A DNA stretch of 60,418 nucleotides, filler included, from Sluysia triapertura (taxonomy: Eukaryota), in the NCBI GenBank assembly GCA_046118255.1. It is 5 parts of 5 records of this genome, joined end to end, with 100 filler letters (N's around TTAATTAATTAA, not from the genome) between each part and the next. Parts side by side here need not be neighbours in the genome. Positions count along the whole stretch, not along the records: positions 25,685 to 38,194 come from JBJNIA010102434.1; positions 38,295 to 49,470 come from JBJNIA010187811.1; 3 more parts are not named here. One strand, written 5' to 3'. A program made the position numbers and the translations under genes. Positions 1 to 60,418 of this stretch are shown in pieces; position 1 is the first letter of the stretch; the number at the start of each line of letters is the position of its first letter. Under the pieces are notes generated by a model that was given only the letters and a program-made list of their open reading frames with translations, ran no database searches and was not told the DNA's origin.

Positions 1-70
<70 letters not shown>
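1..70. repeat. (ATA)n microsatellite at contig end
   Basis: Perfect ATA run. Similar runs at 24285-24325, 25685-25752, 29957-30029, 38123-38194, 39695-39735 and 49571-49620. Confidence 0.97.
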
Positions 71-72
<2 letters not shown>

Positions 73-1722
73 CTTACCAAATGAATACCAGTCATCCTGA
101 AATTAAACAAAACTGTTGTTATTCAAAGTTCATGACAAATTATTGAAAACGGAAATGCAATATTATTTTTGATTATAAATTTATTTATATAAAATTAAAT
201 AATGTATGAAAATCATTATTATAAACATTAATTTTATATTGTATTAAATTATATTATATTATACTTTACGAACTTGCTCAGTTGAATATTTAATTATTAT
301 TAGTCCTAGATATCTCGCATAAACAGAAAAAAACAAAATTGGATAGTGTGCTTTAGTAAGAATTTTCTTATTCAAGTTAATTAAAAATTTAAAATTAGAC
401 AAATAAAACAGATCTGATAATGCATTACTAGTATTTTCAACTAGATTAACTAGTTATATTCTTGCAATTAATCTACTGTAATTAATTCGCTAAACTTTAG
501 TTTTGCTTGGTTACATCAGGAATGAAATCTTGTCTAGCCAGCTTCATTACATATTACCGCCTTTATTATTCTATTATATAAATCCAAATAATTAATCTAT
601 TATGTTAATTTCAATATTTAAATATCATTGTGATTTGTTTGCCGCATCTTTAATTTTGCATTTAATTTTATTTGATGTCAAGTTGACATTTCTTAAAAGT
701 TTCATACTCATTTATGTCAAATAATCGTGAGGAACAATTTAAGAATAACATTTTTAAAAACGAGGGAGAACGTTAAAAAATATGTAATTCATTGTCATCG
801 TTTGAGATACAACTAGGTTAATGGTGCTAAATTGGTTTATCTGTTCGCCACCATATTAACACATGATTTTTCATCATATTTAACACATAATATTTATCAA
901 CTTTACGAAGTTTGAATTTTTGTTTGATACGAATAGTAAATTATCTGTCCAGCATAATCCAGTTAGAACGAACCATCAGGAGATCACAAATTGAGTCAGT
1001 ATTATCATTTTTGATTTAGCGCATCATCAATTAAATCTAATATAGACGTAGCGTTTTCATCATTTCTAAATTTAATTGACTCTATATCTTCGTAAATTCA
1101 ATAGATGAACCGTTGCTTCTTTGAAGTTTTGGACTGGTTCTAACATTAGTTCATCACTTGATTCTTCATTTTCTTCAATTATCGTTCCTATATTGTTGGA
1201 TATTTTTATATTTTCAACAAAATTTTTATCAGAGATTATGTCACTATTAATTACACCATTATTTACTTGCAAATAATTTAAGATAAGTTATTTTTACTTT
1301 AAAAAATTAGCTAGTAATTTTTTACAATATTTTTTAAAATTTCTTTATAATCATATTTTTTTTCTTTATAAAGTCATTAATAATGGTTGCTGGTTTAACA
1401 TTATTAAATTTTATTATAATCTATTAAATTTTATTATAATCTATTAAATTTTGAATATAAAAAATTAATCATTAACTTTTTAGAATTTTTATGATTTAGG
1501 CAATTTTTCATTTTTATAAATTGATTTTCTTTTAATATTTTATTACTAGATGTTTAGAAATAGTAATTCATTATAACAGTTTTGCTAAAGAATGCATGAA
1601 AATAAATAAAATTTCAAAGCACTTTGGACTAAGTTCGTTTTAAAGAGATTATAGGTATTTCAAAATTGTCCACGTAACGTAGGTCTCGAATGCAAGGTCA
1701 AGATCTAATAATTGAAACTAAC

Positions 1723-4700
1723 TCAGCTTGGATTTTATCAATAGAAATAATAGCTTCTTGATCTCGTTTAACGTCATTTACAAAACTAGCAACAGAACAC
1801 ATTTCTTCATGAGCTTTCTTTAAACCCAAAAATTCGTCATGATTTTCATCAGTATATTTTAGCAATGTCTGAATTACATAATTAAATAATTCAAGCTATT
1901 AAATTTATTGTAGATAATACAAAATATACGAAAAATGAAACTTGACAGTTTAATTTATAAAAAAGTCGATTTTATAATGCAATAAAATTTAATGTAGTTA
2001 AAAATAGATCAATGTAATAAACCATTAAACATTCTATATGTTCTATGGCATCGATTTTTATAAATGAGTGATAATTAATCTAGTTATTTGTGAGTTATTC
2101 AGTATTACTTTACAAGGGTAAATTACCCCCACATGAGGTAAAAGTGAGCAAAAATTTAAATTTTAGTTTTCAAAAATGAAAAGTTTAATAAAAAAATTTA
2201 CCATCACCAAACATTCAACTTGAAAAAACATTGTGTTGTGGTCAGGGAACAGGGTTAAATTACCCCCCCCAAGTAAAATTTTTTTGGGGAATAGCAAAAT
2301 TACTAAAATCATATTGGGGTAGTGGAGGTAAAAGTTTCCCGACCACGGATTTACAATATTGCTGTTTAATCATAAAAATGTAATTTTAAAATGTAGAAGT
2401 TTGTTTTTATAAAGTTTCTTATGTCATTTAGAATCATTCATAATTGCCTAATTATACTTATTCTAGCTAATTAATTTTGTAGAGAATATTATTAGTTTAA
2501 AAAAGGTTAATATTTCAGTAATAACATTATTTCAACAATTAACTTTATTTTTCATAAACTTAATAGTGGCAGAAATTTCTAATAAAAAAGAGAAAAATTG
2601 AACAAAAACTTTATTCTATTTATTCTATTTTAGTGGACTCTAAATCAACTCATCAAAATCACAAACATATTTCATCACAAATCAACACTTCTTACATAAA
2701 CAAATTACTAAACATAAACACAGCTATAATAATTTATAACTACTATAATGTTACAATTATTATCACAATAATAATAGCTACTATCGTGATGGCAATTACT
2801 ATTGTTATAATAATTTTCTGATTGTTGCTATGATAACTATTGTTGTTACATTGTTTAATAATGTTTGTTTTGCTCTTCCTCTTCTGTATGTTTCTATGTT
2901 CATCTTTATGAATATATTTTTATTATATCTGCTACTTCTACTTCATTATATTGTTAAAATTGTTTCCTTTGTGTATGTACATTTATTTTTATGCACGATG
3001 AAATAGATCAACATAAACAGCAACAAATTAAAGTATCATTAAAAGGAACAATATAAATAAATCATTTTGTGCATAGTAAAAATTAAATATATTTAGATCT
3101 ATGATAAACTGAAAGAAAATTATACCACTTAATAAGTTTAACAATTATTATAGTAAAAGTCAAAACATGAATTATAAAGAAAATTTTGGTTAAACCTAGA
3201 AAATAATTTACTTATTTTAATTCTATGTATTTTATATAATAAATATTAAATTAAAAGCTTAACAAAAAGTCAATGTTGATATTTTAAAAAATATATTCAA
3301 TAAATTATTCAATGCTTGATGGTAGCTCTTTAAGTTAATTAGCTTCTGATCAAAACGAAAGAAGACAGTTAAAATACGAAGTAATTGAATTTTGGGGTTT
3401 CAAATAAAAACGTCCACTTATCCAAAATCAAAAATTTTGGAATCGGCAATTTCATCATCACATGGTTTAGGTTTCATGAAATTAACTAATTGTTTTTGTA
3501 AATACGGATTTGTATTTGGAGTTATTTATTAAATGTCATTCATTATAATAGAAGTGCCGTATCCTATCCTAGAATTATCTATTGACCAGGTTACTTATTT
3601 AGTTCCAGAAATTTGTTTTGAAATATATAGAATTTTTATAGGTATAATATGGTATTTATATTCGTATCATTTTTAATAATTTTAATCATTTAACTTTCCT
3701 GAATATTGTATAAGTTAAAATGTATGGAAGTTTGCGATATAGAATACAATGGTTTAATTGTAGTAATATCGTTAGTTCTAAAAATTGTATTACTTTCGAT
3801 CATAATGTATCTACGGACAGTGTACATTTCTTATCCTATATTAAGTATTATGAGTACGTAAGATACAATTGTATATTAATCAGTATATTTATCATTATTA
3901 ATTATATTATCGGCTATATTTTTGTTTTTACATCAATTTCAGTAATGGAAACAACATGCTTTATAACAAATCTGTGTTCCATTATGTTGCTTCTTGTTCT
4001 TATTATTTATACATATACACATGATTTTGATATAAGTTACTTATTAAATTTGAGAGATGCATTTAATTATAAGGCATGGGAAGATTCATTTACGTTAGTT
4101 TTTGAATAAAAAATTATTGTCTTTGGTATAGTTATAAAATACGGTAGTTTTAAGTTGATATATTTAAGATTATATTAAATTTACCGAATTCGAAAGAAAG
4201 ACAAGTGAAATATAAGATGTTTTGGTGATTCATAATAATGTATTGTTACAAGATTGTTTGGTTAATGTTGGTGTGTTGATTTGTTTTTGTTAAATTTCAT
4301 TATTATATTATTTAATATGAAATTGTTTGTTTTAATTATGTAATCTGATTTTAATTTACTGAAGTTTATAAAAGGCCTTAAGCCTAAAAATATTGTTAAC
4401 ATAAAAAAATTATAAATCTTGTAAGAAAAATTATAAAATTTTTGAGGTTAATTTCAATTTAATATATATAAAGCCCTCTACAATAAGAAACTAAAAGTAC
4501 ACAGAAAAATATTAGCATTAAATTAAATTAAATATTTAAGTAATATTTGCTATAAGCTTGACATCGTGCTTTTTCTTTATTGTCATTTTATTATTCCAGG
4601 AAATTATTGCTTATGTTTATCGAGTTTAATACATTTAACAAATTTTAGTATGCCTCTTCTGTTATCACATTAGTACTTTACAATTCATTTAAAATTTTTA

Positions 4701-7700
4701 AGAGATTTCGAAGCCATGAATTCTGTTGGAGAAAAAGCAAAAATTGCTAATTTTGTTAAATTTTCAATGTAGACATGAGTTAAGAGAATCCAAACTGCAA
4801 GTTGTAGTTTCCTCATCTAAATTTTATTATTTTGTTTGAAGTTTCGATACTGTAATTCGAGATGTATTGTTTAAATATTTTGTTTATCATCCGAATTTTA
4901 TATCAAAAGATGAAGATTTATTAACATAGAAATTTGAACCCACTGCTAGATGCATGGGATATAGAAAAAATTATTGTAATAATGCTATATTGAATGTACA
5001 ACTAAATTTACCTATCAAAAGAAAGACAATTTTAAGATCAGAACTTGATAGATTTGGCTGAAAGTGAATGTTTCAAACTGTGTCGACAATATAGCCATGT
5101 AATCGGTGTTTTAAGTTTGTTATCCAACGAAGTGCTGAAAATCATTCGTGATAACGATCCTGAAAAATGGGAATAAAATGTCATTATTTATGTACCGAAT
5201 TTGGTTTATTGAAAATACATATCTTGTAATGGACTATAATACATTTCATTTGCATTGTCATATTTGTTGAGTAATCGTGCCCAAAAATAATTAGTTCTTA
5301 AAAGACCCTAAGTCAATTTTGAAGTTTCATATCAAGTGTAAAGGAATTAGCCTATTTTAAGTTCAAAAATTCAAACTAAAAGCCTTAAGCTCATTTTTGC
5401 CTTATAAAAGCTTGAAAATGTCAGACATAAAACTCTTTAAGCATGCCAATTTTTAAAATTAGTATATTCTGTCTTTAAACTTTACACTAGGCATTATCAA
5501 TTTATGCAGTAATGTTTTTAACACATTTTATGTCCTAAAAGTAATTAGATTAACTGCTGCATCAAATATGGTGTGACATTTTGATTATCTAAGGGATTAA
5601 GAATCATTATGCTAAATTTAAATCTTGATTATGTTTATTATCAAGTCGTGTGATAGCAAGTCAAGCATCAAACTTTTTTATTTGAAACTGTTCCTTTGTA
5701 TACTATGTTACTTTTATGATGAATGCAAGTTAATACATTTGATGCTTCAAGTTAAATATTCAAATAACATTTATAATTTTCAGAAACTCCAAAGGTTGTA
5801 TGTAAGTTTACAAAGTTTACCATTTTCAATAATCGTCTTTTAAATTGTAAAAGCATTAATATTTTGCCTGGTATTCTTAATTGCATCTTAAATTAACTTA
5901 ATCATTTTTAATACAATTGTGTTGATAAATACTTGTTCTGGTCTAAAAGTTTGGATAAATGAAAACAAAACACTAGAAATAATTTAAAAATTACTTGTAA
6001 TAATAGATGATATCGTAGAATTCTTTGCATAGGTAAAGTAAGTAAGTCTGGTAAAGGAAATTTTTTAAACTTTCCGGATTTTTCTTGGCACTTCTGAAAA
6101 GAAATTTAGTTTAATTATCAAACAATTTAAAAATACCTAAAATGCATAGTGTATATATAAATGCAACTTATAAACGTGATTTATAACTTCAAATATACTA
6201 CAACCAAATATTCTCGAAATTAAAATCTTTTCATTTTGTCTCAAAATAAAGTTGTACTTTTTCATAAATTTCGGAAATCATATCAAGAGATCAAGAGAAA
6301 AAAAATGATTTATAATTAAATTCTTGTCATAAGCACATATAAAAAGATATAAGATTAAAGTCGAGTTTAATTCAAATATTTATAATTGTATTCCACAATC
6401 TCGATTCTCTTATATCAAGTTATTCATCAATCATATATTGACAAAATACGAAATTTCACTACATTTCGTATAAAAGAATAAATCCTTGTAACAAAATTTT
6501 TAATAATTATATAAAAATCACCATTCATGTCATGAGCACATTAACATTGTCAAGAATGCATTTAATTTAAATCGAAATACTTATCTAGCTTCTATATTTT
6601 CCTATCTGGTGTTTAATAAAATATTAAATTTGATACAATTAAATAAATTATTAAGTATTTAATAATAATCTTAACTATCACTTCATAAAACATTTTTGAC
6701 TTACATCAAGCTGACTTCGTTTAGTAGCATTAGTTTTCACCATATCATGAACTAAATTTTGAGCTAACTGTATATTAGCACAATATTTTCCATAAATCAA
6801 TAGTTCTTGTTTGGCATCAATAAAAACATTGTATAATTTAAACTTAGATGGCACAGCAGCAATTGTTAATTTAGATAATAATACTTGATGAATTTTGTAT
6901 AAATCCTAAAATAAATTATATCAATCACAACATAAAAGTCACCAGTACATCAAACATTTAATAAAATAAACAAAATAATTAACTACTAAAAATCATATCT
7001 AATCAACAAATTACTTATCAAATATTATTGTGGGTCAAACAATGAATTAATTTCTATGAAAATGAACTAATATATTATAAAAGTTCAATAAGTTACATTG
7101 ATTTCAAAAACATTTATTGTATAAATTAATTTATTGCAAATACACTGCCGCAATTAATTTTGTAACCTGTATATTACAATTATAATTTTATATTGGTTGA
7201 AGTATCCACTCATGAATTGCGTGATTGATTTTTTTTAAAATTAATGCAAGTTATAATTTTACTCTACAACTGTTCATTTAGATTTATAACAATTTATTAC
7301 AAAATTTCCATCTTTTTATATTTAAAGAATCTGGTTAAACATATGGTAGTGCTTGAGAACAATACATGACTTTTTTTGACTGTGGCGACTTTTCAGTATT
7401 TTATGATTGAATATTCAAGTCCACTTTAAACGAATTTATAAAAGCTTTGACAATGCTGAAAGAATCAACAGGTCGAAGTTTTCCCGAAACTTATTCCATC
7501 ACAATAGAGCGTTAATACACTTTTAGAGCATTTTTGTCGACTCTCTTTTGTCTCCAATGTCTTAAAATTACTCATTTTTCTATTTTTTGGTTTCATCCAT
7601 TCTAAACCAAATTAGGTATTTTTAAAAATTCAAATGCTTGCATATACCAAATACGAAATCATAATCTTATTTTGTTACCAAATAATACACACACAATTTA

Positions 7701-10611
7701 TATTAAAACAATATTCAAATGTTTCCGCCAACTTTATCATAAATTTAAAATTAATATTAAAAACATATTCTAAACGTTAAATAAATAATATAATTTCCAT
7801 TGTATTATCATTTGAAAGAATTGTTTTTTTGACAGTACTTATTCTCGAATTCCTTGCTCATCCTCAGTGACCTGAACAACTAATAGTTTGATGATCATTG
7901 ATGGAAAGAGAAGTTCATAACAAAACATTTTAGTCTTCTCTTAAGCGATTTTTGTCACATGTGTTTGGCATTGTCTCCATGAAGTATGAATCCTTTGTAA
8001 TTTATTAGCACCGAAGCCAAACCCTCTAATTATTGACAATATATAGCAACAATGATTTTGTCTATATACAACAATTAATAAGATTATTCCACGAATATCA
8101 TACTATCAACATTACTTTTTTCGAGTACGTAAGTCTTAGAAAAGCGTATTTTATTATTTAAATCGGCAGAAATATTCCCACCAATCCAATATTTTATCTT
8201 TAAATTTAATAATAATTAATATTAAATTAATAATATAATAATAATAATAACCTCAATATAATTGAAGATCATATTAGTTTCATCAGGTTGTAGAAATTTT
8301 TGTAGAGGCACTTTGTAAAACTAGATAAAAACACAAGTTTATATTTTAATGAAATCTATAAAACAAAGATCTAGATTTTAATTTGAATTTGTATTGAATA
8401 TAATTATTTTATCAATAAACTTTCTTAAACTTATACATTTAGAAATTGCAAGCAATGATTCATTAATTTGAGTTATGTATTTGCGTTTTTATCTCAAAAT
8501 ATATTTTTATTCGTTAATTTAAAAAATTTTCTTGGCAATAGCAATAATCAGTTTTATTATTCCACTAAATATGGTCCATATTGCGCGACAAACAAGTTAA
8601 ATCTGTAGCATTAAAAACAATAAAAATTTCTAGCACAATTATTATTCAACATGCTCTCAATGAATTATTTAATTATATAATAGTGCAATGATTAATTTTA
8701 AATATAAATATTACAAAATTGGCGGCCTACCAGAAATATTAAATTTCTTTTTTGTACCTTTTCAAAATTCAAATTTTTTGCTTATCAAAATTTGTACTTC
8801 ACATATTCAAATTACGAAATTAACAAAATATAATAGATATAATATCAATCCTAATTATTAGCAATTAAGTTTTAAAAATACAATTAATTATATATCATAG
8901 TTAAATCATAAATTACTTGTATTAATACGTCAAGAGATTCAACATAATTTTTTTCAGATTCTACAATTTCCAAAATACACATATCACGCTTAGACTTTGT
9001 TACTGCTTGTATTACCTAAATAGAATGAAAATGAACTTTTAGTTTCAAAAAATATTTAACTCTTCTCTAAAATAAATACATAATCATAAAATGTAATTTG
9101 CAAATTTTATTTTTAAAAATTAAAATACAAAACATTGAATTTGAATATTAATAATAAAATGCAAATATCATTTAAATTAAAAATACAAATAATGATAGTG
9201 GCTAAAACTGTATGAAATTATTTTAAATTTTAATTTCTTCATACGTAAAAAATAGTTGATAAAAATATTTTAATTGAATATTTTATGAAATCCTAAATTA
9301 CTTAGTCGTATTGAAAGAAAGTTCACTAAAGACTAAATCGTAAAATATTTATATTTCAACTGTTTATAAAAAATAAATATTTAAGCATTCATGTAAAGAT
9401 TAAGAATTGAGTTAAGAAATATTTTATTAGTTTGATTAATTTAACAGTTTTCATAGTTTGAAACGTGATGATTTATTGTCGATATTTCAATAAGAAATTA
9501 ACACTGTTCACTTACTCGACAAACGCGTATCTTTTAATTCTGTATCTGTTAGATAGTAAGAAATAAATTATAATCAATGAATAATGTATAATCCTTTGAA
9601 ATGTTATAAAAAATTTAATATTAAAATAACCGGTTTATGTTGAACTAATGTTTCGTATATTTTATCTTCATCTTGATGTCTTCTATCACTTGATAATTTA
9701 CTTCGTTTTTTTGTATAGAGATCCCTTTATAATATACGATAATACAATTAATTAATTTACCCATTTATTACCAATTCTTCAACTTTAACGTAATATTTAT
9801 CATCTGGATTAATAACATGATTTCTAGGAAAACCCCTAAAATTAGAAATTAATCAAACTTTACTAATTATTATTTAATGCCAGAGAAAATTTTGAACATT
9901 AATGCATAAATCTTATATTAATACGTATTAATGCAAGCATTGTCCAAAACTTCATTTATTTTGTTTATGCAAATGTAGAAATACAAAATAACCGAATATA
10001 GTATAAAAACATTAGAAAACACATTTAAAACTCATACAAATCTTTGTACATTATAATAAAATTGTGAAAAATTAATCCAAATCAAAGTGTTAAATAAATT
10101 TAGTTTTTAAAAATCCAATAGCACGCTGTACAAAAATGAAATATTGTAATTTAGTATATATTTAGTCTATATTGAAAAATTTAAAATCTTACTCGATGTT
10201 ATTTTGCTTTGCATAAGTTGAATGAGATAACTTGGAAAGTAGCGAAATAAATTTTCCAAACTTCTTGCCAGTTAAAATATCATTTGGATTGATTAGTTCA
10301 AGTTCCGAGAAATCAAAATATTTAACAAGTAATACATTAAAAAGCTTTAAATTAGCGAGGCACTCAAATTGAGAATCTTTAGGGTTACTGGTATATTCTC
10401 TATATTTATTAGGGTCTACTTCTTTATTTGACAGAGCTGATAATATATTAAGAAGAACAACACCATCCGCTAATTCTGGAATTAAATACATAGCGAAATC
10501 ATCTTTTGAGTCAAAATTAAGGTTTTCAAATAGTCCACATCTTTTAATCCACTCAAAACACTCAGATATATCATATTCGCAACACTCTTCACTCTCAATA
10601 TAATTATTCAT
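1723..10611 (-). CDS. VAV: Vav-family Rho/Rac GEF (CH domain, acidic region, DH domain); multi-exon, 3' part missing at the contig end
   Basis: GT-AG exons read by hand: 10611-10193 (CH: LADGVVLL..SQFECLANLKLF..KFGKFISLLSKLS), 9835-9761 (GFP..DDKYY), 9724-9631 (DLY..EDKIYETL), 9015-8917 (KRDMCILEIVESEKNYVESL), 8320-8252 (FYKVPLQKFL..IFNYIE), 6905-6705 (LLIYGKYC), 6093-5995 (LPDLLTLPMQRILRYHLLLQ), 1868-1723 (VASFVNDVKRD). Phases are compatible and the order matches Vav. Confidence 0.93.
2238..2346. mobile_element. Short MITE-like element with imperfect TIRs in a Vav intron
   Basis: gtggtcagggaac at the left and gtttcccgaccac at the right are imperfect inverted repeats. The G/C-run motif aaattaccccc is repeated at ~2120 and ~2260. 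Confidence 0.45.
2633..3000 (+). repeat. Repeat family B, diverged copy
   Basis: Shares ttcatcaca..aacacttc and aaacaaa(t/c)tactaaac blocks with the copies at 11151, 44682(-) and 45513. Confidence 0.6.
3560..4109 (+). pseudogene. Degenerate intronless membrane-protein fragment, antisense inside a Vav intron
   Basis: ORF 3720-4109 has two hydrophobic stretches. The upstream frame (ICFEIYRIFIGIIWYLYSY) is broken by stops. Family not identified. Confidence 0.3.
4371..4482 (+). repeat. Repeat family A (terminus ...GCCCTCTACA)
   Basis: ggccttaagccta...gccctc(t/c)aca is shared with 41952-42115(-) and 47683-47837(+). Confidence 0.7.
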
Positions 10612-11150
10612 CAACGCAATAAAATTCAACAAAATAGGTAAAGAAATTCACAATACATTACTTAAAAATATCACAAATAATATAACATAAACATGAAATT
10701 TATTTTTCAGAAAATACTAAATAATGTGTTTATGAATAAATTCAAGTTAGAGAAAGAATTTTTATAAACATTTAATCATATTTATTGATATATATGTAAC
10801 AAAAAATAATTATAAAATTTCAGTATTAAAACAATAAAACATCCTAAAAACATATACTTAGCATCAATGTAATTATTAAATTAAACCATTAAAAAAATTT
10901 ATAAATTTAAAAAATATTTAATTATAGGATTTTTGATAAATTTTAGTCCTTCAATTTTAGAAATTTGATAAGTTTTTATTTTAGAAAATAATTAAAAAGT
11001 TTAATACATTAAAAAACGTTTTAAAATACATTTTAAAAATACATTTAGTTGATAATATTTACTGCAGAGAGAATATTTCATTAAGAGGGATGTTTACTGT
11101 TATAATATATATTATTCTATGTATTTATTATTTATTTTGATAATGCTTAT

Positions 11151-12600
11151 TGTAGGGAAATCACATAAAATTCATCACACTTCATCACATAAAAACATTT
11201 TGTGAGAATTAAAGGCAAAAGTTTATAGAATAAAAGTTAAAGCTTTGATACCGTGAGTTCACCAACGTACTGGACTTACCAGCGAGGGCCAGCCGTTGGA
11301 TTTTACGTAAAGAAAAATCTTAAAGTCTAAAGTCTTAAAATGTTTAATGACTTCCTAACTAACAATCTGGAGGTAATTATTATTATCGTTATTATAGCTT
11401 GTCCTATTAACTTAATAATTATTTTACACAAATCCTATAATAATGATTCTTTATAATTTACACAAATCCTATAACAAGGATTCTTTATATTTTTTTTTCA
11501 ATTAGCGATTTTACTCCTTTTAATCAGAAACTCAGTACTATTTTATCTTTCAATTGATGATTTTATAATTATATCAAAACTCAATGCTTTTTCTTCTACG
11601 AAGATTTATTATATACACAGGAAAAATATGATATACAATAATAAAATAATAATAATATGCTTTACCGGAATTACTAATTGTAATTCTAATTTTACTAAAA
11701 TTTTAAAGATGATTTTACAGTGATCCATTACAAGATCACAAAAGTTAAAATGGATAAAAGATTTTGGGTATATTTTACAACGATATTTTTTAAAAATATC
11801 CTCCTTAAATAAAATAAACTAACGTTTACAAATTGATAATTAAATAGGTCAATAGGCGAAGTAATTATTTGTCCGATAAATTGCGTCAACAAAACTGCGA
11901 GAAGGCTGAGTTTGAAAAAATTGTCGAACGAACGAATTGTGAAAATTATGTTAAATGAATCTCTTTTAAAAATTGTGTGTGAATTGTGTTAATTGCATTG
12001 TTATTTATATTATTTCGTCTATTAACACTGGAGGTTAATTTAAACAAAATAAAAATTATTTCTAGTCAAAAATTTAATAAAATTCAAAAATAATTTTAAA
12101 ACCTACTATTAATATTAATAAAATAAATTTCCAAAATCGTAGTTAATAAAATAAATTTCCAAATAAATAAAATGAGTCCATGTTGATTTTAATATAAAAT
12201 CAATATAATTTATTATTTTTAGATAAATTCACCTTTGACAATTTCCATGTACACAGATTATTAAACAAACTACTAAACTCATTCATAAAGCAAACATAAT
12301 CATCGCACATAATTATCATTAACTACAGCTATTATTACAATTCAAATAGTATTAAACTATATATAATAATTATTGTCATTATTGTTATATAATATGATTA
12401 TCAAATAATAACTTTTATAATAAATTTCACAGTAAATTTCATATCATCACCAACAATTCAGTATTAATAAACATAATAACCACGCTATTGTTATCATTAT
12501 TGCTTCTTTATCCTTATTGCCAATCTTTCTTCTTATCCTTTCATTTTTTCCAGTTTATATATGTTGCGTTTATTGTTTTGTTTACTGATATCTCTCGTTA
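11151..12600 (+). repeat. Repeat family B copy split by a nested insertion
   Basis: Starts TGTAGGGAAATC. Alignment to the 45513 copy stops at 11200 and resumes at 12241. Confidence 0.75.
11201..12240. mobile_element. 1040-bp TG...CA insertion (family C, solo-LTR-like) with 4-bp ATTT target-site duplication
   Basis: attt|TGTGAGA...TTTGACA|attt. Removing it restores the B repeat. The terminal ~120 bp recurs inverted at ~57330-57451 and ~49250-49321. Confidence 0.72.
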
Positions 12601-12920
12601 TTAATTAAAAATCAAATAAAACTGAATCTCGATATATTCTCATATAACAATTACAAAAATCAAATCTTTTATATATCAAATATAATTCTATAAATAAACC
12701 TTTTTATATTACAATTATAGTTCTATAGATCAAACTTTTAATTCTTTAATAAATTATTGTCCAACGTTTTAAAAATCGCAGGGGTTACACAACATAAATG
12801 CTGTTACCACAAATAAAATATAAAGTAATAATAAAAATAAAATGAATCTTAACTCTCTACTAACCACTCAAACTTATTTCGTCTTAATGTTATTGCAGAA
12901 GAAAAAGACTCAATGAGTGT

Positions 12921-13020
12921 NNNNNNNNNNNNNNNNNNNNNNNNNNNNNNNNNNNNNNNNNNNNTTAATTAATTAANNNNNNNNNNNNNNNNNNNNNNNN
13001 NNNNNNNNNNNNNNNNNNNN
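12921..13020. other. Artificial contig linker (N run with TTAATTAATTAA)
   Basis: 100-bp spacer carrying stop codons in all six frames. Confidence 0.98.
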
Positions 13021-15139
13021 ATCTACTTTTTCGAAACTTATTTTATGGAAATTAACGACTTTAAATGATTCTTTTTATGAAAGTTGATAATTTTATAAGA
13101 TTGTTATGACAACTTAACAATATTATGAAAACATAAATCTCAAAAAGCCTTAAATTATAAATAATAATATAAAAGTAGTACAAATGATAACACAATTGAA
13201 ATAACTTGATTGTTTAAAAATGTATAATTACTTTCAACCCTTTGCCTGTTCACGAATCTTATAATTTTGAGATAATCACAAGTTTGAGATTGTATAATTC
13301 TCAAATTATAAAAATTATGATTCCTTAAATTCTTAAAATTATAAAAATTTTAACTCGGTAGGCACTTTATTATTTTGAACGTCTCAAAAAGGTATTTAAT
13401 ATATGTTAGTGCAAGACATTTAAAGTACATACGTCAACACACGTTGGTTAAATAAATGCCAGGTGATAAAAATTGTTTATTTTTAGCTGTGATTTAAAAA
13501 TAGCTACTTCGAAACAAATGCGCATTTCTATGAATTCTTTTATTGTTTTAACTGAATACTTGAATACTTGAAATAATTTTGAATAACTTAATTTGTTACT
13601 TTACAAAATTGCCTTACACCGATAAAGGATTAATTAAATTAAATTTAACAGTAATAATAAGGCCATTTTAGTTTGATAATAAAATGAAATATCAACATAA
13701 TTCTATATTCAATTAAATTTTTTTAGTGGACATAGACATTTCGGAGCAAAATAAAATCGTTAATACATTTTTCATCGCAAAAGTTAGCAAATACAACACA
13801 TTCTATTTAATTAATTATTTTTAAGTTGTTTTTCATCTAATACAAATATCTTTATACTTATTTTTATTGGTTTAATTATTTCAGATTATTTTTAAATATT
13901 TCTAGGAATTAAATAAAATTTTGAATGTTGAAAAATATGTACTGATACACAACTACTCAACAAACAAAATAAACAAGTCATGCATTCTTTTGATCGTACT
14001 ATTAAATAACTTCTAAGTAATTTAACTTGTTATTTAAATTTAGCCCATAAATTTTCGATTGGATTTGGGTCTATCATACTAAAGGGCAAAATGTGTTCTC
14101 TGTTTAAGTATAGCATGGAGCTCGACCTTGTTGCAAAATTATATTCTTACCAGTTGATAATAATAGTATTTCGAAGCATTTAAACCTAATTTGTCCTATT
14201 CGCATGACTAACGTGGTGTAAACAATTACTATCATGCCTAAAGGAGAAAATTATATCACTTAAAATAACATCGCACACAATTTAAAATACCTTAGTAATC
14301 TAAATAGCTTAAAAGCCTAAAATTAAGGAAGAAATATCTCGAAAAATGCACTTAATTTACAAGTAAATATATGAAAACAAATGTAGAATGTAGCGAAACT
14401 TGAAGTTGAACTTACCACACTTAAATAGCAGACAGACAAGAAATACATGTGACTTCATTAAAATAAAAATGAAAGTATAAATACAAGCAAGCGCAACAAA
14501 TACAAATACGTAACCTCTAAATAAATGTTCATTAAAATAAAATATAAGTCTAATCCAATTTTATAAAAAATCGGCCATATAATCACGAAAATACGTATAT
14601 TTGTGATTTTAACTATACAATGAAATTGGCCAAATAATTGAAATTAATTATAGAAAAATTATTACAGAATGGAATTCCAAAAATTAAACCAATAGAAAAT
14701 ATTATGTAAAGTAGGTTTTTTTTTCCTGATACGAACACAATGTTGCTTGAACAATATTGGACAGATCCACATTATTAGTTACAATATTATTTAGATTGAG
14801 TAACTATAACGCCAGTAATATTAATTCGATTACTTATAATTATTTGTGAAGTTTTATTTGGTTGAAATTAAGCAAAATAAAATTAAAAAATTCCAATATA
14901 TCGAACTACGTTTCATACTGAATTTATTAATAACTTTAGTGATTAAGTGTTTAATTTATTAGTCGTATATGGATACTTTAAGTTTAACTTAATTTTAATA
15001 CTAAGATTTGCATTTCTATAACTACCATCAGAAACGACACAGACACTAATTTGATTGACAGAATAAACGTTACATGAAAGTTATGAAATGAAAAATAATC
15101 ATCGTATCTAAATTAAGATATTTATTTAAACTTATTTAA

Positions 15140-15434
15140 CTCGTTCGCTACCAGCCGGCACATGTGTGCCATTGTAATTCGTTACCAGAGACCAGCGGCA
15201 CATATATGTGCCAGTTATTTTTTGCTAATTTAAGTAGGCATGTTAGGTTCTGTTGCTTTTTGCATGCTTTTGTTAAGTTTAAAAACGATAATATTTGTCA
15301 AAAAAGTATATGGTCTGAATATTCGTAGACAGTTTTAAATATATATAAGTAATTTCAATTAGTGTTGTATTATCCTCAAAAACGTTCTGGTCTGTGGGGT
15401 AGGTTTTTCAAATTATACCCTGGTAGCGAACGAG
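15140..15434. mobile_element. piggyBac-type MITE (295 bp)
   Basis: Perfect 15-bp TIRs CTCGTTCGCTACCAG / CTGGTAGCGAACGAG flanked by TTAA on both sides. An internal ccagc..ggcacat..tgtgcca motif is duplicated. Confidence 0.92.
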
Positions 15435-17287
15435 TTAAGATAATGGAAATTACCAAATAATATTACTCAAATACTACAGCCATGACTATTTTTAAAAATT
15501 ATTTGCTTATATTATTTAATATAACCATATAATATCAAGCCGAAAAACCGTCATCTGACGATGTATTAGAAATACTCGATGAATAAATTGGTTTTTATTT
15601 CTGTCTTAAAACGATTTAATTTAAAGTTTTGTGTTTAAGTAATAGTGTAACTATCCCAATAAAAAACGAAATTTAAAAAATTTTGGTTATATTATTTAAT
15701 ACTATTATTCAATAATAACATTATTCGATAATCTCTGTTAAAGAAATAAAAATAAAGTAATAAATTAATTTTTATTCTGTTTTTGTTCTGATTTGAATGA
15801 AATACCTACTAAAAACATCATTCAAGCACATTTTAAAGTATATCTAAACTTGAAAACTGATTTTTCAGGTTTATTGACAGTAAATACATATGAAAATCTA
15901 ATATCATTAATAAACATTGGCTGACGATTTTTCGTCCTGATCTTTGTATTAAGTTTCTTAGTAGATTTTTAGAGAAACTCAAAACTTTTGATTGTTTCAT
16001 TTGGTGTCTATCTTGATACTATAATTACAAAAAGTGATTGTAATGCCTATTTGTCGGGTTTAAAAACATATTTAAATTAGATTTTTATCTTAACTTCGCA
16101 AATTAACAACTCTAGTGTTGTGTTTATTAAGTTTTAAAAACTCGAAATGCAAATTTGGAAATAAATATTTTTTCAACTACTGTTTGGTTCTTTCATTATT
16201 AATAAGTAATATTAATATTTCTTAATATTTCTGAAGCATAACAAACCGTTTTTCGAGATACTTCTATTTTTCAACAATTTAACATTTTGTGTAAGATTGT
16301 TTTATAGTTTTTAAACACAAACAGTATATATCCAAACAGTTATCTTATTATCACTGAGTATATTATATGCATTACTGTTTTAACTACTTGAACACCTGAG
16401 TTGAATCTGAATAAATATGCTTAAGTATACTCGGGTAACCAATCATTATCCAGAAATTACAGAAACCAAAAAAATTCTAAGGGAACGTTTTGCATGTTAT
16501 TTTCATAAAGATAAAAAGATTATACTGTAATATAGAAATTATTATGCAGAATATAACTTGGTTTAATCGTTACAAAAAGTTAATTTTATCTTAAAACATT
16601 ACATTTCATAATTTAAATAAAATTGTTTTTCAAACAATTTTTTAGAAAAATCTGACTTTGAAGTGGTTAAATACAGTCTTTGTGGATTTTGAATTTTTAC
16701 ATCTAATAGATTTGTAAGAACAAAGCAATGAAATTTTTATTTAATTTTTTTGAATTTTTGAAAAAACTGAAATTAACTTTATTTTTCTACAAATTGTAAT
16801 TCTAATTTTTTCAATTTAAAACTTCAATTTTGAATATTCTATTGAAAATTACGTTAAGAGTTTATTTAAAGAATATTTTAAAAAGTAAAATTTTAATTCC
16901 AAATTCATAAAAACTGTGCTTTACTAATTTTATTGCCTTGAATTTATTGTGATTATTATATTATAATAATCAAGATTTCCTAGGTCACATTTTGTTTGAT
17001 TATACTATAATTGAACTTTGAACTAATTGAATAATTTATTTTAAATACTGTCAACGCGAAAATTGACTATATTTTTGCATAAGCGTTTTATTTTGATAAG
17101 AATTATTCATTTTAAATATACAATTTCAATTTAGCTGAACATATGCTTACAATTCACTATATAAAACTTGACTTTTCAATATTTCTGGTTAGATTTTAAC
17201 GGATAAAAGTTAAATGAAAAATATATTCTATTGTATTTATGTTTAATTTGTAGAGATTTTTAATATTAAAATATAAACAAAACTGAC

Positions 17288-17665
17288 CTCTTCATCCTTT
17301 AAATTTCTACGTCCATTTTCATAAGTTTTTCCAACTTTATTTCGACTATGTGCAGAGATATTACTAGAATTTGGTGAAATTGTTCGTGGTGATACATCAT
17401 CTGTTAAAGTAACATTACTCAATTCACCGACTGGTTCTTGTTTTACTACATTAATATCTGTTCCAAAATGTGTAGTACTTTGAGGTTCTTCTTTAAATTC
17501 ATCATTTCCACCTACGCAATCATCATCATTTACTGACGCATTCGTTTGATCGTCAGGTAAATTTTTGCGAATATTCTTTAAAGCTTGTTCTAAACTTTTA
17601 ATACTTTCCGGATTTAATGATAATATCCAGTTCCGCAGTTCTTGTTCACTGAATGTTTTATTCAT
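17288..17665 (-). CDS. First coding exon of an unidentified gene, possibly a divergent paired-domain/HTH protein
   Basis: ATG-initiated open frame of 126 codons ending at a GAG|gtcag donor. Contains VKQEP (SUMO consensus) and ends HSRNKVGKTYENGRRNLKDEE, resembling the paired-box start NQLGGVFVNGRPL. Later exons not found. Confidence 0.6.
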
Positions 17666-17859
17666 TTTACAGCTGATCGAAAGATAATACTGTTATTTAC
17701 AAATAGATTTGAACTTTCATTACATTGGAATTTGTATTTAATAACAAATATCGATCGCTATATTGTTCCCAATAGATAAATAAAATATAATTTATATATA
17801 TTGACTTGCAATCAGCGTTAAAATACCAGATTACAATATTAACGGCTACTTGTATATTG

Positions 17860-18260
17860 TTTAAAACGTCGTCTAAAGTAAATTACAATACACACTGACA
17901 GACGTTTACTAATTAATTCATATACTAACAGCTGTTTAATAACAACACGTCATTTTCACTATGTATAAAGCACACATGAATCTTTATTCATAGCTGACGT
18001 CATTCTTTATTTGTATGTAGTCAGTACAGTATTATTCATTAATGACTTAGAAATAATTACGAATCATTTAAGGCACACAGACACTACTACATGCATATTG
18101 GCATTTTGATTAATCATTTTGATAATAATTGGTTGATTACTGAAGTGGTATTTATAAGTTAAGGAAAACAAATTTTCAGGCAGTATTACTCATACAACAT
18201 AGCCAAGGTGTGTATACTGACTGAGTGCAGACAAAACTTACATACAAACAGCTATAAATA
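17860..18260. promoter_or_regulatory. Putative upstream regulatory cluster
   Basis: CRE TGACGTCA (17995-18002), E-box CAGCTG (~17929), TGACAG (~17896) and TGATTAAT lie just upstream of the 17665 ATG. Motif matches only. Confidence 0.25.
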
Positions 18261-18954
18261 CAAATGTATACAAATAGATTATACACTTGCTGATTCATTT
18301 TTATTGTACAATGTATATTGTGTCATGTCTGTGTTAGGAGAGAAAATATTGATTTTTGTATCCCATTTTAACCTGAAATTGTCGTTGGCATTTAAAATTG
18401 AGGTTAAACACAGATAATAATATTTATGCACTTTTAAAATTGATAACTATATACTTATAAGTTCACTTTATTAACTGTTTAAAGTCAATTCTATTTTGTA
18501 AGTTTGTATGCGTACATCAACATTGAATAAATGATTCATAATAGTTAATTTCTCGTACACTATTAGAATTTATATAAACTTATTGTTGATTTAGTCAAAT
18601 TTATATCAATTAAATAATAGACCCACTAAAATATAACACGACATGTTTTTGGTTATTTGAAATAACAAGTAGTGGTTAATCTGTGACTATATTTACAATT
18701 ATAATAATAATAGTTATCGAAAATTTCAAAACAAAAATAACAAACACATTTCCCTATAATTTATTTTTAAAATTAAACATTTCAAATGCTTAATCACATT
18801 ACTATAAAATACATTTATATATATATATATAAAGTTTTCAAAAAATTTAAATTAAATGAATAAAAAGAAAGCACAATTGTTAAATATATGTATAGAATAA
18901 TAATTTCTCAATTTTTTAATTAGTAAAGTACAAAAAATTGTTATTTCGTTTTAT

Positions 18955-21900
18955 TTAATTTGTTATCTTCAATTTTTTCTGTATTGACTTTTCATTGGCT
19001 AATGCTAATCGTCGAATATTTGCTATACAATTGGCAGCTGCTTCTTGTAATTGTTCATCCTGTTAGCAAAATAAAATACATTAAAAGTTATGTTTGATAA
19101 ATATATCAGTAGTTTATTTATAAAGCGGCAATATAATATTAAATATTTAAGTTACCTACAAATATCAGTAGATAAAATAAATTTAAAATATTTGTTAAAT
19201 GAATGTATATAAGTTAGAATTTATGTAGGAACAAATTGAAAATAAATGATAGATTAAGCACTGTTTGTTTTAAAAAAATATTTTTAATGTCAGAAATATT
19301 GTAAAGAATGAAGTATTTTAAAGCGCTTTTGGTTATTTATCACAATAATATTCGAAAGACTATTAAATTATACGTAATTGTGTAGTACATGTGAGAAAAT
19401 TTCTCTAGACCACCGTGAGAATTTTCAAGTTTTCTAATGAGGTAATTGCGCTGTGGCAAAATTGTGCGTTCTAATTGGTCACTTACTAAAATTGAAATGA
19501 TTCGTTATAAAATTTAGTAGATTGTTAAATTTGTAAGTTAAAGATCCTTTGCTTAATAATTTTCGATATAGATTTATTTGTTATTTGATAATTTTTTTGT
19601 TTCACCTTTTTATTTGTACGTATTTGTTTTACATAAATATTATTAAAATTATTGTACTTTTCCAAAATTAAAAATAAAATAAAAACACTGAAATGCATTT
19701 TACACAAAATAAAATAAAATTATGAATAAACAAAAATTATTCTGTCTCTTTCCGTAATTCAAATTAAAGTGATAAAAATTTCATTTTAATCAATTAAATT
19801 ACTGTGTAAGCAGTAAAATAAATTTTGATTTCTTTTTAAAGATCGCAATCAAGATTCAAAGAACATCTTTTATTTAATATATACAAACTATGAATATTTT
19901 TCAAACTTGTAATTTCCGTGACATGGATTATAAAACAATTTATCAAATACATACACGCACTATTAAAAACATAAATTGAACGAATCCAATTCGTGTATGT
20001 GTGCACATAATTAAATAAAAATGTTAATTTATGCAAATTGACCTTTAAAAATCGGAATATATTTGATTTAAATCGATTGGGAAAAACGCATATGTAATAA
20101 TTAATTTTAGTACAGAAAACAATGAAATAGAATCATGCTTTATGGTTTTATTGAAAGCATCAAAATTACAAGAAAATTGATATTTTTACTTGGTGTCTAT
20201 TTGAAAATTCAATGTTACAAATGTACAAATTTAAAAATGCATTAATTAATTTGAAAAATGTAAAAACTCAAAAACCTAAACGTGGATTTATAACTTTTCG
20301 TTATGGCGATATTTAAGATGAATAATAATTACTAATACTATTACTGGTCATCCTGAATCAAATTAACCGAATATTTTAGTATAACATCTGATTATGGTAA
20401 AAAAATCAAGACAAAGTCGATGGAAGTATGATTCGATTCAAAATGATCCAGAATCAAAAAATAAGCACAAAAAAACAAGAAATTGGTTAAGAAATCAATG
20501 ATATATACATTAAACAAACAAGGAGCAGTATGATGAAATAAAGTCAAAAATAAAAGGAGCGTGTTTCAGAGTTGTGTTTATAGAACATCAAAGCAAAGAA
20601 AAGTGCAAATAAATTTTATAAAAAAAGCTCAAAAATTTCAATAAGTAAATATTACTTCAGATCCAACCAAACCCAGCAATAACTTAACCACCCCATGTTC
20701 ATGCATGGTGACACAATTTTCTGGCTGTTTACTGAGTTGATGTAATGCTTTGGCAGTTGAACGGTGAACATTTTTGTCAGAAGATTTCAAATAACGTACC
20801 AATGGAGCTACTGCTCCAGTTTTACCGAAATCTAAACGATTAGTACCCCAATTACAACAACGTGCAATAGCTTCTGATAATTGAGATCGTAGATTGTCAT
20901 CAGTCTGTAATGAAATGTGAATTATTTTATATAGCTAACGTCATTAATTTTTAAGCCAATCACATTTTCTCATTTAGTAATTAATATAAATACACACACA
21001 TGTATATAAATTGAAATTTTTATTATAATTAAATTGTTTCTTTGTTAAAATGTACGAAATATTTGGCACGAAAACAAATTATACTTCAATTACAGTTTTT
21101 GCATCGTTTTTAAATGTCCCTGATGACATTTATAGGGCCCGAGATGAGTTTAGTTTTATTTTAGAGAAAAACGTGATATTCATAATTATTGCTGAAACGT
21201 ATCCAAATTATGCAGAATCGTTGATTAATGAAGTCGACAAGTGTAGACGAGCGTTTCCGTGCTTATGCATCCACACCCGCGAGTATCGATGTGTGTAAAG
21301 ACGATCGAGCCTTTACTATGCATATGTTTAAAAAGTCATGACTGATAAATAGGCCCGGATTTACATTTGTTGCCTAGGACCCGCTTTAGTATTAGTCCGC
21401 TTCTGTATGCTAATATCCATTCATTTTCTACTGAATTTAGATTGCAGCATCGCAGAGGATTCTTTCAGCTAATTTAGATAAACATAGATATCACTGACAA
21501 TTAAGTGTATTCTAGACTACATTTCAGACCATTATATTTTCACAGCATTTCTGACGTTTTGGGTAATGAATATCTTCGATAAACTATTTTCCCTGTTACT
21601 TGGATGTTGTTACGTTTCATGTTTAATATGAACGATCCATACCTCTCTTTCGGCTTTTCTTCGTTTCTTTGAATGTGCAACTTTTATTTTCCAACAAATG
21701 CATCATAAATTTCACTTTCTTTCCTCAATACTTGTTGTTTTTATTCACAATTTCGAATCAATGTATTACATAAAATAAGCGTTTCGATTCAAAAACATTG
21801 TACATTTATTTCTTTTTCTATTTTTCTAGAAACAATTTTGCGACCCCACGACGCTGCGCCCCGGGACACCTGTCCCTCACTGTACCCCTTTAAACAGTTG

Positions 21901-24288
21901 CAGCCAACGACTTTATCATGTTCGTTACAGGCGTCTACCTTATCAGTTTTCGATAAGATGTTGTACTAACTTTTAGCACTTAAAAAATCCAATGTCATTT
22001 AAAGTCATTTCATAAGAAAAAGATTTTCTTCTCAAGCTTTAGTAGCAAACATGTTAAAAGCTTATTTAGGGAAAAATTTGGAGATAATACATTAAAAATG
22101 AAAATTATGTAAAGCAAAAATCTGAAATTATAACTTTATCAAATGCAATTGATGATGAAGTGTTGATGAAATGATGAAAGAAAACCCTTTAGATGAAAAT
22201 GATTGGATGATAAGTAAATACGAAGCTCAGTAACTAATATTTTACTTAATTCGCAAAGGATGGAAATTCGTTACTTATACATGATCCCGAACATAGATTG
22301 TACATTAAAATTTCAATGTAATACTTATTTTAATTGCCTCTTATCTTACAGGGTTTTTTAAAAATTTGAAACATATTCCCAAATTTTATATTGTGTAATT
22401 TTCTTGATAACGCATTTAGGTATACTTTACTTTTGAATATTAAAACAAATTGATACAAAATATATTAAATATTATTAAAACACAAATTAACGTTTTATAA
22501 AACTTAAGAATGTCAAATGTACGAAAATTTTTACGAAAACAGCTTTGAGTGTCATGCAGGGGAATATAGGGCTTTGAGCAATCCCAGCAAAACACAATTC
22601 GGAGCCATTTCATACAAGAATATAGAAATTTAATGTGAGTTAAAAAATATAGTAAAAAAAGCAAAAAATCAAAATTACACAATAATGAACTGCGTAAAAA
22701 AATTATTTATTTAAAAAATAATACAATAGTTATTTATTTACAAGCGATACAACATATGGAATAACCTAACGAGTGCATTTGAAGTTTGAGTGTCGAAGAA
22801 GCGAGATCTTTGAAAAGTTATGCTATTCCTGTTGCATATGTGTGACATACAAGATTTTTTGTAATGCTATTTGTCAAAAATTCAATAACATAGTTAATTA
22901 AATTAATTTTTTTTGAAAATCAGTTTACAATATTAGAATAATTAGCGCGTTGTGACCGTCATTTAGTATTATTTAAAAAAATTTATTGCTTACTAAAAAA
23001 TCGATGTCTCATGAAAAATGATCGATTTTAATTTATAAAATCTAAAAAATATTTTATTTTTACATCGGCACCCCTCAAAATTTGGCGCCCGGCTTGCGCA
23101 TTCCCTTATCTGGTGTTGGTGCCATGACAATGACTACTTTTCTAAATATTAACCCACTATTGTCGACAATCGAGCTTTCTTTTATTATTATATTCTTCTT
23201 TAAACATCGATTTATTGGCTGTTTCTGAGGAAATCGAATGATTCGACCACAAACATATATAACACAAAAAATATTGACTTTAATTTAATACAGTACAATG
23301 AACATTACGAATGATGTTTATAATGAATTCATTTAAATATTTATCAATTCCATTTATTAAATTGTAATTAGTAATAAGATAATGATTTTAGAACTTGATT
23401 TCTTTTATTTTCTATTTCTAAATAAATTATCTACTTTAAGTAGTTAAAAAAATAACTATTATTATTAAATTTACAAACCGTTGTAGTTAATTTAGATAAT
23501 AATGGAACAACACCATGATCAGTAATAACTGCTAAATTTTCTTCATCTGCAGCAATTTTAGCAATAGCAGCACAAACACCACTTAATACTTCAATATATT
23601 CAGATCTTAAAAGGCTGACAATTAATTCTAATCCACCAACAAACGATCGAACCATTTCACCAGCATCCTGGAAATTAATATAAAATATATTTATACTATT
23701 TACTATTTTAAGTAAATAAAATCATTTGTAAATTGTTTTTAATAATCATAATAATAATAACTTTCGAATTTCCTATACAAGGACAAAGAGCCCAAGCTGC
23801 ATTTGTTTGTACTTCTGGATTTGTATTTTTCAATAAAGACCATAATAATCTAACGCCATCTTGTTTTTCAATAATAGATAAACATTCTGCTTCTTCAGCA
23901 CATCTACCAACTGCACTCGTTGTGTTAACTAACAAGGCCTGATTGGTACCAGTTAATAAACTGACCAATGGACTAATACCACCAGATTTCTTTATAACTA
24001 ATCTATTAGGAGGACTTTTAGCCATTTCACCAAGTGCTCCAACAACATTTATTTGAACCTGTAGTGAAATTATTTCATTAATATAAAACTTTTATGAAAT
24101 ATTATAATAATAACAATAAGGTAAACAAAATATAACAATGAAAAGTAAACATAAATTTTATATAAACAACTTTTTCTAATTTAAGAACCAAATGAATCTT
24201 TGGAGATGAAGAATCAACGTAAAGATACTTTTTCATCTGTCAAAAATATTAAATTACTATTAAGAACAATACTTTAATAATGATAATA

Positions 24289-24327
<39 letters not shown>

Positions 24328-25154
24328 GTTAAAATTGCTATTTCCTGTTTCAGTAAGCACATTTTCTCTATGAGCTTTATTTTTAATTATACTTATTATA
24401 TCGACATATCACAGTAATTTTATTTTAATGTTCTTTCAATTTAAAATTATACCCACGATAACTAATACATTATATTGATATATTCAAGAAATGATTAATT
24501 GTAATAATTTTTACTACTTACATTTAGCAGTAACTAATTTTAAAATAAAAACTTACTTCTTCAGGTTGATCATTTAATATTCCAACTAATTTTTCAATAA
24601 CTTGTAATTTTTGAAAAATTTCCACATTTTCAGGCGATATAGCACATTTCCAAATAGCACCAGTTGAAGCTGCTAATAATTCTTTATTACTTGTATCTTT
24701 TAGTAATTCTACCAATGGTTTTAAACCACCATGAAATCGAACTAAATCACGAATTTCTTTTTCTTCGGCACATTTGAAAATGGTTGCTGCACAATGCATT
24801 TGTAATTCTTTATTATCACTATTCAAATACTTAACCAAATCTTCTATCATACCTTCAGTTCGTATGGCAATACGATAACTTTTCTAAGTATAGAAATATA
24901 AATAATAATAATTGAACAAAAACCCACTTCTGATGCACATTCTTGTAAAGTACCAACAATTGGTATCAGCATATTTTGCATATTGGGATGATTAAGCTTC
25001 AATAACTTTGTTAACAAAGAAATAATACCGGATCTTTTCATTGCTTCTTTGTTTTTGCTTGATTTACTGCAAGACCATAGTGCCAATGCAACACAGCGAG
25101 CTACCTCAATATCTCTGGCAATTTCACTGTCAGTACTTCGCATATTTGGATTTC
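18955..25154 (-). CDS. ODAD2: Outer dynein arm docking complex subunit 2 (armadillo repeat protein ARMC4), 3' half
   Basis: Exons 25154-24928, 24883-24557, 24058-23762, 23667-23479, 20904-20656 and 19059-18955 with GT-AG borders. Diagnostic peptides: [63 protein letters not shown], and C-terminal [21 protein letters not shown]. Confidence 0.95.
21050..21900. mobile_element. Degraded hAT-like transposon remnant in an ARMC4 intron
   Basis: ETYPNYA...CRRAFPCL weakly resembles the hAT dimerisation domain. GC-rich hAT-MITE-type ends at ~21350 (aggcccggattt) and ~21850 (gcgccccgggaca..tgtccc). A similar end lies at ~23060-23110. Confidence 0.4.
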
Positions 25155-25295
25155 CTGTTAATATAATAATAATAATTGTTTCAGGACATAAAGTTCCGTT
25201 TTTCTTATTATATTGACAACCTTGATGTGTGTGGGTAAACATAAGCATGTATGTAGATAAACAATTAATTTACTCAATGTTTTTATAATCTAAAA

Positions 25296-25560
25296 GCAGG
25301 CATGCACAAACTTTTTAAGTTGCGCCCCCATTTCAACATATTTATTTTTGGCGACCCCAACTTAATAAAAAATCGTAACGTCACTATAACAAAAAAAACT
25401 TCATAAATAAAATAAACACCTTTTTAATAACAAAAATGTATTTTTCTATTTCTTATAAATTAAATAAATTAAATATTATGAACAACAACAGTTCTAATTC
25501 TTTAGCTAAAATAAAGAAAAATTAACAAAATTAAATTTTAATTCTTTATATCAAAAATGC
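25296..25560 (+). mobile_element. hAT-like MITE fragment, copy 1
   Basis: About 250 bp, closely similar to 27745-27950(-) (ccccatttcaacatatttatttttggcg..ccccaacttaataaaaa..). Confidence 0.7.
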
Positions 25561-25584
25561 AATATTATGTCTGTTAATATATTT

Positions 25585-25684
25585 NNNNNNNNNNNNNNNN
25601 NNNNNNNNNNNNNNNNNNNNNNNNNNNNTTAATTAATTAANNNNNNNNNNNNNNNNNNNNNNNNNNNNNNNNNNNNNNNNNNNN
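25585..25684. other. Artificial contig linker
   Basis: N run with TTAATTAATTAA. Confidence 0.98.
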
Positions 25685-25753
<69 letters not shown>

Positions 25754-26230
25754 TAAAATAAAAACAGAAAAATAATACTTTTATTAATGTTTTATATTTA
25801 ACATGATCTTTTCTTTTAATGTAATGAAATATTTTTACATAAAAATAAATGAATTTAAATAAAGTGAAATTTGTTGACTTAGAATGCAAAACCGATTAAA
25901 AGGTGTAAATTGTGATTCTAATGTTATGAGATAATGAATAAAAAATGTTTTAAATGAACTTTTAAATATACGTTGTTGGTTTTGAATGAAAGTAAAGTTT
26001 GGATGTTGAAAGATTGTAAATTTAAAATGTTTTGAAATATGTAAAATAGTTTTAATGGATCTAAAAAATAAAATATGAAAAAGGTTTTGATAATTTTTGA
26101 AAAGGTAACAAGTTAGTTAAGGTATTAAAAGAAATGAATGCAAGATGTATGTAAAAAGGCGTAATATGTAACTAAAGATACTAATAAAAAATTCCGTTTT
26201 AATTATAATGATGTTTGAAAGTCATTTTTG
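25685..26230 (-). repeat. Family D leader (AT-rich conserved block next to (ATA)n)
   Basis: ttgtgattctaatgttatgagataatgaataaa...ttttaatggatctaaaaaa block is shared with ~30360-30560 and ~37095-37280. Confidence 0.8.
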
Positions 26231-26599
26231 TTGGTGCGTTAAATATGATTTTATTTTTATGTTAAAATTAAATTTTTGAAGCAACAAAAAGATATACATT
26301 TTTGGCATTTATTTTTTAAATTAAAAATGAAAAGTGACAAATAACAATTACATAAAACTTTATTTATTATGTAGATAAAAGTTAAATATACTGTCCTGAA
26401 TGATGTGACACGAAAATTTCCTGTTCCGTTATCTGAAGAAAATATAAAAGTTATAATACTATTGTTAGCAGTGTACAATTTATCTACTTTAAGTTTATTG
26501 ATATTCGTCTCGTTAATGCTCGCGTTCAGGTTAGAAATTACAAGGGATCTTAATATATTCCCGATTCGATGAAGTAGATTGGTATCCTGTAAAGAATTA

Positions 26600-27339
26600 G
26601 TGAATGAATTCGTCAGTTCTTCTATAGCATGGGCATATATACAGTTGCTTCCTTATTTGACACAATTTCCGTGTTTGTCGGTGTTAGATAGGAACGTTGC
26701 TCTTTTGATGTCTTTACCAAGATCCATATTAGTCCAATGAGTTTGGCATAGATTGTACTGGAATGCATCACCTTTGTAATCTTTAAGTTTGTAAACATCA
26801 TCATTATATTTATCAAATTCATTATGATCATTTTTATAGTTTTTAGCTTTATAATCAAAAAGTTTATAATCGTTGATTTCGTAATCATTAATCTTATGAT
26901 TGTTAAGTTCGTAATAATTTATTTTATAAACATCAAATTCGTATTCAACATTTGTATAATCGTCAAATTGGTAATAAATACTCTTATTGTCATTAGGTTC
27001 ATAAACAACTTTTGTATAATCGTCAGATTCGCTATCAACATCTTTAATCACCTCATCAAGAGTAAATAATATAAAAAACTCATTCGTATTTTGAATACAT
27101 AATTTAAAACCTCTAACAGTAGAATTATCTTTAACATACAAGTCTATATTTGGTGGCGTATGTACTTTCAGAATAATACGCTTAATTTTTGTACAACAGT
27201 TCAATTTATTTAATGAATGAAGAGTACGATTAAATAAAAGCGTTATCGTTAACAATCTCAATTCCGGCATTGTATGAACTAAGCTATAATTACACTTGTA
27301 ACTAACAACACCATTCTGATCATTGATCTCAGATCGCAC
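26600..27339 (-). pseudogene. Intronless ORF: 'TPPN' segment, Asp/Tyr pentapeptide repeats and a degenerate C-terminal CCCH finger
   Basis: 228-codon ORF. Read through its stop it gives IKRATFLSNTDKHGNCVK*GSNCIYAHAIEEL, a Tis11-like finger with the first Cys lost. Confidence 0.65.
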
Positions 27340-27742
27340 CTTTTTCTGATTGTATCAGCCAATATATAACTAATTTCTCGAAAGTCATTTAAGCTTCTAA
27401 ATACATTATAAATAGGATTATTACGCAATAACCTTTTTAATTGTTGAAATTCGTCCATAATCTTCACGACATCCTGAGCATACAATTTAAATTTGGATTA
27501 GAAATCTCTGTTGGATTTATTTGTTCAATTGACATTGCCTTTCCAAAATAAGTTATGTTATTCAGGTAATTATTATTTATGAAAACATTAGCAAGTACCA
27601 AGTATCCGTGCATCAATATAGAAGAATATATATGATTAAGGCCACAAAATATTTGATATACAAAATAGCTAATTTGATCATACGAACATTCTTCTTTTGA
27701 TGATATTATACGATGTAATTCTGTTTTTACAAAGCTAAACAT
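27340..27742 (-). pseudogene. Intronless degenerate MAP kinase fragment (subdomains V-VII)
   Basis: FVKTELHRIISS...QISYFVYQIFCGLNHIYSSILMHGYLVLANVFIN..ITYFGKA matches MAPK METDLHxII..HIxYFLYQILRGLKYIHSAxVLHRDLKPxNxxIN..ICDFGLA. HRD and DFG are destroyed. Confidence 0.8.
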
Positions 27743-27744
27743 TA

Positions 27745-27950
27745 AAATGTAAAGAATTAAAATTGAATTTTGTTAATATTTCCTTATTTTTGCTAAAGAA
27801 TTAGAACTGTTGTTTTTATAATATTTAATTTATTTAATTTATGAGAAACAGAAAAATACACTTCTTTATTAAAAGGTGTGTAGTTTTTTTATGGGTTTTT
27901 ATTAAGTTGGGGCGCCAAAAATAAATATGTTGAAATGGGGTTGCAGCTTT
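27745..27950 (-). mobile_element. hAT-like MITE fragment, copy 2, abutting the 5' end of the MAPK fragment
   Basis: Reverse complement matches 25320-25560. Confidence 0.7.
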
Positions 27951-28049
27951 ATATAATGTTATAGTTGTGTCAAATTACTACTCATATAATTAGTAAATCA
28001 GTTGTAGTAGTAGTAGACACTAAAGTAAAGTTTGTGGCAGTAGTGGGAG

Positions 28050-28215
28050 CAGTCAGTTGAATCTGGTGGTTTCTCTTAGAGCGGGATTCGACCAACAATA
28101 ACCAAGTGTGTGGGGAATTGGTCTGGCCAAGGAAGAAAGGCATATCAAAAGATGGAGACTTCTGTTGTGCCTTGGGATCGAGTTGTGGGTCCGCCGGGAA
28201 ATTTGTGTGTAGTTG
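28050..28215 (-). mobile_element. Possible Ty3/gypsy Gag N-terminal remnant
   Basis: GC-rich island translating to PFFLGQTNSPHTWLLLVESR, similar to the Gag motif LPxFWxxxPxxWFxxVE. Confidence 0.3.
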
Positions 28216-28599
28216 CGATTACAGCTCCGTGGAAAAAAACTCTAATAGGCTATTTTGAGGTTTTAACATAGAGAACTGAACTTCATAAAAGTTGATTAAA
28301 AAAGGTATAAACATCAAATTGTATATAATTTTACTAAATCTAAAATTGATAATAAAGTTATAATTACTGGGCAGTCTGCATTTCGTATATGTCACTGTCT
28401 CTTTTTTAGGTTGTAGCATCCTAGAATAAAAAGGATCAAAATTAGTTAATACATAAGTATAAAAATCCATAATTACTTTAATATTTTATGGAATTGCATC
28501 ACATCTCCAAATTCATAGTACTTCTTCTTAGATATTGAACTGTTGGTTGCGTTGTCATAGAGTATGGTATGACATGATCATGGAATAGTATTATATTAG

Positions 28600-29387
28600 T
28601 GCCGTGATAACTTATTTGATCTACTGTATGATAGAATTCGCAAGTTGAACCAGATTTGATGCATTGTCATGTCTCACTGGATTGAAATGGGCATTGTAAA
28701 AATCTAATTGAATTCCGTTTTGCTTCAGTTGAAGTGAATTTGTTTCTCGACATAATTTTAAACAAATTTATTACTGATCATGTTACTGTTAGCTTCCTCA
28801 ATATGTCTAGGAATGATCATTGGGTAATAAATAATACTGATATTGATAAATTTATTCATAATTACATCATAAGAATGAGACGGTACTGCTTTCATATATA
28901 GTTTTATATTCGATATATTCCCAATTATTCTTGAATCGTTTGTCAATATAACTTTATTGTTGAATCTGCACACGCTCACTTGTGTCGTCATTAATAACTT
29001 TATCATTTTTCTTGTTAATCTTCTATTTACAATTAATATAGTCTTGTCTTGCTTATAAACTGAGAACATTGATCCATTATCTTCTTTCTCTGAGTGGTTG
29101 ACAGTTTGCGTTACTTCTACTTTACTTATAATTATCATATAATTATCATCGTAATTTTCCTCATCTAATAAAATGTCATCGATACTAATGATTCCTTTGT
29201 CTAATGCGGATTGATCAGAATCTTGTGTACGTACGTATTCAACTTTACTGTTAACATTGTTGCAAGTTTGTGAAATAAACTTTTGGGGGATCAAACTAAA
29301 CTCTTCACTTTTAGATACTAAAAATAATGTTATAGGATCACTGTAATTTAAGAAACACATTGTAGAGAATCTTTTAAAATACGTCAT
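28600..29387 (-). pseudogene. Intronless unknown ORF followed by a frameshifted CCCH finger
   Basis: 209-aa ORF (28758-29387), then CPFQSSET*QCIKSGSTCEFYHTVDQI at 28693-28615. Confidence 0.65.
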
Positions 29388-29739
29388 TGATGCTCATAAA
29401 ACTTGTTGTTGAACACTAAGTCGTTCACAAAATGTAAAAATATCATCAATCGTTGATATTCATTTGCATCACCTAATTCACCAATAATGCTTTGACGATT
29501 TTTTAACATATTTTGTTTATCGTCCATTTAGGAATATAAAAGCCAAAAGAAAATAAAATGAAGTTTACAATATAATTTTTATACGTTGAATTTTATTTTT
29601 GTTTACAGTTTATTATATTATGTTACGTATTGATAAAATTACGAAACTATTAATTTAAATAAAGTATGTATGTGATTTTTACAATAATTATTTCTCAATC
29701 TCTACACAGCCAGTGAAACAGCAACCGTGAATTAACAAC

Positions 29740-29973
29740 GATTGGGCATCCAATCAGGAGAACAAAAGTATTTAGCAAGACAGAAATGATTGGATGTTCA
29801 ATTAAACTGACAGTAAATACATATCAAACATCTGCGCACAGCAACAGCCACTAGTTGACTATCATAGTGATGAATTATTAGCTTTTTAATTTAAATCCGT
29901 CAACTAGTGGCAGATGCAATTGGGAATAGTGATTTTATGATAAAAATGGTTACATTAAATAATAATAATAATA

Positions 29974-30030
<57 letters not shown>

Positions 30031-30639
30031 GACGAAATTCAAATGCATAAACTATTTCGTTCTTTTAACATAATCTTTCTTTTATTTTAAAAAAATATAA
30101 ATATTTCTCGACATAAAAATAACTAAAATTATTTTCTTTCGAAATTAAATTTAAATTAAATTCTTTTGACCACAATGTTCAAACTAATTCTAAAATGTGA
30201 TTGTAGTGTTTTCGATGATATACAAGATTGCAAATTCAAAATGTTTTGGATTAATTTTAAAATATATGTTTGATAATTTAAGGTGTAATTTATGATTCGA
30301 ATATTGTAAATTTGTGAGTACAATGTTTTGAATAAATTTTAACGTTTTCAATGATAATTTAAGATATAATTGTGGTTCTGATGTTATGGGATAATGAATA
30401 AAATGATTTAAACGAATTTTTAAATGTACATTGATGGTTTTGAATGTAAGTATGATTTTGATGTTAAAATTGTGAATTTGAAGTGTTTTGAATGAAAACT
30501 TTTAATGGATCTAAAAAATGTAAAATATAGAAAAAAGTTTCGATACATTGTGAAAGGTAAAATGTACAATGTTAATGAATGTAATTATGCAATTGAAATG
30601 ATGATTTGAATTTTTAGCTAGAGTTTGACTACCACTACA
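29740..30639 (-). promoter_or_regulatory. Family D module: leader, (TAT)n, hairpin, paired CCAAT boxes
   Basis: Perfect 13-bp inverted repeat at 29847-29859 / 29899-29911. gattgggcatccaatc at 29740 and gattggatgttcaat at ~29788. Conserved leader 30030-30639. Confidence 0.65.
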
Positions 30640-31189
30640 TCAACAATCACTAATTCTTGTATTAACTTACAAAGTAGTTGCTGATACACAGTTGGCCAAT
30701 AAAAATTTTAGTACATATCAAAACAAAAGCAATCAGACACACTATTAATCACAATTCATAAATCTTAAAAGTTTTACCAATTTTAAAAATATGTTCAATC
30801 TGAAACTTTATGACGACAAGTCCTATCATATCCTTAAAGACTTTAAAATAAACTCAAATTTATCTATATACGTCTTACACAGTTGCCATCACTCTGACTA
30901 CCATGATGACACAAAACGATCGATTATGTCATAAATGTCATTATCTACAAATTTCAAGCAAGAATCAACGAACCTATAAAATAAGATCATTCACAATATG
31001 GTAAATATATCAAAATAGACCACAATAGCAATGAAAAATGTTTAATATTGTAATGATTCGTTTCAAGATTAGATACACTAAATTCTATAACTAATCATTT
31101 GTATTTTCAGGTGAATCTCAGTACCTCCTCGATATTTACAGAGAATCTGAATTTTATTTTATGAAAGTAAATGTGAATTTAAAAAATTA

Positions 31190-31474
31190 ATGTGTATGGA
31201 TCTGCAAGATTTCGAATTATTAAAGAAATGTTCAACTTCATTCACTAAAATTATGTGGCTAAAAACTCCACCTAATCTCGTTATAAAAATATTTGATATT
31301 GAAAAAGAAATAGAAATTAATAAGGGTTTTGATAAGAATATTATTGTTGTTAGTTTGTCGACAACCTTTAAATCACGATATTTATGTAATAATACATTTA
31401 TTAAAAAATATTTGTACACTATCAACTATATACAGACAATTTTTAACAGATGGACCCTGCAAACGTCAAGATGA
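31190..31474 (+). pseudogene. Short ORF homologous to the TPPN segment of the 26653-27339 ORF
   Basis: TKIMWLKTPPNLVIKIFD..KGF aligns with TKIKRIILKVHTPPNIDLYVKD..RGF. Confidence 0.4.
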
Positions 31475-31989
31475 AATGACTTACACAAGTGGCTGTTTAA
31501 TCACTATCGTGGCAAAATAAAATACATCAACTACCGCAACAGTTAGAAAATACGGGCTTAATTCCGTTAACGGAAAATCATGTGATTTATCTCAAGTACG
31601 GTATTTTAGTTTTTATTCTGATTTTGCTTTAGTTGATTTTTATTCTTATATAAAGTTATTTAAAGTTATGACTTCAATATGTTCGGGACTGTTTCAATAT
31701 TTAACGTTTAACAAGCCAATATCATTTAAATGTTTTGCGTATGATTTGAATAAACGCATTTTATGTTATATTTACTAAATTTTTAATAAATTTAATTTAA
31801 ATTAAAAAATTTATAAAGGAGAATTTTACAGATCCAATGTAGCAATTAATATTAATGGTTTTTATTTCAATAATTCTTATATAAATAAAACTATAGAAAT
31901 GTATTTAAAATTCATAAAACCAAATAAATACTATTCAAATAATTTAACACGAAATCTACATCCATTTCGAAACTTTAATCCACCGACAA

Positions 31990-32457
31990 AATTCGACAAC
32001 GGTCACAGCGGTCAGACCGAAACAACTGGCGGCGGTGTTCTTCTCTATGGGTAGCACCTCTTCAAATCGTCAAAAAGAAAGATGTGTAACTATAGAATGC
32101 TGAACAAAGTCATAGTGCCAGACACATATCCTGTGTCACTCATAACAGATATTCTACACAGATTTTCTGGTTGTAAAATTTTCTCTTCAATAGAGCTCGC
32201 AAATGCATACCACTAAATTCCAGTACATACTGAAGATAGCCGTTACCACTCCTTTCGGTTCGTTCGAATTTACAATGATGTCTTTCGGTCTAAGAAATGC
32301 ATCACAAACCTTCCAGCAACACACGAACGAATTTCTTCAAGGTTTAACTTTCGCCACAGCTTATATCGATGGCATGATAATTGCTTACAGAGATTTTAAA
32401 CAACATCAAACATATCTGGAACAAGTATTCCAAAGACTATCCGATAATAACAATTAG
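31990..32457 (+). mobile_element. Ty3/gypsy reverse transcriptase remnant (frameshifted)
   Basis: CNYRMLNKVIVPDTYPV..FSGCKIFSSIELANAYH and TTPFGSFEFTMMSFGLRNASQTFQ..AYIDG (YxDD decayed). Confidence 0.92.
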
Positions 32458-32629
32458 GCAGCACTAGACTACGAACAATTTCATATCACCCACAATCCAA
32501 ATGTATGAGAGAGAGATTCCGAAGAAACATTACCAAGTTTTACATCGGTATTTTTTCTAAACAAGCTACATTAAACGTAAGTGCGTTAACAAGAAACTTA
32601 TAAAATATATAAACCTTTTTGTGATTGTA

Positions 32630-33330
32630 TATTTACTTCTGGTTATGGTGAGTTCTGTCAAGATGAATAATCTTCTGTAAATGGTCGTGTGAAGTTTTCT
32701 TTAATCAGATATTGTCAAAGTAACTTGGAAATCTTAAGAGAAACATTTATTAAGTTAACGTCAGAATATCAGAATTATTCTCTTTTTATTGAAAATGGAA
32801 ATTTATCTGTAGAACTCCGTCGTAAAGATTTCTACAATACCATGAAAGTAATAAGCACGTAAGATTGAATTGTTTGACGGTTTTCTTACATGAAAATTCA
32901 TCCATTTTTCAGATAAACAATGGAACTAAACATATTATAAGGAACAGTAACGAATATGTTGCATGAAAATATGTTGCACAGTGGGAAAGGTGAAATAAAC
33001 TTTGTGTATCAGTATGTCTACTACAGACGACAACGATGGAACCATTTCGATATTACGAATTAGTGAGACTGAAATCGGAGTTATAGCTAGCTATTGCTAC
33101 TGCTTACAACTACTACTACTGAATTTAGTGGCAGCAGTAATGCTAATTTAGAAGAAGTGTTCGTGAAAAATGCTCAAGGGACAGTTAAGTCTGCTAGTGT
33201 TTTTAGTATCCCAGTATCGTTCGCAGTCGCTCTTTTTATTGCTATTATTTTCATTATAGTATCATTCTTTAAATTCTCGCATCTCCAAGAAATTACGCCA
33301 CATGAAGAAGACATATATCGTATGTGGTAA
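32630..33330 (+). pseudogene. Possible degenerate neurexin/LamG-type single-pass membrane protein fragment
   Basis: GYGEFCQDE (EGF-end-like), LFIENGNLSV and INNGTKHIIR (LamG-like), a Thr-rich stalk, then a TM segment VALFIAIIFIIVSFFKF. Many stops, no introns. Weak similarity. Confidence 0.3.
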
Positions 33331-33679
33331 TGGTAGGTTGCTGAGTCTAATGTTATTTATTACTATTATGAGATTAGGGTTATTTATTAGATAAATTGAT
33401 TTAATTTTATTAAAAGCCGTCGCTAATAATCAAATTTGATTATTAATATTACATTTTAATAAGATTTTTATTATAAAACTAGATGTGAACTTCTTTAAAC
33501 ATAAGAACACATAAGAAAACGAATCTATCTATTTTTATAATATTGAAACTAAAATTAAAAACATTTTTTATTTGTCTAAAATTTTCCTGAAAATGCCACC
33601 TGTAGTCTTCATATACTTCGCTAAATAAAGACGAACATAAAAATAGAAATAAATCAAAATAAATGGAATCATATTTAAG

Positions 33680-34360
33680 AATTATTTATGTCTTCTTGGG
33701 TCATATGGTCCCGTCGGGAAGCAGCAAGATTGACATTGAGAATATTCACCCCATTGACAGAAAAGATTTGCATACGAGAATAACTTGCTAAAATAGAAAA
33801 AAAGGTTCTTTATTCGCTCATAATGTTCACTGGGATTTGCTTGATGAACGACAAAATTTTTAAATTCATTGGCTCTGTGACAATAGGACATCTTCTAGCA
33901 TATTTAGCACATTCACCGGTTTGTGTCGTTTCATATGGACAGATAGCGATCTTATAATTCTTGAAGCCATTACCATAAATTGATGGATTTGTATATAAAA
34001 GTTTGTTATTATTATCAAAAGGCTTTAAGTGGCTAAACTTTGATTCCGTAGTGATAATGATCTCTATGTTATAATAATTGAATCAATGTCTATTAATCTA
34101 AGGGCATTGTAAATATTCTTGTTAGTCTAATATAGACTTCATTAATTTCATTATTACAAAGGTTAATAAGATTCAATAATAACATGCATATTTCATAAGA
34201 CATATCGGAGTTGTTAGATATACATACTGAATGATTATTTTTTCATTTAAAATACTTAAATACATTGCATGTGTCTTTGATTAGACTGTCTTTTATTTGA
34301 CTATCATTGCGTTGATTTAAGGTTGTTAATATAATTACATTTCGATAAAATTATTAGATC
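33680..34360 (-). pseudogene. Degenerate unknown ORF plus frameshifted CCCH finger
   Basis: KNYKIAICPYETTQTGECAKYARRC[1-nt loss]YCHRANEF at 33956-33865. Confidence 0.65.
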
Positions 34361-34812
34361 AAGATTATTTATTAGTAAATTTATATTTATTTTATTAGGA
34401 GATATTATTAAGGCTTTATTGCAGTAAAAAATTTGTATTTCATTTTTACGTTATTTAAGAGAATTAATCTAAAATCTATTAAATTAAATAAAAACACGTA
34501 TAACAATCTAATTTTTTTCATATTAATAAAACTAAAATTATTAATGTTTATTAATTTTCGAATATGTTTTCTTCTCGACCATAATCCAACAACTAAATGA
34601 AAAGATATAATTAAATTATCATCATCATAATTATATCTATTATTTACTTTAATTTCATCAGGTATAGATTCATGCATTTGTATTTTTGTGAAATTGTTGG
34701 CTCGTACTTTGAAATCTTTTACGGATGAATACTGTATTGGAGCAGAAATGTCTATAGATCCCAATAGGCCTTTCATTCTGTCAAGATGCATGCCGGTAAC
34801 TGTTGAGTTAAT

Positions 34813-35007
34813 TTATAGCTCTTCAAGCTCGCTGAGTGAGTGAAAGTACTTACATTTCGTACCATATCTCATGCATTTTCCGTTCTGCATTGTCATAAAC
34901 AGACATAGAGCTGTTTTGTAGTGTTTATTAAAATTTGTTGAACTATAAATCTTTATACGTATGGGTTTGTTGTCCACACGCGATGACTTAAAATCACTAT
35001 ACTTCAC
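34813..35007 (-). pseudogene. CCCH zinc finger (Tis11-like lead-in) directly downstream of the helicase remnant
   Basis: HYKTALCLFMTMQNGKCMRYGTKCKYFHSLSEL. Confidence 0.8.
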
Positions 35008-35084
35008 GTTATCTTATGAATCTTTGATCATGAAGCGTTGAAATTATTGTTAATGATTAGTGAACAAATATTTTGCATAGTAAG

Positions 35085-36180
35085 TCACAATTTCTTTACC
35101 ATCTCAACAAAAGACTTTTCGATTTCAGGAAATATGAAAGTAGTAGCATAATCTGTTTTAACAGTTCGTACAGTTCGACTATTTCTGTAAGGATAAGCAA
35201 CAACATTTTCTGGAACATTGAGATTGAAAACTATAACAATGTCTTCGAAATCTAATACTGTACTGACAAACGGATGAGCAAACATATCACATGCATTACA
35301 TGATTTGGAAAGATTCACGTTTTGTTTCTTGCGAAACATTCGTGGCTTCGAGCATACTGAAAAAATGTCTTTAATATTCATTTTATTTATAATGGATTCA
35401 TAATACCACGTAATAGGATAAACTTTAACAAAGACTAAAACTTTAGATAGGTATGATTTATTATTATAGTGCGTTAATGTTTCACATATTAATCCAACAT
35501 CATTAATCATAGCCCAAATACATTGTTTCAACTGTGTTGGAAAATTACTTTCTAATGTGGCATCAACAAATTGTAGATCATGTAACAAAGATCAGTACTT
35601 CTATTCAACTTCATCATAACATGTCACGGAATAAATTTCTGTTTGTCTAAAAATCTTTATATTATTCTTCTTATCTTTCTTGCTTGATTTTGGTGATATA
35701 ATTCGTAAAACTTTATCAATTTCTTGACCTAATTGATAACTCATCATTATATCTTCCTCGTAAATTGCCAAATGTTGAATAGAATAAAAAATTTCTTTAA
35801 TTTGGCTAGTGTAATGAAGCATCATTAAATTCGACCAGGAGTCAACATCAGGAATACTACGTTCAGTTAATTGATCATTCATATCTCTAGTTAAGCCCAT
35901 TATTTTCAGATTTAATCCTTCACTCATCTTCATTAGTTCACCATACTCTTGTATTACTAATTTTTATAAACATTAATGGTCGATCGATATCTAAACATTG
36001 TTGAATAACTGGAATACAGTAAGAACCAGTTTTTACAATGCCGGTTCCAGATAAACCAGTAACATTTTTATGTTTCAGTAATAATGGTATAGCATGTTGT
36101 TCAATTTGAGACAACTTTAACCATTTTAATTTAGAAATATTGTCTAAAATCTCTGATATTTTAGTTGTGGCTGTTATCAT
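35085..36180 (-). pseudogene. Intronless, disrupted DEAD-box helicase, most similar to DDX56/Dbp9
   Basis: Q motif/motif I (WLKLSQIEQHAIPLLL..GTGIVKTGSYCIPVIQ), decayed DEAD (LAIYEEDIM), motif III (YSVT), and motifs V-VI (LDFEDIVIVFNLNVP..AYPYRNSRTVR..TFIFP), split across three ORFs. Confidence 0.85.
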
Positions 36181-36269
36181 TGTTTAACCAAATAATATTA
36201 TTAAAGTGTTGTTTTTCGTATCCTAGAGGCGCATACAAATACATAAAAATATAAAAGGACCATTTTACA

Positions 36270-37510
36270 AGTGATTGGATGAGAAGCAATATGAAAATAG
36301 CATTGCTTAACTTTCATTAGTTTTTTGTTCAGAACAAGTGATAACGCTGAACATAGTAATTTTCATTGGATAACCAATGACAGTATAGAAACAGTAGTAA
36401 CAAAGTATTGATACACAATTAATGATAATAGCAAGTGAGATAAACTGAATGGTGTGTCTGTATCTATAACTGTCAGCAATTGACAGTAAATTGGATAGAT
36501 AGTATTAAGTTTAATTTAAAACTGTCAATTGCTAGCAGTTACAAAATAAAGTACATAAAATTAAAAATGACTGTGATAATGAAATGATAATAATATTAAT
36601 ATAAAATTGAAGACAAATCATTTTTATTTACTCTTTACATGAGCTTTCTATTAATGTATTAAAATATTTCTTAACATAAAATTAACTAAATAATTAATTT
36701 TTAAAAAAAGATTAAAAATAAAATTCTTTAGAATCATCATGATATTCTTTTGTCTTTGTTATATTATAAATTTATTGATGAAATTACAGATTTCTTTTAA
36801 ATTTAGAGTAAGGTAGCGGTTGGTCTATTTTTTAGCTAAACTTTGCGATACAAGTTTTAGTTCTTATTTTATTTGGAAAAGAGTTTATTGAGTAATAACA
36901 AAGATGTAAATTATAAAAAGACTGGTAAGAAGTGATTGATTCTGAAGTGTTTAGAGAATGTTATTTTGATTACAATATCTAAAATGATTTCAAAGTGTTG
37001 GTTTTATGTTTTCAGTGCTGTTTGATATTGAATGTTGAGGGTTGTAAACTTAAAATATCTTGGATTGAATTTAAGACGGAAAATTGATAGTTTGAGATGT
37101 AATTGTGATTCAAATGTTATGAGATCATGAATAAATGGTTTTAAAGAGTTTTTAGATAAGGATGACAATTTTGAATGTCATTAAGATTTGGATGTTGACA
37201 TATTATTAATTTAAACGTTTTGAGGTATGGAAAATGGTTTTAGTTGATCTGAAGAAATAAAATATAAAAAAAGGTTTTAATGAAAATAGCTAGAATGATA
37301 AAGAATATGATTTTGTGTGAAGTATATTGGATTAAGTTTGCAATGTTTTGAATTAATTTTTAAAGTAAATCTTTGATGATTTTTGGTATTAAATGTGAAT
37401 TTGATGTTATGTAATTTTATTTTTCGAATGTTTGGAAGTATTATGAATTATGAAATGTTGTGAAAGGTCTTTTTAGAATAAGACTCTATGATATTGTGTT
37501 AGTCACCACA
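36270..37510 (-). promoter_or_regulatory. Family D module upstream of the helicase remnant
   Basis: Inverted repeat at 36467-36487 / 36521-36541 (19/21 match), gattgg boxes at ~36273 and ~36365, and a conserved leader starting TGTGGTGACTAAC at 37510. Confidence 0.65.
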
Positions 37511-37797
37511 ATCATTACCAGAATAAACCATAGGCCTAAATTTTAAATTATCTTTTTAAAAGGGAAGAGTTCTGTATTTCTATCAACATATTTGAATGGA
37601 TAATTGAATGTTTTAATTATGTCTAATTTGAATAGATCACAATAATATTGTAGGTTGCTGGATTCGTTAGAAATTATAATAAAATAATTAGACATTGTAA
37701 ATTGAATAATAATAATATTGTTTGATATATTTTTAATTGAATAAATTTTGAAAATTTTTTTATTAACTCTTTCTTTTCTTTTTTTGTTGTTAATGAT

Positions 37798-38123
37798 GAT
37801 TGGACTTCCAATTAGAACAAGCAAAATCACAGTACAGAGGTAACATTGATTGGATGTCCAATCAATTGCTATATTTAACAAGACACAGCTACCAGTATGC
37901 ATGTATGCCGACTGAGATATAGTATTAATTACACTGACATGTAATTAACTGTCATCAGTCTACAGCTCATAAGGTATGTTAAAATGTTTTAAATTAAACT
38001 GTCGACTGGCAACAGGGTGTAATTAAAAAGACACTTATATAATGGTAATAAAAATGAGAATATAATTAATTTTGGTAATGCATTAAAATAATGATAATAC
38101 AAATGGTTATCATTATTGAATAA

Positions 38124-38194
<71 letters not shown>
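37798..38194 (-). promoter_or_regulatory. Family D module cut by the contig end
   Basis: gattggacttccaat (37798), gattggatgtccaatc (37848), inverted repeat at 37949-37965 / 37999-38015, then (ATA)n. Confidence 0.6.
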
Positions 38195-38294
38195 NNNNNN
38201 NNNNNNNNNNNNNNNNNNNNNNNNNNNNNNNNNNNNNNTTAATTAATTAANNNNNNNNNNNNNNNNNNNNNNNNNNNNNNNNNNNNNNNNNNNN
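38195..38294. other. Artificial contig linker
   Basis: N run with TTAATTAATTAA. Confidence 0.98.
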
Positions 38295-39499
38295 AGAAAA
38301 CATATAATTTTACTTTAAATAAGAAATACACACTATTTGACAAATTACTCGACAAAAAATATAACAGGAATTTTAATATATAATGCTTTGAAATATTAGA
38401 GTTTATTTTCTCTAATATTTGATTGAAAATTTTAGTGATTTTAAAATTGTGGCAACACAATTTTTTAGTTCAAATAGTTTATCTGGATTTTAAGTCTTAG
38501 ATATGTAAGACAATCCTTATAAAAAATTATCTTACGTTCATGGGCATTATTGAAAATTTAGTTGTCGAATATCAAATCCAAGAATGTTCCTCCGGTTTAA
38601 CATTCGAAATCGTATACGCTTCTGTCTATATATAACGTTTTCGATTCTGTATTCTTACTTTTATATTTTTTGTGTATCTTGGTATTATTTGACAATTTCT
38701 TTTTATACCAAGTCGAGCAATTGTAGTTGCGTAATAGCTGTGATGTAACGTAGGCACAATTGCAAATGTTAAAATTTTTGTACAAATTAAAAATTTGCAT
38801 CAAAATTAAAGATAATTGGCCAAAATAAAAATTATTCGTAGCAAATAAAATTAATTATAATTAAAATGTCATTGCAAATTTTGAAATTTTATGTTTATGT
38901 TATGAATTATATTTTGGAAGTTGTGGATTAACTGATAAAACCATTAATGAGATGATTGCAATAAGATTTACAGTGTAATGACAGTGAACGTGGAAATTTC
39001 TAGTTGAAATCAATATGTAGATCTGAAAGAGGTTATTTATGAAATTGTGCATGAATGTTTCGTAAGATGTTCTATTACGGTCGTTTTCAATTAATAGTTT
39101 TCTCTAGCCCATAAAAGGTCTTTGGGCTAATGAAGAAATAAGGATGAAAAAAAGAAGTATCTAGAAAGAACTTCGATGTTTAATTTTGCTACGTTAGTTT
39201 AATCAATGATACTTCTTTTAGAGATTTACATTGTGATAGCATATCAATCTTAATTACTAATGTTAACAATTGCTGGAAACGACTTGAATTTAATTTAAGA
39301 AAACAGTAAATTGTACTATCGATTTAAAACCTTGATTCTATTGTATTAGTATAATATGGTTCACCACTTCTTTTTTTTAACATTGAAATAAAAATCAATT
39401 AAATTTATTAATATACACCACATCACCATACAAATAATGCACATACCGTAGTGTCATCGACACTGTTGCTATTATTAATAGTCCATTTAGTTTTTGATT

Positions 39500-40602
39500 G
39501 ATTGTCCAATCACGACTTCGACAAAATTGAAATGAATGATATTGGTCGCGATTGGACATCAATGTTATGTTGTGCATGGTGATAGCAAACTATCATCAAT
39601 AATGACAATTTGATAAAAATAATGACTAAAATGTCATCATTGATGATGGCGACAACCAAAATTTAATTTAATATTTAAAGCTATTAAATGATTGATAATA
39701 ATAATAACAATAATAATAATAATAATAATAATAATATTATCAATAAATAAAAATAAAGTGCATAAATATTTCTCTTACTGAAACCCACAAGATCTTTTCT
39801 TTTAAAATCTTTCATTCTACATATGAATAAAATAAAAAGGAAATAAAACTGATGACGTACTGTAAAGGAACAACGGTGACGAGGTATGTTGTGTCTCGGT
39901 TATCGTTGTTGCTTCATATTAAGATAATGAATTGTTTAAAGCTTTGATATATTTGTTTGTAAAGATAAAAGGAATGATTTGTGTTGTACTTGAAACGAAG
40001 AATGTTAGAATAAATTACTAAAATTTATTAAGGTTTGGAATTAAAAATAAGATTTGAGCATTGAATATGATAGTTTGAGGTACTTATTGAAAGGTTGTAG
40101 TTTATTTAGTTTTGAAATACGATTAAAAAATAAATCTTAACGTGTTTGTAATGTGATTAAAATGGGTACTGAAAATGAACATGTGTAAATGAAGTAGATT
40201 TAGCTTGGTGTACTTAGTTAAAGATTTTAATGTAAATGTTTTCTATTTCTGAGGTACTTGTTAACGTTGTTGAATGGTGTTATTGTATTTATGATTTGTG
40301 TATTATACATTGTGGTTGTGGTTTGTTTGATGGAATCGTTTTTGAGTGAATGTTGTGGATTATTCGGGATTGATTATCAAAGTATGTTGTGAGGTAGGTG
40401 GTTAATGGTATTTATCGAATTATTGATATATGAATTGATGAGATGTTATAAATGTAGAGTGTTGTTTATGATGATTGAGTTGGTGTAGTTCAATAGTAAG
40501 AAGTGTGATTGCTTTAGAATTTATGTTTTATTGAAATTTAAATTATGGTTATTGGATATTATGTTTTTAAAAAGTTTTAGGTTGTGAGTGTTGGCCACTA
40601 CA
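39500..40602 (-). promoter_or_regulatory. Family D module
   Basis: gattgtccaatc (39500), gattggacatcaat (39550), inverted repeat at 39590-39607 / 39632-39649 (16/18), (ATA)n, and a start TGTAGTGGCCAAC at 40602. Confidence 0.6.
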
Positions 40603-41951
40603 CTTGTAATTCGTGTGTTGCAAAAACTAATAAAAACTGCAATAATAAGCGGCTTTTGATGTAATAAAATATAATAATATAGTAATAGTAATATTAAAAT
40701 AATGATAATAGTTATAATATAATAAATATGAACTTTAAAATGATTAAAGTCCTTATATTCAACAACTTATATTCATATTTAATAATAGCAAACCAATTAA
40801 GTGATTTTAAAGAGCACAAAAGCGTAAATAATTCAACCAAAGCTAACAATGCAAATATATAAAATTTTTTTTACATTTTTGAACAAAAAACTACAATAAA
40901 AAATGTTTATCATAAAAACTGTCAAAAGATTTTACGAAGAAATTTGTATTGATTCTTCTTTGAATATTATTCATCATTTCAACTTCATTATTTATCAACA
41001 CCATTGATCGAACTTTTACTCCTTTCCAATTTCTATAATTATCAGGATCAGATGTCGTATTCACAGACCATTCAAGAGTTACACCCTCAATCTGTTTGTT
41101 CATTATTAAAAGTTTACGTTAGTTTTTTTGTGAATTAAAAATTTTATGTATTTGGTGGGTATGATTACAATTTAACTTAATGTTGTTGGAGGTAGAATTA
41201 TGTTGAATTGAGCGGATTTGGTTAAATCTGAATGTCGTTCACTTGTTTTACATAAAACGTTTTGTTGCTTACGAAGTAATTGATAATATATTTATGAAAG
41301 TGTTCTTGACATGAATAAAAAGCACCTTTCATAATTTCATGACAAAGAATTTCATTAATATTTAAATGCACATCACCAAAGAATCTTATTTTTATAAATT
41401 CTTTATTTGTTGCATTCAGTACTATTTTTATGGCTTTAATCATGTGTGATCTTACGAAGACTTTTCATGAATGAGTTACTAAAATCAATTTGTTTAAAAT
41501 ATAATTTAGTCTCGAATTTTGGCTCAGTTTTATTTCATTCTTAATACACCAACCTCATTGAGCTTAAAAGTGAATTTTTATTATAATGCATCTTAAATTT
41601 CTTTTATTTTTTGTTGAAAGCAATATTTTAATTCTAAAAACAATGTGGATGCAGCCTACCCTAAATAAAGAAAAATAAAAACTTGAAAATTTAAAAATAC
41701 TAATATATATGTTCTTTTGCAATAATAAAACTAAACATATTTCATACATAAGTTTAGGTGAAATACATATATAGTGATTTGCAGGGCTATCTCTTTTGAA
41801 AATAAATATTTATAGTTTTTCTTTATTTAAAAGAACATACCTATCACTAATGTAAAGCAGTCAGTTAAGTGGCTTGTCCACAGGATTTAAAAGAAAAAAT
41901 TCTTAAAGTTGGAGGTCAAAATGTATATTCACTTTCATAATGTAAGATAAT

Positions 41952-42115
41952 TGTGGGGAGGGCTTTTCGATTTAAAATTATAACAATTATTAAAAATATT
42001 AAATCTTGTTTTTAGTATTTTAAAATTTTTATTAAAAAAGTTAAAAAATTAAATTAACAAAAAGCAATTTAAATTTAAACATTTTAAATTAATAAAGTAG
42101 GCTTAAGGCCTTTTG
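41952..42115 (-). repeat. Repeat family A
   Basis: Reverse complement reads ggccttaagcctac...gccctccccaca. Confidence 0.7.
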
Positions 42116-42396
42116 TAAACAACCAATTAAACAAATAAACAAGGTTAAATTCATTTTTCAGCATAACGTAAAAATGTAAATAATAATAAATAATGTTATT
42201 AAATGTTAACTATAATTAATAAGCGTGATCCATTTATAGCTGTCAGGTAATGTTCGCTCACGTAAGAAATAAATCTGTATAATTCAATGAAAAAAAATAA
42301 ATTCTACATTTTCGTATGTTTTAATCGCATCATTATCTTTAAGAGAATGATTTTGGAATATAATATAATTTGGATTTCTATAAACATTTTATATTA

Positions 42397-43030
42397 TTAT
42401 ATTTTTAGTTTATCGGATAAAAACGTCTCTAACCGTGATAAACGTGCAGAGAATAAATTGAATCCGTATGATATGAGAAAAATACTTATTAGTAAATTAA
42501 AACTAAGACTTGCGATACTAAACAAAAGAGAGTTTACTTGAAAGAATGGCAAAAATTTGTAATCATAAATTGAAACGTTATTCATTTTCGATAGCATATA
42601 TAATGAAATAAATAATAATAAAACGACATAATTAAGTACTATTAAATATTTATATTTATATCGTTCGTACTGTTGATAAAAGGAGTGTAAAAGTACGAAA
42701 CTATAATTAAAAAATACGAAACTAACAGTTAAATCAAAGTTATCATCTGCTACACATCTCCCATTTGTCGGTAATACTACAAAATTGACCAGGATTATAA
42801 ATTTGAGAGCCAATTCTAAGTCATTGACATTGTATTTAGATGTAATTTCATTGTAAAAATTATTAACGATACGTGAAGTAAAACGTAAAATTGATAATGA
42901 GTAAATTAGTAGGTAGTTCATAAGATAAATGAGTCGAGTGACTATTGATGAAATACAATTATTACCACCGTACTTACAACAAATGCTTGAGGTGGCATTA
43001 GCACATCAACAAATTACTGACATCCAATAT
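42397..43030 (-). pseudogene. Degenerate multi-pass membrane protein fragment, possibly GPCR-derived
   Basis: 174-aa hydrophobic ORF. LAILD upstream and NYLLIYSLSILRF are weakly TM2- and TM3-like. Confidence 0.35.
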
Positions 43031-43377
43031 AGCAAGCCATTATTATAATTTTTACTTTCCAAAAAAATCAATAACAAAAATCTTAAATTAATTATTATTA
43101 ATTTATTTCTTAATATATTATTATATTTATATTTTAATATTATTAATTTATATATTAATATTTTATATTTTCAGGAATGCTTGCTGTTTCAAAACTTTCA
43201 ATAGATTTTTGCAAGTATTTATCATATAACTGATTCTTTTGCAGCTCATAATTCAATTTGACAATAACTCGTATGTTATTAATTTTTTCATATATATCTA
43301 ATAAAGCATCTTTTGATGTTTTTACTGAATCCAAATTAATAATCTTATTTTCGGACTGAAATGGCAGGTTTTAAATT

Positions 43378-43698
43378 TCACTTGATCTTTTGACGAATAC
43401 AAAGAATTTGGAAAATGTTATTAATATCAGCGGAATTAAAAGTAATTTCTTTCAGCATACCTTCCATTTGAATTACTTTGTTAAAAGCAACAATAACTTT
43501 TGATTTCTCAATAGATTTCTGTTTGCCAAACAAATCGTAAATAAACAAACTTTGAAAGGAATTAAAAAATTCATTAAGGTAATTTAATATATTTTGCAAA
43601 TTATCAACTTGTTGTGTTAAACTGAATCGAATTAAAAAAATTTGCTTTACTAATGTATGTATCTGGCATTTTAAATACTTGATCTGAAATTCTGACAT
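43378..43698 (-). pseudogene. Unidentified intronless ORF fragment
   Basis: 106-aa ATG-initiated ORF inside the B-A cargo train. No motif recognised. Confidence 0.3.
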
Positions 43699-43801
43699 AA
43701 TACTATTAAAATAAACTTTAATTAGCGATTTTTGGTAATAGATAATACTTTTTAATCACATTTCATTCCATAAATAAATTTAATTGTTATGGTTACTCTT
43801 T

Positions 43802-44270
43802 TTACATAAGCATAACACTGAGTAATTCCTTCCAGCTATTTCTCTTACAAATAGTTTTAGCCCTAAAGGGAAGTATAACCAATATCATTCGATCGATAGC
43901 TACTGAAACTAATAACCATACACTGATATAAGCTAAAGTGTAAAGTAATATCGATACAAAGACAAAAATGAATTTAAGTCGAATTTTTGTCCCAGTATAC
44001 AATGTAGCCATATCATAAACTTGAGTACAAACACTGATAATTAAATAAAATATATCGACAAATGCAAGTACTATTAAATAAAATGTGGTACTTGGGTTAT
44101 TGAGACCTGGTGAAACAAGAACTGCTATAATGAGACAATTTCCCAAAATACCGAATATGACAATCGTTAACCAAATTAATGTACATGAATAATGAATGAA
44201 ATAAAATTCTTTTGAAAATAAAATCGAGCTGTTGGATAATGATGACGACGGTTTCTTGTTATGAGTTGGT
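43802..44270 (-). pseudogene. Truncated intronless class A (peptide-receptor-like) GPCR, TM1-TM3/ICL2
   Basis: FGILGNCLIIAVL (TM1 GN), STTFYLIVLAFVD (TM2 LAxxD), ISVWLLVSVAIDRMILVILPFRAKTIC (TM3 DR, ICL2 P). Terminates before TM4. Confidence 0.85.
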
Positions 44271-44289
44271 GTACAAATGAATGAAACTA

Positions 44290-44682
44290 TCGAAAACGAT
44301 ATTTGTGGTTTTGTTGACGGTATTTCATAGCATAATAATGAATCTTGCGAAATTTCTGATGATGTCGGAAGAAGAACAAAAGAATAAGAAGAAAGGTTGA
44401 AAGTAAAGATAAAAGAAATAATAATGATAACAATAATGTATTAATTATATATTTTAAAATAATGGTGTTGATGATGTTGTGGTGCAATTATAAAGTTATT
44501 GTATGATAATCACATTATATAACAATAATGATAATAATTATTATATATTTTAATACGATTGGATTTGTAATAATACTAGCTATAGTTCATGATAATTATG
44601 TAGAGTAGTTTGATTAATGTTCCGTATATATGAGATATTTTTATGTGGTGAAACATTGATATTTTGATATGATTTCCCTACG
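44290..44682 (-). repeat. Repeat family B
   Basis: Reverse complement begins (c)GTAGGGAAATC and aligns with 45513-45900. Confidence 0.8.
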
Positions 44683-45346
44683 GTATTTATGTTAGTGTGA
44701 CAGATAATAAATATTATTCAACAAGAAATATTTTCAATATTCTTTATGTAATAATTAATTGATGTTATTCCACCATTTAAAATGTAAACTTCAAAATATG
44801 CAACATTTAAGATAATACCCTAAAATTTAATTCACTTAAAATATGAATTGCAAAGTTGCGCTGATTTTTAGGAAAGTGATATAAATCAAAACGTAAACAA
44901 CAATGTTTTTATCAAAAAATCATAAAATATAAAATACACTCAAAGTAATATAAAAGTTATTAGAAAAGAAGAAATCGAATGATAGTTTAATTGTTTTCTT
45001 TAGGGTTGCAAATATATTTAATATGACTTTTCGTTTATTTTAAGTCAGTTTTTAAAATGCGACAAACCATACAGAAATATAACTAATGTTGATTTTTATT
45101 AAATATTCCGCTGAGGTAATTTGTTTTAGAATGACCATTTTTTTCAAAATGATTCAAATCAATTTATAGAAGGTTGATGATTGGAACTTAAACTAACAAA
45201 TTCTGAAAAATGGTTTCAGTAAGAATCTTTTGTGACATAAGGTTTAATTTAAAATACTCGAATTCAACAAATCGTAGTTTATTTCTGTCTTTTGTGTGAA
45301 ACGAGTTGTCGTATTTTGTACCAAATAATCAATTTATTAAATTATT

Positions 45347-45501
45347 TGTTGGGATACCGGCCTAAAGTGCCATTTAGAATAATGGAATATTCTAATCTAA
45401 AATTGTTAGACGGGGCTGATAGCTCACTGGTAGAGCATCGAACTGCGCAGCGAGAGATCCCTGGTTCGATCCTCGGTCAGTCCATTTTATGAAGTCTAAC
45501 A
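45347..45501 (+). mobile_element. tRNA-containing LTR-like repeat, copy 1
   Basis: TGTTGGG...GTCTAACA termini. Internal tRNA-like cassette at ~45413-45484 with A box, B box GGTTCGATCC and a TTTT terminator. Confidence 0.85.
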
Positions 45502-45512
45502 TGTAACACCTT

Positions 45513-45941
45513 TGTAGGGAATTCATCACATAAAAACACTTCACATATACACAGACAATTAAACAAACTACTAAACTCATTTAAAAACAAACACGACCAT
45601 CACATCTAATTATCATGAACTATCGCTATTATTATTACAATTCAGATCGTATTAAAATATATATAATAATTATAGTCATTATTGTCATATAATATGATCA
45701 TATAGTAATAACTTTTATAATAACTTTTATAATAATTTTCATGATAAAATTTCATAATAAATTTCAACAATTATGTATTAATAAACCTAATAACTACAGA
45801 ATTGTTATCATTATTATTATTTCCTATTCCTACTATTTTTTTGTTCATTTTTATTATCAATCTTTCTTTCCCTTTTTATATTATGCAATATATCTGACTG
45901 TGATACCGGAAAATTTGTACTTTTCTATTTTATTTCCTACA
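45513..45941 (+). repeat. Repeat family B (TGTAGGGAA...TTCCTACA)
   Basis: Homologous to 11151/12241 and 44682(-). This copy has inverted TG..CA termini. Confidence 0.8.
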
Positions 45942-46487
45942 AACATTGTTCCACCAATCAAGTATGAAGATTTAAAACCAATTGGTGAATTTATTGCCTT
46001 AAATCCCAATTCACATGAAGAAATGTTAGATGGTAATCAAACTCAAACTATTCAAAATGCAGTGTCCATGACAGCTCCTCACACGATACTTCATACACAC
46101 ACCGGAACCTCATATTATACTGACCCTTCTCAATTGACGCCTGGACCGCCGCTTTATATTCTCAATCCAACAGTTAATTCTCAGCCTGCACATCAATTTT
46201 TGCATCATTCTACTGCATATTCTGCTGTAACTGCACCACCGCCATATACACTTCCTGGAACATCTCAAGCACCAACTGGCACTCATACATATTACACCAC
46301 ATCACCACATCCAACACAGATACATCAAACAAACTATAACACTCTTTCACAACACACACCATATCATTCTCATCATCCAGCAGTATTTTCTACTCTCACA
46401 TTAGGTCTACCACCAGCTCCAGTTGCATCTACTTCTACTACATTATTGGACCCAACACTATCCACAAACCCAATCCAATTTCAATAA
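45942..46487 (+). other. Open Pro/Thr/His/Ser-rich low-complexity reading frame (exon-derived fragment)
   Basis: About 180 stop-free codons, raised GC, PPPY motif. The 5' end is fused to repeat B. Confidence 0.5.
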
Positions 46488-46489
46488 TC

Positions 46490-46978
46490 TGAGATAAATA
46501 TTTAGCTGATCGTAAAATAGCTTTGGAATATTACAAAAAGACGAGTAATGGGTCTGATAAATCATCTTGATAAAAGAAAAAATGGTAGGTTTTATTATGT
46601 TGATTTCTTGAAAAATTTCGAAACTATTTCAAATAGTAAACCTAGTCCAACAAAACATGATCCAGAAAGTAACGTATTTATTGATAAAAAAATGGATCTA
46701 CCTACACGTTTTCGACAATTCGAAATAAGCTAAGAGAAAAAATAATTTCCAAATTTAATAGCACTCTTCAGTCATTTCAAATGTTGGATAAAAATAAAAC
46801 TGGATTTATTACAATAGATTCTATAGATAAACTATTAAAAGAAATAGACATTAAATTAAATGAAACGGACCTTTAACATAAATTAACTAATTTTTATTAC
46901 AATTTGGATGGAAAAATTGATTATATGGAATTTATTCGTACTTTATTTAATCTGCAAGCAAGTCAATGTATCATTTAA
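46490..46978 (+). pseudogene. Degenerate intronless multi-EF-hand protein fragment
   Basis: LDKRKNGRFYYVDFL, LDKNKTGFITIDS and LDGKIDYMEFIR in shifting frames with stops. Confidence 0.75.
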
Positions 46979-47040
46979 TAAAATAATAATTAATAAAAAA
47001 ATAATCAATTAAGTTTATTGAGTTAAAATTTGTTATGGTA

Positions 47041-47628
47041 AATTTTGGTATAACTAGTCAAACAACTCCAAGACTTCTACCAAGTGGTACTGCAGTTAGT
47101 ACAGCTGGTTTATTTGTTTTGTTGACCTTTTTCTACAGCAGACTAAAAGGTGTGAGAAGAAAGGTTATTATGTATTAAAAAACATTTACATTATTTTTAA
47201 TTCATTTATCTCACGCGTTCTATGGTGCCCATTTTATTTATCAAATACTTGCAAGTATTGTAGTTGGAATATCAGTCAAACTCCATTTTTGTAAGATGAC
47301 TCTTTACGGTTCATCATCAGTTGTTTACCTAAGAACAACTTCAATTATATTAGGTATAAGAATTTTTAATTCTATCACCGCAAGTTTTCTACGAATTACT
47401 CAATACTGTGTATATGATGGAGTTAAAATGAAAGGTAGATGCCTCGATCAATTACAGCGTAATGATGTATATTATATGGAGCCTTATGTTCGTCAAGCTT
47501 CAATATTACGTGGTAATCATTATTTAAGTATCTTTTTGAAAGAAAATATTTTAAAGGACGTGATAATCGGAGTTACAGTTATGCATTTGTTATATTGTTG
47601 TTTTATTTTTATTTTTTTTACACAGTAA
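47041..47628 (+). pseudogene. Degenerate intronless glucose-6-phosphatase (G6PC, PAP2 family) fragment
   Basis: One frame with one stop: FGITSQTTPRLLPSGTAVSTAG (cf. [21 protein letters not shown]) and LSHAFYGAHFIYQILASIVVGISV (cf. [24 protein letters not shown]). The PSGH His and the SR Arg are lost. Confidence 0.75.
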
Positions 47629-47682
47629 CGAATTTTGCCGGTTCATTAAATTTCTTAATTTTGTTGTTTTTAATTGTTACAA

Positions 47683-47837
47683 GCCTTAAGCCTATTTTGT
47701 TAAATATAAAAATAAGACTTTTAAAACGTTGTAATTTAATTGTAAGTTATTTAGTAAAAATAATGCTTGATAAAAATACAAAAATGAATAAAAATAACAT
47801 TATTTCAAATAAAATAAAATACTTTTTGCCCTCCACA
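47683..47837 (+). repeat. Repeat family A
   Basis: gccttaagccta...gccctccaca. Confidence 0.7.
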
Positions 47838-48309
47838 CAAGAACAAAATAGGAAAAACGTATCCAATACAAACGAAAAGTTGCTTCTTCATCAAGTTTTT
47901 AGTTTCTGTAGGATAGGTACTATTTCTGGAATTAATTTCAACTCTTTTAATGTTAAACTTTCTTTTTTTAAGATTGTTGGTAGCCAGAAGATGGGAGGAA
48001 GAGTGAGAGAGAGTGTTACAAAAAGTGAAGTTAGAAAGGTAAATAGATCGAAGTTAAGAAAAATTTGGAGTGAACAAAAGAGTTGTGGTAGGAAGAGTTG
48101 ACTTGTTTTATAGAAATTTCTTAAAGTAAAATTTTGAATTTATGTTAGTGTGCCATTGAGGATTTAAATTTTTGAGTAATATGTTTGGCTACCACAAGCT
48201 GAAATTAAAGTTTAAAATTATTTCCTTTAGTAGTTTAAAGATGATTGCAAACTATCATTAAAGGATTTACATAATTAAAAGGCCATTTAAGAGCGTGTAC
48301 CTTTAATAC

Positions 48310-48481
48310 CGTCGGGCTCACCAATTGTTAGACTTCGTAAAATGGACTGACCGGGGATCGAACCCAGGACCATCGCTGCGCAGTTCGATTGCTCTACCAT
48401 TGAGCTATCAGCCCCGTCTAGAAATTTTATATTTCTATAGTCCATTATACTATATGGCACTTTAGGCCTTTTACCCCAACA
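48310..48481 (-). mobile_element. tRNA-containing LTR copy 2 (48481-48326) with adjacent tRNA-Trp-like primer-binding site
   Basis: TGTTGGGG...GTCTAACA, then AT, then TGGTGAGCCCGACG (13/14 match to the Trp PBS TGGTGACCCCGACG). Confidence 0.85.
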
Positions 48482-49470
48482 CTATAATTAAATTTATTAT
48501 ATACTAAAATAATATAAAAGGACAGACTTTTCGCAAGGTTAATATAGAAATAGTTATTCAAGGAGATTTTAGAGAATAATTAAAGAAGATTTTTACAAGA
48601 AGACGATAGAAATTTTATAAAGAAGACTGTAGATGATTATTTTTTCAAACCTAATTGTTAGTTTTAATACGTTTAAGAAAAGTTTAATTGAAATAATAAA
48701 ATTTACTAAATTTTTGATTTAAGCACTCAGTAACATTTAATTACCATATAAAAGCATTTTAAAAAACACTTCAAGTATTTAAATATTAATTGCTAAAATT
48801 AATATTATCCTGAAATACTATAAAAAAATCTGATATAAATTTATAGAGCTAAAATTGAAAAGTTGCTTTGATAAATTAATAGATTGTTTTTTGATTAAAA
48901 TATTATTGTATATTCATAATTCCATTTGATTTTAAACCTCTAATTCTCTTATTACAAATTGACATGCTTCTGTACATTTATAATTTTATTTTTATTAATA
49001 CATAATTTCAAAAAATTGTATTCTTTTGGTATTAAATAAAATAAGAATTAAGCTTGAATTAATATTTTATAAAGTTATATTACGATTATTACTTAAAATA
49101 TAACAAATTTCTTATTACGAAAGTTTCATAATAACTAAATTTATCGAAAGGAGAATCAAAAATAACTATCTAAAACTAAGAAAAAGTAGCATCAAAATTA
49201 AATATTAAAGCCTCCAAATTCTTGTCTTTGTCTCTTAAAAACTGCGAATCTATGTGCTAGTCCTTCATTGAGTAAGTCCAGTATCATACAGAACTTACGT
49301 TATTATTTAATCTTAATCTCATTGCAAATAACTATAAAAATTTTAACATCAAATTTCAACAAATTTACAAATAAATAGCAAAATCGTTTTCTATTAGCTC
49401 CAAAATAAATGTAATTACATAAATTTACTTCAAACTTTCTTTTAAAAATATCAAATACATGATTATCTTT

Positions 49471-49570
49471 NNNNNNNNNNNNNNNNNNNNNNNNNNNNNN
49501 NNNNNNNNNNNNNNTTAATTAATTAANNNNNNNNNNNNNNNNNNNNNNNNNNNNNNNNNNNNNNNNNNNN
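49471..49570. other. Artificial contig linker
   Basis: N run with TTAATTAATTAA. Confidence 0.98.
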
Positions 49571-49622
<52 letters not shown>

Positions 49623-49720
49623 GAAAAATAAATTTTAATTAAAACATTTGAAATTAAATTTACTTATAAATAGATTTTTCAAATAATGCTATAAATAAAT
49701 TTCAAAAAGTAAATACTTAC

Positions 49721-52700
49721 TTACTCAACATGAATAAAGGATTGATTTCACCTATGCTGCGACCTGATAAATTAATAACTACATTAACGTCTTTTGGAAT
49801 ACCTTCATTTTCAATATGTTTCTGACACAATATAAATTTATTAAATTTCTTAGACTGATAAGTATCTCATTTTTATCTCAATAATAATAATAATGATAAT
49901 AATAATATAATAATAATAATGATAATGATAATAATAATATAATAATAATAATGATAATGATAATAATAATAGTCTATAAATTGTACTTATAAAGGATTAA
50001 GGATTGGTCATTAAAAGAGAAAAAATTATAGAGAAAAATTGAATCATTGGCCATAAAATTTTATTAGAGAAAATGAATCTTTGTTCTTTGTTTTCACTTA
50101 TTATTCCTTTTGATACTTGTATGTAATTTTCCACACGTATGCAAACATTTTCTTTTATGTATATATTCAAATAGGTATTTTATTTTTGGCAACAGTATAA
50201 TTTGCTAAAGAAATACGAATGTTATGAATTTTGTCTAAATAATCCTGCGACGCAATTCCAATTTGTATAAACGCATTGGTGCCTTAGGTGATGATCAGGC
50301 TCTTGATGTACCACGTAGATGTCAATTTAAATATGAACATAAAAGTGAAAGCTCAAAACATTGTAATGTTCTCATTTTTTTAAATTAATTTGTTTTTGTG
50401 CATGTTTTATGTGACTATAATTCTCGTAGAATTATAAACAGTTGAAATGCAGATGAAATACACAACAAAACGATAATATGTACTAATATATAAAGAAATA
50501 TACGATAGAATGAAATCAAAATCATATAAATTATTACAAAACTGAATGTTTTCTGATGGAAATTGAACAATATTGGGATTAAATTTAAACAAATGGAAAT
50601 CATTATTATTGTCTTTAAAACGTCAACAATGTTTATAACGAGAAATAAGTCACCTAAATAATCTACAACTCTTACAATAACTTGCAGATAATACACAACG
50701 CGTATTTTTTAATAAATAATCACTAAAGATCTTTTATTTCTAAAGTAATGTCATATTAAATGTTTAATGTATGCATTTTGGCTGACAAAATGGGGCTAAA
50801 AGTTTTTTTCTATTTCACATAAGTATAGATACTTTATAAATATTTTAATTCAAATGCAGGTAATACAATTAAGATAGATCTATTAATAGTTAATACTATT
50901 AAGATGTGTACTGTACAGCGTTTATTATTTGTATAAATAAACTTTAATGAACGGCAGTTCAACTATATTTTAGAAATATAAAATATCTATATATTTAATA
51001 TCCATCAAAACTAGTAAACTATAATCTATAATAGTTAGAATACATTGAAAGAATCAAAAAAAGATTTTTAAAAAATTAATAATAATATATTAGGTTACAA
51101 AAAGTGGATAATTTGAAATTTGAAAACTGGGAGATTATTTTTAAAGAAAATTTACGTTTAATGAAAGAAGACTCGACAAAACATTCTTCAAGAGACCAAA
51201 TCCTTACGATTGTTTACAAAACAATGATTACTTGATATCGTATTGAACAAAACAAAAAATTGTATATTTACTGTTTAAAATAAGATTGTTAATTACGAAA
51301 GAAGTGCACATCACCAGTGATTCATCAAGCGTTCGTGTTCATGATAATCCTAATGATCTAATCCGTTCATTAAGACTAGCTGAAAACGCGATCTGAGAAA
51401 GTCTCTACCTGATAAGACATATTTCTACTAACCTTTTATTGATGGAACGAAAGAAATTATTGTCAAGATTGAAGATGCAGAATTGTATGGCAGTGACACG
51501 AATTTTGGAACTAATGGCACACGAATTTATTTATGAATTTTTAAATGTAACTTCTACATTAGTTTTATTGAACAAGTTTTTGAATTCGTTGTTTTATAAT
51601 CGATTTTTGTTTTGTCATTATTCTGATTTACTTAAAATAACCTTAGAATTAAATTAAATGTCAAATTTTCCGCCTGGTCTTAAGCCGGCTTTGAATATAA
51701 ATCGCATTCATAATTTAATAATAAGAAAAATGTTTAAAGTGTTTACAATGTTTAAGCAAAAATTCAGGAGACTTAGGCACTAATAAGCCAATAATAAAAA
51801 ATTTCGATCATAGAATAACAATTAAAATAAAGTCACGTTATTCTTGTAAGTCCTCTATATTCTCCATACAATGTTTTCTTTGTAATTTTTCATCTTTAAT
51901 TACCAAGTAACGCACGTCACCAAATAGCATCACTATTTAAATAATTTATTAAGTTTTGGTAATACTATTAAAATAATTTCACTAATCAATTAGTATCACT
52001 ATTCCAATTAAAAAGTATATCATATACCCAACCAGATTCTATTTATAAAAAATCGGTAGCTTATCTTATTTTGTGAAATTAATCAAGTATTTAAAATTTT
52101 ATTTAACAAAATTATATACGAGAATAATACAGTCGCATCAATTCTTATGCTTGGTCCACAAAAAGCAAAAAGTGCGATTAAATGATTTTATTTTTGATGA
52201 AAATGTCAAATATCTGGAAAATTAATAAATTTTTAATTTTTTTATTTGTAAAACTGAAAAAACAAAATAGCATAACTATTTTCGGTAATACAATTCAAGT
52301 AGTATCACTAATACTATTACTAGCAATATCCGTTATGCTAACAATTAATTAAAATAAGTTCATAATTCAGTCAACTATAAATTAATATAAAGAGCTATCG
52401 ATAATAAGTAAACTGTTTTAATAAATGACAACTAAAACTTATTTGCTTATTATTTTATTTGATATTATTGCTTATTTTATCAATTAGATGTTGCGAGTGT
52501 ATTGTCAAATTTTATTTACTTTAATATCATCGACACTTGTGAGTTAAGGTTTATTTAACATTGTATATTTCTTTTGGTTGTCTAATAAAAGTATATTTAA
52601 AAAATAATTTGTTTTCTAACCCTGGTGGCAAATCACAAAATTTACAAAACCGAAAAAAAAGTTTCATTATAAATTATCTCAAGTGACAATACCAAAGAAT

Positions 52701-53146
52701 TAAGCAAAAAATAAAAACAGTGCAAATCGATGTACTCTTACTTCCATCGTAGCTATCACTTCAAAATTTGGTTTGACACTTTTATTAGTTTAGATTAAAA
52801 TCTAACTTAATATTCCAAAGTAGAACATAAATAACTTTATCCGAAATACTGACACAAATTTGAATTATGATGTATCAGATGACAACTTCAATATAAAGTA
52901 TAAAATTAAATGCACACCAATCGAAAAATAATATACGTTTCAAAATTCTCATCGTAAAATATTTATAATACAAATTAAATATACCCAAGAGATCATATTT
53001 TCATATTTTGGATATCTAGAAATCGCAATAACATCATGTCCTTTCCTTTTCAAATAATCGATTAAATGTCTTCCTACAAAACCGGTACCACCACCTTTTT
53101 AAGGAAAATAAAAATGTAATAATATTTCACCTATTAAAAACTTCAT
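49721..53146 (-). CDS. SDR39U1: Epimerase family protein SDR39U1, first three exons
   Basis: Exons 53146-53131, 53094-52985 and 49821-49721 splice to MKFLIGGGTGFVGRHLIDYLKRKGHDVIAISRYP..ISW-KHIENEGIPKDVNVVINLSGRSI (Rossmann GGTGFxG, H.V...SR, W, VVNLxG). Confidence 0.88.
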
Positions 53147-53436
53147 TACAGTATAATTTCTAATAAAAATTTAATTATAATATAAATATTAAATAAAAAA
53201 ATAAATACACAAGTGTTACTCATATATATAATTAATAACTTATTACTATAAATTATAATTATTATAAATTATAAATTATAAAAATTATATAAAATTACTA
53301 TATAAATAGAAAAATTAATATAAATACTCTCAATAATTAATATTTTAATGCGAAATATTAAAACAAATAATACAATTATAATAATATAATTATAATAATT
53401 ACTTTTATATAAAAAAGTAATAAAAAAAATAATAAT

Positions 53437-54302
53437 TCACAATATCCTTAATATTTATCATGAATTTTGAATATTTCAGTTTTGTGTTGTTTAATGATAT
53501 TAAAAACATAATGCAAAATAATTATATATTTGTTCAAATCAATGTGTTGGATTAGCTCACTGTGGAATAGAAATGAGTAAAGAAGATGCGCAATTGAAAG
53601 ATGCCAGAAAACGTGATACAAGATGATAGGCAAATCATTGTGATTGATGAAGATGAAGTTACTTAAAATCATTTTGTGTATAGAAAAATACCTTGGAATT
53701 ACAAATGCATTAAGATCCTTCAGGAAGCTTGGGATTGGTTCGGAAAACATTTTGAAGCGTTAACGTATCTTTGAACTTGTGAACCCTGAAACCATTTGAA
53801 ACTTCATAAACTTTTAAAGATCTTTAAAACCTTAAAGTAATCTTGTAAAGTGTTTGAAATATTTGAGAAGTAAAATTACTGATACTAATATTAGAAATAA
53901 ATTTGATTCCTTAATAATTAACATAAAGATTCGTGAAGGTGAAAACATTTAGAGCCTCTTGAATGTCATATAAAGTACCAAACAACTTTAAAAGTCTTAA
54001 TAAAACCTTTTAACATAAATAATACTAATAATGCTCAATATCTTTAATATTTATCATGAATTTTTGAACATTTCAGTTTTGTATTGTTTAATGATATTAA
54101 AAACAAAATGCAAAACAACTATATATTTTTTCAAATCAATGTTTTGTGATTACCACACTGTGGAATAAGGAATAAATAAGGAAGATGCGTAATTGAAAGG
54201 TGCAGGAAAACGTGATACAGAGTGATAGGCAAATCATAACCAAATATTGTGAAGTGAGAATGATGAAGACGAAGTTACTTATGATCATTTTGAGTATAGA
54301 AA
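53437..54302 (+). repeat. Direct duplication of ~250 bp (53437-53685 and 54035-54302)
   Basis: Clear colinear similarity with substitutions and one ~15-bp indel. Confidence 0.9.
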
Positions 54303-54857
54303 TGCTGCGGTTTATTCTAAAAACATACCTAACATAAATTTTACTTTAAAGCATAAAGACTTAAGAGACTTCCCTATATAATTTTGATTTCAAGGTCGTT
54401 TGATTAATTTTACAACTACTTAATCTATTTAACAACTACAATTGGTGATTCATTTATTAAATATTTTAAGTCCTTTTTTAAAATAAGTTTATAACAATAC
54501 ATTTTAAACGCTTGTTTAAAAACAAAATCTAGTATTGATTTTAATTAAATTACAGCTATATAATTTGTTGTGCCTTTTGTACTTTTTATTTTACAAATTA
54601 TTAATCAAAACTCAATAATTAAACAAATTCCGAATCTCCATATATTCTTTGAATCATCACAAAATTACACTTAAAAGACAAATTATTTTTTATAACAACG
54701 TTAATACAAAGTACTTTTTACAACAAAATACAAATGATTCTTTATAACAATATTACAAACTACTTTCTACAACAACGCAAATTACTTTAAAAAAATCACT
54801 TAAATCTTAAATCTTAAAAACTTAATTCTTTGCACCTGTATTAATTCAAAATATACT

Positions 54858-55843
54858 TGTGGTGGTCCAGCTCGCACCTACACACCAACCAAATATACAA
54901 GTTTTGTCCATATCATTCACAACATTACATCACTCATCCTTACCAAATTACACATGCCTAATAAAATTTATTTTATTAAACACAACGCTCGTTGTCATCT
55001 CGTTTATCATTATGACGCAACATCCTCTAGCTTGTATTTCATAATTTTTATTTTTTATTCTACAGTTTTATTTTTTCTCTGCAGTTTTATAATTGTATAA
55101 TTCTATAATGTTACATTTTTACAAATTTTATTATTGCATTCCTACTAACGCAGATGTCATAAAACACCCTTTGTAGTCCATGGTTTACGCATTATATTGA
55201 TAGTGTGGCAACGGAATTATATCGAGAAAAAATGTCATCCTCTGTTACATCTTCCGAAAAAGATAATTGTATACGAACTGCAACAAATAATCATTTTCAA
55301 CATAATCAGTACTGTAAAATTCAACCAAGATTACAATTAAAAATGGGCTGTTCATTAGTAGAAACTAAACCAAATGTTATTAGTAACAATAAAATATCAA
55401 TATTAAAGAAATACCAATTACTATTTTAGTATTTCCAAATGGAACCTGATGAATTTATAAGCTTTTTAAACAGGCTTATACATTTGTATTAATTGTGCCT
55501 ACTTTGTTATTTTTAATGGAATAATATTGTTTCTTATATACAATTTATTTGCTTAAATGAATATTCTTATGATTGAATAAAAATAAGCGAAATTAGCTTA
55601 TATTTCAAGAATTACTAAATATTAATTCTTGCAAATACATTCTATCTGATAAAATAATTTTAAAAGATTGTAACTGTTTTTAAATTAGGTAATATTTCAA
55701 CATGCTAACAAAAGTATACTTAACCAATTGTTTAAAAATAGATAATTTTTACTTTAGGTAGTTTAGATTTAATACATTTGTTCAACGACTGTGACCAGCT
55801 TACATTTTGACTGACAAACCGTAAGTCGAATGTTGGTAACAGT
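54858..55843 (+). promoter_or_regulatory. Diverged family D-like module on the plus strand
   Basis: Starts TGTGGTGGTCCAGC. Inverted repeat actgtgaccagc (55788-55799) / gttggtaacagt (55832-55843) lies ~220 bp before the Caprin fragment. No (TAT)n run or CCAAT pair seen. Confidence 0.4.
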
Positions 55844-56064
55844 ATCTTTTTTAATATTATCATAAATTATTTTATATTTTATTTTCCATTTAAAAAGTAT
55901 TAAAATTATATTTCTTTTAAACTTTTAAAATAATTAGAAATATTTTTTCTTGGAAACTACATATTTTTTTGTCCAACATGGCTATAGAATACCATATTTT
56001 TCATTGAATTGTTTGCCTGAATTAATTTAATGCTTAACTTTTTATTATTTTAAATAGCTGCCTT

Positions 56065-56400
56065 ATGACTAATAGATCGGAAATTACCGATGTATCTTTG
56101 GAAAAAATTAAGTATATCTCAATCATGTTTGGGAAGAAAAGAAGAAAAAAAGAAAGACAAAATTATAAGCGTAAGAGTGATATTAACGAAGATCAGCAAG
56201 CTGCAGTGGTGAAATATGCAGAAGCAAACGTCCAATATAAAGATGCAAAAAATCTATAAGAAGATTAAAGAAGCAAGAGAAACTAGAAAATAAGAAGCAA
56301 GAAGTTGATATGATCGAGTGAAATTTCAAATTTTTCAATTTATCGGAAATGGAAAAGAACAGCAAAAATTAAAAACAGAAAAATTAACAATAACGTAGCC
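56065..56400 (+). pseudogene. Degenerate intronless Caprin-like (HR1) fragment
   Basis: INEDQQAAVVKYAEANVQYKDAKNL matches Caprin-1 LNQDQLDAVSKYQEVTNNLEFAKEL and is preceded by a basic KK-rich helix. Frameshift and stops follow. Confidence 0.65.
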
Positions 56401-57329
56401 GAACTACTTCATTCTTTATTAGAGGTGGAAATAATGTAAATAACAATTGACAGTACATACAAACATAATTATTATCATTGATGTTATTATTATTGATTTG
56501 TGTTGTGTATATCGATTTTTATTATTTGAATTATTATTAATTTTGGAATTATTACAATTATTATTATTGATTATTATTCAATTCTGGAAATAATACAAAT
56601 CTTAAATATAGGTAATATATAATTTAATATCAGTTTTTGTAAATATTATATTTAAATTTGATTTAATATTTGTTTGAATTTAATATTTAAATTTAAAAAA
56701 GCCAAGGTCGATCTGAAACAAATATAAATAGTCAATCATTTTCACATTTGTACAGATCTTAATACAGATCGACTCTAACCGATCTTCATATTCAAATAAT
56801 TTAATTTATTCTGTAACGTTAGTTTATTTTAAGGATCGATACTAACACAGTATCTATGTAAAATCCACTAAAAATCATTTGTGTAAATTATTTCTAAAAA
56901 GATCTTATAATAGATCTTACGTAAAATCATTAATCAAATTTCATTAGTTTAGGAATTAAAACTAATTCCTTGCAATGTATTTATTTTTTCTTTTTATATA
57001 ACAGTGTATAAACTAGTAATTGTATAATTAAATCTTCAAGAATTAATTCCTTTATTATTGAATAGTTTCAACTATAACATCTTTAGCAGAGTAACGATTT
57101 CAACGATTAGAATTTAAATCTAATCACGTAAAATCATTTTTATAAATTTTTTTCATAGGATCTTCGTAAAATACTCTGTAAATTTTTCAGTTAACATATT
57201 TATAAATTTAATATCGTTAATAGGTTTTACATTAATTTTTATTAAAATACCTCCAGATCTAGATTACATTGTTCTTAATTTGAAAGACTAACTAGAAATA
57301 CACAGACTTTGACTTTATAGCGTTCGCAG

Positions 57330-57451
57330 AAAATTAAGATATTTTCTTAGTGAAGATCCTTTCCATTATAGAAAAAACCCAACGGCCAGCACTAACTGGT
57401 AAGCCTAGGACTCACGTTAAATCCTACTTTATTCTACTTTATATATCTCAC
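57330..57451 (-). repeat. Family C terminal segment
   Basis: Reverse complement tgtgaga..cgtgagt..cttaccag..gccgttgg matches 11201-11320. Confidence 0.75.
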
Positions 57452-59849
57452 ACTACCGTTAAAATCGGTTTCTATTTTATTTTGATTTTGGAGATTTTAA
57501 GTCATTAGGCTACAACCGAATATAAAATCGGCACCTTACAATTCAATATCAATAAGAAAATAAAATCCTAAAGTTTATTATAAATACGATATAAAATTTT
57601 ATACTGTACAAATAAATAAATAAAAAATTTATCAATTATAATATCATTGTTCTTTGTTAAGGATTTTGTAAGGATTTTGAAAAATATCTTTAAAAATTAA
57701 TTAGGAATATTAAGTGGATTTTATAACTCTCATTAAAACGAAATTGAAACCTATTTAAAATTAACTAACGAATTTTGGAATAATAATATATTGGCATGAA
57801 TGATTTCCAATGTAAATTAAGAACTTTTCGGTAATATTTTTGAATATTCCAAATATCAATAATGTTTTGTTTCCGATAAGCTTCTCTTCAGTGTTTCTTT
57901 GGATAAACAAATGTTTCACAGTTTTATTTTGTGATTGATGTACTATATATACTCTTTCCTGACCTTGACTTTAGCGTAGTTTAACAAAATAATGTAACAA
58001 TTTATTATTTTATTTTAAAATTCATTTTTATTTATTTTATTCTTTTAAATTTTGTGTTATTAATAATAACAAATAATAATAATGATAATAACAATACACA
58101 AAATCATGCCTTGTTTCTAAATATTGATTTTTTCTAATTATAATCTAATTATAATTCTTAATATTGAAATTACAGGTAACTAAATTATTTTTTTTATATT
58201 TAGTAATTACTCATTTTAATATTTTAGTTTAGCTTTGTTGTAAAGATTTGCAAAGTTCAAATAATTATAATTTATTTTTATTGGTCATTATAACTTCATA
58301 TAAATATTACAAAAATATCTTCATTGTTTAGATAAACTCATTAATTTTAATTATATCATTGTTTTGTTTGTTTAAAATATTCTAATGGACTTCCTCTCAG
58401 TAATTAAAAATTAAGAACTTTTAATTATATTTGAAAAAGGAATAATATAAAACTTTATGGAAAAATTTGGGAAGTGAAACAAAATATGAAATATCAAAAA
58501 TATTTAAATATATTTATTAATTTAATATTAATAAGTTTTAATATTAAAACGTCAATACGGTAATTTAATGTTATTTATTTAGTAATTCTGAAATTGAGAC
58601 AAATTCATATTAAGGCAAGCAAAAGCGTTTCAGAAATTGTGGAGTATTTCAATTTTTCTGTAAATAAAAGTAAGAGTAAATCTAGTTACGTCGAAAACAG
58701 GAAGAAATGCCGCTACCAAAGTTTCTATTGCAAGATTAAGAATGTAAAGTGTGTACTAAAATGAGGAAAGAATTAAAACTTATTTAAGAAAAGATTTTGA
58801 AACAATCTAAAATTTGGATGTGTGTTAGTGTCTTATTTGATCACTGAAGCAAAATGAATCAATCAATAGTTTTGGCAACTAACCACGAATTAAAACGTTT
58901 AGAAGGCAGTAATAATTTATCAATTTGAACAAAACTATTTATATAAGGGTTATTTGATCCTTTATAATCGAAACTTAGTGTGACTTAACCCATGTAGTAC
59001 AAATAAATTTAAATAAAAATTACAACATAATTCTTATTATTCCTTGCATTGGAATCTTACAAAATATACACAAAAATTAAAAAATAGGTTATTAATGGGT
59101 TGATAGATTTAAGTACTTTTGTACTTTTTATTGCAAAATTTGAAAAACAATTTGAAAATAATAATCAAACAAAACAACACAAATAATTTACATAAGGTAA
59201 TGTTTTTATCGTAAAATACAATGATTAAATATTACAGTAACAAGAAAAATAATTGATTTCAATCTAAGTAATAATAAAAGGATATTTATAAAAATTAAAA
59301 TCTTAGGATTTTAATTTATATCAAGTTACTTTTTATTTACAAAAGTTAGCCCTCATTTACCGATATTTTAAATACTGATTTTATAGTTCATATTATGAAG
59401 GCTTAAACCTAATTAAATAAACGTACTAATTAATAATTAGAATACAATAAATTTTAAATCTCAATCTCAGAATAAAATAATTTAAAATTACACTTTTGTA
59501 TTTAATGAATACCTCTGTCTTATTTTGATTTGGCTTTTCATTTCATTTTTTAATTATTATTATCACTATTATTATGGTTATTGGTATTTTTCTTTTTAAT
59601 TATTACTATTATCATAAATGATTATTATTTTGTCAAAAATTATAAAAATTTTAATTTTTTGCAAATGGTTGTAATTTTTGTCGACGAACGGAATCAAAAT
59701 TGAGAATCTTATGCATATAAATGACAGTTGCATATTCAAAGATTTACGGACCTTATTTTTCAGCAAAATGCTTGTAAAATGTCGATGGAAATTCGTAAAT
59801 ATTTGAATGTAAATCTACCACATTCACTAAATCACAGTTCTTTTATTAA

Positions 59850-60000
59850 TGTTGGGGTAAAAGCTTAAAGTGTCATGTATAAATATTGACTATAAAATAA
59901 AATTGTTAGACGGGGCTGATACTAAGTGGTAAAGCATCGAACGACGCAGCGAGTGGTCCCGGGTTCGATCCCTTGTCAGTCCATTTTATGAAGTCTAACA
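59850..60000 (+). mobile_element. tRNA-containing solo LTR (copy 3) with 4-bp TTAA target-site duplication
   Basis: ttaa|TGTTGGGG...tRNA-like cassette...GTCTAACA|ttaa. Confidence 0.88.
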
Positions 60001-60418
60001 TTAATATTTAAAAACTTCTGATTTTAGATGTAATATATTTCAGGTGTTCTAGAACAAAGAAAGGATGTAATTAAAGATTTATAATGCATATGTGGATCGA
60101 TTAATATATGTGCTTAAAGTAAATGGCAATAATGATTAATGATATTTGGTTTTCATAATTTTAGATTAATTTATATTTGAGAAAATATGTATTCATGTTT
60201 TAGTAGACATTATTTAAAATATTATTTTATTATGGCTGATTTTATGATGCTATAGCCGCCAATGTTTGTTTTTTATGAATGATGGGGAAAAGTGTGCGTC
60301 GAAGCATTAAAAAGTAACGAATATTGGATACAAATTGGATATAAATTTCACTAAAACATAATTTCTAAAGCAATCACACTTCATACTATCGAACTACACC
60401 AACTCAATCATCATAAAC

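Follow-up and report, generated by a model that had tools for sequence, protein, structure and literature searches.

The promoter-like module that recurs in the window (the whole 60-kb stretch of DNA that was analysed, 60,418 nucleotides) is real, but the preliminary description, which took it for a mobile expression cassette, overstated its interpretation. We regard as moderately probable that the sequence is a tandem array of CCCH genes with a planarian-type promoter, which gained retrocopies in the manner of jingwei and is decaying at present. Four copies of the module (A, 38194-37798; B, 37510-36270; C, 30639-29740; D, 40602-39500), a partial leader (P, 26230-25685) and a putative plus-strand copy (E, 54858-55843) were considered. 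They had been placed on three unlinked contigs; in fact, A, B, C and P share a single 12.5-kb contig (contig 3), D lies on another, and the copies inside a given contig are direct repeats. Because both ends of the 12.5-kb contig are (TAT)n tracts of the module, the contig cannot be called unlinked to the others. The host is a flatworm, placed as sister to trematodes (SH-aLRT 92) in a quick tree that had no planarian row, and we infer it to be a planarian.

Parts of the module and homology between its copies

The following parts were delineated.

38119..38194, minus strand: (TAT)n tract of A; the contig stops here, and A's leader is thus not assembled
37946..38015, minus strand: inverted repeat 1 of A; arms are CTGYCA-N5-TGRCAG-like palindromes; fold z -3.98; missed by the unsupervised scan
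37797..37864, minus strand: two double-CCAAT palindromes of A, 50 nt apart
36600..37510, minus strand: C-rich leader of B; start motif at 37510, TAT tract degenerate
36467..36541, minus strand: inverted repeat 1 of B; fold z -7.4
36272..36380, minus strand: CCAAT sites of B; palindrome at 36380-36363 and a second, single CCAAT at 36278
30035..30639, minus strand: leader of C; start motif; degenerate 81-82-nt repeats
29958..30033, minus strand: (TAT)n tract of C
29841..29917, minus strand: inverted repeat 1 of C; fold z -4.4
29739..29804, minus strand: two double-CCAAT palindromes of C, 48 nt apart
25685..26280, minus strand: leader and (TAT)n tract of P; the contig stops inside the tract
39495..40602, minus strand: D, a distant relative; leader, (TAT)n 39740-39693, inverted repeats 39647-39592 and 39558-39503
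60096..60418, plus strand: sequence related to the upstream flank of D and to the start of its leader; z 16.4; cut by the window end; purine run directly ahead of its TGT

Copies A-D have in common, beyond chance, a (TAT)n tract, an inverted repeat of approximately 70 nt with covarying arms, and double-CCAAT palindromes. Of the parts ascribed to the four copies, the inverted repeats, the CCAAT palindromes and the leaders were confirmed, but the (TAT)n tract of B is degenerate and was not detected, and the leader of A is unassembled. The inverted repeats were confirmed by an unsupervised scan of all 60 kb, which yielded nine, six of them in A-D. At a score of at least 18, six were observed (five in the module) compared with a mean of 0.075 and a maximum of 1 in 40 local shuffles. 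Their folding was strong (z -2.1 to -7.4), and in inverted repeat 1, 5 of 19 pairs were altered on both sides (2/500 shuffles; n = 3 copies). The second inverted repeat had no long stem common to all copies. Only three of the nine TAT tracts in the window had an inverted repeat nearby.

The CCAAT pair proved to consist of two double-CCAAT palindromes, with a single CCAAT as the second site in B. All six sites with at most one mismatch lie in A-D, a circular count, since the pattern was derived from those same six sites; at up to three mismatches, 36 sites were found versus 21.5 expected. Such palindromes were absent from every host gene in the window. The reported spacing of about 50 bp between paired boxes applies to A, C and D (50, 48 and 46 nt, respectively) but not to B, where it is about 91 nt.

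The partial leader was borne out, the leaders of P, C and B being homologous (z 12-15). Leader D showed weak kinship to P and B (z 4.1-4.6) and none to C (z 0.3). Six of the seven strongest C-rich/G-poor segments coincided with the leaders first described. The A and B promoters aligned across 240 nt between the motifs (z 7.1), and leave-one-out nhmmer recovered A, B and C (E 9e-4, 0.049 and 0.007, respectively); no alignment was found between the D promoter and those of A, B and C (z<=1.4).

Judging from their sequence, the leader, the (TAT)n tract and the palindromic TGACAG-type and double-CCAAT sites probably make up a regulated Pol II promoter of the NF-Y type. In planarians, promoters of tissue-specific genes show an enrichment of both CCAAT boxes and trinucleotide repeats of A/T (PMC10558129); (TAT)n plus CCAAT is their usual composition, which weakens the reading of the module as a mobile unit.

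The further copies were not sustained. E, described as a diverged copy, had neither a (TAT)n tract nor a CCAAT palindrome and was not homologous to any of the leaders or promoter parts (z<=2.3 and z<=1.0 in two comparisons; no nhmmer match), and its C-rich block begins 280 nt ahead of the start motif. The start at 48196 was an isolated C-rich start without homology (z<=2.0). Both share with the module only the start motif and C-richness, and the motif, proposed as a shared mark, was by itself at chance level (6 versus 4.07 expected; 18/100 shuffles). In B, it lies 42 nt away from the edge of the C-rich block. The homology of D with 60096-60418 extends approximately 200 nt upstream of the start motif, that is, passes through it.

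The CCCH array and the fragments within it

The long cargoes of B and C both lead into one lineage-specific CCCH family of four paralogues (B1, B2, C1 and C2), which are adjacent on the same strand of one contig (homology z 4.0-9.8). These and the other sequences of the array are as follows.

34530..35094, minus strand: CCCH paralogue B1; finger 34905-34840; Pfam zf-CCCH_UNK E 1.9e-7
34593..34647, minus strand: predicted 55-nt phase-0 GT-AG intron of B1
33545..34046, minus strand: CCCH paralogue B2; intron donor lost; E 2.2e-4; z 9.8 to B1
28330..28790, minus strand: CCCH paralogue C1; predicted 56-nt intron 28476-28421; E 0.016
26310..27354, minus strand: CCCH paralogue C2; predicted 55-nt intron 26487-26433; E 9.9e-6
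35085..36183, minus strand: DDX47-like DEAD-box core, intronless and without its C-terminal part; one frameshift near 35960, two stops, changes in motifs I and VI
37543..37695, minus strand: short ORF of A; about 50 codons; no family match; B's leader directly after
28758..29527, minus strand: coding sequence of unit C, unassigned; 47 aa, then 211 aa beyond a frameshift (shuffle maximum for the 211 aa, 107)
27533..27739, minus strand: MAP-kinase (MAPK) fragment, intronless, catalytic motifs altered; PDB E 7.5e-8
30896..31384, plus strand: cystathionine gamma-lyase (CGL) fragment, intronless, antisense; PDB E 6.3e-6
32055..32457, plus strand: reverse-transcriptase (RT) fragment spread over two frames, on the strand opposite to that of the array; PF00078 E 6.5e-8
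27747..27949, no strand assigned: dispersed repeat of about 200 nt inserted in the array; 79% identity to a second copy at 25317-25551

The CCCH alignment extends past the finger to a common 3' end (z 9.6-9.8 for B1/B2 and B1/C2), and leave-one-out nhmmer recovered three of the four copies, missing C1. The regions 5' of the copies did not align with each other (78 pairs; the best z, 3.6, was that of the B1/B2 3' flank). Three paralogues carry a homologous predicted 55-56-nt phase-0 GT-AG intron after a Lys codon; such an acceptor was found at 10 of 1806 GTA sites in the window. The cargo had been called intronless, which does not apply to the CCCH part: its kept intron points to tandem duplication at the DNA level. 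Among 1.84 billion representatives, the CCCH module had 19 matches, all to the finger only and none full-length, and no DEAD-box domain occurred in any of the 19. A putative CCCH relic upstream of D (E 0.19) was rejected because the nucleotide HMM did not recover it.

The claim that the promoter-like module precedes non-homologous coding sequences was supported, but D and A lack a real ORF. The longest ORF downstream of D has 85 aa (p 0.066), with no CCCH, and that downstream of A, ahead of B's leader, has just 51 codons (p 0.044). A real ORF is missing from two of the four copies, and both long-ORF copies lead into an intron-bearing tandem family; this is half of what the preliminary description had named as evidence against its own proposal.

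The only identified foreign cargo directly behind the module is that of copy B. It was named DDX56-like, but its core is DDX47-like. Approximately 340 codons are collinear with 339 model positions, which leaves no space for an intron; for comparison, an ARMC4-like host gene has five introns in approximately 1.3 kb. The cargo therefore looks retro-derived. No poly(A) tail was found at the ends of the fragment, and its 3' part is absent. There are two stops in 365 codons versus 6-20 in simulated neutral decay to 79-41% identity, and, given this deficit, the piece was probably translated during much of its evolution. Alteration of its motifs predicts a helicase-dead product. The linker between this core and the CCCH part contains stops and is at present out of frame. 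When the helicase pieces were used as queries against protein databases, no match was obtained (0/296 and 0/63 candidates).

The 211-aa ORF of unit C had no match in Pfam/NCBIfam up to E 10, in Atlas or by phage tblastn, and its single-sequence fold had a pLDDT of 29; IspD (PDB E 0.54) was rejected. The unassigned N-terminus of C2 contains 30-nt repeats and is in frame with the finger. The CGL fragment has 9 stops in 163 codons, and an intron inside it was disproved by collinearity. We take the reverse-transcriptase fragment to be gypsy-type. One cargo ORF was presumed to resemble Caprin, for which Pfam, PDB and Atlas gave no support. A resemblance to Harbinger transposase was likewise assumed downstream of D, where no match was found. 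No tRNA was found by ARAGORN.

The tandem-array reading is supported by the paralogy of the CCCH copies, their kept intron and the similar local identities of B and C in the leader (307/430), the promoter (117/174) and the CCCH 3' part (143/199). A lineage-specific single-finger CCCH RNA-binding gene would have been duplicated in tandem at the DNA level with its upstream region, and processed copies of other host mRNAs would then have inserted into the redundant array. One of them, the DDX47-like retrocopy, would have been placed between the promoter and the CCCH exon of unit B and have taken over the promoter, as retrogenes can do with that of a duplicated or redundant gene, jingwei being the case in the excerpted source (PMC2413143). 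There, its ORF would have stayed open and diverged while helicase activity was lost, perhaps in fusion with the finger, and the MAPK, CGL and RT pieces would be additional insertions. Every unit today has stops or frameshifts.

Several observations stand against this reading. Three intronless host fragments and two unassigned N-termini in 12 kb are many for chance insertion. The global identities differ by part (leader core, chosen as the best conserved part, 0.79-0.86; promoter, 0.57-0.67; finger region, 0.50-0.59), which is unexpected from one duplication date. The architecture of D recurs on another contig without a CCCH gene. The DDX47-like piece, lacking a 3' end and poly(A), is nearer to template switching than to LINE retroposition as excerpted from PMC5131818. 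Finally, the helicase-CCCH linker is out of frame, and the covariation of the inverted repeat 1 arms is not accounted for by this reading.

Alternative explanations

No defined 3' end, LTR primer site, terminal inverted repeat, Helitron end or poly(A) was found that would make the module a self-moving unit. It is nevertheless possible, though unlikely, that it is part of a non-autonomous LTR- or Pack-type element. The leader, (TAT)n tract, inverted repeats and CCAAT sites (about 1 kb, with a TGT start) would be a promoter-bearing terminal repeat, the CCCH gene a fixed accessory gene, the cargo swapped by RT template switching, and contig 3 a nest or tandem. Of 15 C-rich blocks, three (D, C and 48196) indeed have TGTRGT at their 5' edge (background 0.025 per 50 nt), and a purine run lies directly ahead of TGT in the 60293 copy (3/2403 TGT sites), but a purine tract is absent before B, C, D, E and 48196 (0/5). 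The CA-TGG primer-site pattern is at background (one of four copies; 0.7 expected per 450 nt), although decay could hide a site. The direct orientation of copies within a contig and the cutting off of A's ORF by B's leader fit such an element, but neither a conserved 3' end nor an inverted terminus was found; the first 40 nt have no inverted copy within 1.7 kb in B and D, and C has one AT-rich 11-mer. An RT fragment lies inside the array but is short and antisense. The cargo is 3'-truncated without poly(A), like LTR-mediated retrocopies (PMC5131818), and planarian Burro elements carry host-like domains (PMC6431247), both as excerpted; the CCCH module, however, keeps its intron.

Also unlikely is a non-autonomous element family in which the promoter module (double-CCAAT palindromes and the covarying hairpin) stays constant at the 5' side and the CCCH exon with its intron at the 3' side, while processed host mRNA fragments would be repeatedly swapped between the two, making translated RNA-binding fusions with enzymatically dead domains.

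It is improbable that two independent things are combined, the leader being a dispersed repeat (e.g., the 3' end of a TAT-tailed retroposon) that landed in (TAT)n tracts lying by chance ahead of ordinary promoters, and the inverted repeats and CCAAT sites a generic promoter type, alike through shared factor sites and not descent. The leader cores (79-86%) are about as similar as three tRNA-like repeat copies (82-83%) and more similar than the promoters, C-rich starts without a promoter occur at 48196 and 54858, and the D promoter stands apart. Against this, the A and B promoters align and A, B and C recover one another; moreover, the palindromes occur in no host gene of the window, and inverted repeats occur near few of its TAT tracts.

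A Helitron- or Helentron-type rolling-circle element with a captured promoter and gene fragments in head-to-tail arrays is very improbable. The fragment mosaic across both strands and the retained intron would suit it, the plus-strand order of inverted repeat, microsatellite and degenerate 81-nt repeats recalls HINE elements (PMC7492417, PMC4067079), and promoter capture is documented in bats (PMC4778049), as excerpted. However, a hairpin with a CTRR end was present at 0/7 boundaries tested, with no 5' TC, no subterminal repeat was common to both ends, the inverted repeat arms were not repeated at the far end, and six-frame Pfam scans gave no Rep/helicase match.

That both inverted repeats are precursor hairpins of small RNAs (a miRNA-like pair) and not DNA sites is scarcely credible: the strong folding, the covariation and a score of 30.9 bits for D's second inverted repeat on mir-219, star arm included, favour it, but that score is far under the Rfam cut-off of 54.5, the match is missing in A, B and C and is a CCAAT palindrome with two to three changes, the arms are themselves palindromic, the second repeat lacks a common stem, and covariation can arise from quasi-palindrome correction.

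Relation to known systems and significance

The comparisons that follow refer to the excerpted parts of the sources. As in jingwei-type chimeric retrogenes, a retrocopy would have landed behind a promoter belonging to a duplicated or redundant gene and evolved into a new coding gene; here, however, it precedes the host exon on the 5' side and lacks its own 3' part, one array holds several fragments, and fusion and expression are putative (PMC2413143). LTR-mediated retrocopies (PMC5131818) are likewise incomplete, intronless copies of several parents that are truncated at the 3' end, lack a tail and lie amid direct repeats, but in A-D the primer site, the purine tract and the CA end are all missing, no sense element ORF flanks them, and the constant module bears an intron. 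Pack-TIRs and Ssk-FB4 (PMC8277862) resemble the array in that multicopy captured host sequence gives chimeric, fast-evolving animal proteins, whereas here terminal inverted repeats were not found and the cargo is processed-looking. HelibatN3 (PMC4778049) and HINE/DINE-1 (PMC4067079, PMC7492417) share a repeated promoter-like module with inverted repeat, microsatellite and tandem-repeat parts; the TC/CTAG ends, 3' hairpin and subTIR pair are absent here. Burro LTR elements come from the likely host group and contain host-like domains, but no gag/pol/env polyprotein is present here, and CCCH and DEAD-box are not among the Burro domains described there (PMC6431247). Planarian tissue-specific promoters have CCAAT boxes and A/T trinucleotide repeats in common with the module, but the excerpt describes neither a covarying inverted repeat nor double-CCAAT palindromes for them (PMC10558129). 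Full-text literature searches listed no paper that reports an array of this kind from planarians.

If an element were responsible, an animal genome would contain a systematic device for shuffling domains, a reusable gene-fusion scaffold. Under the tandem-array reading, which we prefer, the sequence would be a flatworm case of new-gene birth, in which the retrocopy of a conserved helicase entered a rapidly evolving array of lineage-specific RNA-binding genes, its frame staying open while its catalytic motifs were lost.

The promoter-like module and its copies

The following features were compared:

38194–37798, minus strand: module copy A
37510–36270, minus strand: module copy B
30639–29740, minus strand: module copy C
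40602–39500, minus strand: module copy D, on the contig next to that of A–C
26230–25685, minus strand: P, a partial leader
54858–55843, plus strand: E, an alleged copy on the last contig
48196: an alleged additional start motif

The promoter-like module (C-rich leader, (TAT)n tract, inverted repeat IR1 and double-CCAAT palindromes) is real. An unsupervised scan of 60 kb found nine inverted repeats, six of them inside A–D; strong ones numbered six, whereas 40 local shuffles averaged 0.075. IR1 formed a hairpin in A–C, each arm being a CTGYCA-N5-TGRCAG-like palindrome (seven matches to this pattern against 1.6 expected, four of the seven in the module), and the second element of each copy was a pair of double-CCAAT palindromes spaced 46–50 nt apart, B excepted, with all six near-perfect sites in A–D; both counts are circular, since the patterns were built from these very sites. 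The IR1 arms varied among A, B and C while complementarity held, 5 of 19 pairs being altered on both sides, a level reached by 2 of 500 shuffles for these three copies. For the second inverted repeat of D (39491–39569, plus strand), similarity to mir-219 covered the star arm and the mature arm's first 11 nt, with a score under the Rfam cut-off.

The leaders of P, B and C were mutually homologous (z 12–15), and that of D was weakly related. Promoter parts gave z values of 7.1 (A–B), 3.4 (A–C) and 2.8 (B–C); those of D and E aligned to none of A, B and C. Leave-one-out HMMs recovered A, B and C and, for D, the palindrome alone. The leaders at E and 48196 had no homology to those of P, B, C or D. 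E, where every downstream part was absent as well, is dropped from the copies, and 48196 falls as a shared module start.

The start motif, previously read as the cassette edge, is not a shown boundary because its frequency alone was at chance and the homology of D with 60096–60418 ran 200 nt past it. Of 15 C-rich blocks, three have the motif at their edge. Tests for a primer site, purine tract, TIR, subTIR or Helitron end at the module copies were negative, except for a lone purine run preceding 60293; at about 30% divergence, terminus signals could have decayed. A GC-richer stretch with a palindrome (15134–15230) holds the window's only hairpin+CTRR site.

The CCCH gene array and its host

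Copies A, B, C and P all lie within one 12.5-kb contig (25,685–38,194). On either side this contig breaks off in a (TAT)n tract of the module itself, and the array therefore probably extends beyond it. The window has 25% GC and comprises five contigs with N spacers between them; long (AAT)n tracts were found at four contig ends.

Four paralogues of a CCCH gene with a single finger lie in the 12.5-kb contig, two in each long unit (B and C). All matched Pfam zf-CCCH_UNK (E 2e-7 to 0.016); their alignment extended past the finger, with a common 3' end, and no full-length relative of the CCCH module was found among 1.84 billion representatives. In three of the four, a phase-0 GT-AG intron of 55–56 nt is predicted between a Lys codon and a short exon; in the fourth, the donor is gone. 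Of the window's 1806 GTA sites, only 10 have an acceptor of this kind. Since three paralogues kept the intron, the CCCH part appears to have been duplicated from DNA or from unspliced RNA, and the claim that all cargo is intronless fails for it.

The stretches 5' of the four fingers did not align with each other. Two are clearly coding, with 211 and 233 residues free of stops where shuffled sequence reached at most 107 and 104, and gave no family identification. They could be diverged native N-termini, not captures, because protein identity is as low as about 30% even between the finger regions. The ORF of C2, one of the paralogues, contains 30-nt in-frame repeats rich in Asp, Tyr and Asn (26773–27090, minus strand). 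In A, 50 codons are followed by the leader of B; in D, the downstream ORF was not above chance. Downstream of D, a degenerate frame without a database match (39386–39192, minus strand) may resemble a Harbinger transposase N-terminus.

Ordinary host genes (25125–18985 and 10647–6678, minus strand; 46.7–47.6 kb, plus strand) comprised ARMC4/ODAD2-like, CH/RhoGEF, EF-hand and PAP2 pieces; we take the CH/RhoGEF gene to be Vav-like. The ARMC4-like gene shared no more than 75% identity with spiralian proteins; none of the 120 matches listed was close. A quick 54-row tree placed it as the sister of trematodes (SH-aLRT 92), and Macrostomum fell outside. This tree held no planarian row; that the host is a planarian is our inference.

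Host-derived sequence and other repeats

The single clear captured cargo is the helicase in B. Its best PDB match was DDX47 (E 2.6e-7, first of 46 listed); DDX56, to which it had been likened, was not among the 46. It is collinear with the DEAD-box model (about 340 codons against 339 positions), ends soon after motif VI, and is a dead helicase, with motifs I and VI altered. Identity to human DDX47, which stands in for a true parent outside the window, was about 32% in the best region. The copy has one frameshift and two stops in 365 codons, whereas simulated neutral decay of host codons gave 6–7 stops at 78–79% identity and 17–19 at 41–42% (P ≤ 0.04 throughout). With fewer stops than neutral decay predicts, the copy was probably translated, its frame preserved, while it evolved; this is indirect evidence that the module promoter worked. 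The helicase–finger linker is out of frame, so a fusion of the two is only putative, and a reusable fusion scaffold is of low probability.

An antisense cystathionine gamma-lyase piece had nine stops in 163 codons, some of which may reflect a local frameshift. Together with the helicase and a MAPK piece, it makes up about 1.7 kb of host-derived sequence without introns, where about six would be expected from the ARMC4-like density (five in about 1.3 kb), an estimate drawn from one gene and not from the parents. A dispersed repeat of about 200 nt has two copies, of which that at 25317–25551 borders the ARMC4-like exon and that at 27747–27949 the MAPK fragment. Inside the array, an open frame with a transmembrane-like end (33091–33330, plus strand) matched Renin_r weakly (E 0.017).

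A Caprin fragment had been listed as cargo. The broken ORF concerned (56038–56400, plus strand) lies outside the module; it may resemble a Caprin N-terminus, which database searches did not confirm.

Other repeats were also recorded. One of about 155 nt has three copies, 82–83% identical (45348–45501, plus; 48326–48484, minus; 59847–60001, plus). The repeat contains a tRNA-like sequence (Rfam tRNA, 49 and 32 bits for two copies), in which ARAGORN found no tRNA. It begins TGTTGGG and ends CTAACA; given these TG...CA ends, it may be either a SINE or a very small solo LTR. A dispersed C-rich AT repeat family, 68–75% identical, occurs at 12238–12567, 44372–44695 and 45496–45886, one copy adjoining a truncated-looking intronless GPCR ORF (44440–43802). 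A local direct duplication (53290–53686 and 53871–54302, 74%) lies upstream of an epimerase-like minus-strand exon.

Origin of the array

The preliminary description proposed a mobile promoter cassette acquiring intronless, retro-derived cargo; its observation was confirmed in part, and its interpretation is supported in part. The simplest account, which we consider somewhat probable, is that a CCCH gene would have been duplicated in tandem together with its promoter and the array would then have gained retrocopies. Local identities between B and C were similar across the leader (71%), promoter (67%) and CCCH 3' part (72%), as expected of whole-unit duplication; global identities were less even. 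The account resembles the retrocopy gain described for jingwei (PMC2413143).

The main rival, possible at a distinctly lower probability, invokes an element of LTR or Pack type, non-autonomous, that swaps cargo via template switching (PMC5131818). TGT starts, 3'-truncated and tail-less cargo and the fragment density agree with it, whereas the missing termini and the retained intron speak against it. Independent insertion of the leader is unlikely, a Helitron or HINE (PMC4778049, PMC4067079, PMC7492417) very unlikely, and small-RNA hairpins least credible.

A/T trinucleotide repeats and CCAAT boxes are enriched in planarian promoters of the tissue-specific kind (PMC10558129).

What the first reader, a model, noticed from the sequence alone, without database searches (positions are those of the whole stretch)
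26600..35007. Four CCCH fingers with non-canonical C-x9-C-x6-C-x3-H spacing attached behind different upstream sequences
Seen in sequence: fingers at ~26615-26712, 28628-28693, 33877-33956 and 34830-34925, all on the minus strand. All keep x9/x6/x3 spacing, and most keep a Tis11-like YKTxLC lead-in or an H-x3-EL tail. Established: Tis11/TTP fingers are C-x8-C-x5-C-x3-H and usually occur in tandem pairs. Here single fingers follow a MAPK remnant plus TPPN ORF, two unknown ORFs and a DEAD-box remnant. Three are disabled (stop, frameshift or Cys loss), and the ORF track hides them. Inference: a lineage-specific RNA-binding module that is repeatedly shuffled and turns over quickly.
Basis: partly seen in the sequence, partly recalled or inferred. 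Interest (0 to 1): 0.75.

Follow-up and report, generated by a model that had tools for sequence, protein, structure and literature searches.

The report
Four Unkempt-spaced CCCH finger copies, mostly dead
An AT-rich eukaryotic segment carries four diverged copies of one small RNA-binding zinc-finger module, three of them broken, each lying behind a different decayed gene copy; the "odd" cysteine spacing is already known from the third finger of the animal protein Unkempt.

Summary
Four minus-strand CCCH fingers align without gaps in C-x9-C-x6-C-x3-H register. Only F4 (34840-34905) is intact. F2 has a TGA in loop 1. F1 has its first Cys changed to Phe and a TAA in loop 2. F3 lacks one base between the third Cys and the His. 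About 0.02 exact pattern matches are expected per piece by chance, and two are seen.

The spacing is not new. Unkempt finger 3 (PDB 5elh) has exactly this spacing, and F4 passes Pfam PF25427 (zf-CCCH_UNK) without gaps. By residues F4 is closest to TTP/TIS11. None of the 79 best hits among 1.84 billion representative proteins has x9/x6 spacing.

The upstream sequences are an ERK-type MAPK-like copy and a DDX47-like DEAD-box copy. Both are collinear with their families, lack catalytic motifs and carry a few stops and frameshifts. The other two upstream ORFs are orphans.

Only the roughly 60-codon finger module is shared between the four units. Physical fusion is well supported only for F1, which sits in a 233-codon open frame. 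F4 has no ATG and is cut off from the helicase copy by stops in every frame.

My reading is a small local family of a known finger type, now mostly pseudogenes. Interest is modest. The organism and any transcripts remain unknown.

The parts
34816..35013 (-). F4 module. A stop-free run of 66 codons that holds the only intact finger (core 34840-34905, C-x9-C-x6-C-x3-H). There is no ATG before the finger, and a TAA stop follows at 34813-34815.
   Evidence: Pfam zf-CCCH_UNK 34.2 bits, above the 31.1 threshold. TTP 1m9o E 1.3e-7. AF2 pLDDT about 81-83 over the finger. Best folds are TIS11d and Unkempt ZnF1-3, the latter at rmsd 1.9 A.
33813..34082 (-). F3 module. A 90-codon run with lead-in YKIAIC and Cys1-3 at x9/x6 spacing. 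One base is missing between Cys3 (33888-33890) and the His codon (33877-33879), and the shifted frame stays open to 33685.
   Evidence: Pfam zf-CCCH_UNK E 2.2e-4. Gapless match to Unkempt ZnF3 in 5elh. tblastx against the F4 module, 51 aa, E 6.9e-6.
28502..28777 (-). F2 module. Core 28628-28693 has exact spacing, with a TGA stop at 28667-28669 in loop 1.
26599..26772 (-). F1 module. Phe replaces Cys1 at 26692-26694 and a TAA stop sits at 26653-26655 in loop 2. Cys2, Cys3, His and the H-x3-EL tail are kept.
   Evidence: tblastx against the F4 module, E 1.6e-4.
26656..27354 (-). A 233-codon stop-free run ('TPPN ORF') with a D/Y/N/K-rich 30-aa tandem duplication. It runs directly into F1.
   Evidence: No family or PDB match.
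27467..27772 (-). ERK-type MAPK-like remnant covering kinase subdomains V-VII. HRDLKPSN reads HGYLVLAN and DFG reads YFG. Its frame overlaps the next open runs (27282-27497, then 26656-27354).
   Evidence: Pfam Pkinase 1.2e-6. PDB MPK6/ERK5/ERK1/Fus3, E about 1e-7. Frames.
28761..29393 (-). Orphan 211-codon open run upstream of F2. Its end overlaps the F2 frame by 17 nt in another frame.
   Evidence: No Pfam, PDB, word-index, metagenome or viral match.
35088..36183 (-). DEAD-box helicase-like copy, collinear over about 365 codons without introns. It has one frameshift (about 35941-35963) and two stops (35592-35603). Motifs I, II, III and VI are all altered.
   Evidence: Pfam DEAD 4.5e-4. PDB DDX47 2.6e-7 for the N-terminal part and DDX53/Spb4 5e-4 for the C-terminal part..
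34411..34812 (-). A 134-codon run in the F4 frame, directly after the F4 stop and upstream of F3. Orphan.
   Evidence: No significant similarity to the sequences downstream of the other fingers.
31899..32457 (+). Degenerate Ty3/gypsy-type reverse transcriptase fragment lying between the two finger pairs.
   Evidence: Pfam RVT_1 7e-8. Frames.

Best explanation
The piece holds a small local family of four diverged copies of one module of about 60 codons. Each copy has a short lead-in followed by a single CCCH zinc finger. In residues the finger is TTP/TIS11-like (YKTxLC lead-in, Gly before Cys2, aromatic residues after Cys2 and Cys3, H-x3-EL tail). In loop lengths it matches Unkempt finger 3 (x9/x6/x3).

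If expressed, such a finger would hold one zinc ion and bind a few bases of single-stranded, probably U/A-rich, RNA. That function is inferred from family knowledge and was not tested.

Each copy lies 3' of a different coding sequence on the same strand: an ERK-like pseudokinase copy, a DDX47-like pseudo-helicase copy and two orphan ORFs. These neighbours kept long open frames while losing catalytic motifs, so they evolved under some constraint for a long time. They now carry a few stops and frameshifts.

Three fingers are broken by one or two AT-biased lesions each (GGA to TGA, TGT to TTT, a Tyr codon to TAA, one missing base). The fourth is intact but has no start codon of its own. The cluster is therefore best read as a lineage-restricted, mostly pseudogenised gene family. 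At least one member (unit 1) had the finger fused in frame behind other protein sequence.
For: - Register and lesions.
- Not chance: (0.02 expected, 2 exact seen).
- Finger type: Pfam PF25427 above threshold and gapless; gapless match to Unkempt ZnF3; TTP E 1.3e-7 with a one-residue gap in each loop; alignment A1 shows the extra residue in both loops against 28 closest hits; the model folds, with TIS11d and Unkempt as nearest structures.
- Only the module is shared between units. No more copies in the piece.
- Minus-strand coding now or recently: 11 stop-free runs of at least 100 codons against 0.63 expected, 9 of them on the minus strand.
- Neighbours identified.
- F1 lies in a 233-codon open frame, and successive open runs overlap back to the MAPK remnant.
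Against: - No transcript, read or same-genome data were available, so neither expression nor the family's true size is known.
- F4 is highly consensus-like (about 60% identical to the TTP finger), which suggests it may still be a working exon rather than dead.
- F4 cannot be joined in frame to the helicase copy by any simple GT-AG intron that keeps the region it shares with F3.
- The fusion argument rests mainly on unit 1.
- The organism is unidentified.
Confidence: 0.55

Rival explanations
1. F4 is the last or an internal exon of a live gene, and possibly other fingers were until recently. The family consists of real chimeric proteins in which dead-enzyme scaffolds (pseudokinase, pseudo-helicase) carry one C-terminal Unkempt-spaced CCCH finger as an RNA-targeting tag.
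For: - F4 keeps every ligand and nearly all TTP consensus residues.
- The neighbours kept long open frames despite extreme divergence and loss of catalytic motifs.
- F1 is in frame with 233 upstream codons.
Against: - Every unit has at least one stop or frameshift.
- The stops inside the helicase copy lie in positions that align with helicase sequence, so they are not in introns.
- The F4 frame has no ATG, and 75 nt with stops in all frames separate it from the helicase copy.
- No homologous intact protein was found.
Confidence: 0.2
2. The units are chimeric retrocopies. A reverse transcriptase started on an RNA whose 3' part encodes the finger and switched template to cellular mRNAs (MAPK, DEAD-box). 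That would give intronless host-gene copies joined 5' to a common 3' module.
For: - The MAPK-like and DEAD-box-like copies are collinear with their families and show no introns.
- All units share one orientation.
- A retroelement RT fragment and dispersed repeats lie in the cluster.
Against: - No poly(A) remnant or target-site duplication after the modules.
- The copies are far too diverged from each other (about 33% amino-acid identity, near-random DNA identity) yet retain long open frames. Neutral retrocopies would not do that.
- The intron habit of the host is unknown.
Confidence: 0.1
3. The four fingers are independent small genes or relics of a tandemly duplicated mini-gene. Their position behind other decayed genes is coincidence in a pseudogene-rich, repeat-rich region.
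For: - Homology between units is limited to the module.
- In U4 the shared region begins exactly at the start of the open run.
- F3 and F4 are neighbours about 950 nt apart and are the most similar pair.
Against: - No copy has an ATG-initiated ORF covering the finger.
- F1's frame is open for 233 codons upstream.
Confidence: 0.12
4. The matches arise by chance in AT-rich sequence.
For: None beyond the low complexity of the region.
Against: - 0.02 matches expected against 2 exact plus 2 near matches.
- Pfam score above threshold.
- PDB E 1.3e-7.
- Mutual tblastx E down to 7e-6.
Confidence: 0.01

Closest known systems
Unkempt zinc finger 3 (mouse Unkempt ZnF1-3, PDB 5elh; Pfam PF25427 zf-CCCH_UNK)
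   Same: It has an identical C-x9-C-x6-C-x3-H spacing, a YKTxxC lead-in and an H-x3-[DE]L tail. F3 and F4 align to it without gaps. F4 passes the Pfam gathering score. It gives the lowest rmsd to the F4 model, 1.9 A.
   Different: Unkempt has six fingers in two packed clusters plus a C-terminal RING domain. Here there are single fingers with no other CCCH type nearby. Residue identity to Unkempt is only about 30%.
TTP/TIS11 (ZFP36) tandem zinc-finger family (PDB 1m9o, 1rgo)
   Same: This is the best sequence match (E 1.3e-7). It shares the (R/K)YKTxLC lead-in, Gly before Cys2, YG after Cys2, an aromatic residue after Cys3 and the H-x3-EL tail. 1rgo is the top Foldseek row.
   Different: TTP fingers are C-x8-C-x5-C-x3-H and occur as a pair 18 residues apart. 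Here each loop has one extra residue and the finger is single. F4 does not score on PF00642, whereas canonical hits do.
Nematode and protist multi-CCCH proteins with variable first loops (for example MEX-5, PDB 6pmg; hits P0001-P0079)
   Same: TTP-like residues. Some have an x9 or x10 first loop.
   Different: All keep x5 (rarely x4 or x6 with x7) in the second loop. None of the 79 has x9/x6.
Plant CCCH survey classes (Wang et al. 2008, PMC2267713)
   Same: The finger falls within the general definition C-X4-15-C-X4-6-C-X3-H.
   Different: The C-X9-C-X6 class is not among the classes tabulated for Arabidopsis and rice. Second loops of x6 are rare there.

Membership tests
Pfam PF25427 zf-CCCH_UNK (UNK-like CCCH finger) | Score at or above the curated gathering threshold (31.1 bits) | tested here: met
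   F4 scores 34.2 bits, residues 28-60 on profile positions 3-35, gapless. F3 scores 21.5 bits (E 2.2e-4) and the F2 fragment 12.6 bits, both below threshold because they are broken.
Pfam PF25427 zf-CCCH_UNK (UNK-like CCCH finger) | C-x9-C-x6-C-x3-H ligand spacing, as in Unkempt ZnF3 | tested here: met
   The 5elh chain aligned shows x9/x6/x3. F4 and F2 match it exactly. F1 and F3 are in register.
Unkempt/Unkempt-like orthologues | Six CCCH fingers in two clusters of three, plus a C-terminal RING | tested here: not met
   There are only four isolated fingers of one type across 8.4 kb, separated by unrelated ORFs. No other CCCH pattern occurs in six frames and no RING hit was found.
TTP/TIS11 (ZFP36) family | C-x8-C-x5-C-x3-H spacing | tested here: not met
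   There is one extra residue in each loop relative to TTP and to 28 closest hits. No PF00642 hit at E<=0.1.
TTP/TIS11 (ZFP36) family | Two fingers in tandem with an 18-residue linker | tested here: not met
   There is a single finger per unit. The profile scan finds no second copy nearby.
TTP/TIS11 (ZFP36) family | (R/K)YKTELC lead-in | tested here: met
   F4 reads HYKTALC and F3 reads NYKIAIC. The lead-in is degenerate in F1 (IKRATF) and F2 (IRFLQC).
MAP kinases (upstream of F1) | Catalytic loop HRDLKPxN and DFG | tested here: not met
   HGYLVLAN and YFG stand at the aligned positions. It is a MAPK-derived sequence, not an active kinase.
DEAD-box helicases (upstream of F4) | Motifs I (AxTGSGKT), II (DEAD), III (SAT) and VI (HRxGRxGR) | tested here: not met
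   The aligned positions read SGTGIVKT, YEED, RQT and YRNSRTVRT, and there are two stops and a frameshift.
RNA-binding function of the finger | Zinc binding and binding of single-stranded RNA | not testable with these tools
   This is inferred only from sequence and fold similarity.

The most novel reading that the evidence does not exclude
An unidentified AT-rich eukaryote has, or recently had, a birth-and-death family of chimeric proteins. In these, catalytically dead copies of housekeeping enzymes (an ERK-type kinase, a DDX47-type helicase) and orphan domains are each tagged with one TTP-like, Unkempt-spaced CCCH finger. The result would be a modular way to bring varied scaffolds to RNA. 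F4 would be a still-functional exon.
Probability: 0.15. Interest if true: 0.55.

Novelty: new member of a known kind. Interest (0 to 1): 0.3.

Why it matters
If the fusions are real and expressed, single CCCH fingers attached to pseudo-enzymes would be an unusual example of domain shuffling that creates RNA-targeted scaffolds. They would also be a convenient natural series for asking what one TTP-like finger with Unkempt-type loops recognises. As it stands, the spacing has a known precedent and a Pfam model, and most copies are broken. The finding is therefore mainly a well-documented small pseudogene family, plus a caution that 'non-canonical' spacing should be checked against Unkempt-type fingers.

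Tried and rejected
- **Ciliate code.** I tested whether TAA/TAG as Gln would rescue the frames. F2's stop is TGA, and TGA-free runs occur in all frames on both strands. Long standard-code ORFs exist, so the standard code holds.
- **DNA-level repeats.** No significant DNA similarity links the four finger regions. Only protein-level similarity is seen.
- **Conserved region after the finger.** By eye there seemed to be an 'H..RIKNLF' motif. Shuffling does not support it (z <= 1).
- **Paired segmental duplication.** I considered that the two repeat-bounded blocks might be duplicates. No pairing of units supports this.
- **'TPPN ORF' as the MAPK C-lobe.** No PDB or Pfam match was found.
- **An intron joining the helicase ORF to F4.** A GTAAAG donor exists at about 35097. 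In-frame acceptors either hit stops or would delete the part shared with F3.
- **Relatives and organism.** All of the following gave nothing:
  - word-index searches with F4, the 209-aa ORF and the RT ORF;
  - exact look-up of ten ORFs;
  - metagenome scans;
  - a viral scan;
  - Rfam and tRNA scans.
  The cluster look-up of top hits carried no organism names.
Full report
**Scope.** Only 25685-38194 was analysed. The piece is 27% G+C, has no N, and looks like nuclear DNA of an AT-rich eukaryote. The organism could not be identified with the tools at hand. No reads or transcript tool was available.

**Observation.**
- A six-frame pattern search finds two exact C-x9-C-x6-C-x3-H matches, both on the minus strand. 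F4 is at 34840-34905. F2 is at 28628-28693 and has a TGA inside loop 1.
- Reading the other two sites frame by frame shows the same register.
- F1 has Phe (TTT, 26692-26694) in place of Cys1 and a TAA (26653-26655) in loop 2, at the position where the other copies have Tyr.
- F3 keeps Cys1-3 at x9/x6, but only 8 nt lie between Cys3 (33888-33890) and the CAC His codon (33877-33879). The DNA alignment with F4 puts a single-base gap there.
- With X at the breaks, the four modules align without gaps through the finger.
- Dinucleotide-preserving simulations give 0.02 exact matches per piece.
- A profile built from the four copies finds no fifth copy.
F4's open run (34816-35013) has no ATG before the finger, so it cannot be a stand-alone gene.

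**What kind of finger it is.**
- F4 matches Pfam PF25427 (zf-CCCH_UNK) at 34.2 bits, above the gathering score of 31.1. Residues 28-60 align to profile positions 3-35 without gaps. It gives no hit to the canonical C-x8-C-x5 model PF00642.
- Canonical hits behave the other way round. They score best on PF00642 and need gaps on the UNK model.
- In the PDB search with F3, the only finger hit is mouse Unkempt ZnF1-3 (5elh). The aligned stretch shows Unkempt finger 3 with exactly nine, six and three residues between ligands, a YKTxxC lead-in and an H-x3-DL tail.
- By residues, however, F4 is nearest to TTP (1m9o, E 1.3e-7) and TIS11d, with a one-residue gap in each loop.
- An alignment with 28 of the closest database fingers shows the extra residue in both loops of F4 and F3 and in none of the others.
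- An AlphaFold2 model built on that alignment has pLDDT about 81-83 over the finger. Its nearest solved folds are TIS11d and Unkempt ZnF1-3 (rmsd 1.9 A over 33 columns). The Foldseek E-values are not significant, as expected for 35 residues.
- The spacing is thus non-canonical for TTP but has a solved precedent and a curated family model.
- In the Arabidopsis/rice survey the x9/x6 class is not tabulated, although it falls within the general C-X4-15-C-X4-6-C-X3-H definition (PMC2267713).

**Relatives.**
- An exhaustive phmmer search of 1.84 billion representative proteins with the F4 ORF gave 79 hits at E<=1e-3. Nearly all were multi-finger proteins.
- None contains an x9/x6 finger. Among their fingers, 228 are x8/x5 and 55 are x7/x5.
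- This fits a lineage-restricted variant. It does not prove absence, because a single finger at 35-40% identity (the level seen among the four copies here) would score below the cut-off.
- Word-index, exact-look-up, metagenome and viral searches with F4 and with neighbouring ORFs found nothing.

**Surroundings.**
- The minus strand is, or recently was, coding. There are 11 stop-free runs of at least 100 codons against 0.63 expected, and 9 of them are on the minus strand.
- Upstream of F4 lies a DEAD-box helicase-like copy (36183 to 35088). It is collinear over about 365 codons with no intron. Its N-terminal part is closest to DDX47 (E 2.6e-7) and its C-terminal part to DDX53/Spb4 (E 5e-4).
- Motifs I, II, III and VI of this copy are all altered. 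There is one frameshift and two stops, and these lie inside aligned helicase sequence.
- Upstream of F1 lies an ERK-type MAPK-like remnant (27772-27467, E 1e-7 to MPK6/ERK5/ERK1/Fus3). HRDLKPSN reads HGYLVLAN and DFG reads YFG.
- The ORFs upstream of F2 (211 codons) and of F3 (134 codons) have no detectable relatives.
- Such deep divergence with so few stops, in a genome where a random frame hits a stop about every 12 codons, means these copies were kept open by selection for most of their history and decayed only recently. This is an inference.

**Are the fingers attached?** Between the four units, tblastx finds only the finger module: F3-F4 51 aa at E 6.9e-6, F1-F4 48 aa at E 1.6e-4, and F1-F2 and F2-F3 weaker.
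- F1: the attachment is physical. The finger lies in a 233-codon open run (27354-26656). That run overlaps the preceding open runs (27497-27282 and 27772-27467) in the manner of frameshifts in a once-continuous ORF reaching back to the MAPK remnant.
- F2: its frame overlaps the end of the 211-codon ORF by 17 nt in another frame. One frameshift would join them, which is weak evidence.
- F4: 75 nt with stops in all frames separate it from the helicase ORF. I found no GT-AG intron that joins them in frame while keeping the part shared with F3.
- 'Shuffled behind different sequences' is therefore shown for position, well supported as a fusion for one unit, and untested at the transcript level.

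**Decay.** Each broken finger carries only one or two lesions, and all are in the AT-increasing direction: the Gly-position codon to TGA, TGT to TTT, a Tyr-position codon to TAA, and one missing base. The copies are only about 33% identical to each other yet keep ligands and register. This points to long constraint followed by recent, independent loss, rather than to old junk. F4 is about 60% identical to the TTP finger over the core. It may still be functional as an exon.

**Verdict.** This is a real, non-random, small local family of a known finger type: TTP-like residues with Unkempt-ZnF3 loop lengths, Pfam PF25427. It is mostly pseudogenised and sits behind decayed pseudo-enzyme copies.
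- The modular-shuffling idea remains possible but unproven.
- Rivals are a live chimeric family, template-switch retrocopies, independent mini-genes and chance. They are weighed in their own sections, and chance is excluded.

Noticed in passing
window 25687-26120, 29889-30589, 36462-37315 (to about 37481): A dispersed repeat of about 0.6-0.8 kb with a 200-nt core 78-81% identical and internal sub-repeats of about 80 nt. Each copy lies near a (TAA)n run. The three copies bracket the two pairs of finger units. It may be a MITE/SINE-like element or a shared upstream region.
   Followed up: partly
window 27985-28241: A G+C-rich island (44-47% against 27% background, with strong G-over-C skew on the + strand) between units U2 and U1. 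It has no Rfam or tRNA match and its origin is unknown.
   Followed up: partly
window 31899-32457 (+): A degenerate Ty3/gypsy-type reverse transcriptase fragment (Pfam RVT_1 7e-8) with a stop and a frameshift. It lies on the opposite strand to the finger units.
   Followed up: partly
window 26773-27041 (-): A 90-nt (30-aa) tandem duplication, 66% identical, that encodes the D/Y/N/K-rich spacer between the 'TPPN' region and F1.
   Followed up: no
window 36467-36541: An imperfect 21-nt-arm hairpin (90% complementary) inside the third repeat copy. Its only Rfam row is a far sub-threshold miRNA-like match (24 bits against a gathering score of 89).
   Followed up: no
window 25686-25760, 29970-30030, 38125-38190: Long (TAA)n microsatellites at both ends and in the middle of the piece.
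   Followed up: no

Follow-up and report, generated by a model that had tools for sequence, protein, structure and literature searches.

Transposons that capture gene fragments are well known from plants (Pack-MULEs, Helitrons, and CACTA elements) and from a few animals, as in the bat Helitrons. In Pack-MULEs, the terminal inverted repeats are long and the target-site duplications measure 9 to 11 bp; to our knowledge, Pack-type elements have been described mainly in plants and not in flatworms, and we found no description in the literature of gene-fragment capture by transposons in flatworms. hAT elements of the Ac/Ds-like type have an 8-bp target-site duplication and YARNG...CNYTR termini. 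LINE-dependent retroposons (SINE or SVA-like) finish in a poly(A) or simple-repeat tail at 3' and have target-site duplications that vary in length. Helitrons exhibit 5'-TC and 3'-CTRR termini, insert between A and T, harbor a GC-rich hairpin 10 to 20 nt from the 3' end, and have an autonomous partner with the same ends that encodes Rep/helicase, while Helentrons and their HINE derivatives (DINE-1-like) insert at a TT target and show a palindrome at 3', boundaries with T runs, and subterminal inverted repeats of 12 to 15 bp (PMC4778049, PMC4067079). Ginger elements carry terminal inverted repeats of 40 to 270 bp and 4-bp target-site duplications (CCGG/CCGT or within RTATAY), and the ends of Ginger and of Gypsy LTRs follow the pattern TGTNR...YNACA (PMC2836005).

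Architecture and copy number of two head-to-head units

The window analyzed here is a 60,418-nt stretch of Sluysia triapertura DNA, filler included, and two units within one 11-kb piece of it were examined. These units, of 2.3 and 2.7 kb, lie head to head at 45513-47837(+) and 44682-41952(-) in an AT-rich, flatworm-like genome. Each runs from a left repeat (B) to a right repeat (A), and the features of the locus are as follows.

45513 to 45818, plus strand: repeat B, left subterminal module; begins TGTAGGGAATTCAT; high copy; z=14 against the minus-strand copy
45693 to 46484, plus strand: Pro/His/Thr/Tyr-rich open frame of 264 codons with an ATG at 45741; begins inside B; low copy
45819 to 45900, plus strand: pyrimidine-rich stretch after B (T+C, 74%); intermediate copy number
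46521 to 46975, plus strand: EFCAB6-like EF-hand relic, about three EF-hands (EF-hand_7, 2.7e-5)
46920 to 47599, plus strand: mid-copy repeated sequence with a 149-codon frame (previously called G6PC); depth, 1.1k to 2.6k
47600 (approximate start) to 47837, plus strand: repeat A, right subterminal module; finishes GCCCTCCACA
45355 to 45501, plus strand: tRNA-like repeat unit, its tRNA-like part at 45413-45484
44417 (approximate inner edge) to 44682, minus strand: repeat B; begins (C)GTAGGGAAATCAT
43805 to 44440, minus strand: 212-codon open frame with a GPCR TM1-3 fragment; begins inside the minus-strand B
43381 to 43755, minus strand: 125-codon open frame; low copy (depth, ~200); no family match
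42400 to 43005, minus strand: mid-copy repeat that includes an open frame of 202 codons (previously called a membrane ORF); depth, 3.9k to 5.2k
41952 to 42190 (approximate inner edge), minus strand: repeat A; finishes GCCCTCCCCACA in unit orientation

Local alignment of the two B copies over ~300 bp gave a score of 78 (dinucleotide-shuffle mean, 24.7), and both copies begin (T/C)GTAGGGAAWTCAT. The two A copies are 64% identical over ~240 to 249 bp (score, 45; shuffle mean, 21; shuffle maximum, 39; z=6.4, with control regions giving z<0), and both finish GCCCTCC(CC)ACA. By sequence comparison, the interiors of the two units have no mutual similarity, and the same B-to-A polarity is thus found around unrelated interiors twice within 6 kb. 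As seen on both strands of the 11-kb piece, the motif CCCT(N0-4)AC(A/G) occurs four times, each time at a proposed unit terminus, while shuffled sequence contains 2.1 occurrences, placed at random. Since the motif stands at all four ends, a unit reads 5'-(T/C)GTAGGG...CCCTCC(CC)ACA-3'. The inverted match between the termini of B and A is imperfect and 7 to 9 nt long, with nothing else common in inverted orientation; no long terminal inverted repeats were detected when B was compared with the reverse complement of A (z, -0.9 to 2.5). A previous sequence-only reading had proposed a shared left repeat and right repeat with a short imperfect inverted match between their ends, enclosing different contents whose cargo runs from B to A, and each of these points was confirmed in both units examined. 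The similarity between the B copies extends ~20 nt beyond a putative CTACA end at 45794-45798. The tRNA-like repeat unit stops 11 nt before the plus-strand B, and 328 contigs diverge past 45501.

Copy figures were taken from the summed depth of Logan contigs of one public run, at 80% likeness or above and in AT-rich DNA, and are rough only; single-copy depth was 13 to 15, within a baseline range of 13 to 50. The plus-strand B reached a summed depth of 148k to 317k (60,070 over 75 contigs at 45787), corresponding to thousands of copies, while the 0.9 to 1.4 kb adjoining A is present in tens to hundreds of copies (about 30 to 550) and the unit middles in few (about 2 to 10). B is ~10 to 100 times commoner than the A side, so that most B copies lie outside B-to-A units. 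Depth after the plus-strand B drops sharply near 45820, with 1.6k to 3.9k at 45842-45872 and ~84 at 45956. In both units, B is followed by a pyrimidine-rich tract, with 21 of 25 nt matching at the same position, which is not significant alone (P=0.15). Toward its A end, the depth of the minus-strand unit climbs (200, 650, 1300, 3900, and 5200), and that of the plus-strand unit falls abruptly at ~46920. The two B copies are separated by single-copy sequence: a unique contig of 766 nt and depth 13 spans 44652-45414 exactly and ends 31 nt inside the minus-strand B, as expected for 31-mers at a repeat edge, which places the edge at ~44681/2. The high copy number of B and the contig break at its 5' edge agree with the earlier view of B as a genome-wide repeat. 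Additional cargo copies were observed as contigs 97 to 98% identical over 46567-46970, and the GPCR part has an additional copy of ~90% identity. These extra copies would fit a duplication of whole units, and ends far commoner than interiors are as expected if many subfamilies have ends in common.

Gene fragments and repeated sequence inside the units

In the minus-strand unit, codons at 44197-43805 match the region from TM1 to the start of TM4 of flatworm rhodopsin-type GPCRs (Pfam 7tm_1, 2.9e-8; tblastn against flatworm GPCRs, 1e-33). The frame has no ATG, and TM4 to TM7 are absent throughout the piece, including the 5.5 kb downstream. A possible GT donor follows this frame. The EF-hand relic of the plus-strand unit matches EFCAB6 chains of the PDB at 9e-11 to 4e-10 and is damaged by one frameshift near 46730 and one in-frame stop at 46874-46876. 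Both gene fragments are truncated and co-oriented with their units. The Pro/His-rich frame (contig depth, 80 to 300) yielded no homologues; nevertheless, its 264 codons, like the 212 of the GPCR frame, exceed the longest frame of 200 shuffles (mean, 89; maximum, 141 codons).

The two remaining long frames lie in repeated sequence. The 149-codon frame gave a PAP2 match with an E value of 0.64, an empty PDB search, and low language-model recognition, and 23 contigs cover its repeat at 47248; its assignment to G6PC is unsupported. Similarly, the 202-codon "membrane ORF" is unsupported as a host gene, since it lies inside a repeat with at least 47 contig variants (47 contigs at 42581) and showed no homologues and low language-model recognition. 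The sequence-only reading had listed five or six cargo calls. The GPCR TM1-3 and EF-hand fragments were recovered, the latter as EFCAB6-like; the Pro/His-rich exon stands as a long open frame with no homologue; and the G6PC fragment and the membrane ORF, as host cargo, give way to repeated sequence.

That reading had also taken the cargo to be intronless and hence mRNA derived. For the GPCR this does not hold, since an Echinococcus relative has its 391 codons in one exon of 1176 nt, so that an intronless GPCR cargo gives no basis for inferring intron loss. Protein searches for parents of the cargo returned a closest match of 53% identity.

Comparison with described mobile elements

The units resemble Pack-type transposons (Pack-MULE and Pack-CACTA) in having conserved ends around unrelated host-gene fragments, here the GPCR and EFCAB6-like ones, in having ends much commoner than any one cargo, and in not encoding their own enzyme. 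Unlike in Pack-MULEs, however, the inverted match is of 7 to 9 nt, the subterminal modules are unrelated, and there is no duplication. With Helitrons and Helentrons, the units share asymmetric ends, no target-site duplication, co-oriented captured gene fragments, and a 5' end more conserved and commoner than the 3' end. Nevertheless, they begin (T/C)GTAGGG and finish CCACA instead of having 5'-TC and 3'-CTRR termini, with no hairpin near the 3' end, and they lack the 12- to 15-bp subterminal inverted repeats and palindrome of Helentron/HINE elements, their flanks being neither A|T nor T|T. The unit ends TGTAG... and ...CCACA, the latter TGTGG when read from the opposite strand, fit the TGTNR of Ginger and Gypsy LTR ends; both the long inverted repeats and the 4-bp target-site duplication of Ginger are absent, and for an LTR retrotransposon or solo LTR there are no paired LTRs, 4- to 6-bp duplication, primer-binding site, or polypurine tract. 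Short inverted ends, differing subterminal regions of ~200 to 300 bp, and a variable interior recall Ac/Ds-type hAT elements; the left TAGGG fits the hAT termini, but the right CCCTC, which is not its complement, does not, and the 8-bp duplication is absent. SVA-like retroposons are likewise modular, with conserved 5' and 3' modules and a varying middle that occasionally includes host exons, but the ends of our units form an inverted pair, with no poly(A) and no target-site duplication. The units thus depart from each of the Helitron, Pack-MULE, Ginger, LTR, and SVA-like groups in at least one defining feature.

Consistent with the sequence-only reading, no target-site duplication of 2 to 9 bp was found beside either unit. 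The units are flanked by the 4-nt sequences CCTT/CAAG and ATAC/ATTA; over 8 nt, the flanks agree at 4/8 and 0 to 1/8 positions, and the plus-strand unit is flanked by T and C, with a TT before this unit only. DNA folds of the last 86 to 101 nt of both units (z, -0.4 to +0.3 versus shuffles) gave no 3' hairpin and no stem or palindrome near the 3' end. Neither unit has a poly(A) or simple-repeat tail, both finishing GCCCTCC(CC)ACA, or paired LTRs, each having one B and an A unrelated to it; there was no TGG-type primer-binding site after either candidate end and no adjoining polypurine tract. The 11-kb piece contained no transposase or autonomous partner and no Rep/helicase ORF. No empty sites were found either, and, given this and the lack of target-site duplications, mobility of the unit is something that we infer, as are the class of enzyme involved and the way in which cargo was captured.

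Possible origins of the units and their significance

With common ends and a terminal motif around pieces of distinct host genes, the units resemble a family of putatively mobile transposons that carry gene fragments. The explanation we favor, although tentatively, is that the units are nonautonomous elements resembling DNA transposons of the Pack type, with asymmetric subterminal regions inside TGT..ACA ends. The two units would be members of one family, or of two related families, in a flatworm-type genome. Their termini, 5'-TGTAGGG...CCCTCC(CC)ACA-3', would be of the TGT..ACA end type of integrase-like DDE enzymes and would enclose two dissimilar subterminal modules, a left one of ~300 bp (B) and a right one of ~240 bp (A). 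Family-specific repeated sequence and low-copy inserts would occupy the space between the modules, the inserts including the N-terminal half of a GPCR (minus-strand unit) and a stretch of EF-hands of EFCAB6 type (plus-strand unit). Capture may have occurred at the DNA level, in Pack-type fashion, by template switching during repair of the excision gap, and the solo B in thousands of copies would be a short derivative or a separate relative. By arithmetic from contig depth, the chance that any one A has a co-oriented B in the 3 kb upstream of it is ~1 to 2%, a rough estimate that takes B at about 4,000 copies, A at a few hundred, and the genome at several hundred Mb; two pairings out of two are therefore unlikely by chance. 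Against this transposon-like reading, the A-to-A similarity is weak (64%), B clearly exists without A, and a 194-codon open frame spans the end of the plus-strand A.

Several of these observations suit the main rival, a repeat mosaic, which we consider somewhat unlikely. It holds that independent repeats occupy a repeat-rich intergenic region and that B..A is not a mobile entity: B would be a short high-copy element complete in itself (solo LTR, SINE, or MITE-like) with a 5' TGTAG and possibly the CTACA at 3', the A-side kilobases would be pieces of other mid-copy repeats, and the GPCR and EFCAB6 fragments would be decayed or duplicated gene relics. The excess of B over A, the fall in depth near 45820, the repeated and mutually unrelated segments adjoining A, the weak similarity of the A pair, the absence of target-site duplications, and the dissolution of the "G6PC" and "membrane ORF" into repeats all favor a mosaic. 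It leaves unexplained, however, the two co-oriented B..A pairings with similar spacing (2.3 and 2.7 kb) and the placing of all four CCCT..ACA motifs of the 11-kb piece at exactly the block ends, as inverted pairs, and the likeness of the B copies continues past the supposed CTACA end. The mechanism favored by the sequence-only reading, an RNA-mediated composite retroposon (SVA-like or by LINE-driven template switching) with cargo from spliced host mRNAs, B as promoter, and A as a 3' tail recognized by a partner reverse transcriptase, appears improbable. EFCAB6 genes in other animals are multiexon, so that the continuous EFCAB6-like stretch of ~450 nt counts in its favor, as do the co-orientation of cargo and unit and the depth rise toward A in the minus-strand unit, loosely like 5' truncation. 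Nevertheless, poly(A), a simple-repeat tail, and target-site duplications are all absent, an inverted terminal motif is unexpected under target-primed reverse transcription, the GPCR family, having no introns in Echinococcus, gives no evidence of intron loss, no reverse transcriptase lies nearby, and the depth drop at ~46920 is abrupt rather than gradual.

It is very improbable that the 5.9-kb palindrome, A'-X'-B'-(830 bp, including the tRNA-like unit)-B-Y-A, forms a single structure, either foldback/MULE-like with the A copies as outer inverted repeats or an old local inverted duplication later remodeled. The A copies are indeed the outermost inverted repeats, with the B copies head to head, and the 9-nt flanks TAAGATAAT and CAAGAACAA agree at 5/9 positions; this agreement is near chance in A-rich DNA, single-copy DNA separates the B copies, the sequence-only reading reported a candidate solitary third unit elsewhere, and the arms carry different genes, which excludes a simple duplication. 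Least probable is a reading of the long frames as exons that belong to live genes, with B inserted upstream and perhaps supplying a promoter or 5' exon. Both frames longer than any in the shuffles begin inside B, the pyrimidine-rich tract follows B in both units, and the possible GT donor follows the GPCR frame, but this frame lacks an ATG and stops inside TM4, TM4 to TM7 are missing over 5.5 kb downstream, the EFCAB6-like part is broken, and A and the terminal motif are left unexplained. As for the earlier claim of a gene-capturing element, the B and A repeats, their polarity, and two gene fragments are real, while the mRNA origin (for the GPCR) and two cargo calls fell away.

Beyond the Pack-type reading, it is doubtful, yet conceivable, that all of the following hold jointly: that this is a flatworm mobile element of an undescribed kind, with no target-site duplications, a 7- to 9-nt TGT..ACA motif, and unrelated subterminal modules; that it shuttles host-gene fragments, some with frames open over more than 200 codons, while its left module exists alone in thousands; and that it is an animal counterpart of plant Pack-type transposons with a mechanism outside the named superfamilies. 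If the units are immobile, the locus would be a repeat mosaic with gene relics and a warning for annotation, given truncated GPCR models and spurious "membrane" ORFs within repeats. If they move whole, they would give rise to exon shuffling and to truncated receptor genes in a flatworm genome rich in repeats, and part of its unclassified repeat load would be explained.

Ends of the two units

The 11-kb piece at 38295-49470, with a G+C content of 22-35% throughout, harbors two units arranged head-to-head, a plus unit at 45513-47837 and a minus unit at 44682-41952. Each runs from a left subterminal repeat (B) through an interior to a right subterminal repeat (A). The copies, delimited by alignment and named after the strand of their unit, are as follows:

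45513-~45818, plus strand: B+
44682-~44417, minus strand: B-
~47600-47837, plus strand: A+
41952-~42190, minus strand: A-

B+ and B- share blocks of 82-91% identity with indels between them (local score of 78, shuffle mean of 24.7, z = 14), and both start with (T/C)GTAGGGAAWTCAT. A+ and A- are 64% alike, with a score of 45 against 21 ± 3.8 in shuffles (maximum of 39 in 200) and no similarity in control regions; they have the core GCCTTAAGCCTA in common and terminate in GCCCTCCACA and GCCCTCCCCACA. The two interiors, compared from B to A, exhibited no mutual similarity. For these two units, the results bear out the layout proposed by the sequence-only reading, in which two genuine repeats of the same polarity bracket unrelated contents.

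A search of both strands of the piece for CCCT(N0-4)AC(A/G) returned four occurrences, which coincide precisely with the starts of both B copies and the ends of both A copies; shuffled sequences gave approximately 2, at arbitrary places. A short inverted motif, 5'-TGTAGGG...CCCTCC(CC)ACA-3', thus delimits each unit. Past its 7 to 9 nt, B and A bear no relation to each other in direct or inverted orientation and each unit carries one B, in agreement with the earlier remark that neither paired LTRs nor long terminal inverted repeats are present. Target-site duplications of 2 to 9 bp, sought by eye with several alternative boundary placements, were not found, nor was a hairpin at the 3' ends of the units or any Rfam family, including hammerhead, in B or A. 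As common features of the units, CTAACAT upstream of both B copies was not significant, and neither, on its own, was a pyrimidine-rich stretch after B. Conserved words of B gave a single chance match in sequence collections, to a metagenome contig of 39% GC, and none in viral or prokaryote genomes.

Copy number in one sequencing run

The locus is present in X1, a public sequencing run searched as Logan contigs, where exact-match contigs have a depth of 13-15. Contigs were placed at a likeness of at least 80%, and depths were summed over contigs.

Summed depth in X1 (rough guides, not copy counts)
44720-45319, single-copy stretch between the B copies: 20-76, about one copy
B+ at 45787: 60,070 (75 contigs), thousands of copies
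B+ per bin: 148,000-317,000, raised in part by AT matches of low complexity
B-: 8,000-28,000
45842-45872, just past B+: 1,600-3,900
45956: about 84
43320-44119 and 45920-46919, unit middles: 48-300, few copies
46920-47837 and 41952-43300, last 0.9-1.4 kb before the A ends: 650-5,200, tens to hundreds of copies

The stretch between the B copies is covered by a single 766-nt contig of depth 13, spanning exactly 44652-45414. In 31-mer graphs, a unique contig should enter a repeat by about 30 nt and then end; therefore, the contig end at 44652 places the edge of B- at 44681/2, matching the boundary previously read from the sequence. The A-side kilobases occur in numerous contig variants, with 47 contigs covering 42581 and 23 covering 47248. 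Further contigs are 97-98% identical over 46567-46970 and about 90% over the GPCR part, showing that the cargo itself is present in a few further copies. The AT-rich inner end of B-, at 44411-44437, was skipped as a repeat in read placement and reads seem to break off there; depths in its vicinity cannot be relied on.

Cargo, open frames, and neighboring repeats

Besides the repeats, the following features were delimited:

43805-44440, minus strand: GPCR frame, open for 212 codons, no ATG
45355-45501, plus strand, and 48326-48468, minus strand: tRNA-like repeat unit of ~147 nt, inverted copies flanking the plus unit
40894-41118 and 41225-41464, minus strand: a pair of open frames (75 and 80 codons) in the same orientation, shortly beyond A of the minus unit

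The sole strongly recognizable gene fragment of the piece is a rhodopsin-type GPCR. Its match to flatworm GPCRs (tblastn, 1e-33) covers residues ~22-150, starting with TM1 and stopping after the first turns of TM4, in line with the sequence-only reading, which had assigned TM1-3; TM4-7 are absent throughout the 11 kb. Its nearest relatives are two UniParc-only proteins (53% and 48% identity), followed by neuropeptide-type receptors of Echinococcus, Taenia, and Schistosoma, and a protein search with the 205-aa frame gave only one match, 46% identical. On the strength of these relatives the source is taken to be a flatworm; its base composition would suit a planarian. The Echinococcus relative is one uninterrupted exon of 1176 nt, so the argument that an intronless cargo must derive from mRNA fails for this fragment. 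The EF-hand stretch was likewise correctly recognized: it matches solved EFCAB6 chains at 9e-11 and is a relic of a protein of that type, retaining approximately three EF-hands and carrying a single frameshift and a single stop. What had been called a Pro/His-rich exon is indeed a long open frame, of 264 codons against a maximum of 141 in 200 shuffles, with no homologue in a protein search.

Two other cargo labels did not hold. For the supposed G6PC fragment, the likeness does not go beyond a motif (PAP2 at E = 0.64, nothing in the PDB, low language-model recognition), and the membrane ORF found no homologue in a protein search and was also poorly recognized by the language model. Both lie within the repeated A-side sequence, so they are part of the element and not cargo from the host; the A-side regions of the two units show no similarity at the protein level. 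The frames at 40894-41464(-), considered as a possible mark of an autonomous partner, had no PDB match and only a faint one to Pfam DUF7584 (E = 0.032); they may represent exons or the decayed remains of an element's gene. A 194-codon frame at 47517-48098(+), longer than any in shuffles and with no family match, crosses the A+ terminus at 47837.

The tRNA-like unit opens with a conserved upstream sequence of ~58 nt, continues with its 72-nt tRNA-like part, and closes with TTTTATGAAGTCTAACA. It has an oversized anticodon loop of 8-10 nt and TTTT directly after, scores 32 bits (plus copy) and 49 bits (minus copy) against the Rfam tRNA model, and gave nothing with ARAGORN. The inverted copies are 82% identical over 194 nt, the second lying 488 nt beyond A+. 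In X1, 328 contigs diverge directly after 45501 and 129 before 45398, some with tandem copies; with hundreds of contigs having the same exact ends, this is a separate repeat family. B+ starts 11 nt downstream of the unit's end, an adjacency given no weight because B- has no such neighbor.

Elsewhere in the piece, a hairpin at 39491-39569(+) scores 30.9 bits for the mir-219 family, under the gathering score of 54.5, and folds at -26.1 kcal/mol (z, -2.3). Its 5' arm, UGAUUGUCCAAUCACGACUUC, has an intact mir-219 seed and its 3' arm includes UUGGACAUCA; a divergent mir-219 gene is possible. An (AAT)n microsatellite of ~19 units occupies 39686-39743. The 1 kb at 39795-40794 has a strong G-over-C skew of +0.5 on the plus strand; its minus strand is accordingly C/A-rich, as are the initial 100 nt of B, to which repeat it gave no significant alignment.

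A candidate family of non-autonomous elements

Each known family named here fails at least one defining test. Helitrons differ from the units, which have neither TC/CTRR ends nor a 3' hairpin, and Helentrons differ in their 12-15 bp subterminal repeats or palindrome. Ginger and Pack-MULE elements have long terminal inverted repeats and a target-site duplication, both absent here; an LTR element is at odds with units that each hold a single B and lack a primer-binding site, a polypurine tract, and a target-site duplication. A single palindromic structure, foldback or MULE-like, is given a very low probability. An RNA-mediated composite retroposon is improbable; LINE-dependent retroposons have a 3' tail and a target-site duplication, which the units do not. 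Live genes with B upstream seem the least probable of all.

Under the chief rival, B would be a short high-copy repeat complete in itself, the kilobases on the A side would be parts of other repeats, and the gene fragments would be ordinary relics. We consider it rather unlikely. Two points chiefly weigh against reading the units as elements: target-site duplications are lacking, and B greatly outnumbers A. In favor of that reading are the paired polarity, the motif at four ends only, ends far more numerous than interiors, and truncated, unrelated gene fragments.

Most likely, therefore, the units belong to a family of non-autonomous transposon-like elements with common ends and differing filling, the pattern of Pack-type DNA transposons. 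TGT..ACA ends are of the type on which integrase-like DDE enzymes act, as in Gypsy LTRs and Ginger (PMC2836005), and short inverted ends with differing subterminal regions recall Ac/Ds; both traits point to cut-and-paste. Tentatively, and at somewhat less than an even chance, such elements would move at the DNA level by cut-and-paste and would pick up their cargo in gap repair.

Follow-up and report, generated by a model that had tools for sequence, protein, structure and literature searches.

The window, the whole 60,418-nucleotide stretch of Sluysia triapertura DNA analysed here, is made up of five pieces with N/TTAATTAATTAA/N spacers between them. It holds three copies of a short LTR-like unit: copy 1 (155 bp; 45347..45501, plus strand), copy 2 (156 bp; 48326..48481, minus strand) and copy 3 (151 bp; 59850..60000, plus strand), in exactly the coordinates and strands of the original prediction. 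Because the window is joined from five pieces, copy 3 lies on a separate contig from copies 1 and 2. Pairwise identity is 81–86% over the full length (E ≤ 1e-37), with copies 1 and 2 86% alike. A profile built from the three copies detects no fourth in the window. Each unit starts with TGTTGGG and ends with GTCTAACA, and the TGTT/AACA termini that had been claimed occur in all three. Copy 3 is read as a solo LTR. The target-site duplication (TSD) attributed to it is an exact 4-bp TTAA, present on the left at 59846..59849 and on the right at 60001..60004 (both plus strand). A 4-bp flank match arises by chance in 0.98% of random flank pairs in the window; TTAA is a frequent word at the 24% GC of this genome, and a TSD accompanies one copy of the three. 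Copies 1 and 2 have none, their longest exact flank matches being 1 and 0 bases. Copy 1 also lacks a primer-binding site. Copy 2 is read as a 5′ LTR missing its internal part and 3′ LTR, and for such a truncated 5′ LTR no TSD is expected; no second LTR in the same orientation lies on its contig.

The units share a common internal organization. A shared sequence of 63–67 bp precedes a tRNA-like cassette, which is followed by a short 3′ part. The copies differ at 21 of 67 columns of the 5′ part, 15 of 73 of the cassette and 1 of 17 of the 3′ part, a pattern that follows U3/R/U5 logic. An inner TGTTAGAC, reverse-complementary to the unit's terminal 8 bases, is found in copy 1 (45404..45411, plus strand) and copy 3 (59904..59911, plus strand). 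The proposal that an inner inverted repeat brackets the cassette is thus exact for these two copies but not for copy 2, which has two substitutions. That this repeat records how the cassette was acquired is a conjecture. A search of sequencing runs lists a single one with this region, the DNA run X1, and no RNA run. At the two altered positions of copy 2, 97% and 96% of the depth in X1 has the intact letters. X1 depth falls at the inner TGTTAGAC from 759k to 162k to 57k, and a candidate 98-bp short form would start there; the signal is confounded by two private changes of copy 2 at this place, by the variable 5′ part and by the listing of 6 of 236 loose ends.

The cassette is 71–72 nt long in the three copies, with a T4 run next to it. 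In copy 1 (45413..45484, plus strand; Rfam tRNA, 32.1 bits) it comprises an A box, a B box and an acceptor stem with G3-U70 and A73, and the T4 run right after base 73 (45485..45488, plus strand) is a predicted Pol III terminator. The cassette of copy 2 (48343..48414, minus strand) scores 49 bits and is followed by T4 at 48339..48342 (minus strand). In copy 3 (59913..59983, plus strand; T4 run at 59984..59987, plus strand), the A box/D arm and the T stem are damaged, the acceptor stem is intact, and no Rfam match is obtained at E ≤ 0.1. Most of what had been said of the cassette stands. All seven acceptor pairs form in each of the three copies; GGTTC lies in every B box, with T4 directly after base 73; and the TAGC and TGG of the A box/D arm are present in copies 1 and 2 and damaged in copy 3. 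The anticodon stem, described earlier as non-pairing, fails to pair in the canonical register, but three to four pairs form around a 10-nt loop. The T stem has one mismatch in copies 1 and 3. ARAGORN calls no tRNA gene in the window, Rfam at gathering scores gives no match in positions 1–44000, and energy folding of the cassettes is no better than that of shuffles (z −0.3 to −1.8).

Comparison with planarian tRNA sequences, by motif search and by eye, qualifies the likeness to tRNA-Cys. The D, anticodon and variable arms resemble planarian tRNA-Cys as predicted, but the acceptor carries alanine, not cysteine, identity elements. Three acceptor pairs differ on both sides from planarian tRNA-Cys, and G3-U70 with A73 constitutes the alanine signature. 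The cysteine determinants are U73 and a GCA anticodon at 34–36 (PMC9976931, Table 1); both are absent from the cassette. A pure tRNA-Ala origin, suggested by G3-U70, was dropped after the Cys comparisons. The 12 metagenome loci that match a 25-nt cassette pattern are ordinary tRNA genes, 11 for Lys and 1 for Cys, none of them with the LTR. The cassette probably had an independent origin, from tRNA-Cys.

The primer-binding site is a 14-nt sequence at 48310..48323 (minus strand), complementary to the 3′ end of tRNA-Trp and separated from copy 2 by 2 nt (AT), a spacing typical of LTRs. Its assignment to tRNA-Trp is borne out: 14 of 14 positions (16 of 18 when extended) agree by eye with the 3′ end plus CCA of TRP-CCA_tRNA_1, a planarian reference rather than the host's own tRNA. 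Honeybee tRNA-Trp agrees at 13 of 14. A 13-letter pattern of the site with one wildcard occurs once in the window, beside copy 2. The same tRNA-Trp primer is found in two wasp Helenus families and in Gypsy-32_NVi. In X1, the primer-site bin has 6.8–11.6% of LTR-end depth versus approximately 2.6% for simulated chance extension, a simulation calibrated on the 5′ flank with assumed aligner scoring; its most permissive setting gives 6.9% at the primer site but overshoots the 5′ control. Because bin depth exceeds simulated chance extension, the data suggest that a few percent of copies carry the primer site.

X1 also defines the boundaries of the unit. Contigs leave its 3′ end in 303 cases (83+220) with a flank agreement of 0.43–0.45 and no common tail; since these flanks are unrelated, the unit is a discrete, abundant repeat. 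A further 84 contigs contain a 5′ end of the copy 1 type and then a diverse AT-rich flank. Summed depth reaches 0.8–2.6 million on the cassette and 3′ end versus 0–52 beyond the primer site, values that are not copy numbers. X1 shows no repetition of the DNA past the copy 2 primer site: depth there is 312 and then 0. Tail-to-tail joints occur among X1 contigs, which break at repeats; two listings of joints, covering 15 of 156 and 15 of 29, contain none that is head-to-tail. In viral contigs, a pattern from the unit's 3′ end has no match. A second high-copy AT-rich repeat abuts the 3′ side of copy 1. It is not supported as the internal part of the element, because it has no primer site and two other copies of it lack the LTR.

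The host itself can be placed by its ARMC4 gene, which groups with that of the trematode Clonorchis with support of 100/99 in a tree of 41 rows that includes one flatworm, has long branches for both and was built without rotifer, gastrotrich, arthropod or ctenophore. Seventeen rare ARMC4 residues are common to the host and Clonorchis, and at most five to the host and any of 14 other taxa. Because of this grouping with a trematode, the host is likely a flatworm (Platyhelminthes). Two other sequences do not identify it: a GPCR frame gives three hits and a Vav-like exon gives none.

The closest known systems are the Helenus (TRIMp3) elements described by Kojima 2024 (PMC10886601). A whole Helenus element measures approximately 0.3–1.3 kb and consists of two LTRs and a short non-coding internal part; Table S1 of that work also includes LTR-only families, with internal part n.d. 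Helenus-2_SyJa and Helenus-2_SyUm have a tRNA-Trp primer (PMC10886601). Like animal Helenus elements, the present unit has a TGT...ACA LTR of 100–200 bp in which a tRNA-like sequence contains A and B boxes and a T run follows; both have solo LTRs and a primer site a few bases past the LTR, complementary to a tRNA 3′ end, and the 4-bp TSD of animal families is seen at one of the three copies here. The comparison with Helenus made at the outset is upheld: the animal Helenus LTRs compared from Data S1 have the order of the unit, namely 5′ part, tRNA-like sequence, T4–5, short 3′ part, ACA, 1–5 nt and TGG. Of the Helenus features, the unit has the A and B boxes inside the LTR, the sharp TG...CA ends and the primer site. 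The short families of bivalves, Lingula and nemerteans are also among the nearest. The unit differs from Helenus in its Cys-like cassette with an Ala-type acceptor stem, in having only 13 bp after T4 and in the inner 8-bp inverted copy of its right end just before the cassette. Its abundance may exceed that of the largest Helenus family listed (zebrafish, 5575 LTRs). None of five window motifs (10–11 nt) was found in the portion of Helenus Data S1 covered by a text search over wrapped lines, which is not an alignment. The Helenus host table names six animal phyla. Platyhelminthes, the likely phylum of the unit's host, is not among them and would likely be the seventh with Helenus-type elements. 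Since the concept of a tRNA-bearing LTR is already published, novelty is confined to family and host.

Other systems share some traits. Cassandra and Ajax, like the unit, have the Pol III promoter of a small-RNA gene inside the LTR, but this is of 5S rather than tRNA origin, the elements are found in plants and nemerteans, and the Ajax TSD is 5 bp. Cassandra transcripts read through LTRs (PMC7215508). The ta-TRIM elements of taeniid tapeworms (Koziol 2015, PMC4558846) are likewise flatworm TRIMs with mostly 4-bp TSDs, many solo LTRs and a tRNA primer site. The primer is tRNA-Leu, however, and the accessible part of that report mentions no tRNA-like cassette in the LTR; it describes ta-TRIM transcripts that undergo splicing and were recovered by oligo-dT priming, as Pol II transcripts would be.

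The unit is most probably the LTR of a non-coding Helenus-type TRIM in a host that is likely a flatworm: copy 3 would be a solo LTR, copy 2 a truncated 5′ LTR, and copy 1 a unit altered on one flank. The LTR reading in the original prediction holds through the TG...CA ends, the TSD of copy 3 and the primer site of copy 2. Such a unit is likely moved by a Gypsy element. The following cycle can be proposed. (i) Transcription by Pol III would begin a few bases ahead of the cassette, so that U3 would be approximately 60 bp, R the cassette and U5 the last 13–17 bp. (ii) Most transcripts would end at T4. (iii) A transcript reading through the 5′ LTR would continue across the primer site and a short internal part as far as the T4 of the 3′ LTR, where it would end; this RNA would carry the cassette at both ends. 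(iv) A Ty3/Gypsy element would package the RNA. (v) Synthesis would be primed on tRNA-Trp, with the cassette as the repeat for strand transfer. (vi) Integration would produce the 4-bp duplication, and LTR–LTR recombination would yield solo LTRs. Pol III transcription is not validated for any published Helenus. No two-LTR element or internal region is seen in the window or among the X1 joints listed. A polypurine tract precedes none of the copies (5–8 purines in the preceding 15 nt), no copy being identified as a 3′ LTR.

Any Gypsy-type LTR element could have the ends, TSD and primer site seen here, and the length of the internal part is not fixed by the data seen. Instead of a TRIM, the element to which this LTR belongs might be longer: a LARD, or else an autonomous Gypsy, with a tRNA-derived cassette in its LTR. 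This is unlikely: ORFs downstream of copies 1 and 2 give no gag, pol or integrase match, a 155-bp LTR is within the range of molluscan, brachiopod and nemertean Helenus (104–193 bp), and Pol III has been argued to restrict element length. An origin as a DNA transposon is less probable still. Ginger1 and Ginger2 have TGTNR termini and 4-bp TSDs, and Ginger2 favours AT-rich targets (PMC2836005), so that a 155-bp MITE with a captured tRNA gene, moved by a Ginger-type integrase-like transposase, could be envisaged. Ginger elements, however, possess a transposase and long TIRs of 40–270 bp, whereas the outer inverted repeat of the unit is TGTT(G/A)G (4–6 bp); they have no primer-binding site or tRNA cassette (the word tRNA is absent from the main text of PMC2836005), and a 14/14 tRNA-Trp primer site 2 nt past the end would be left unexplained if the unit were a DNA transposon. 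Copies 1 and 2 do face each other, as inverted ends of a single 3.1-kb element would, and the tail-to-tail joints in X1 are in keeping with this variant; but their identity is no more than 86%, and copy 3 occurs singly, flanked by a TSD of its own. The inverted-ends variant was rejected, the pair having no TSD.

The very high abundance, mainly as single units, and the tRNA head with A and B boxes recall a tRNA-derived SINE or dispersed tRNA pseudogenes with TG/CA ends by chance. This explanation is largely refuted and has very little probability left. The 63–67 bp shared 5′ of the cassette lie outside a Pol III transcript and would not be copied by target-primed insertion of a single unit, a primer site is present, and the A/T tail expected of a SINE is seen neither in the three copies nor in the 303 X1 contigs, all of which have a fixed ACA end. 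It is scarcely credible that the cassette represents a family of working, decoding tRNA genes. The acceptor, D and T stems of copy 2 can form, with its 49 bits in Rfam, but ARAGORN calls none, no anticodon stem forms in the canonical register, the Ala-type acceptor is at odds with the Cys-like arms, and decay is evident in copies 1 and 3.

A more elaborate function for the Helenus-type unit is a rather doubtful proposal. In it the cassette would be more than a decayed promoter: compensatory changes would have turned the acceptor of a tRNA-Cys body into that of alanine (G3-U70, A73), which would have been maintained as the anticodon arm broke down. Thousands of solo LTRs would then supply the flatworm with an abundant, alanine-chargeable, non-decoding tRNA mimic. 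By such mimicry, through processing, charging or EF1A binding, the retrotransposon might complete its genomic RNA, protect it or have it packaged. Lying at opposite ends of the RNA, the inner TGTTAGAC in U3 and the terminal GTCTAACA in U5 could pair and so juxtapose the two ends for strand transfer. Whether cassettes are promoters only or acting RNAs, the question raised by Kojima 2024, can be tested on the invariant Ala-type acceptor stem. There are also consequences for annotation. Two of the three copies pass the Rfam tRNA threshold and the repeat is abundant, so covariance-model tRNA counts can be inflated, and the repeat is easily mistaken for a SINE. The assignment of the primer site to tRNA-Trp makes the partner Gypsy family directly searchable; another contig of the window contains a broken Ty3/Gypsy RT.

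Three copies of the repeat lie in the window, exactly where the original prediction had placed them: copy 1 at 45347-45501 (+, 155 bp), copy 2 at 48326-48481 (-, 156 bp) and copy 3 at 59850-60000 (+, 151 bp). They are 81-86% identical over their full length, and a profile search built from the three found no fourth copy in the window. Each comprises a 5' part of 63-67 bp, a tRNA-like cassette of 71-72 nt and a final 17 bp, with T4 at the start and GTCTAACA at the end. The inner inverted repeat, originally claimed for each copy, holds exactly for copies 1 and 3 but not for copy 2; the intact TGTTAGAC is also the majority state in X1, a DNA sequencing run containing the copy 1/copy 2 region. The window consists of five pieces (10.8-12.9 kb each, GC 23-27%), contigs joined in order of falling length by 100-base spacers (44 N, TTAATTAATTAA, 44 N) at 12921-13020, 25585-25684, 38195-38294 and 49471-49570. 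Gene order across contigs is thus without meaning, and copy 3 resides on a different contig from copies 1 and 2.

Copy 3 is bounded by an exact TTAA duplication, as had been proposed; the chance of a 4-base match between random flank pairs of the same window is 0.98%. No target-site duplication (TSD) was found around copies 1 or 2. Directly abutting the 3' end of copy 1 is a member of another repeat family, AT-rich and about 300 bp long (12238-12541+, 44379-44601- and about 45508-45840+; 77-86% alike), which may have removed the TSD of copy 1; the adjoining repeat reaches a summed X1 depth of 245-310 thousand. On the 3' side of copy 2, AT is followed by TGGTGAGCCCGACG, a primer-binding site. 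Its predicted likeness to tRNA-Trp is confirmed: by eye, the end of Schmidtea mediterranea TRP-CCA_tRNA_1 is its exact complement (14/14 bases with CCA, 16/18 over the full site; PMC7962491, Table S1). In that table this end is found in four rows, namely TRP-CCA_tRNA_1 and three others that are Trp-like under different labels; the honeybee type is in none. Honeybee tRNA-Trp and Helenus-2_SyJa are each one base off TGGTGAGCCCGACG in the supplement of PMC10886601. The X1 bin over the primer site has 6.8-11.6% of the LTR-end depth. A chance-extension simulation calibrated on the 5' flank (0.307 simulated versus 0.305 observed) predicts 2.6%, with five settings spanning 0.7-6.9%; the excess hints at, without proving, a primer site in a few percent of copies. 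Beyond the site, the copy 2 sequence is not repeated in X1, which makes copy 2 truncated or atypical at this point. The contig of copy 2 has no second LTR following it in the same orientation, and no purine tract was found ahead of any of the three copies.

The repeat is abundant. X1 contains 49% of sampled words from 43000-50000, and 8669 of its contigs fit a 360-bp stretch around copy 2 at 80% likeness. Summed depth, which is not copy number because overlapping contigs are added together, peaks at 2.6 million where copy 2 ends on its 3' side. It drops to 0.76-0.95 million across the 5' two thirds of the cassette, to 50-94 thousand in the 5' part and, past the primer site, to 0-52. From three copies per 60 kb, genome copies likely number thousands or more.

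The data establish the termini, a single TSD, the primer site, the cassette, its T4 and many insertion sites. Variable columns make up 31% of the 5' part, 21% of the cassette and 6% of the 3' part, a pattern that fits a U3 free to vary and an R-U5 under constraint. We take the unit to be divisible into U3, R and U5, and Pol III presumably starts just ahead of the cassette. Inference from what is known of LTR elements and from Kojima 2024 (PMC10886601) gives the following mechanism. (i) Pol III would initiate just upstream of the cassette. (ii) Read-through of T4 in the 5' LTR and termination at that of the 3' LTR would yield a genomic RNA in which the cassette serves as R. (iii) Gag, reverse transcriptase and integrase would be provided by a Gypsy element. 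(iv) tRNA-Trp would prime reverse transcription. (v) Recombination would leave solo LTRs. Helenus LTRs from PMC10886601 commonly have a run of T behind the cassette, so the need for read-through is not peculiar to this family. The family would work as animal Helenus elements do, and the original Helenus-type reading proved correct in cassette, termini and primer site; a TSD is present in one of three copies, and neither a two-LTR element nor a polypurine tract was seen.

That the unit is instead the LTR of a longer element is improbable. The remnant of a Ty3/Gypsy reverse transcriptase, broken over several frames, occupies about 31950-32460 (+; Pfam RVT_1, 33 bits). Its fragment at 32194-32454, closest among solved structures to Ty3 reverse transcriptase, is the sole reverse transcriptase among 118 frames scanned in the window; Gypsy-type elements are therefore present in the assembly, and the remnant is not tied to the tRNA-bearing LTRs. 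A Ginger-type MITE is less probable still. For a SINE, an A/T tail had been named as the telling feature. X1 contigs departing at the 3' end of copy 2 (83 and 220) have a flank agreement of 0.45 and 0.43, and 84 run from a copy-1-type 5' end into flank (all among 6 of 236 loose-end rows); 253 depart at 45501, the 3' end of copy 1. Such low agreement indicates unrelated AT-rich flanks and no common tail, and a SINE is very improbable. No head-to-tail joint occurs among the X1 joints listed (15 of 156 and 15 of 29). That the cassette is a working tRNA is hardly credible. Rfam tRNA matches reach 49 bits in copy 2 and 32 bits in copy 1 (threshold 29), none was found in the copy 3 cassette, and ARAGORN called no tRNA on the cassettes.

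The predicted tRNA-Cys-like origin of the cassette is supported. Outside the 25 bases used for fetching, and with 5 of 12 fetched loci compared, copies 1 and 2 share 69-71% identity with a natural tRNA-Cys on L009, a short metagenome contig, and 54-67% with four tRNA-Lys genes. By eye, D arm, anticodon arm and variable loop closely resemble planarian tRNA-Cys (first 30 of 93 places). Together, the L009 identity and these arms support tRNA-Cys ancestry. Relative to the planarian Cys rows seen, acceptor pairs 4-69, 5-68 and 6-67 have both bases replaced with pairing kept, 3-70 is now G-U and base 73 is A, not U. The L009 tRNA-Cys has the same 5' acceptor strand, so the changes need not originate in the element. 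According to Table 1 of PMC9976931, G3-U70 is the eukaryotic alanine determinant, and U73 with the GCA anticodon defines cysteine. None of 15 acceptor positions varies among the three copies, compared with 15 of 58 arm positions (p = 0.03 by Fisher's test, regions picked after inspection), and no X1 variants at 10% or above are listed at acceptor positions. Of four cassette motifs, none is present in the Schmidtea tRNA table (PMC7962491). An alanine-chargeable tRNA mimic maintained by selection would be an unlikely explanation. L009 carries two differing tRNA-Cys(GCA) genes, 329-401 and 554-625 (-), 150 bp apart, each followed by a T run.

The host is likely a flatworm, possibly a triclad, judging from ARMC4, the planarian-type tRNA-Trp end and low GC. 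Exons of ARMC4/ODAD2 (ciliary outer dynein arm docking) lie at about 19000-25130 (-); among the best 120 of 1017 matches to one exon, bilaterian invertebrates come first, at no more than 79%. In a tree of 41 rows picked from these 120, with wasps, ctenophores, rotifers and gastrotrichs left out, the window protein and Clonorchis group at 100/99, both on long branches. They have 17 rare residues in common; none of 14 other rows, which include other long branches, shares more than 5 with the window protein. Identity to bivalve, Lingula and Lineus proteins is 70-73%, and the window is thus not from these Helenus hosts. Table S1 of PMC10886601 gives Ctenophora, Chordata, Mollusca, Brachiopoda, Nemertea and Arthropoda as hosts, includes LTR-only families and lacks Platyhelminthes. 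No report of a flatworm Helenus was found in the literature on Helenus/TRIMp3, flatworm TRIMs and planarian tRNA-derived repeats, a search with most subscription papers and Repbase outside it. The repeat is most likely a new, abundant Helenus-type LTR family, and the host phylum is likely new for Helenus.

Elsewhere in the window, Vav-like gene pieces (a CH domain exon and three RhoGEF exons) lie at 1701-10647 (-), a protein kinase fragment at 27467-27772 (-), an EF-hand fragment at 46688-46873 (+) and a rhodopsin-family GPCR frame with just three relatives (45-62% identity) at 43802-44440 (-). Interrupted frames at 33813-36183 (-) encode a DEAD-box helicase-like part (weak Pfam DEAD match, eIF4A-like by features) and two UNK-like CCCH zinc fingers: a diverged or decayed helicase-zinc finger gene, which a mobile element may carry. 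Self-comparison gave further repeats, dispersed or local: 25317-25551/27747-27949, 25908-26108/30368-30560/37101-37281, 40464-40543/60339-60418 and 53420-53686/54015-54302, and an imperfect palindrome at 59276-59333.
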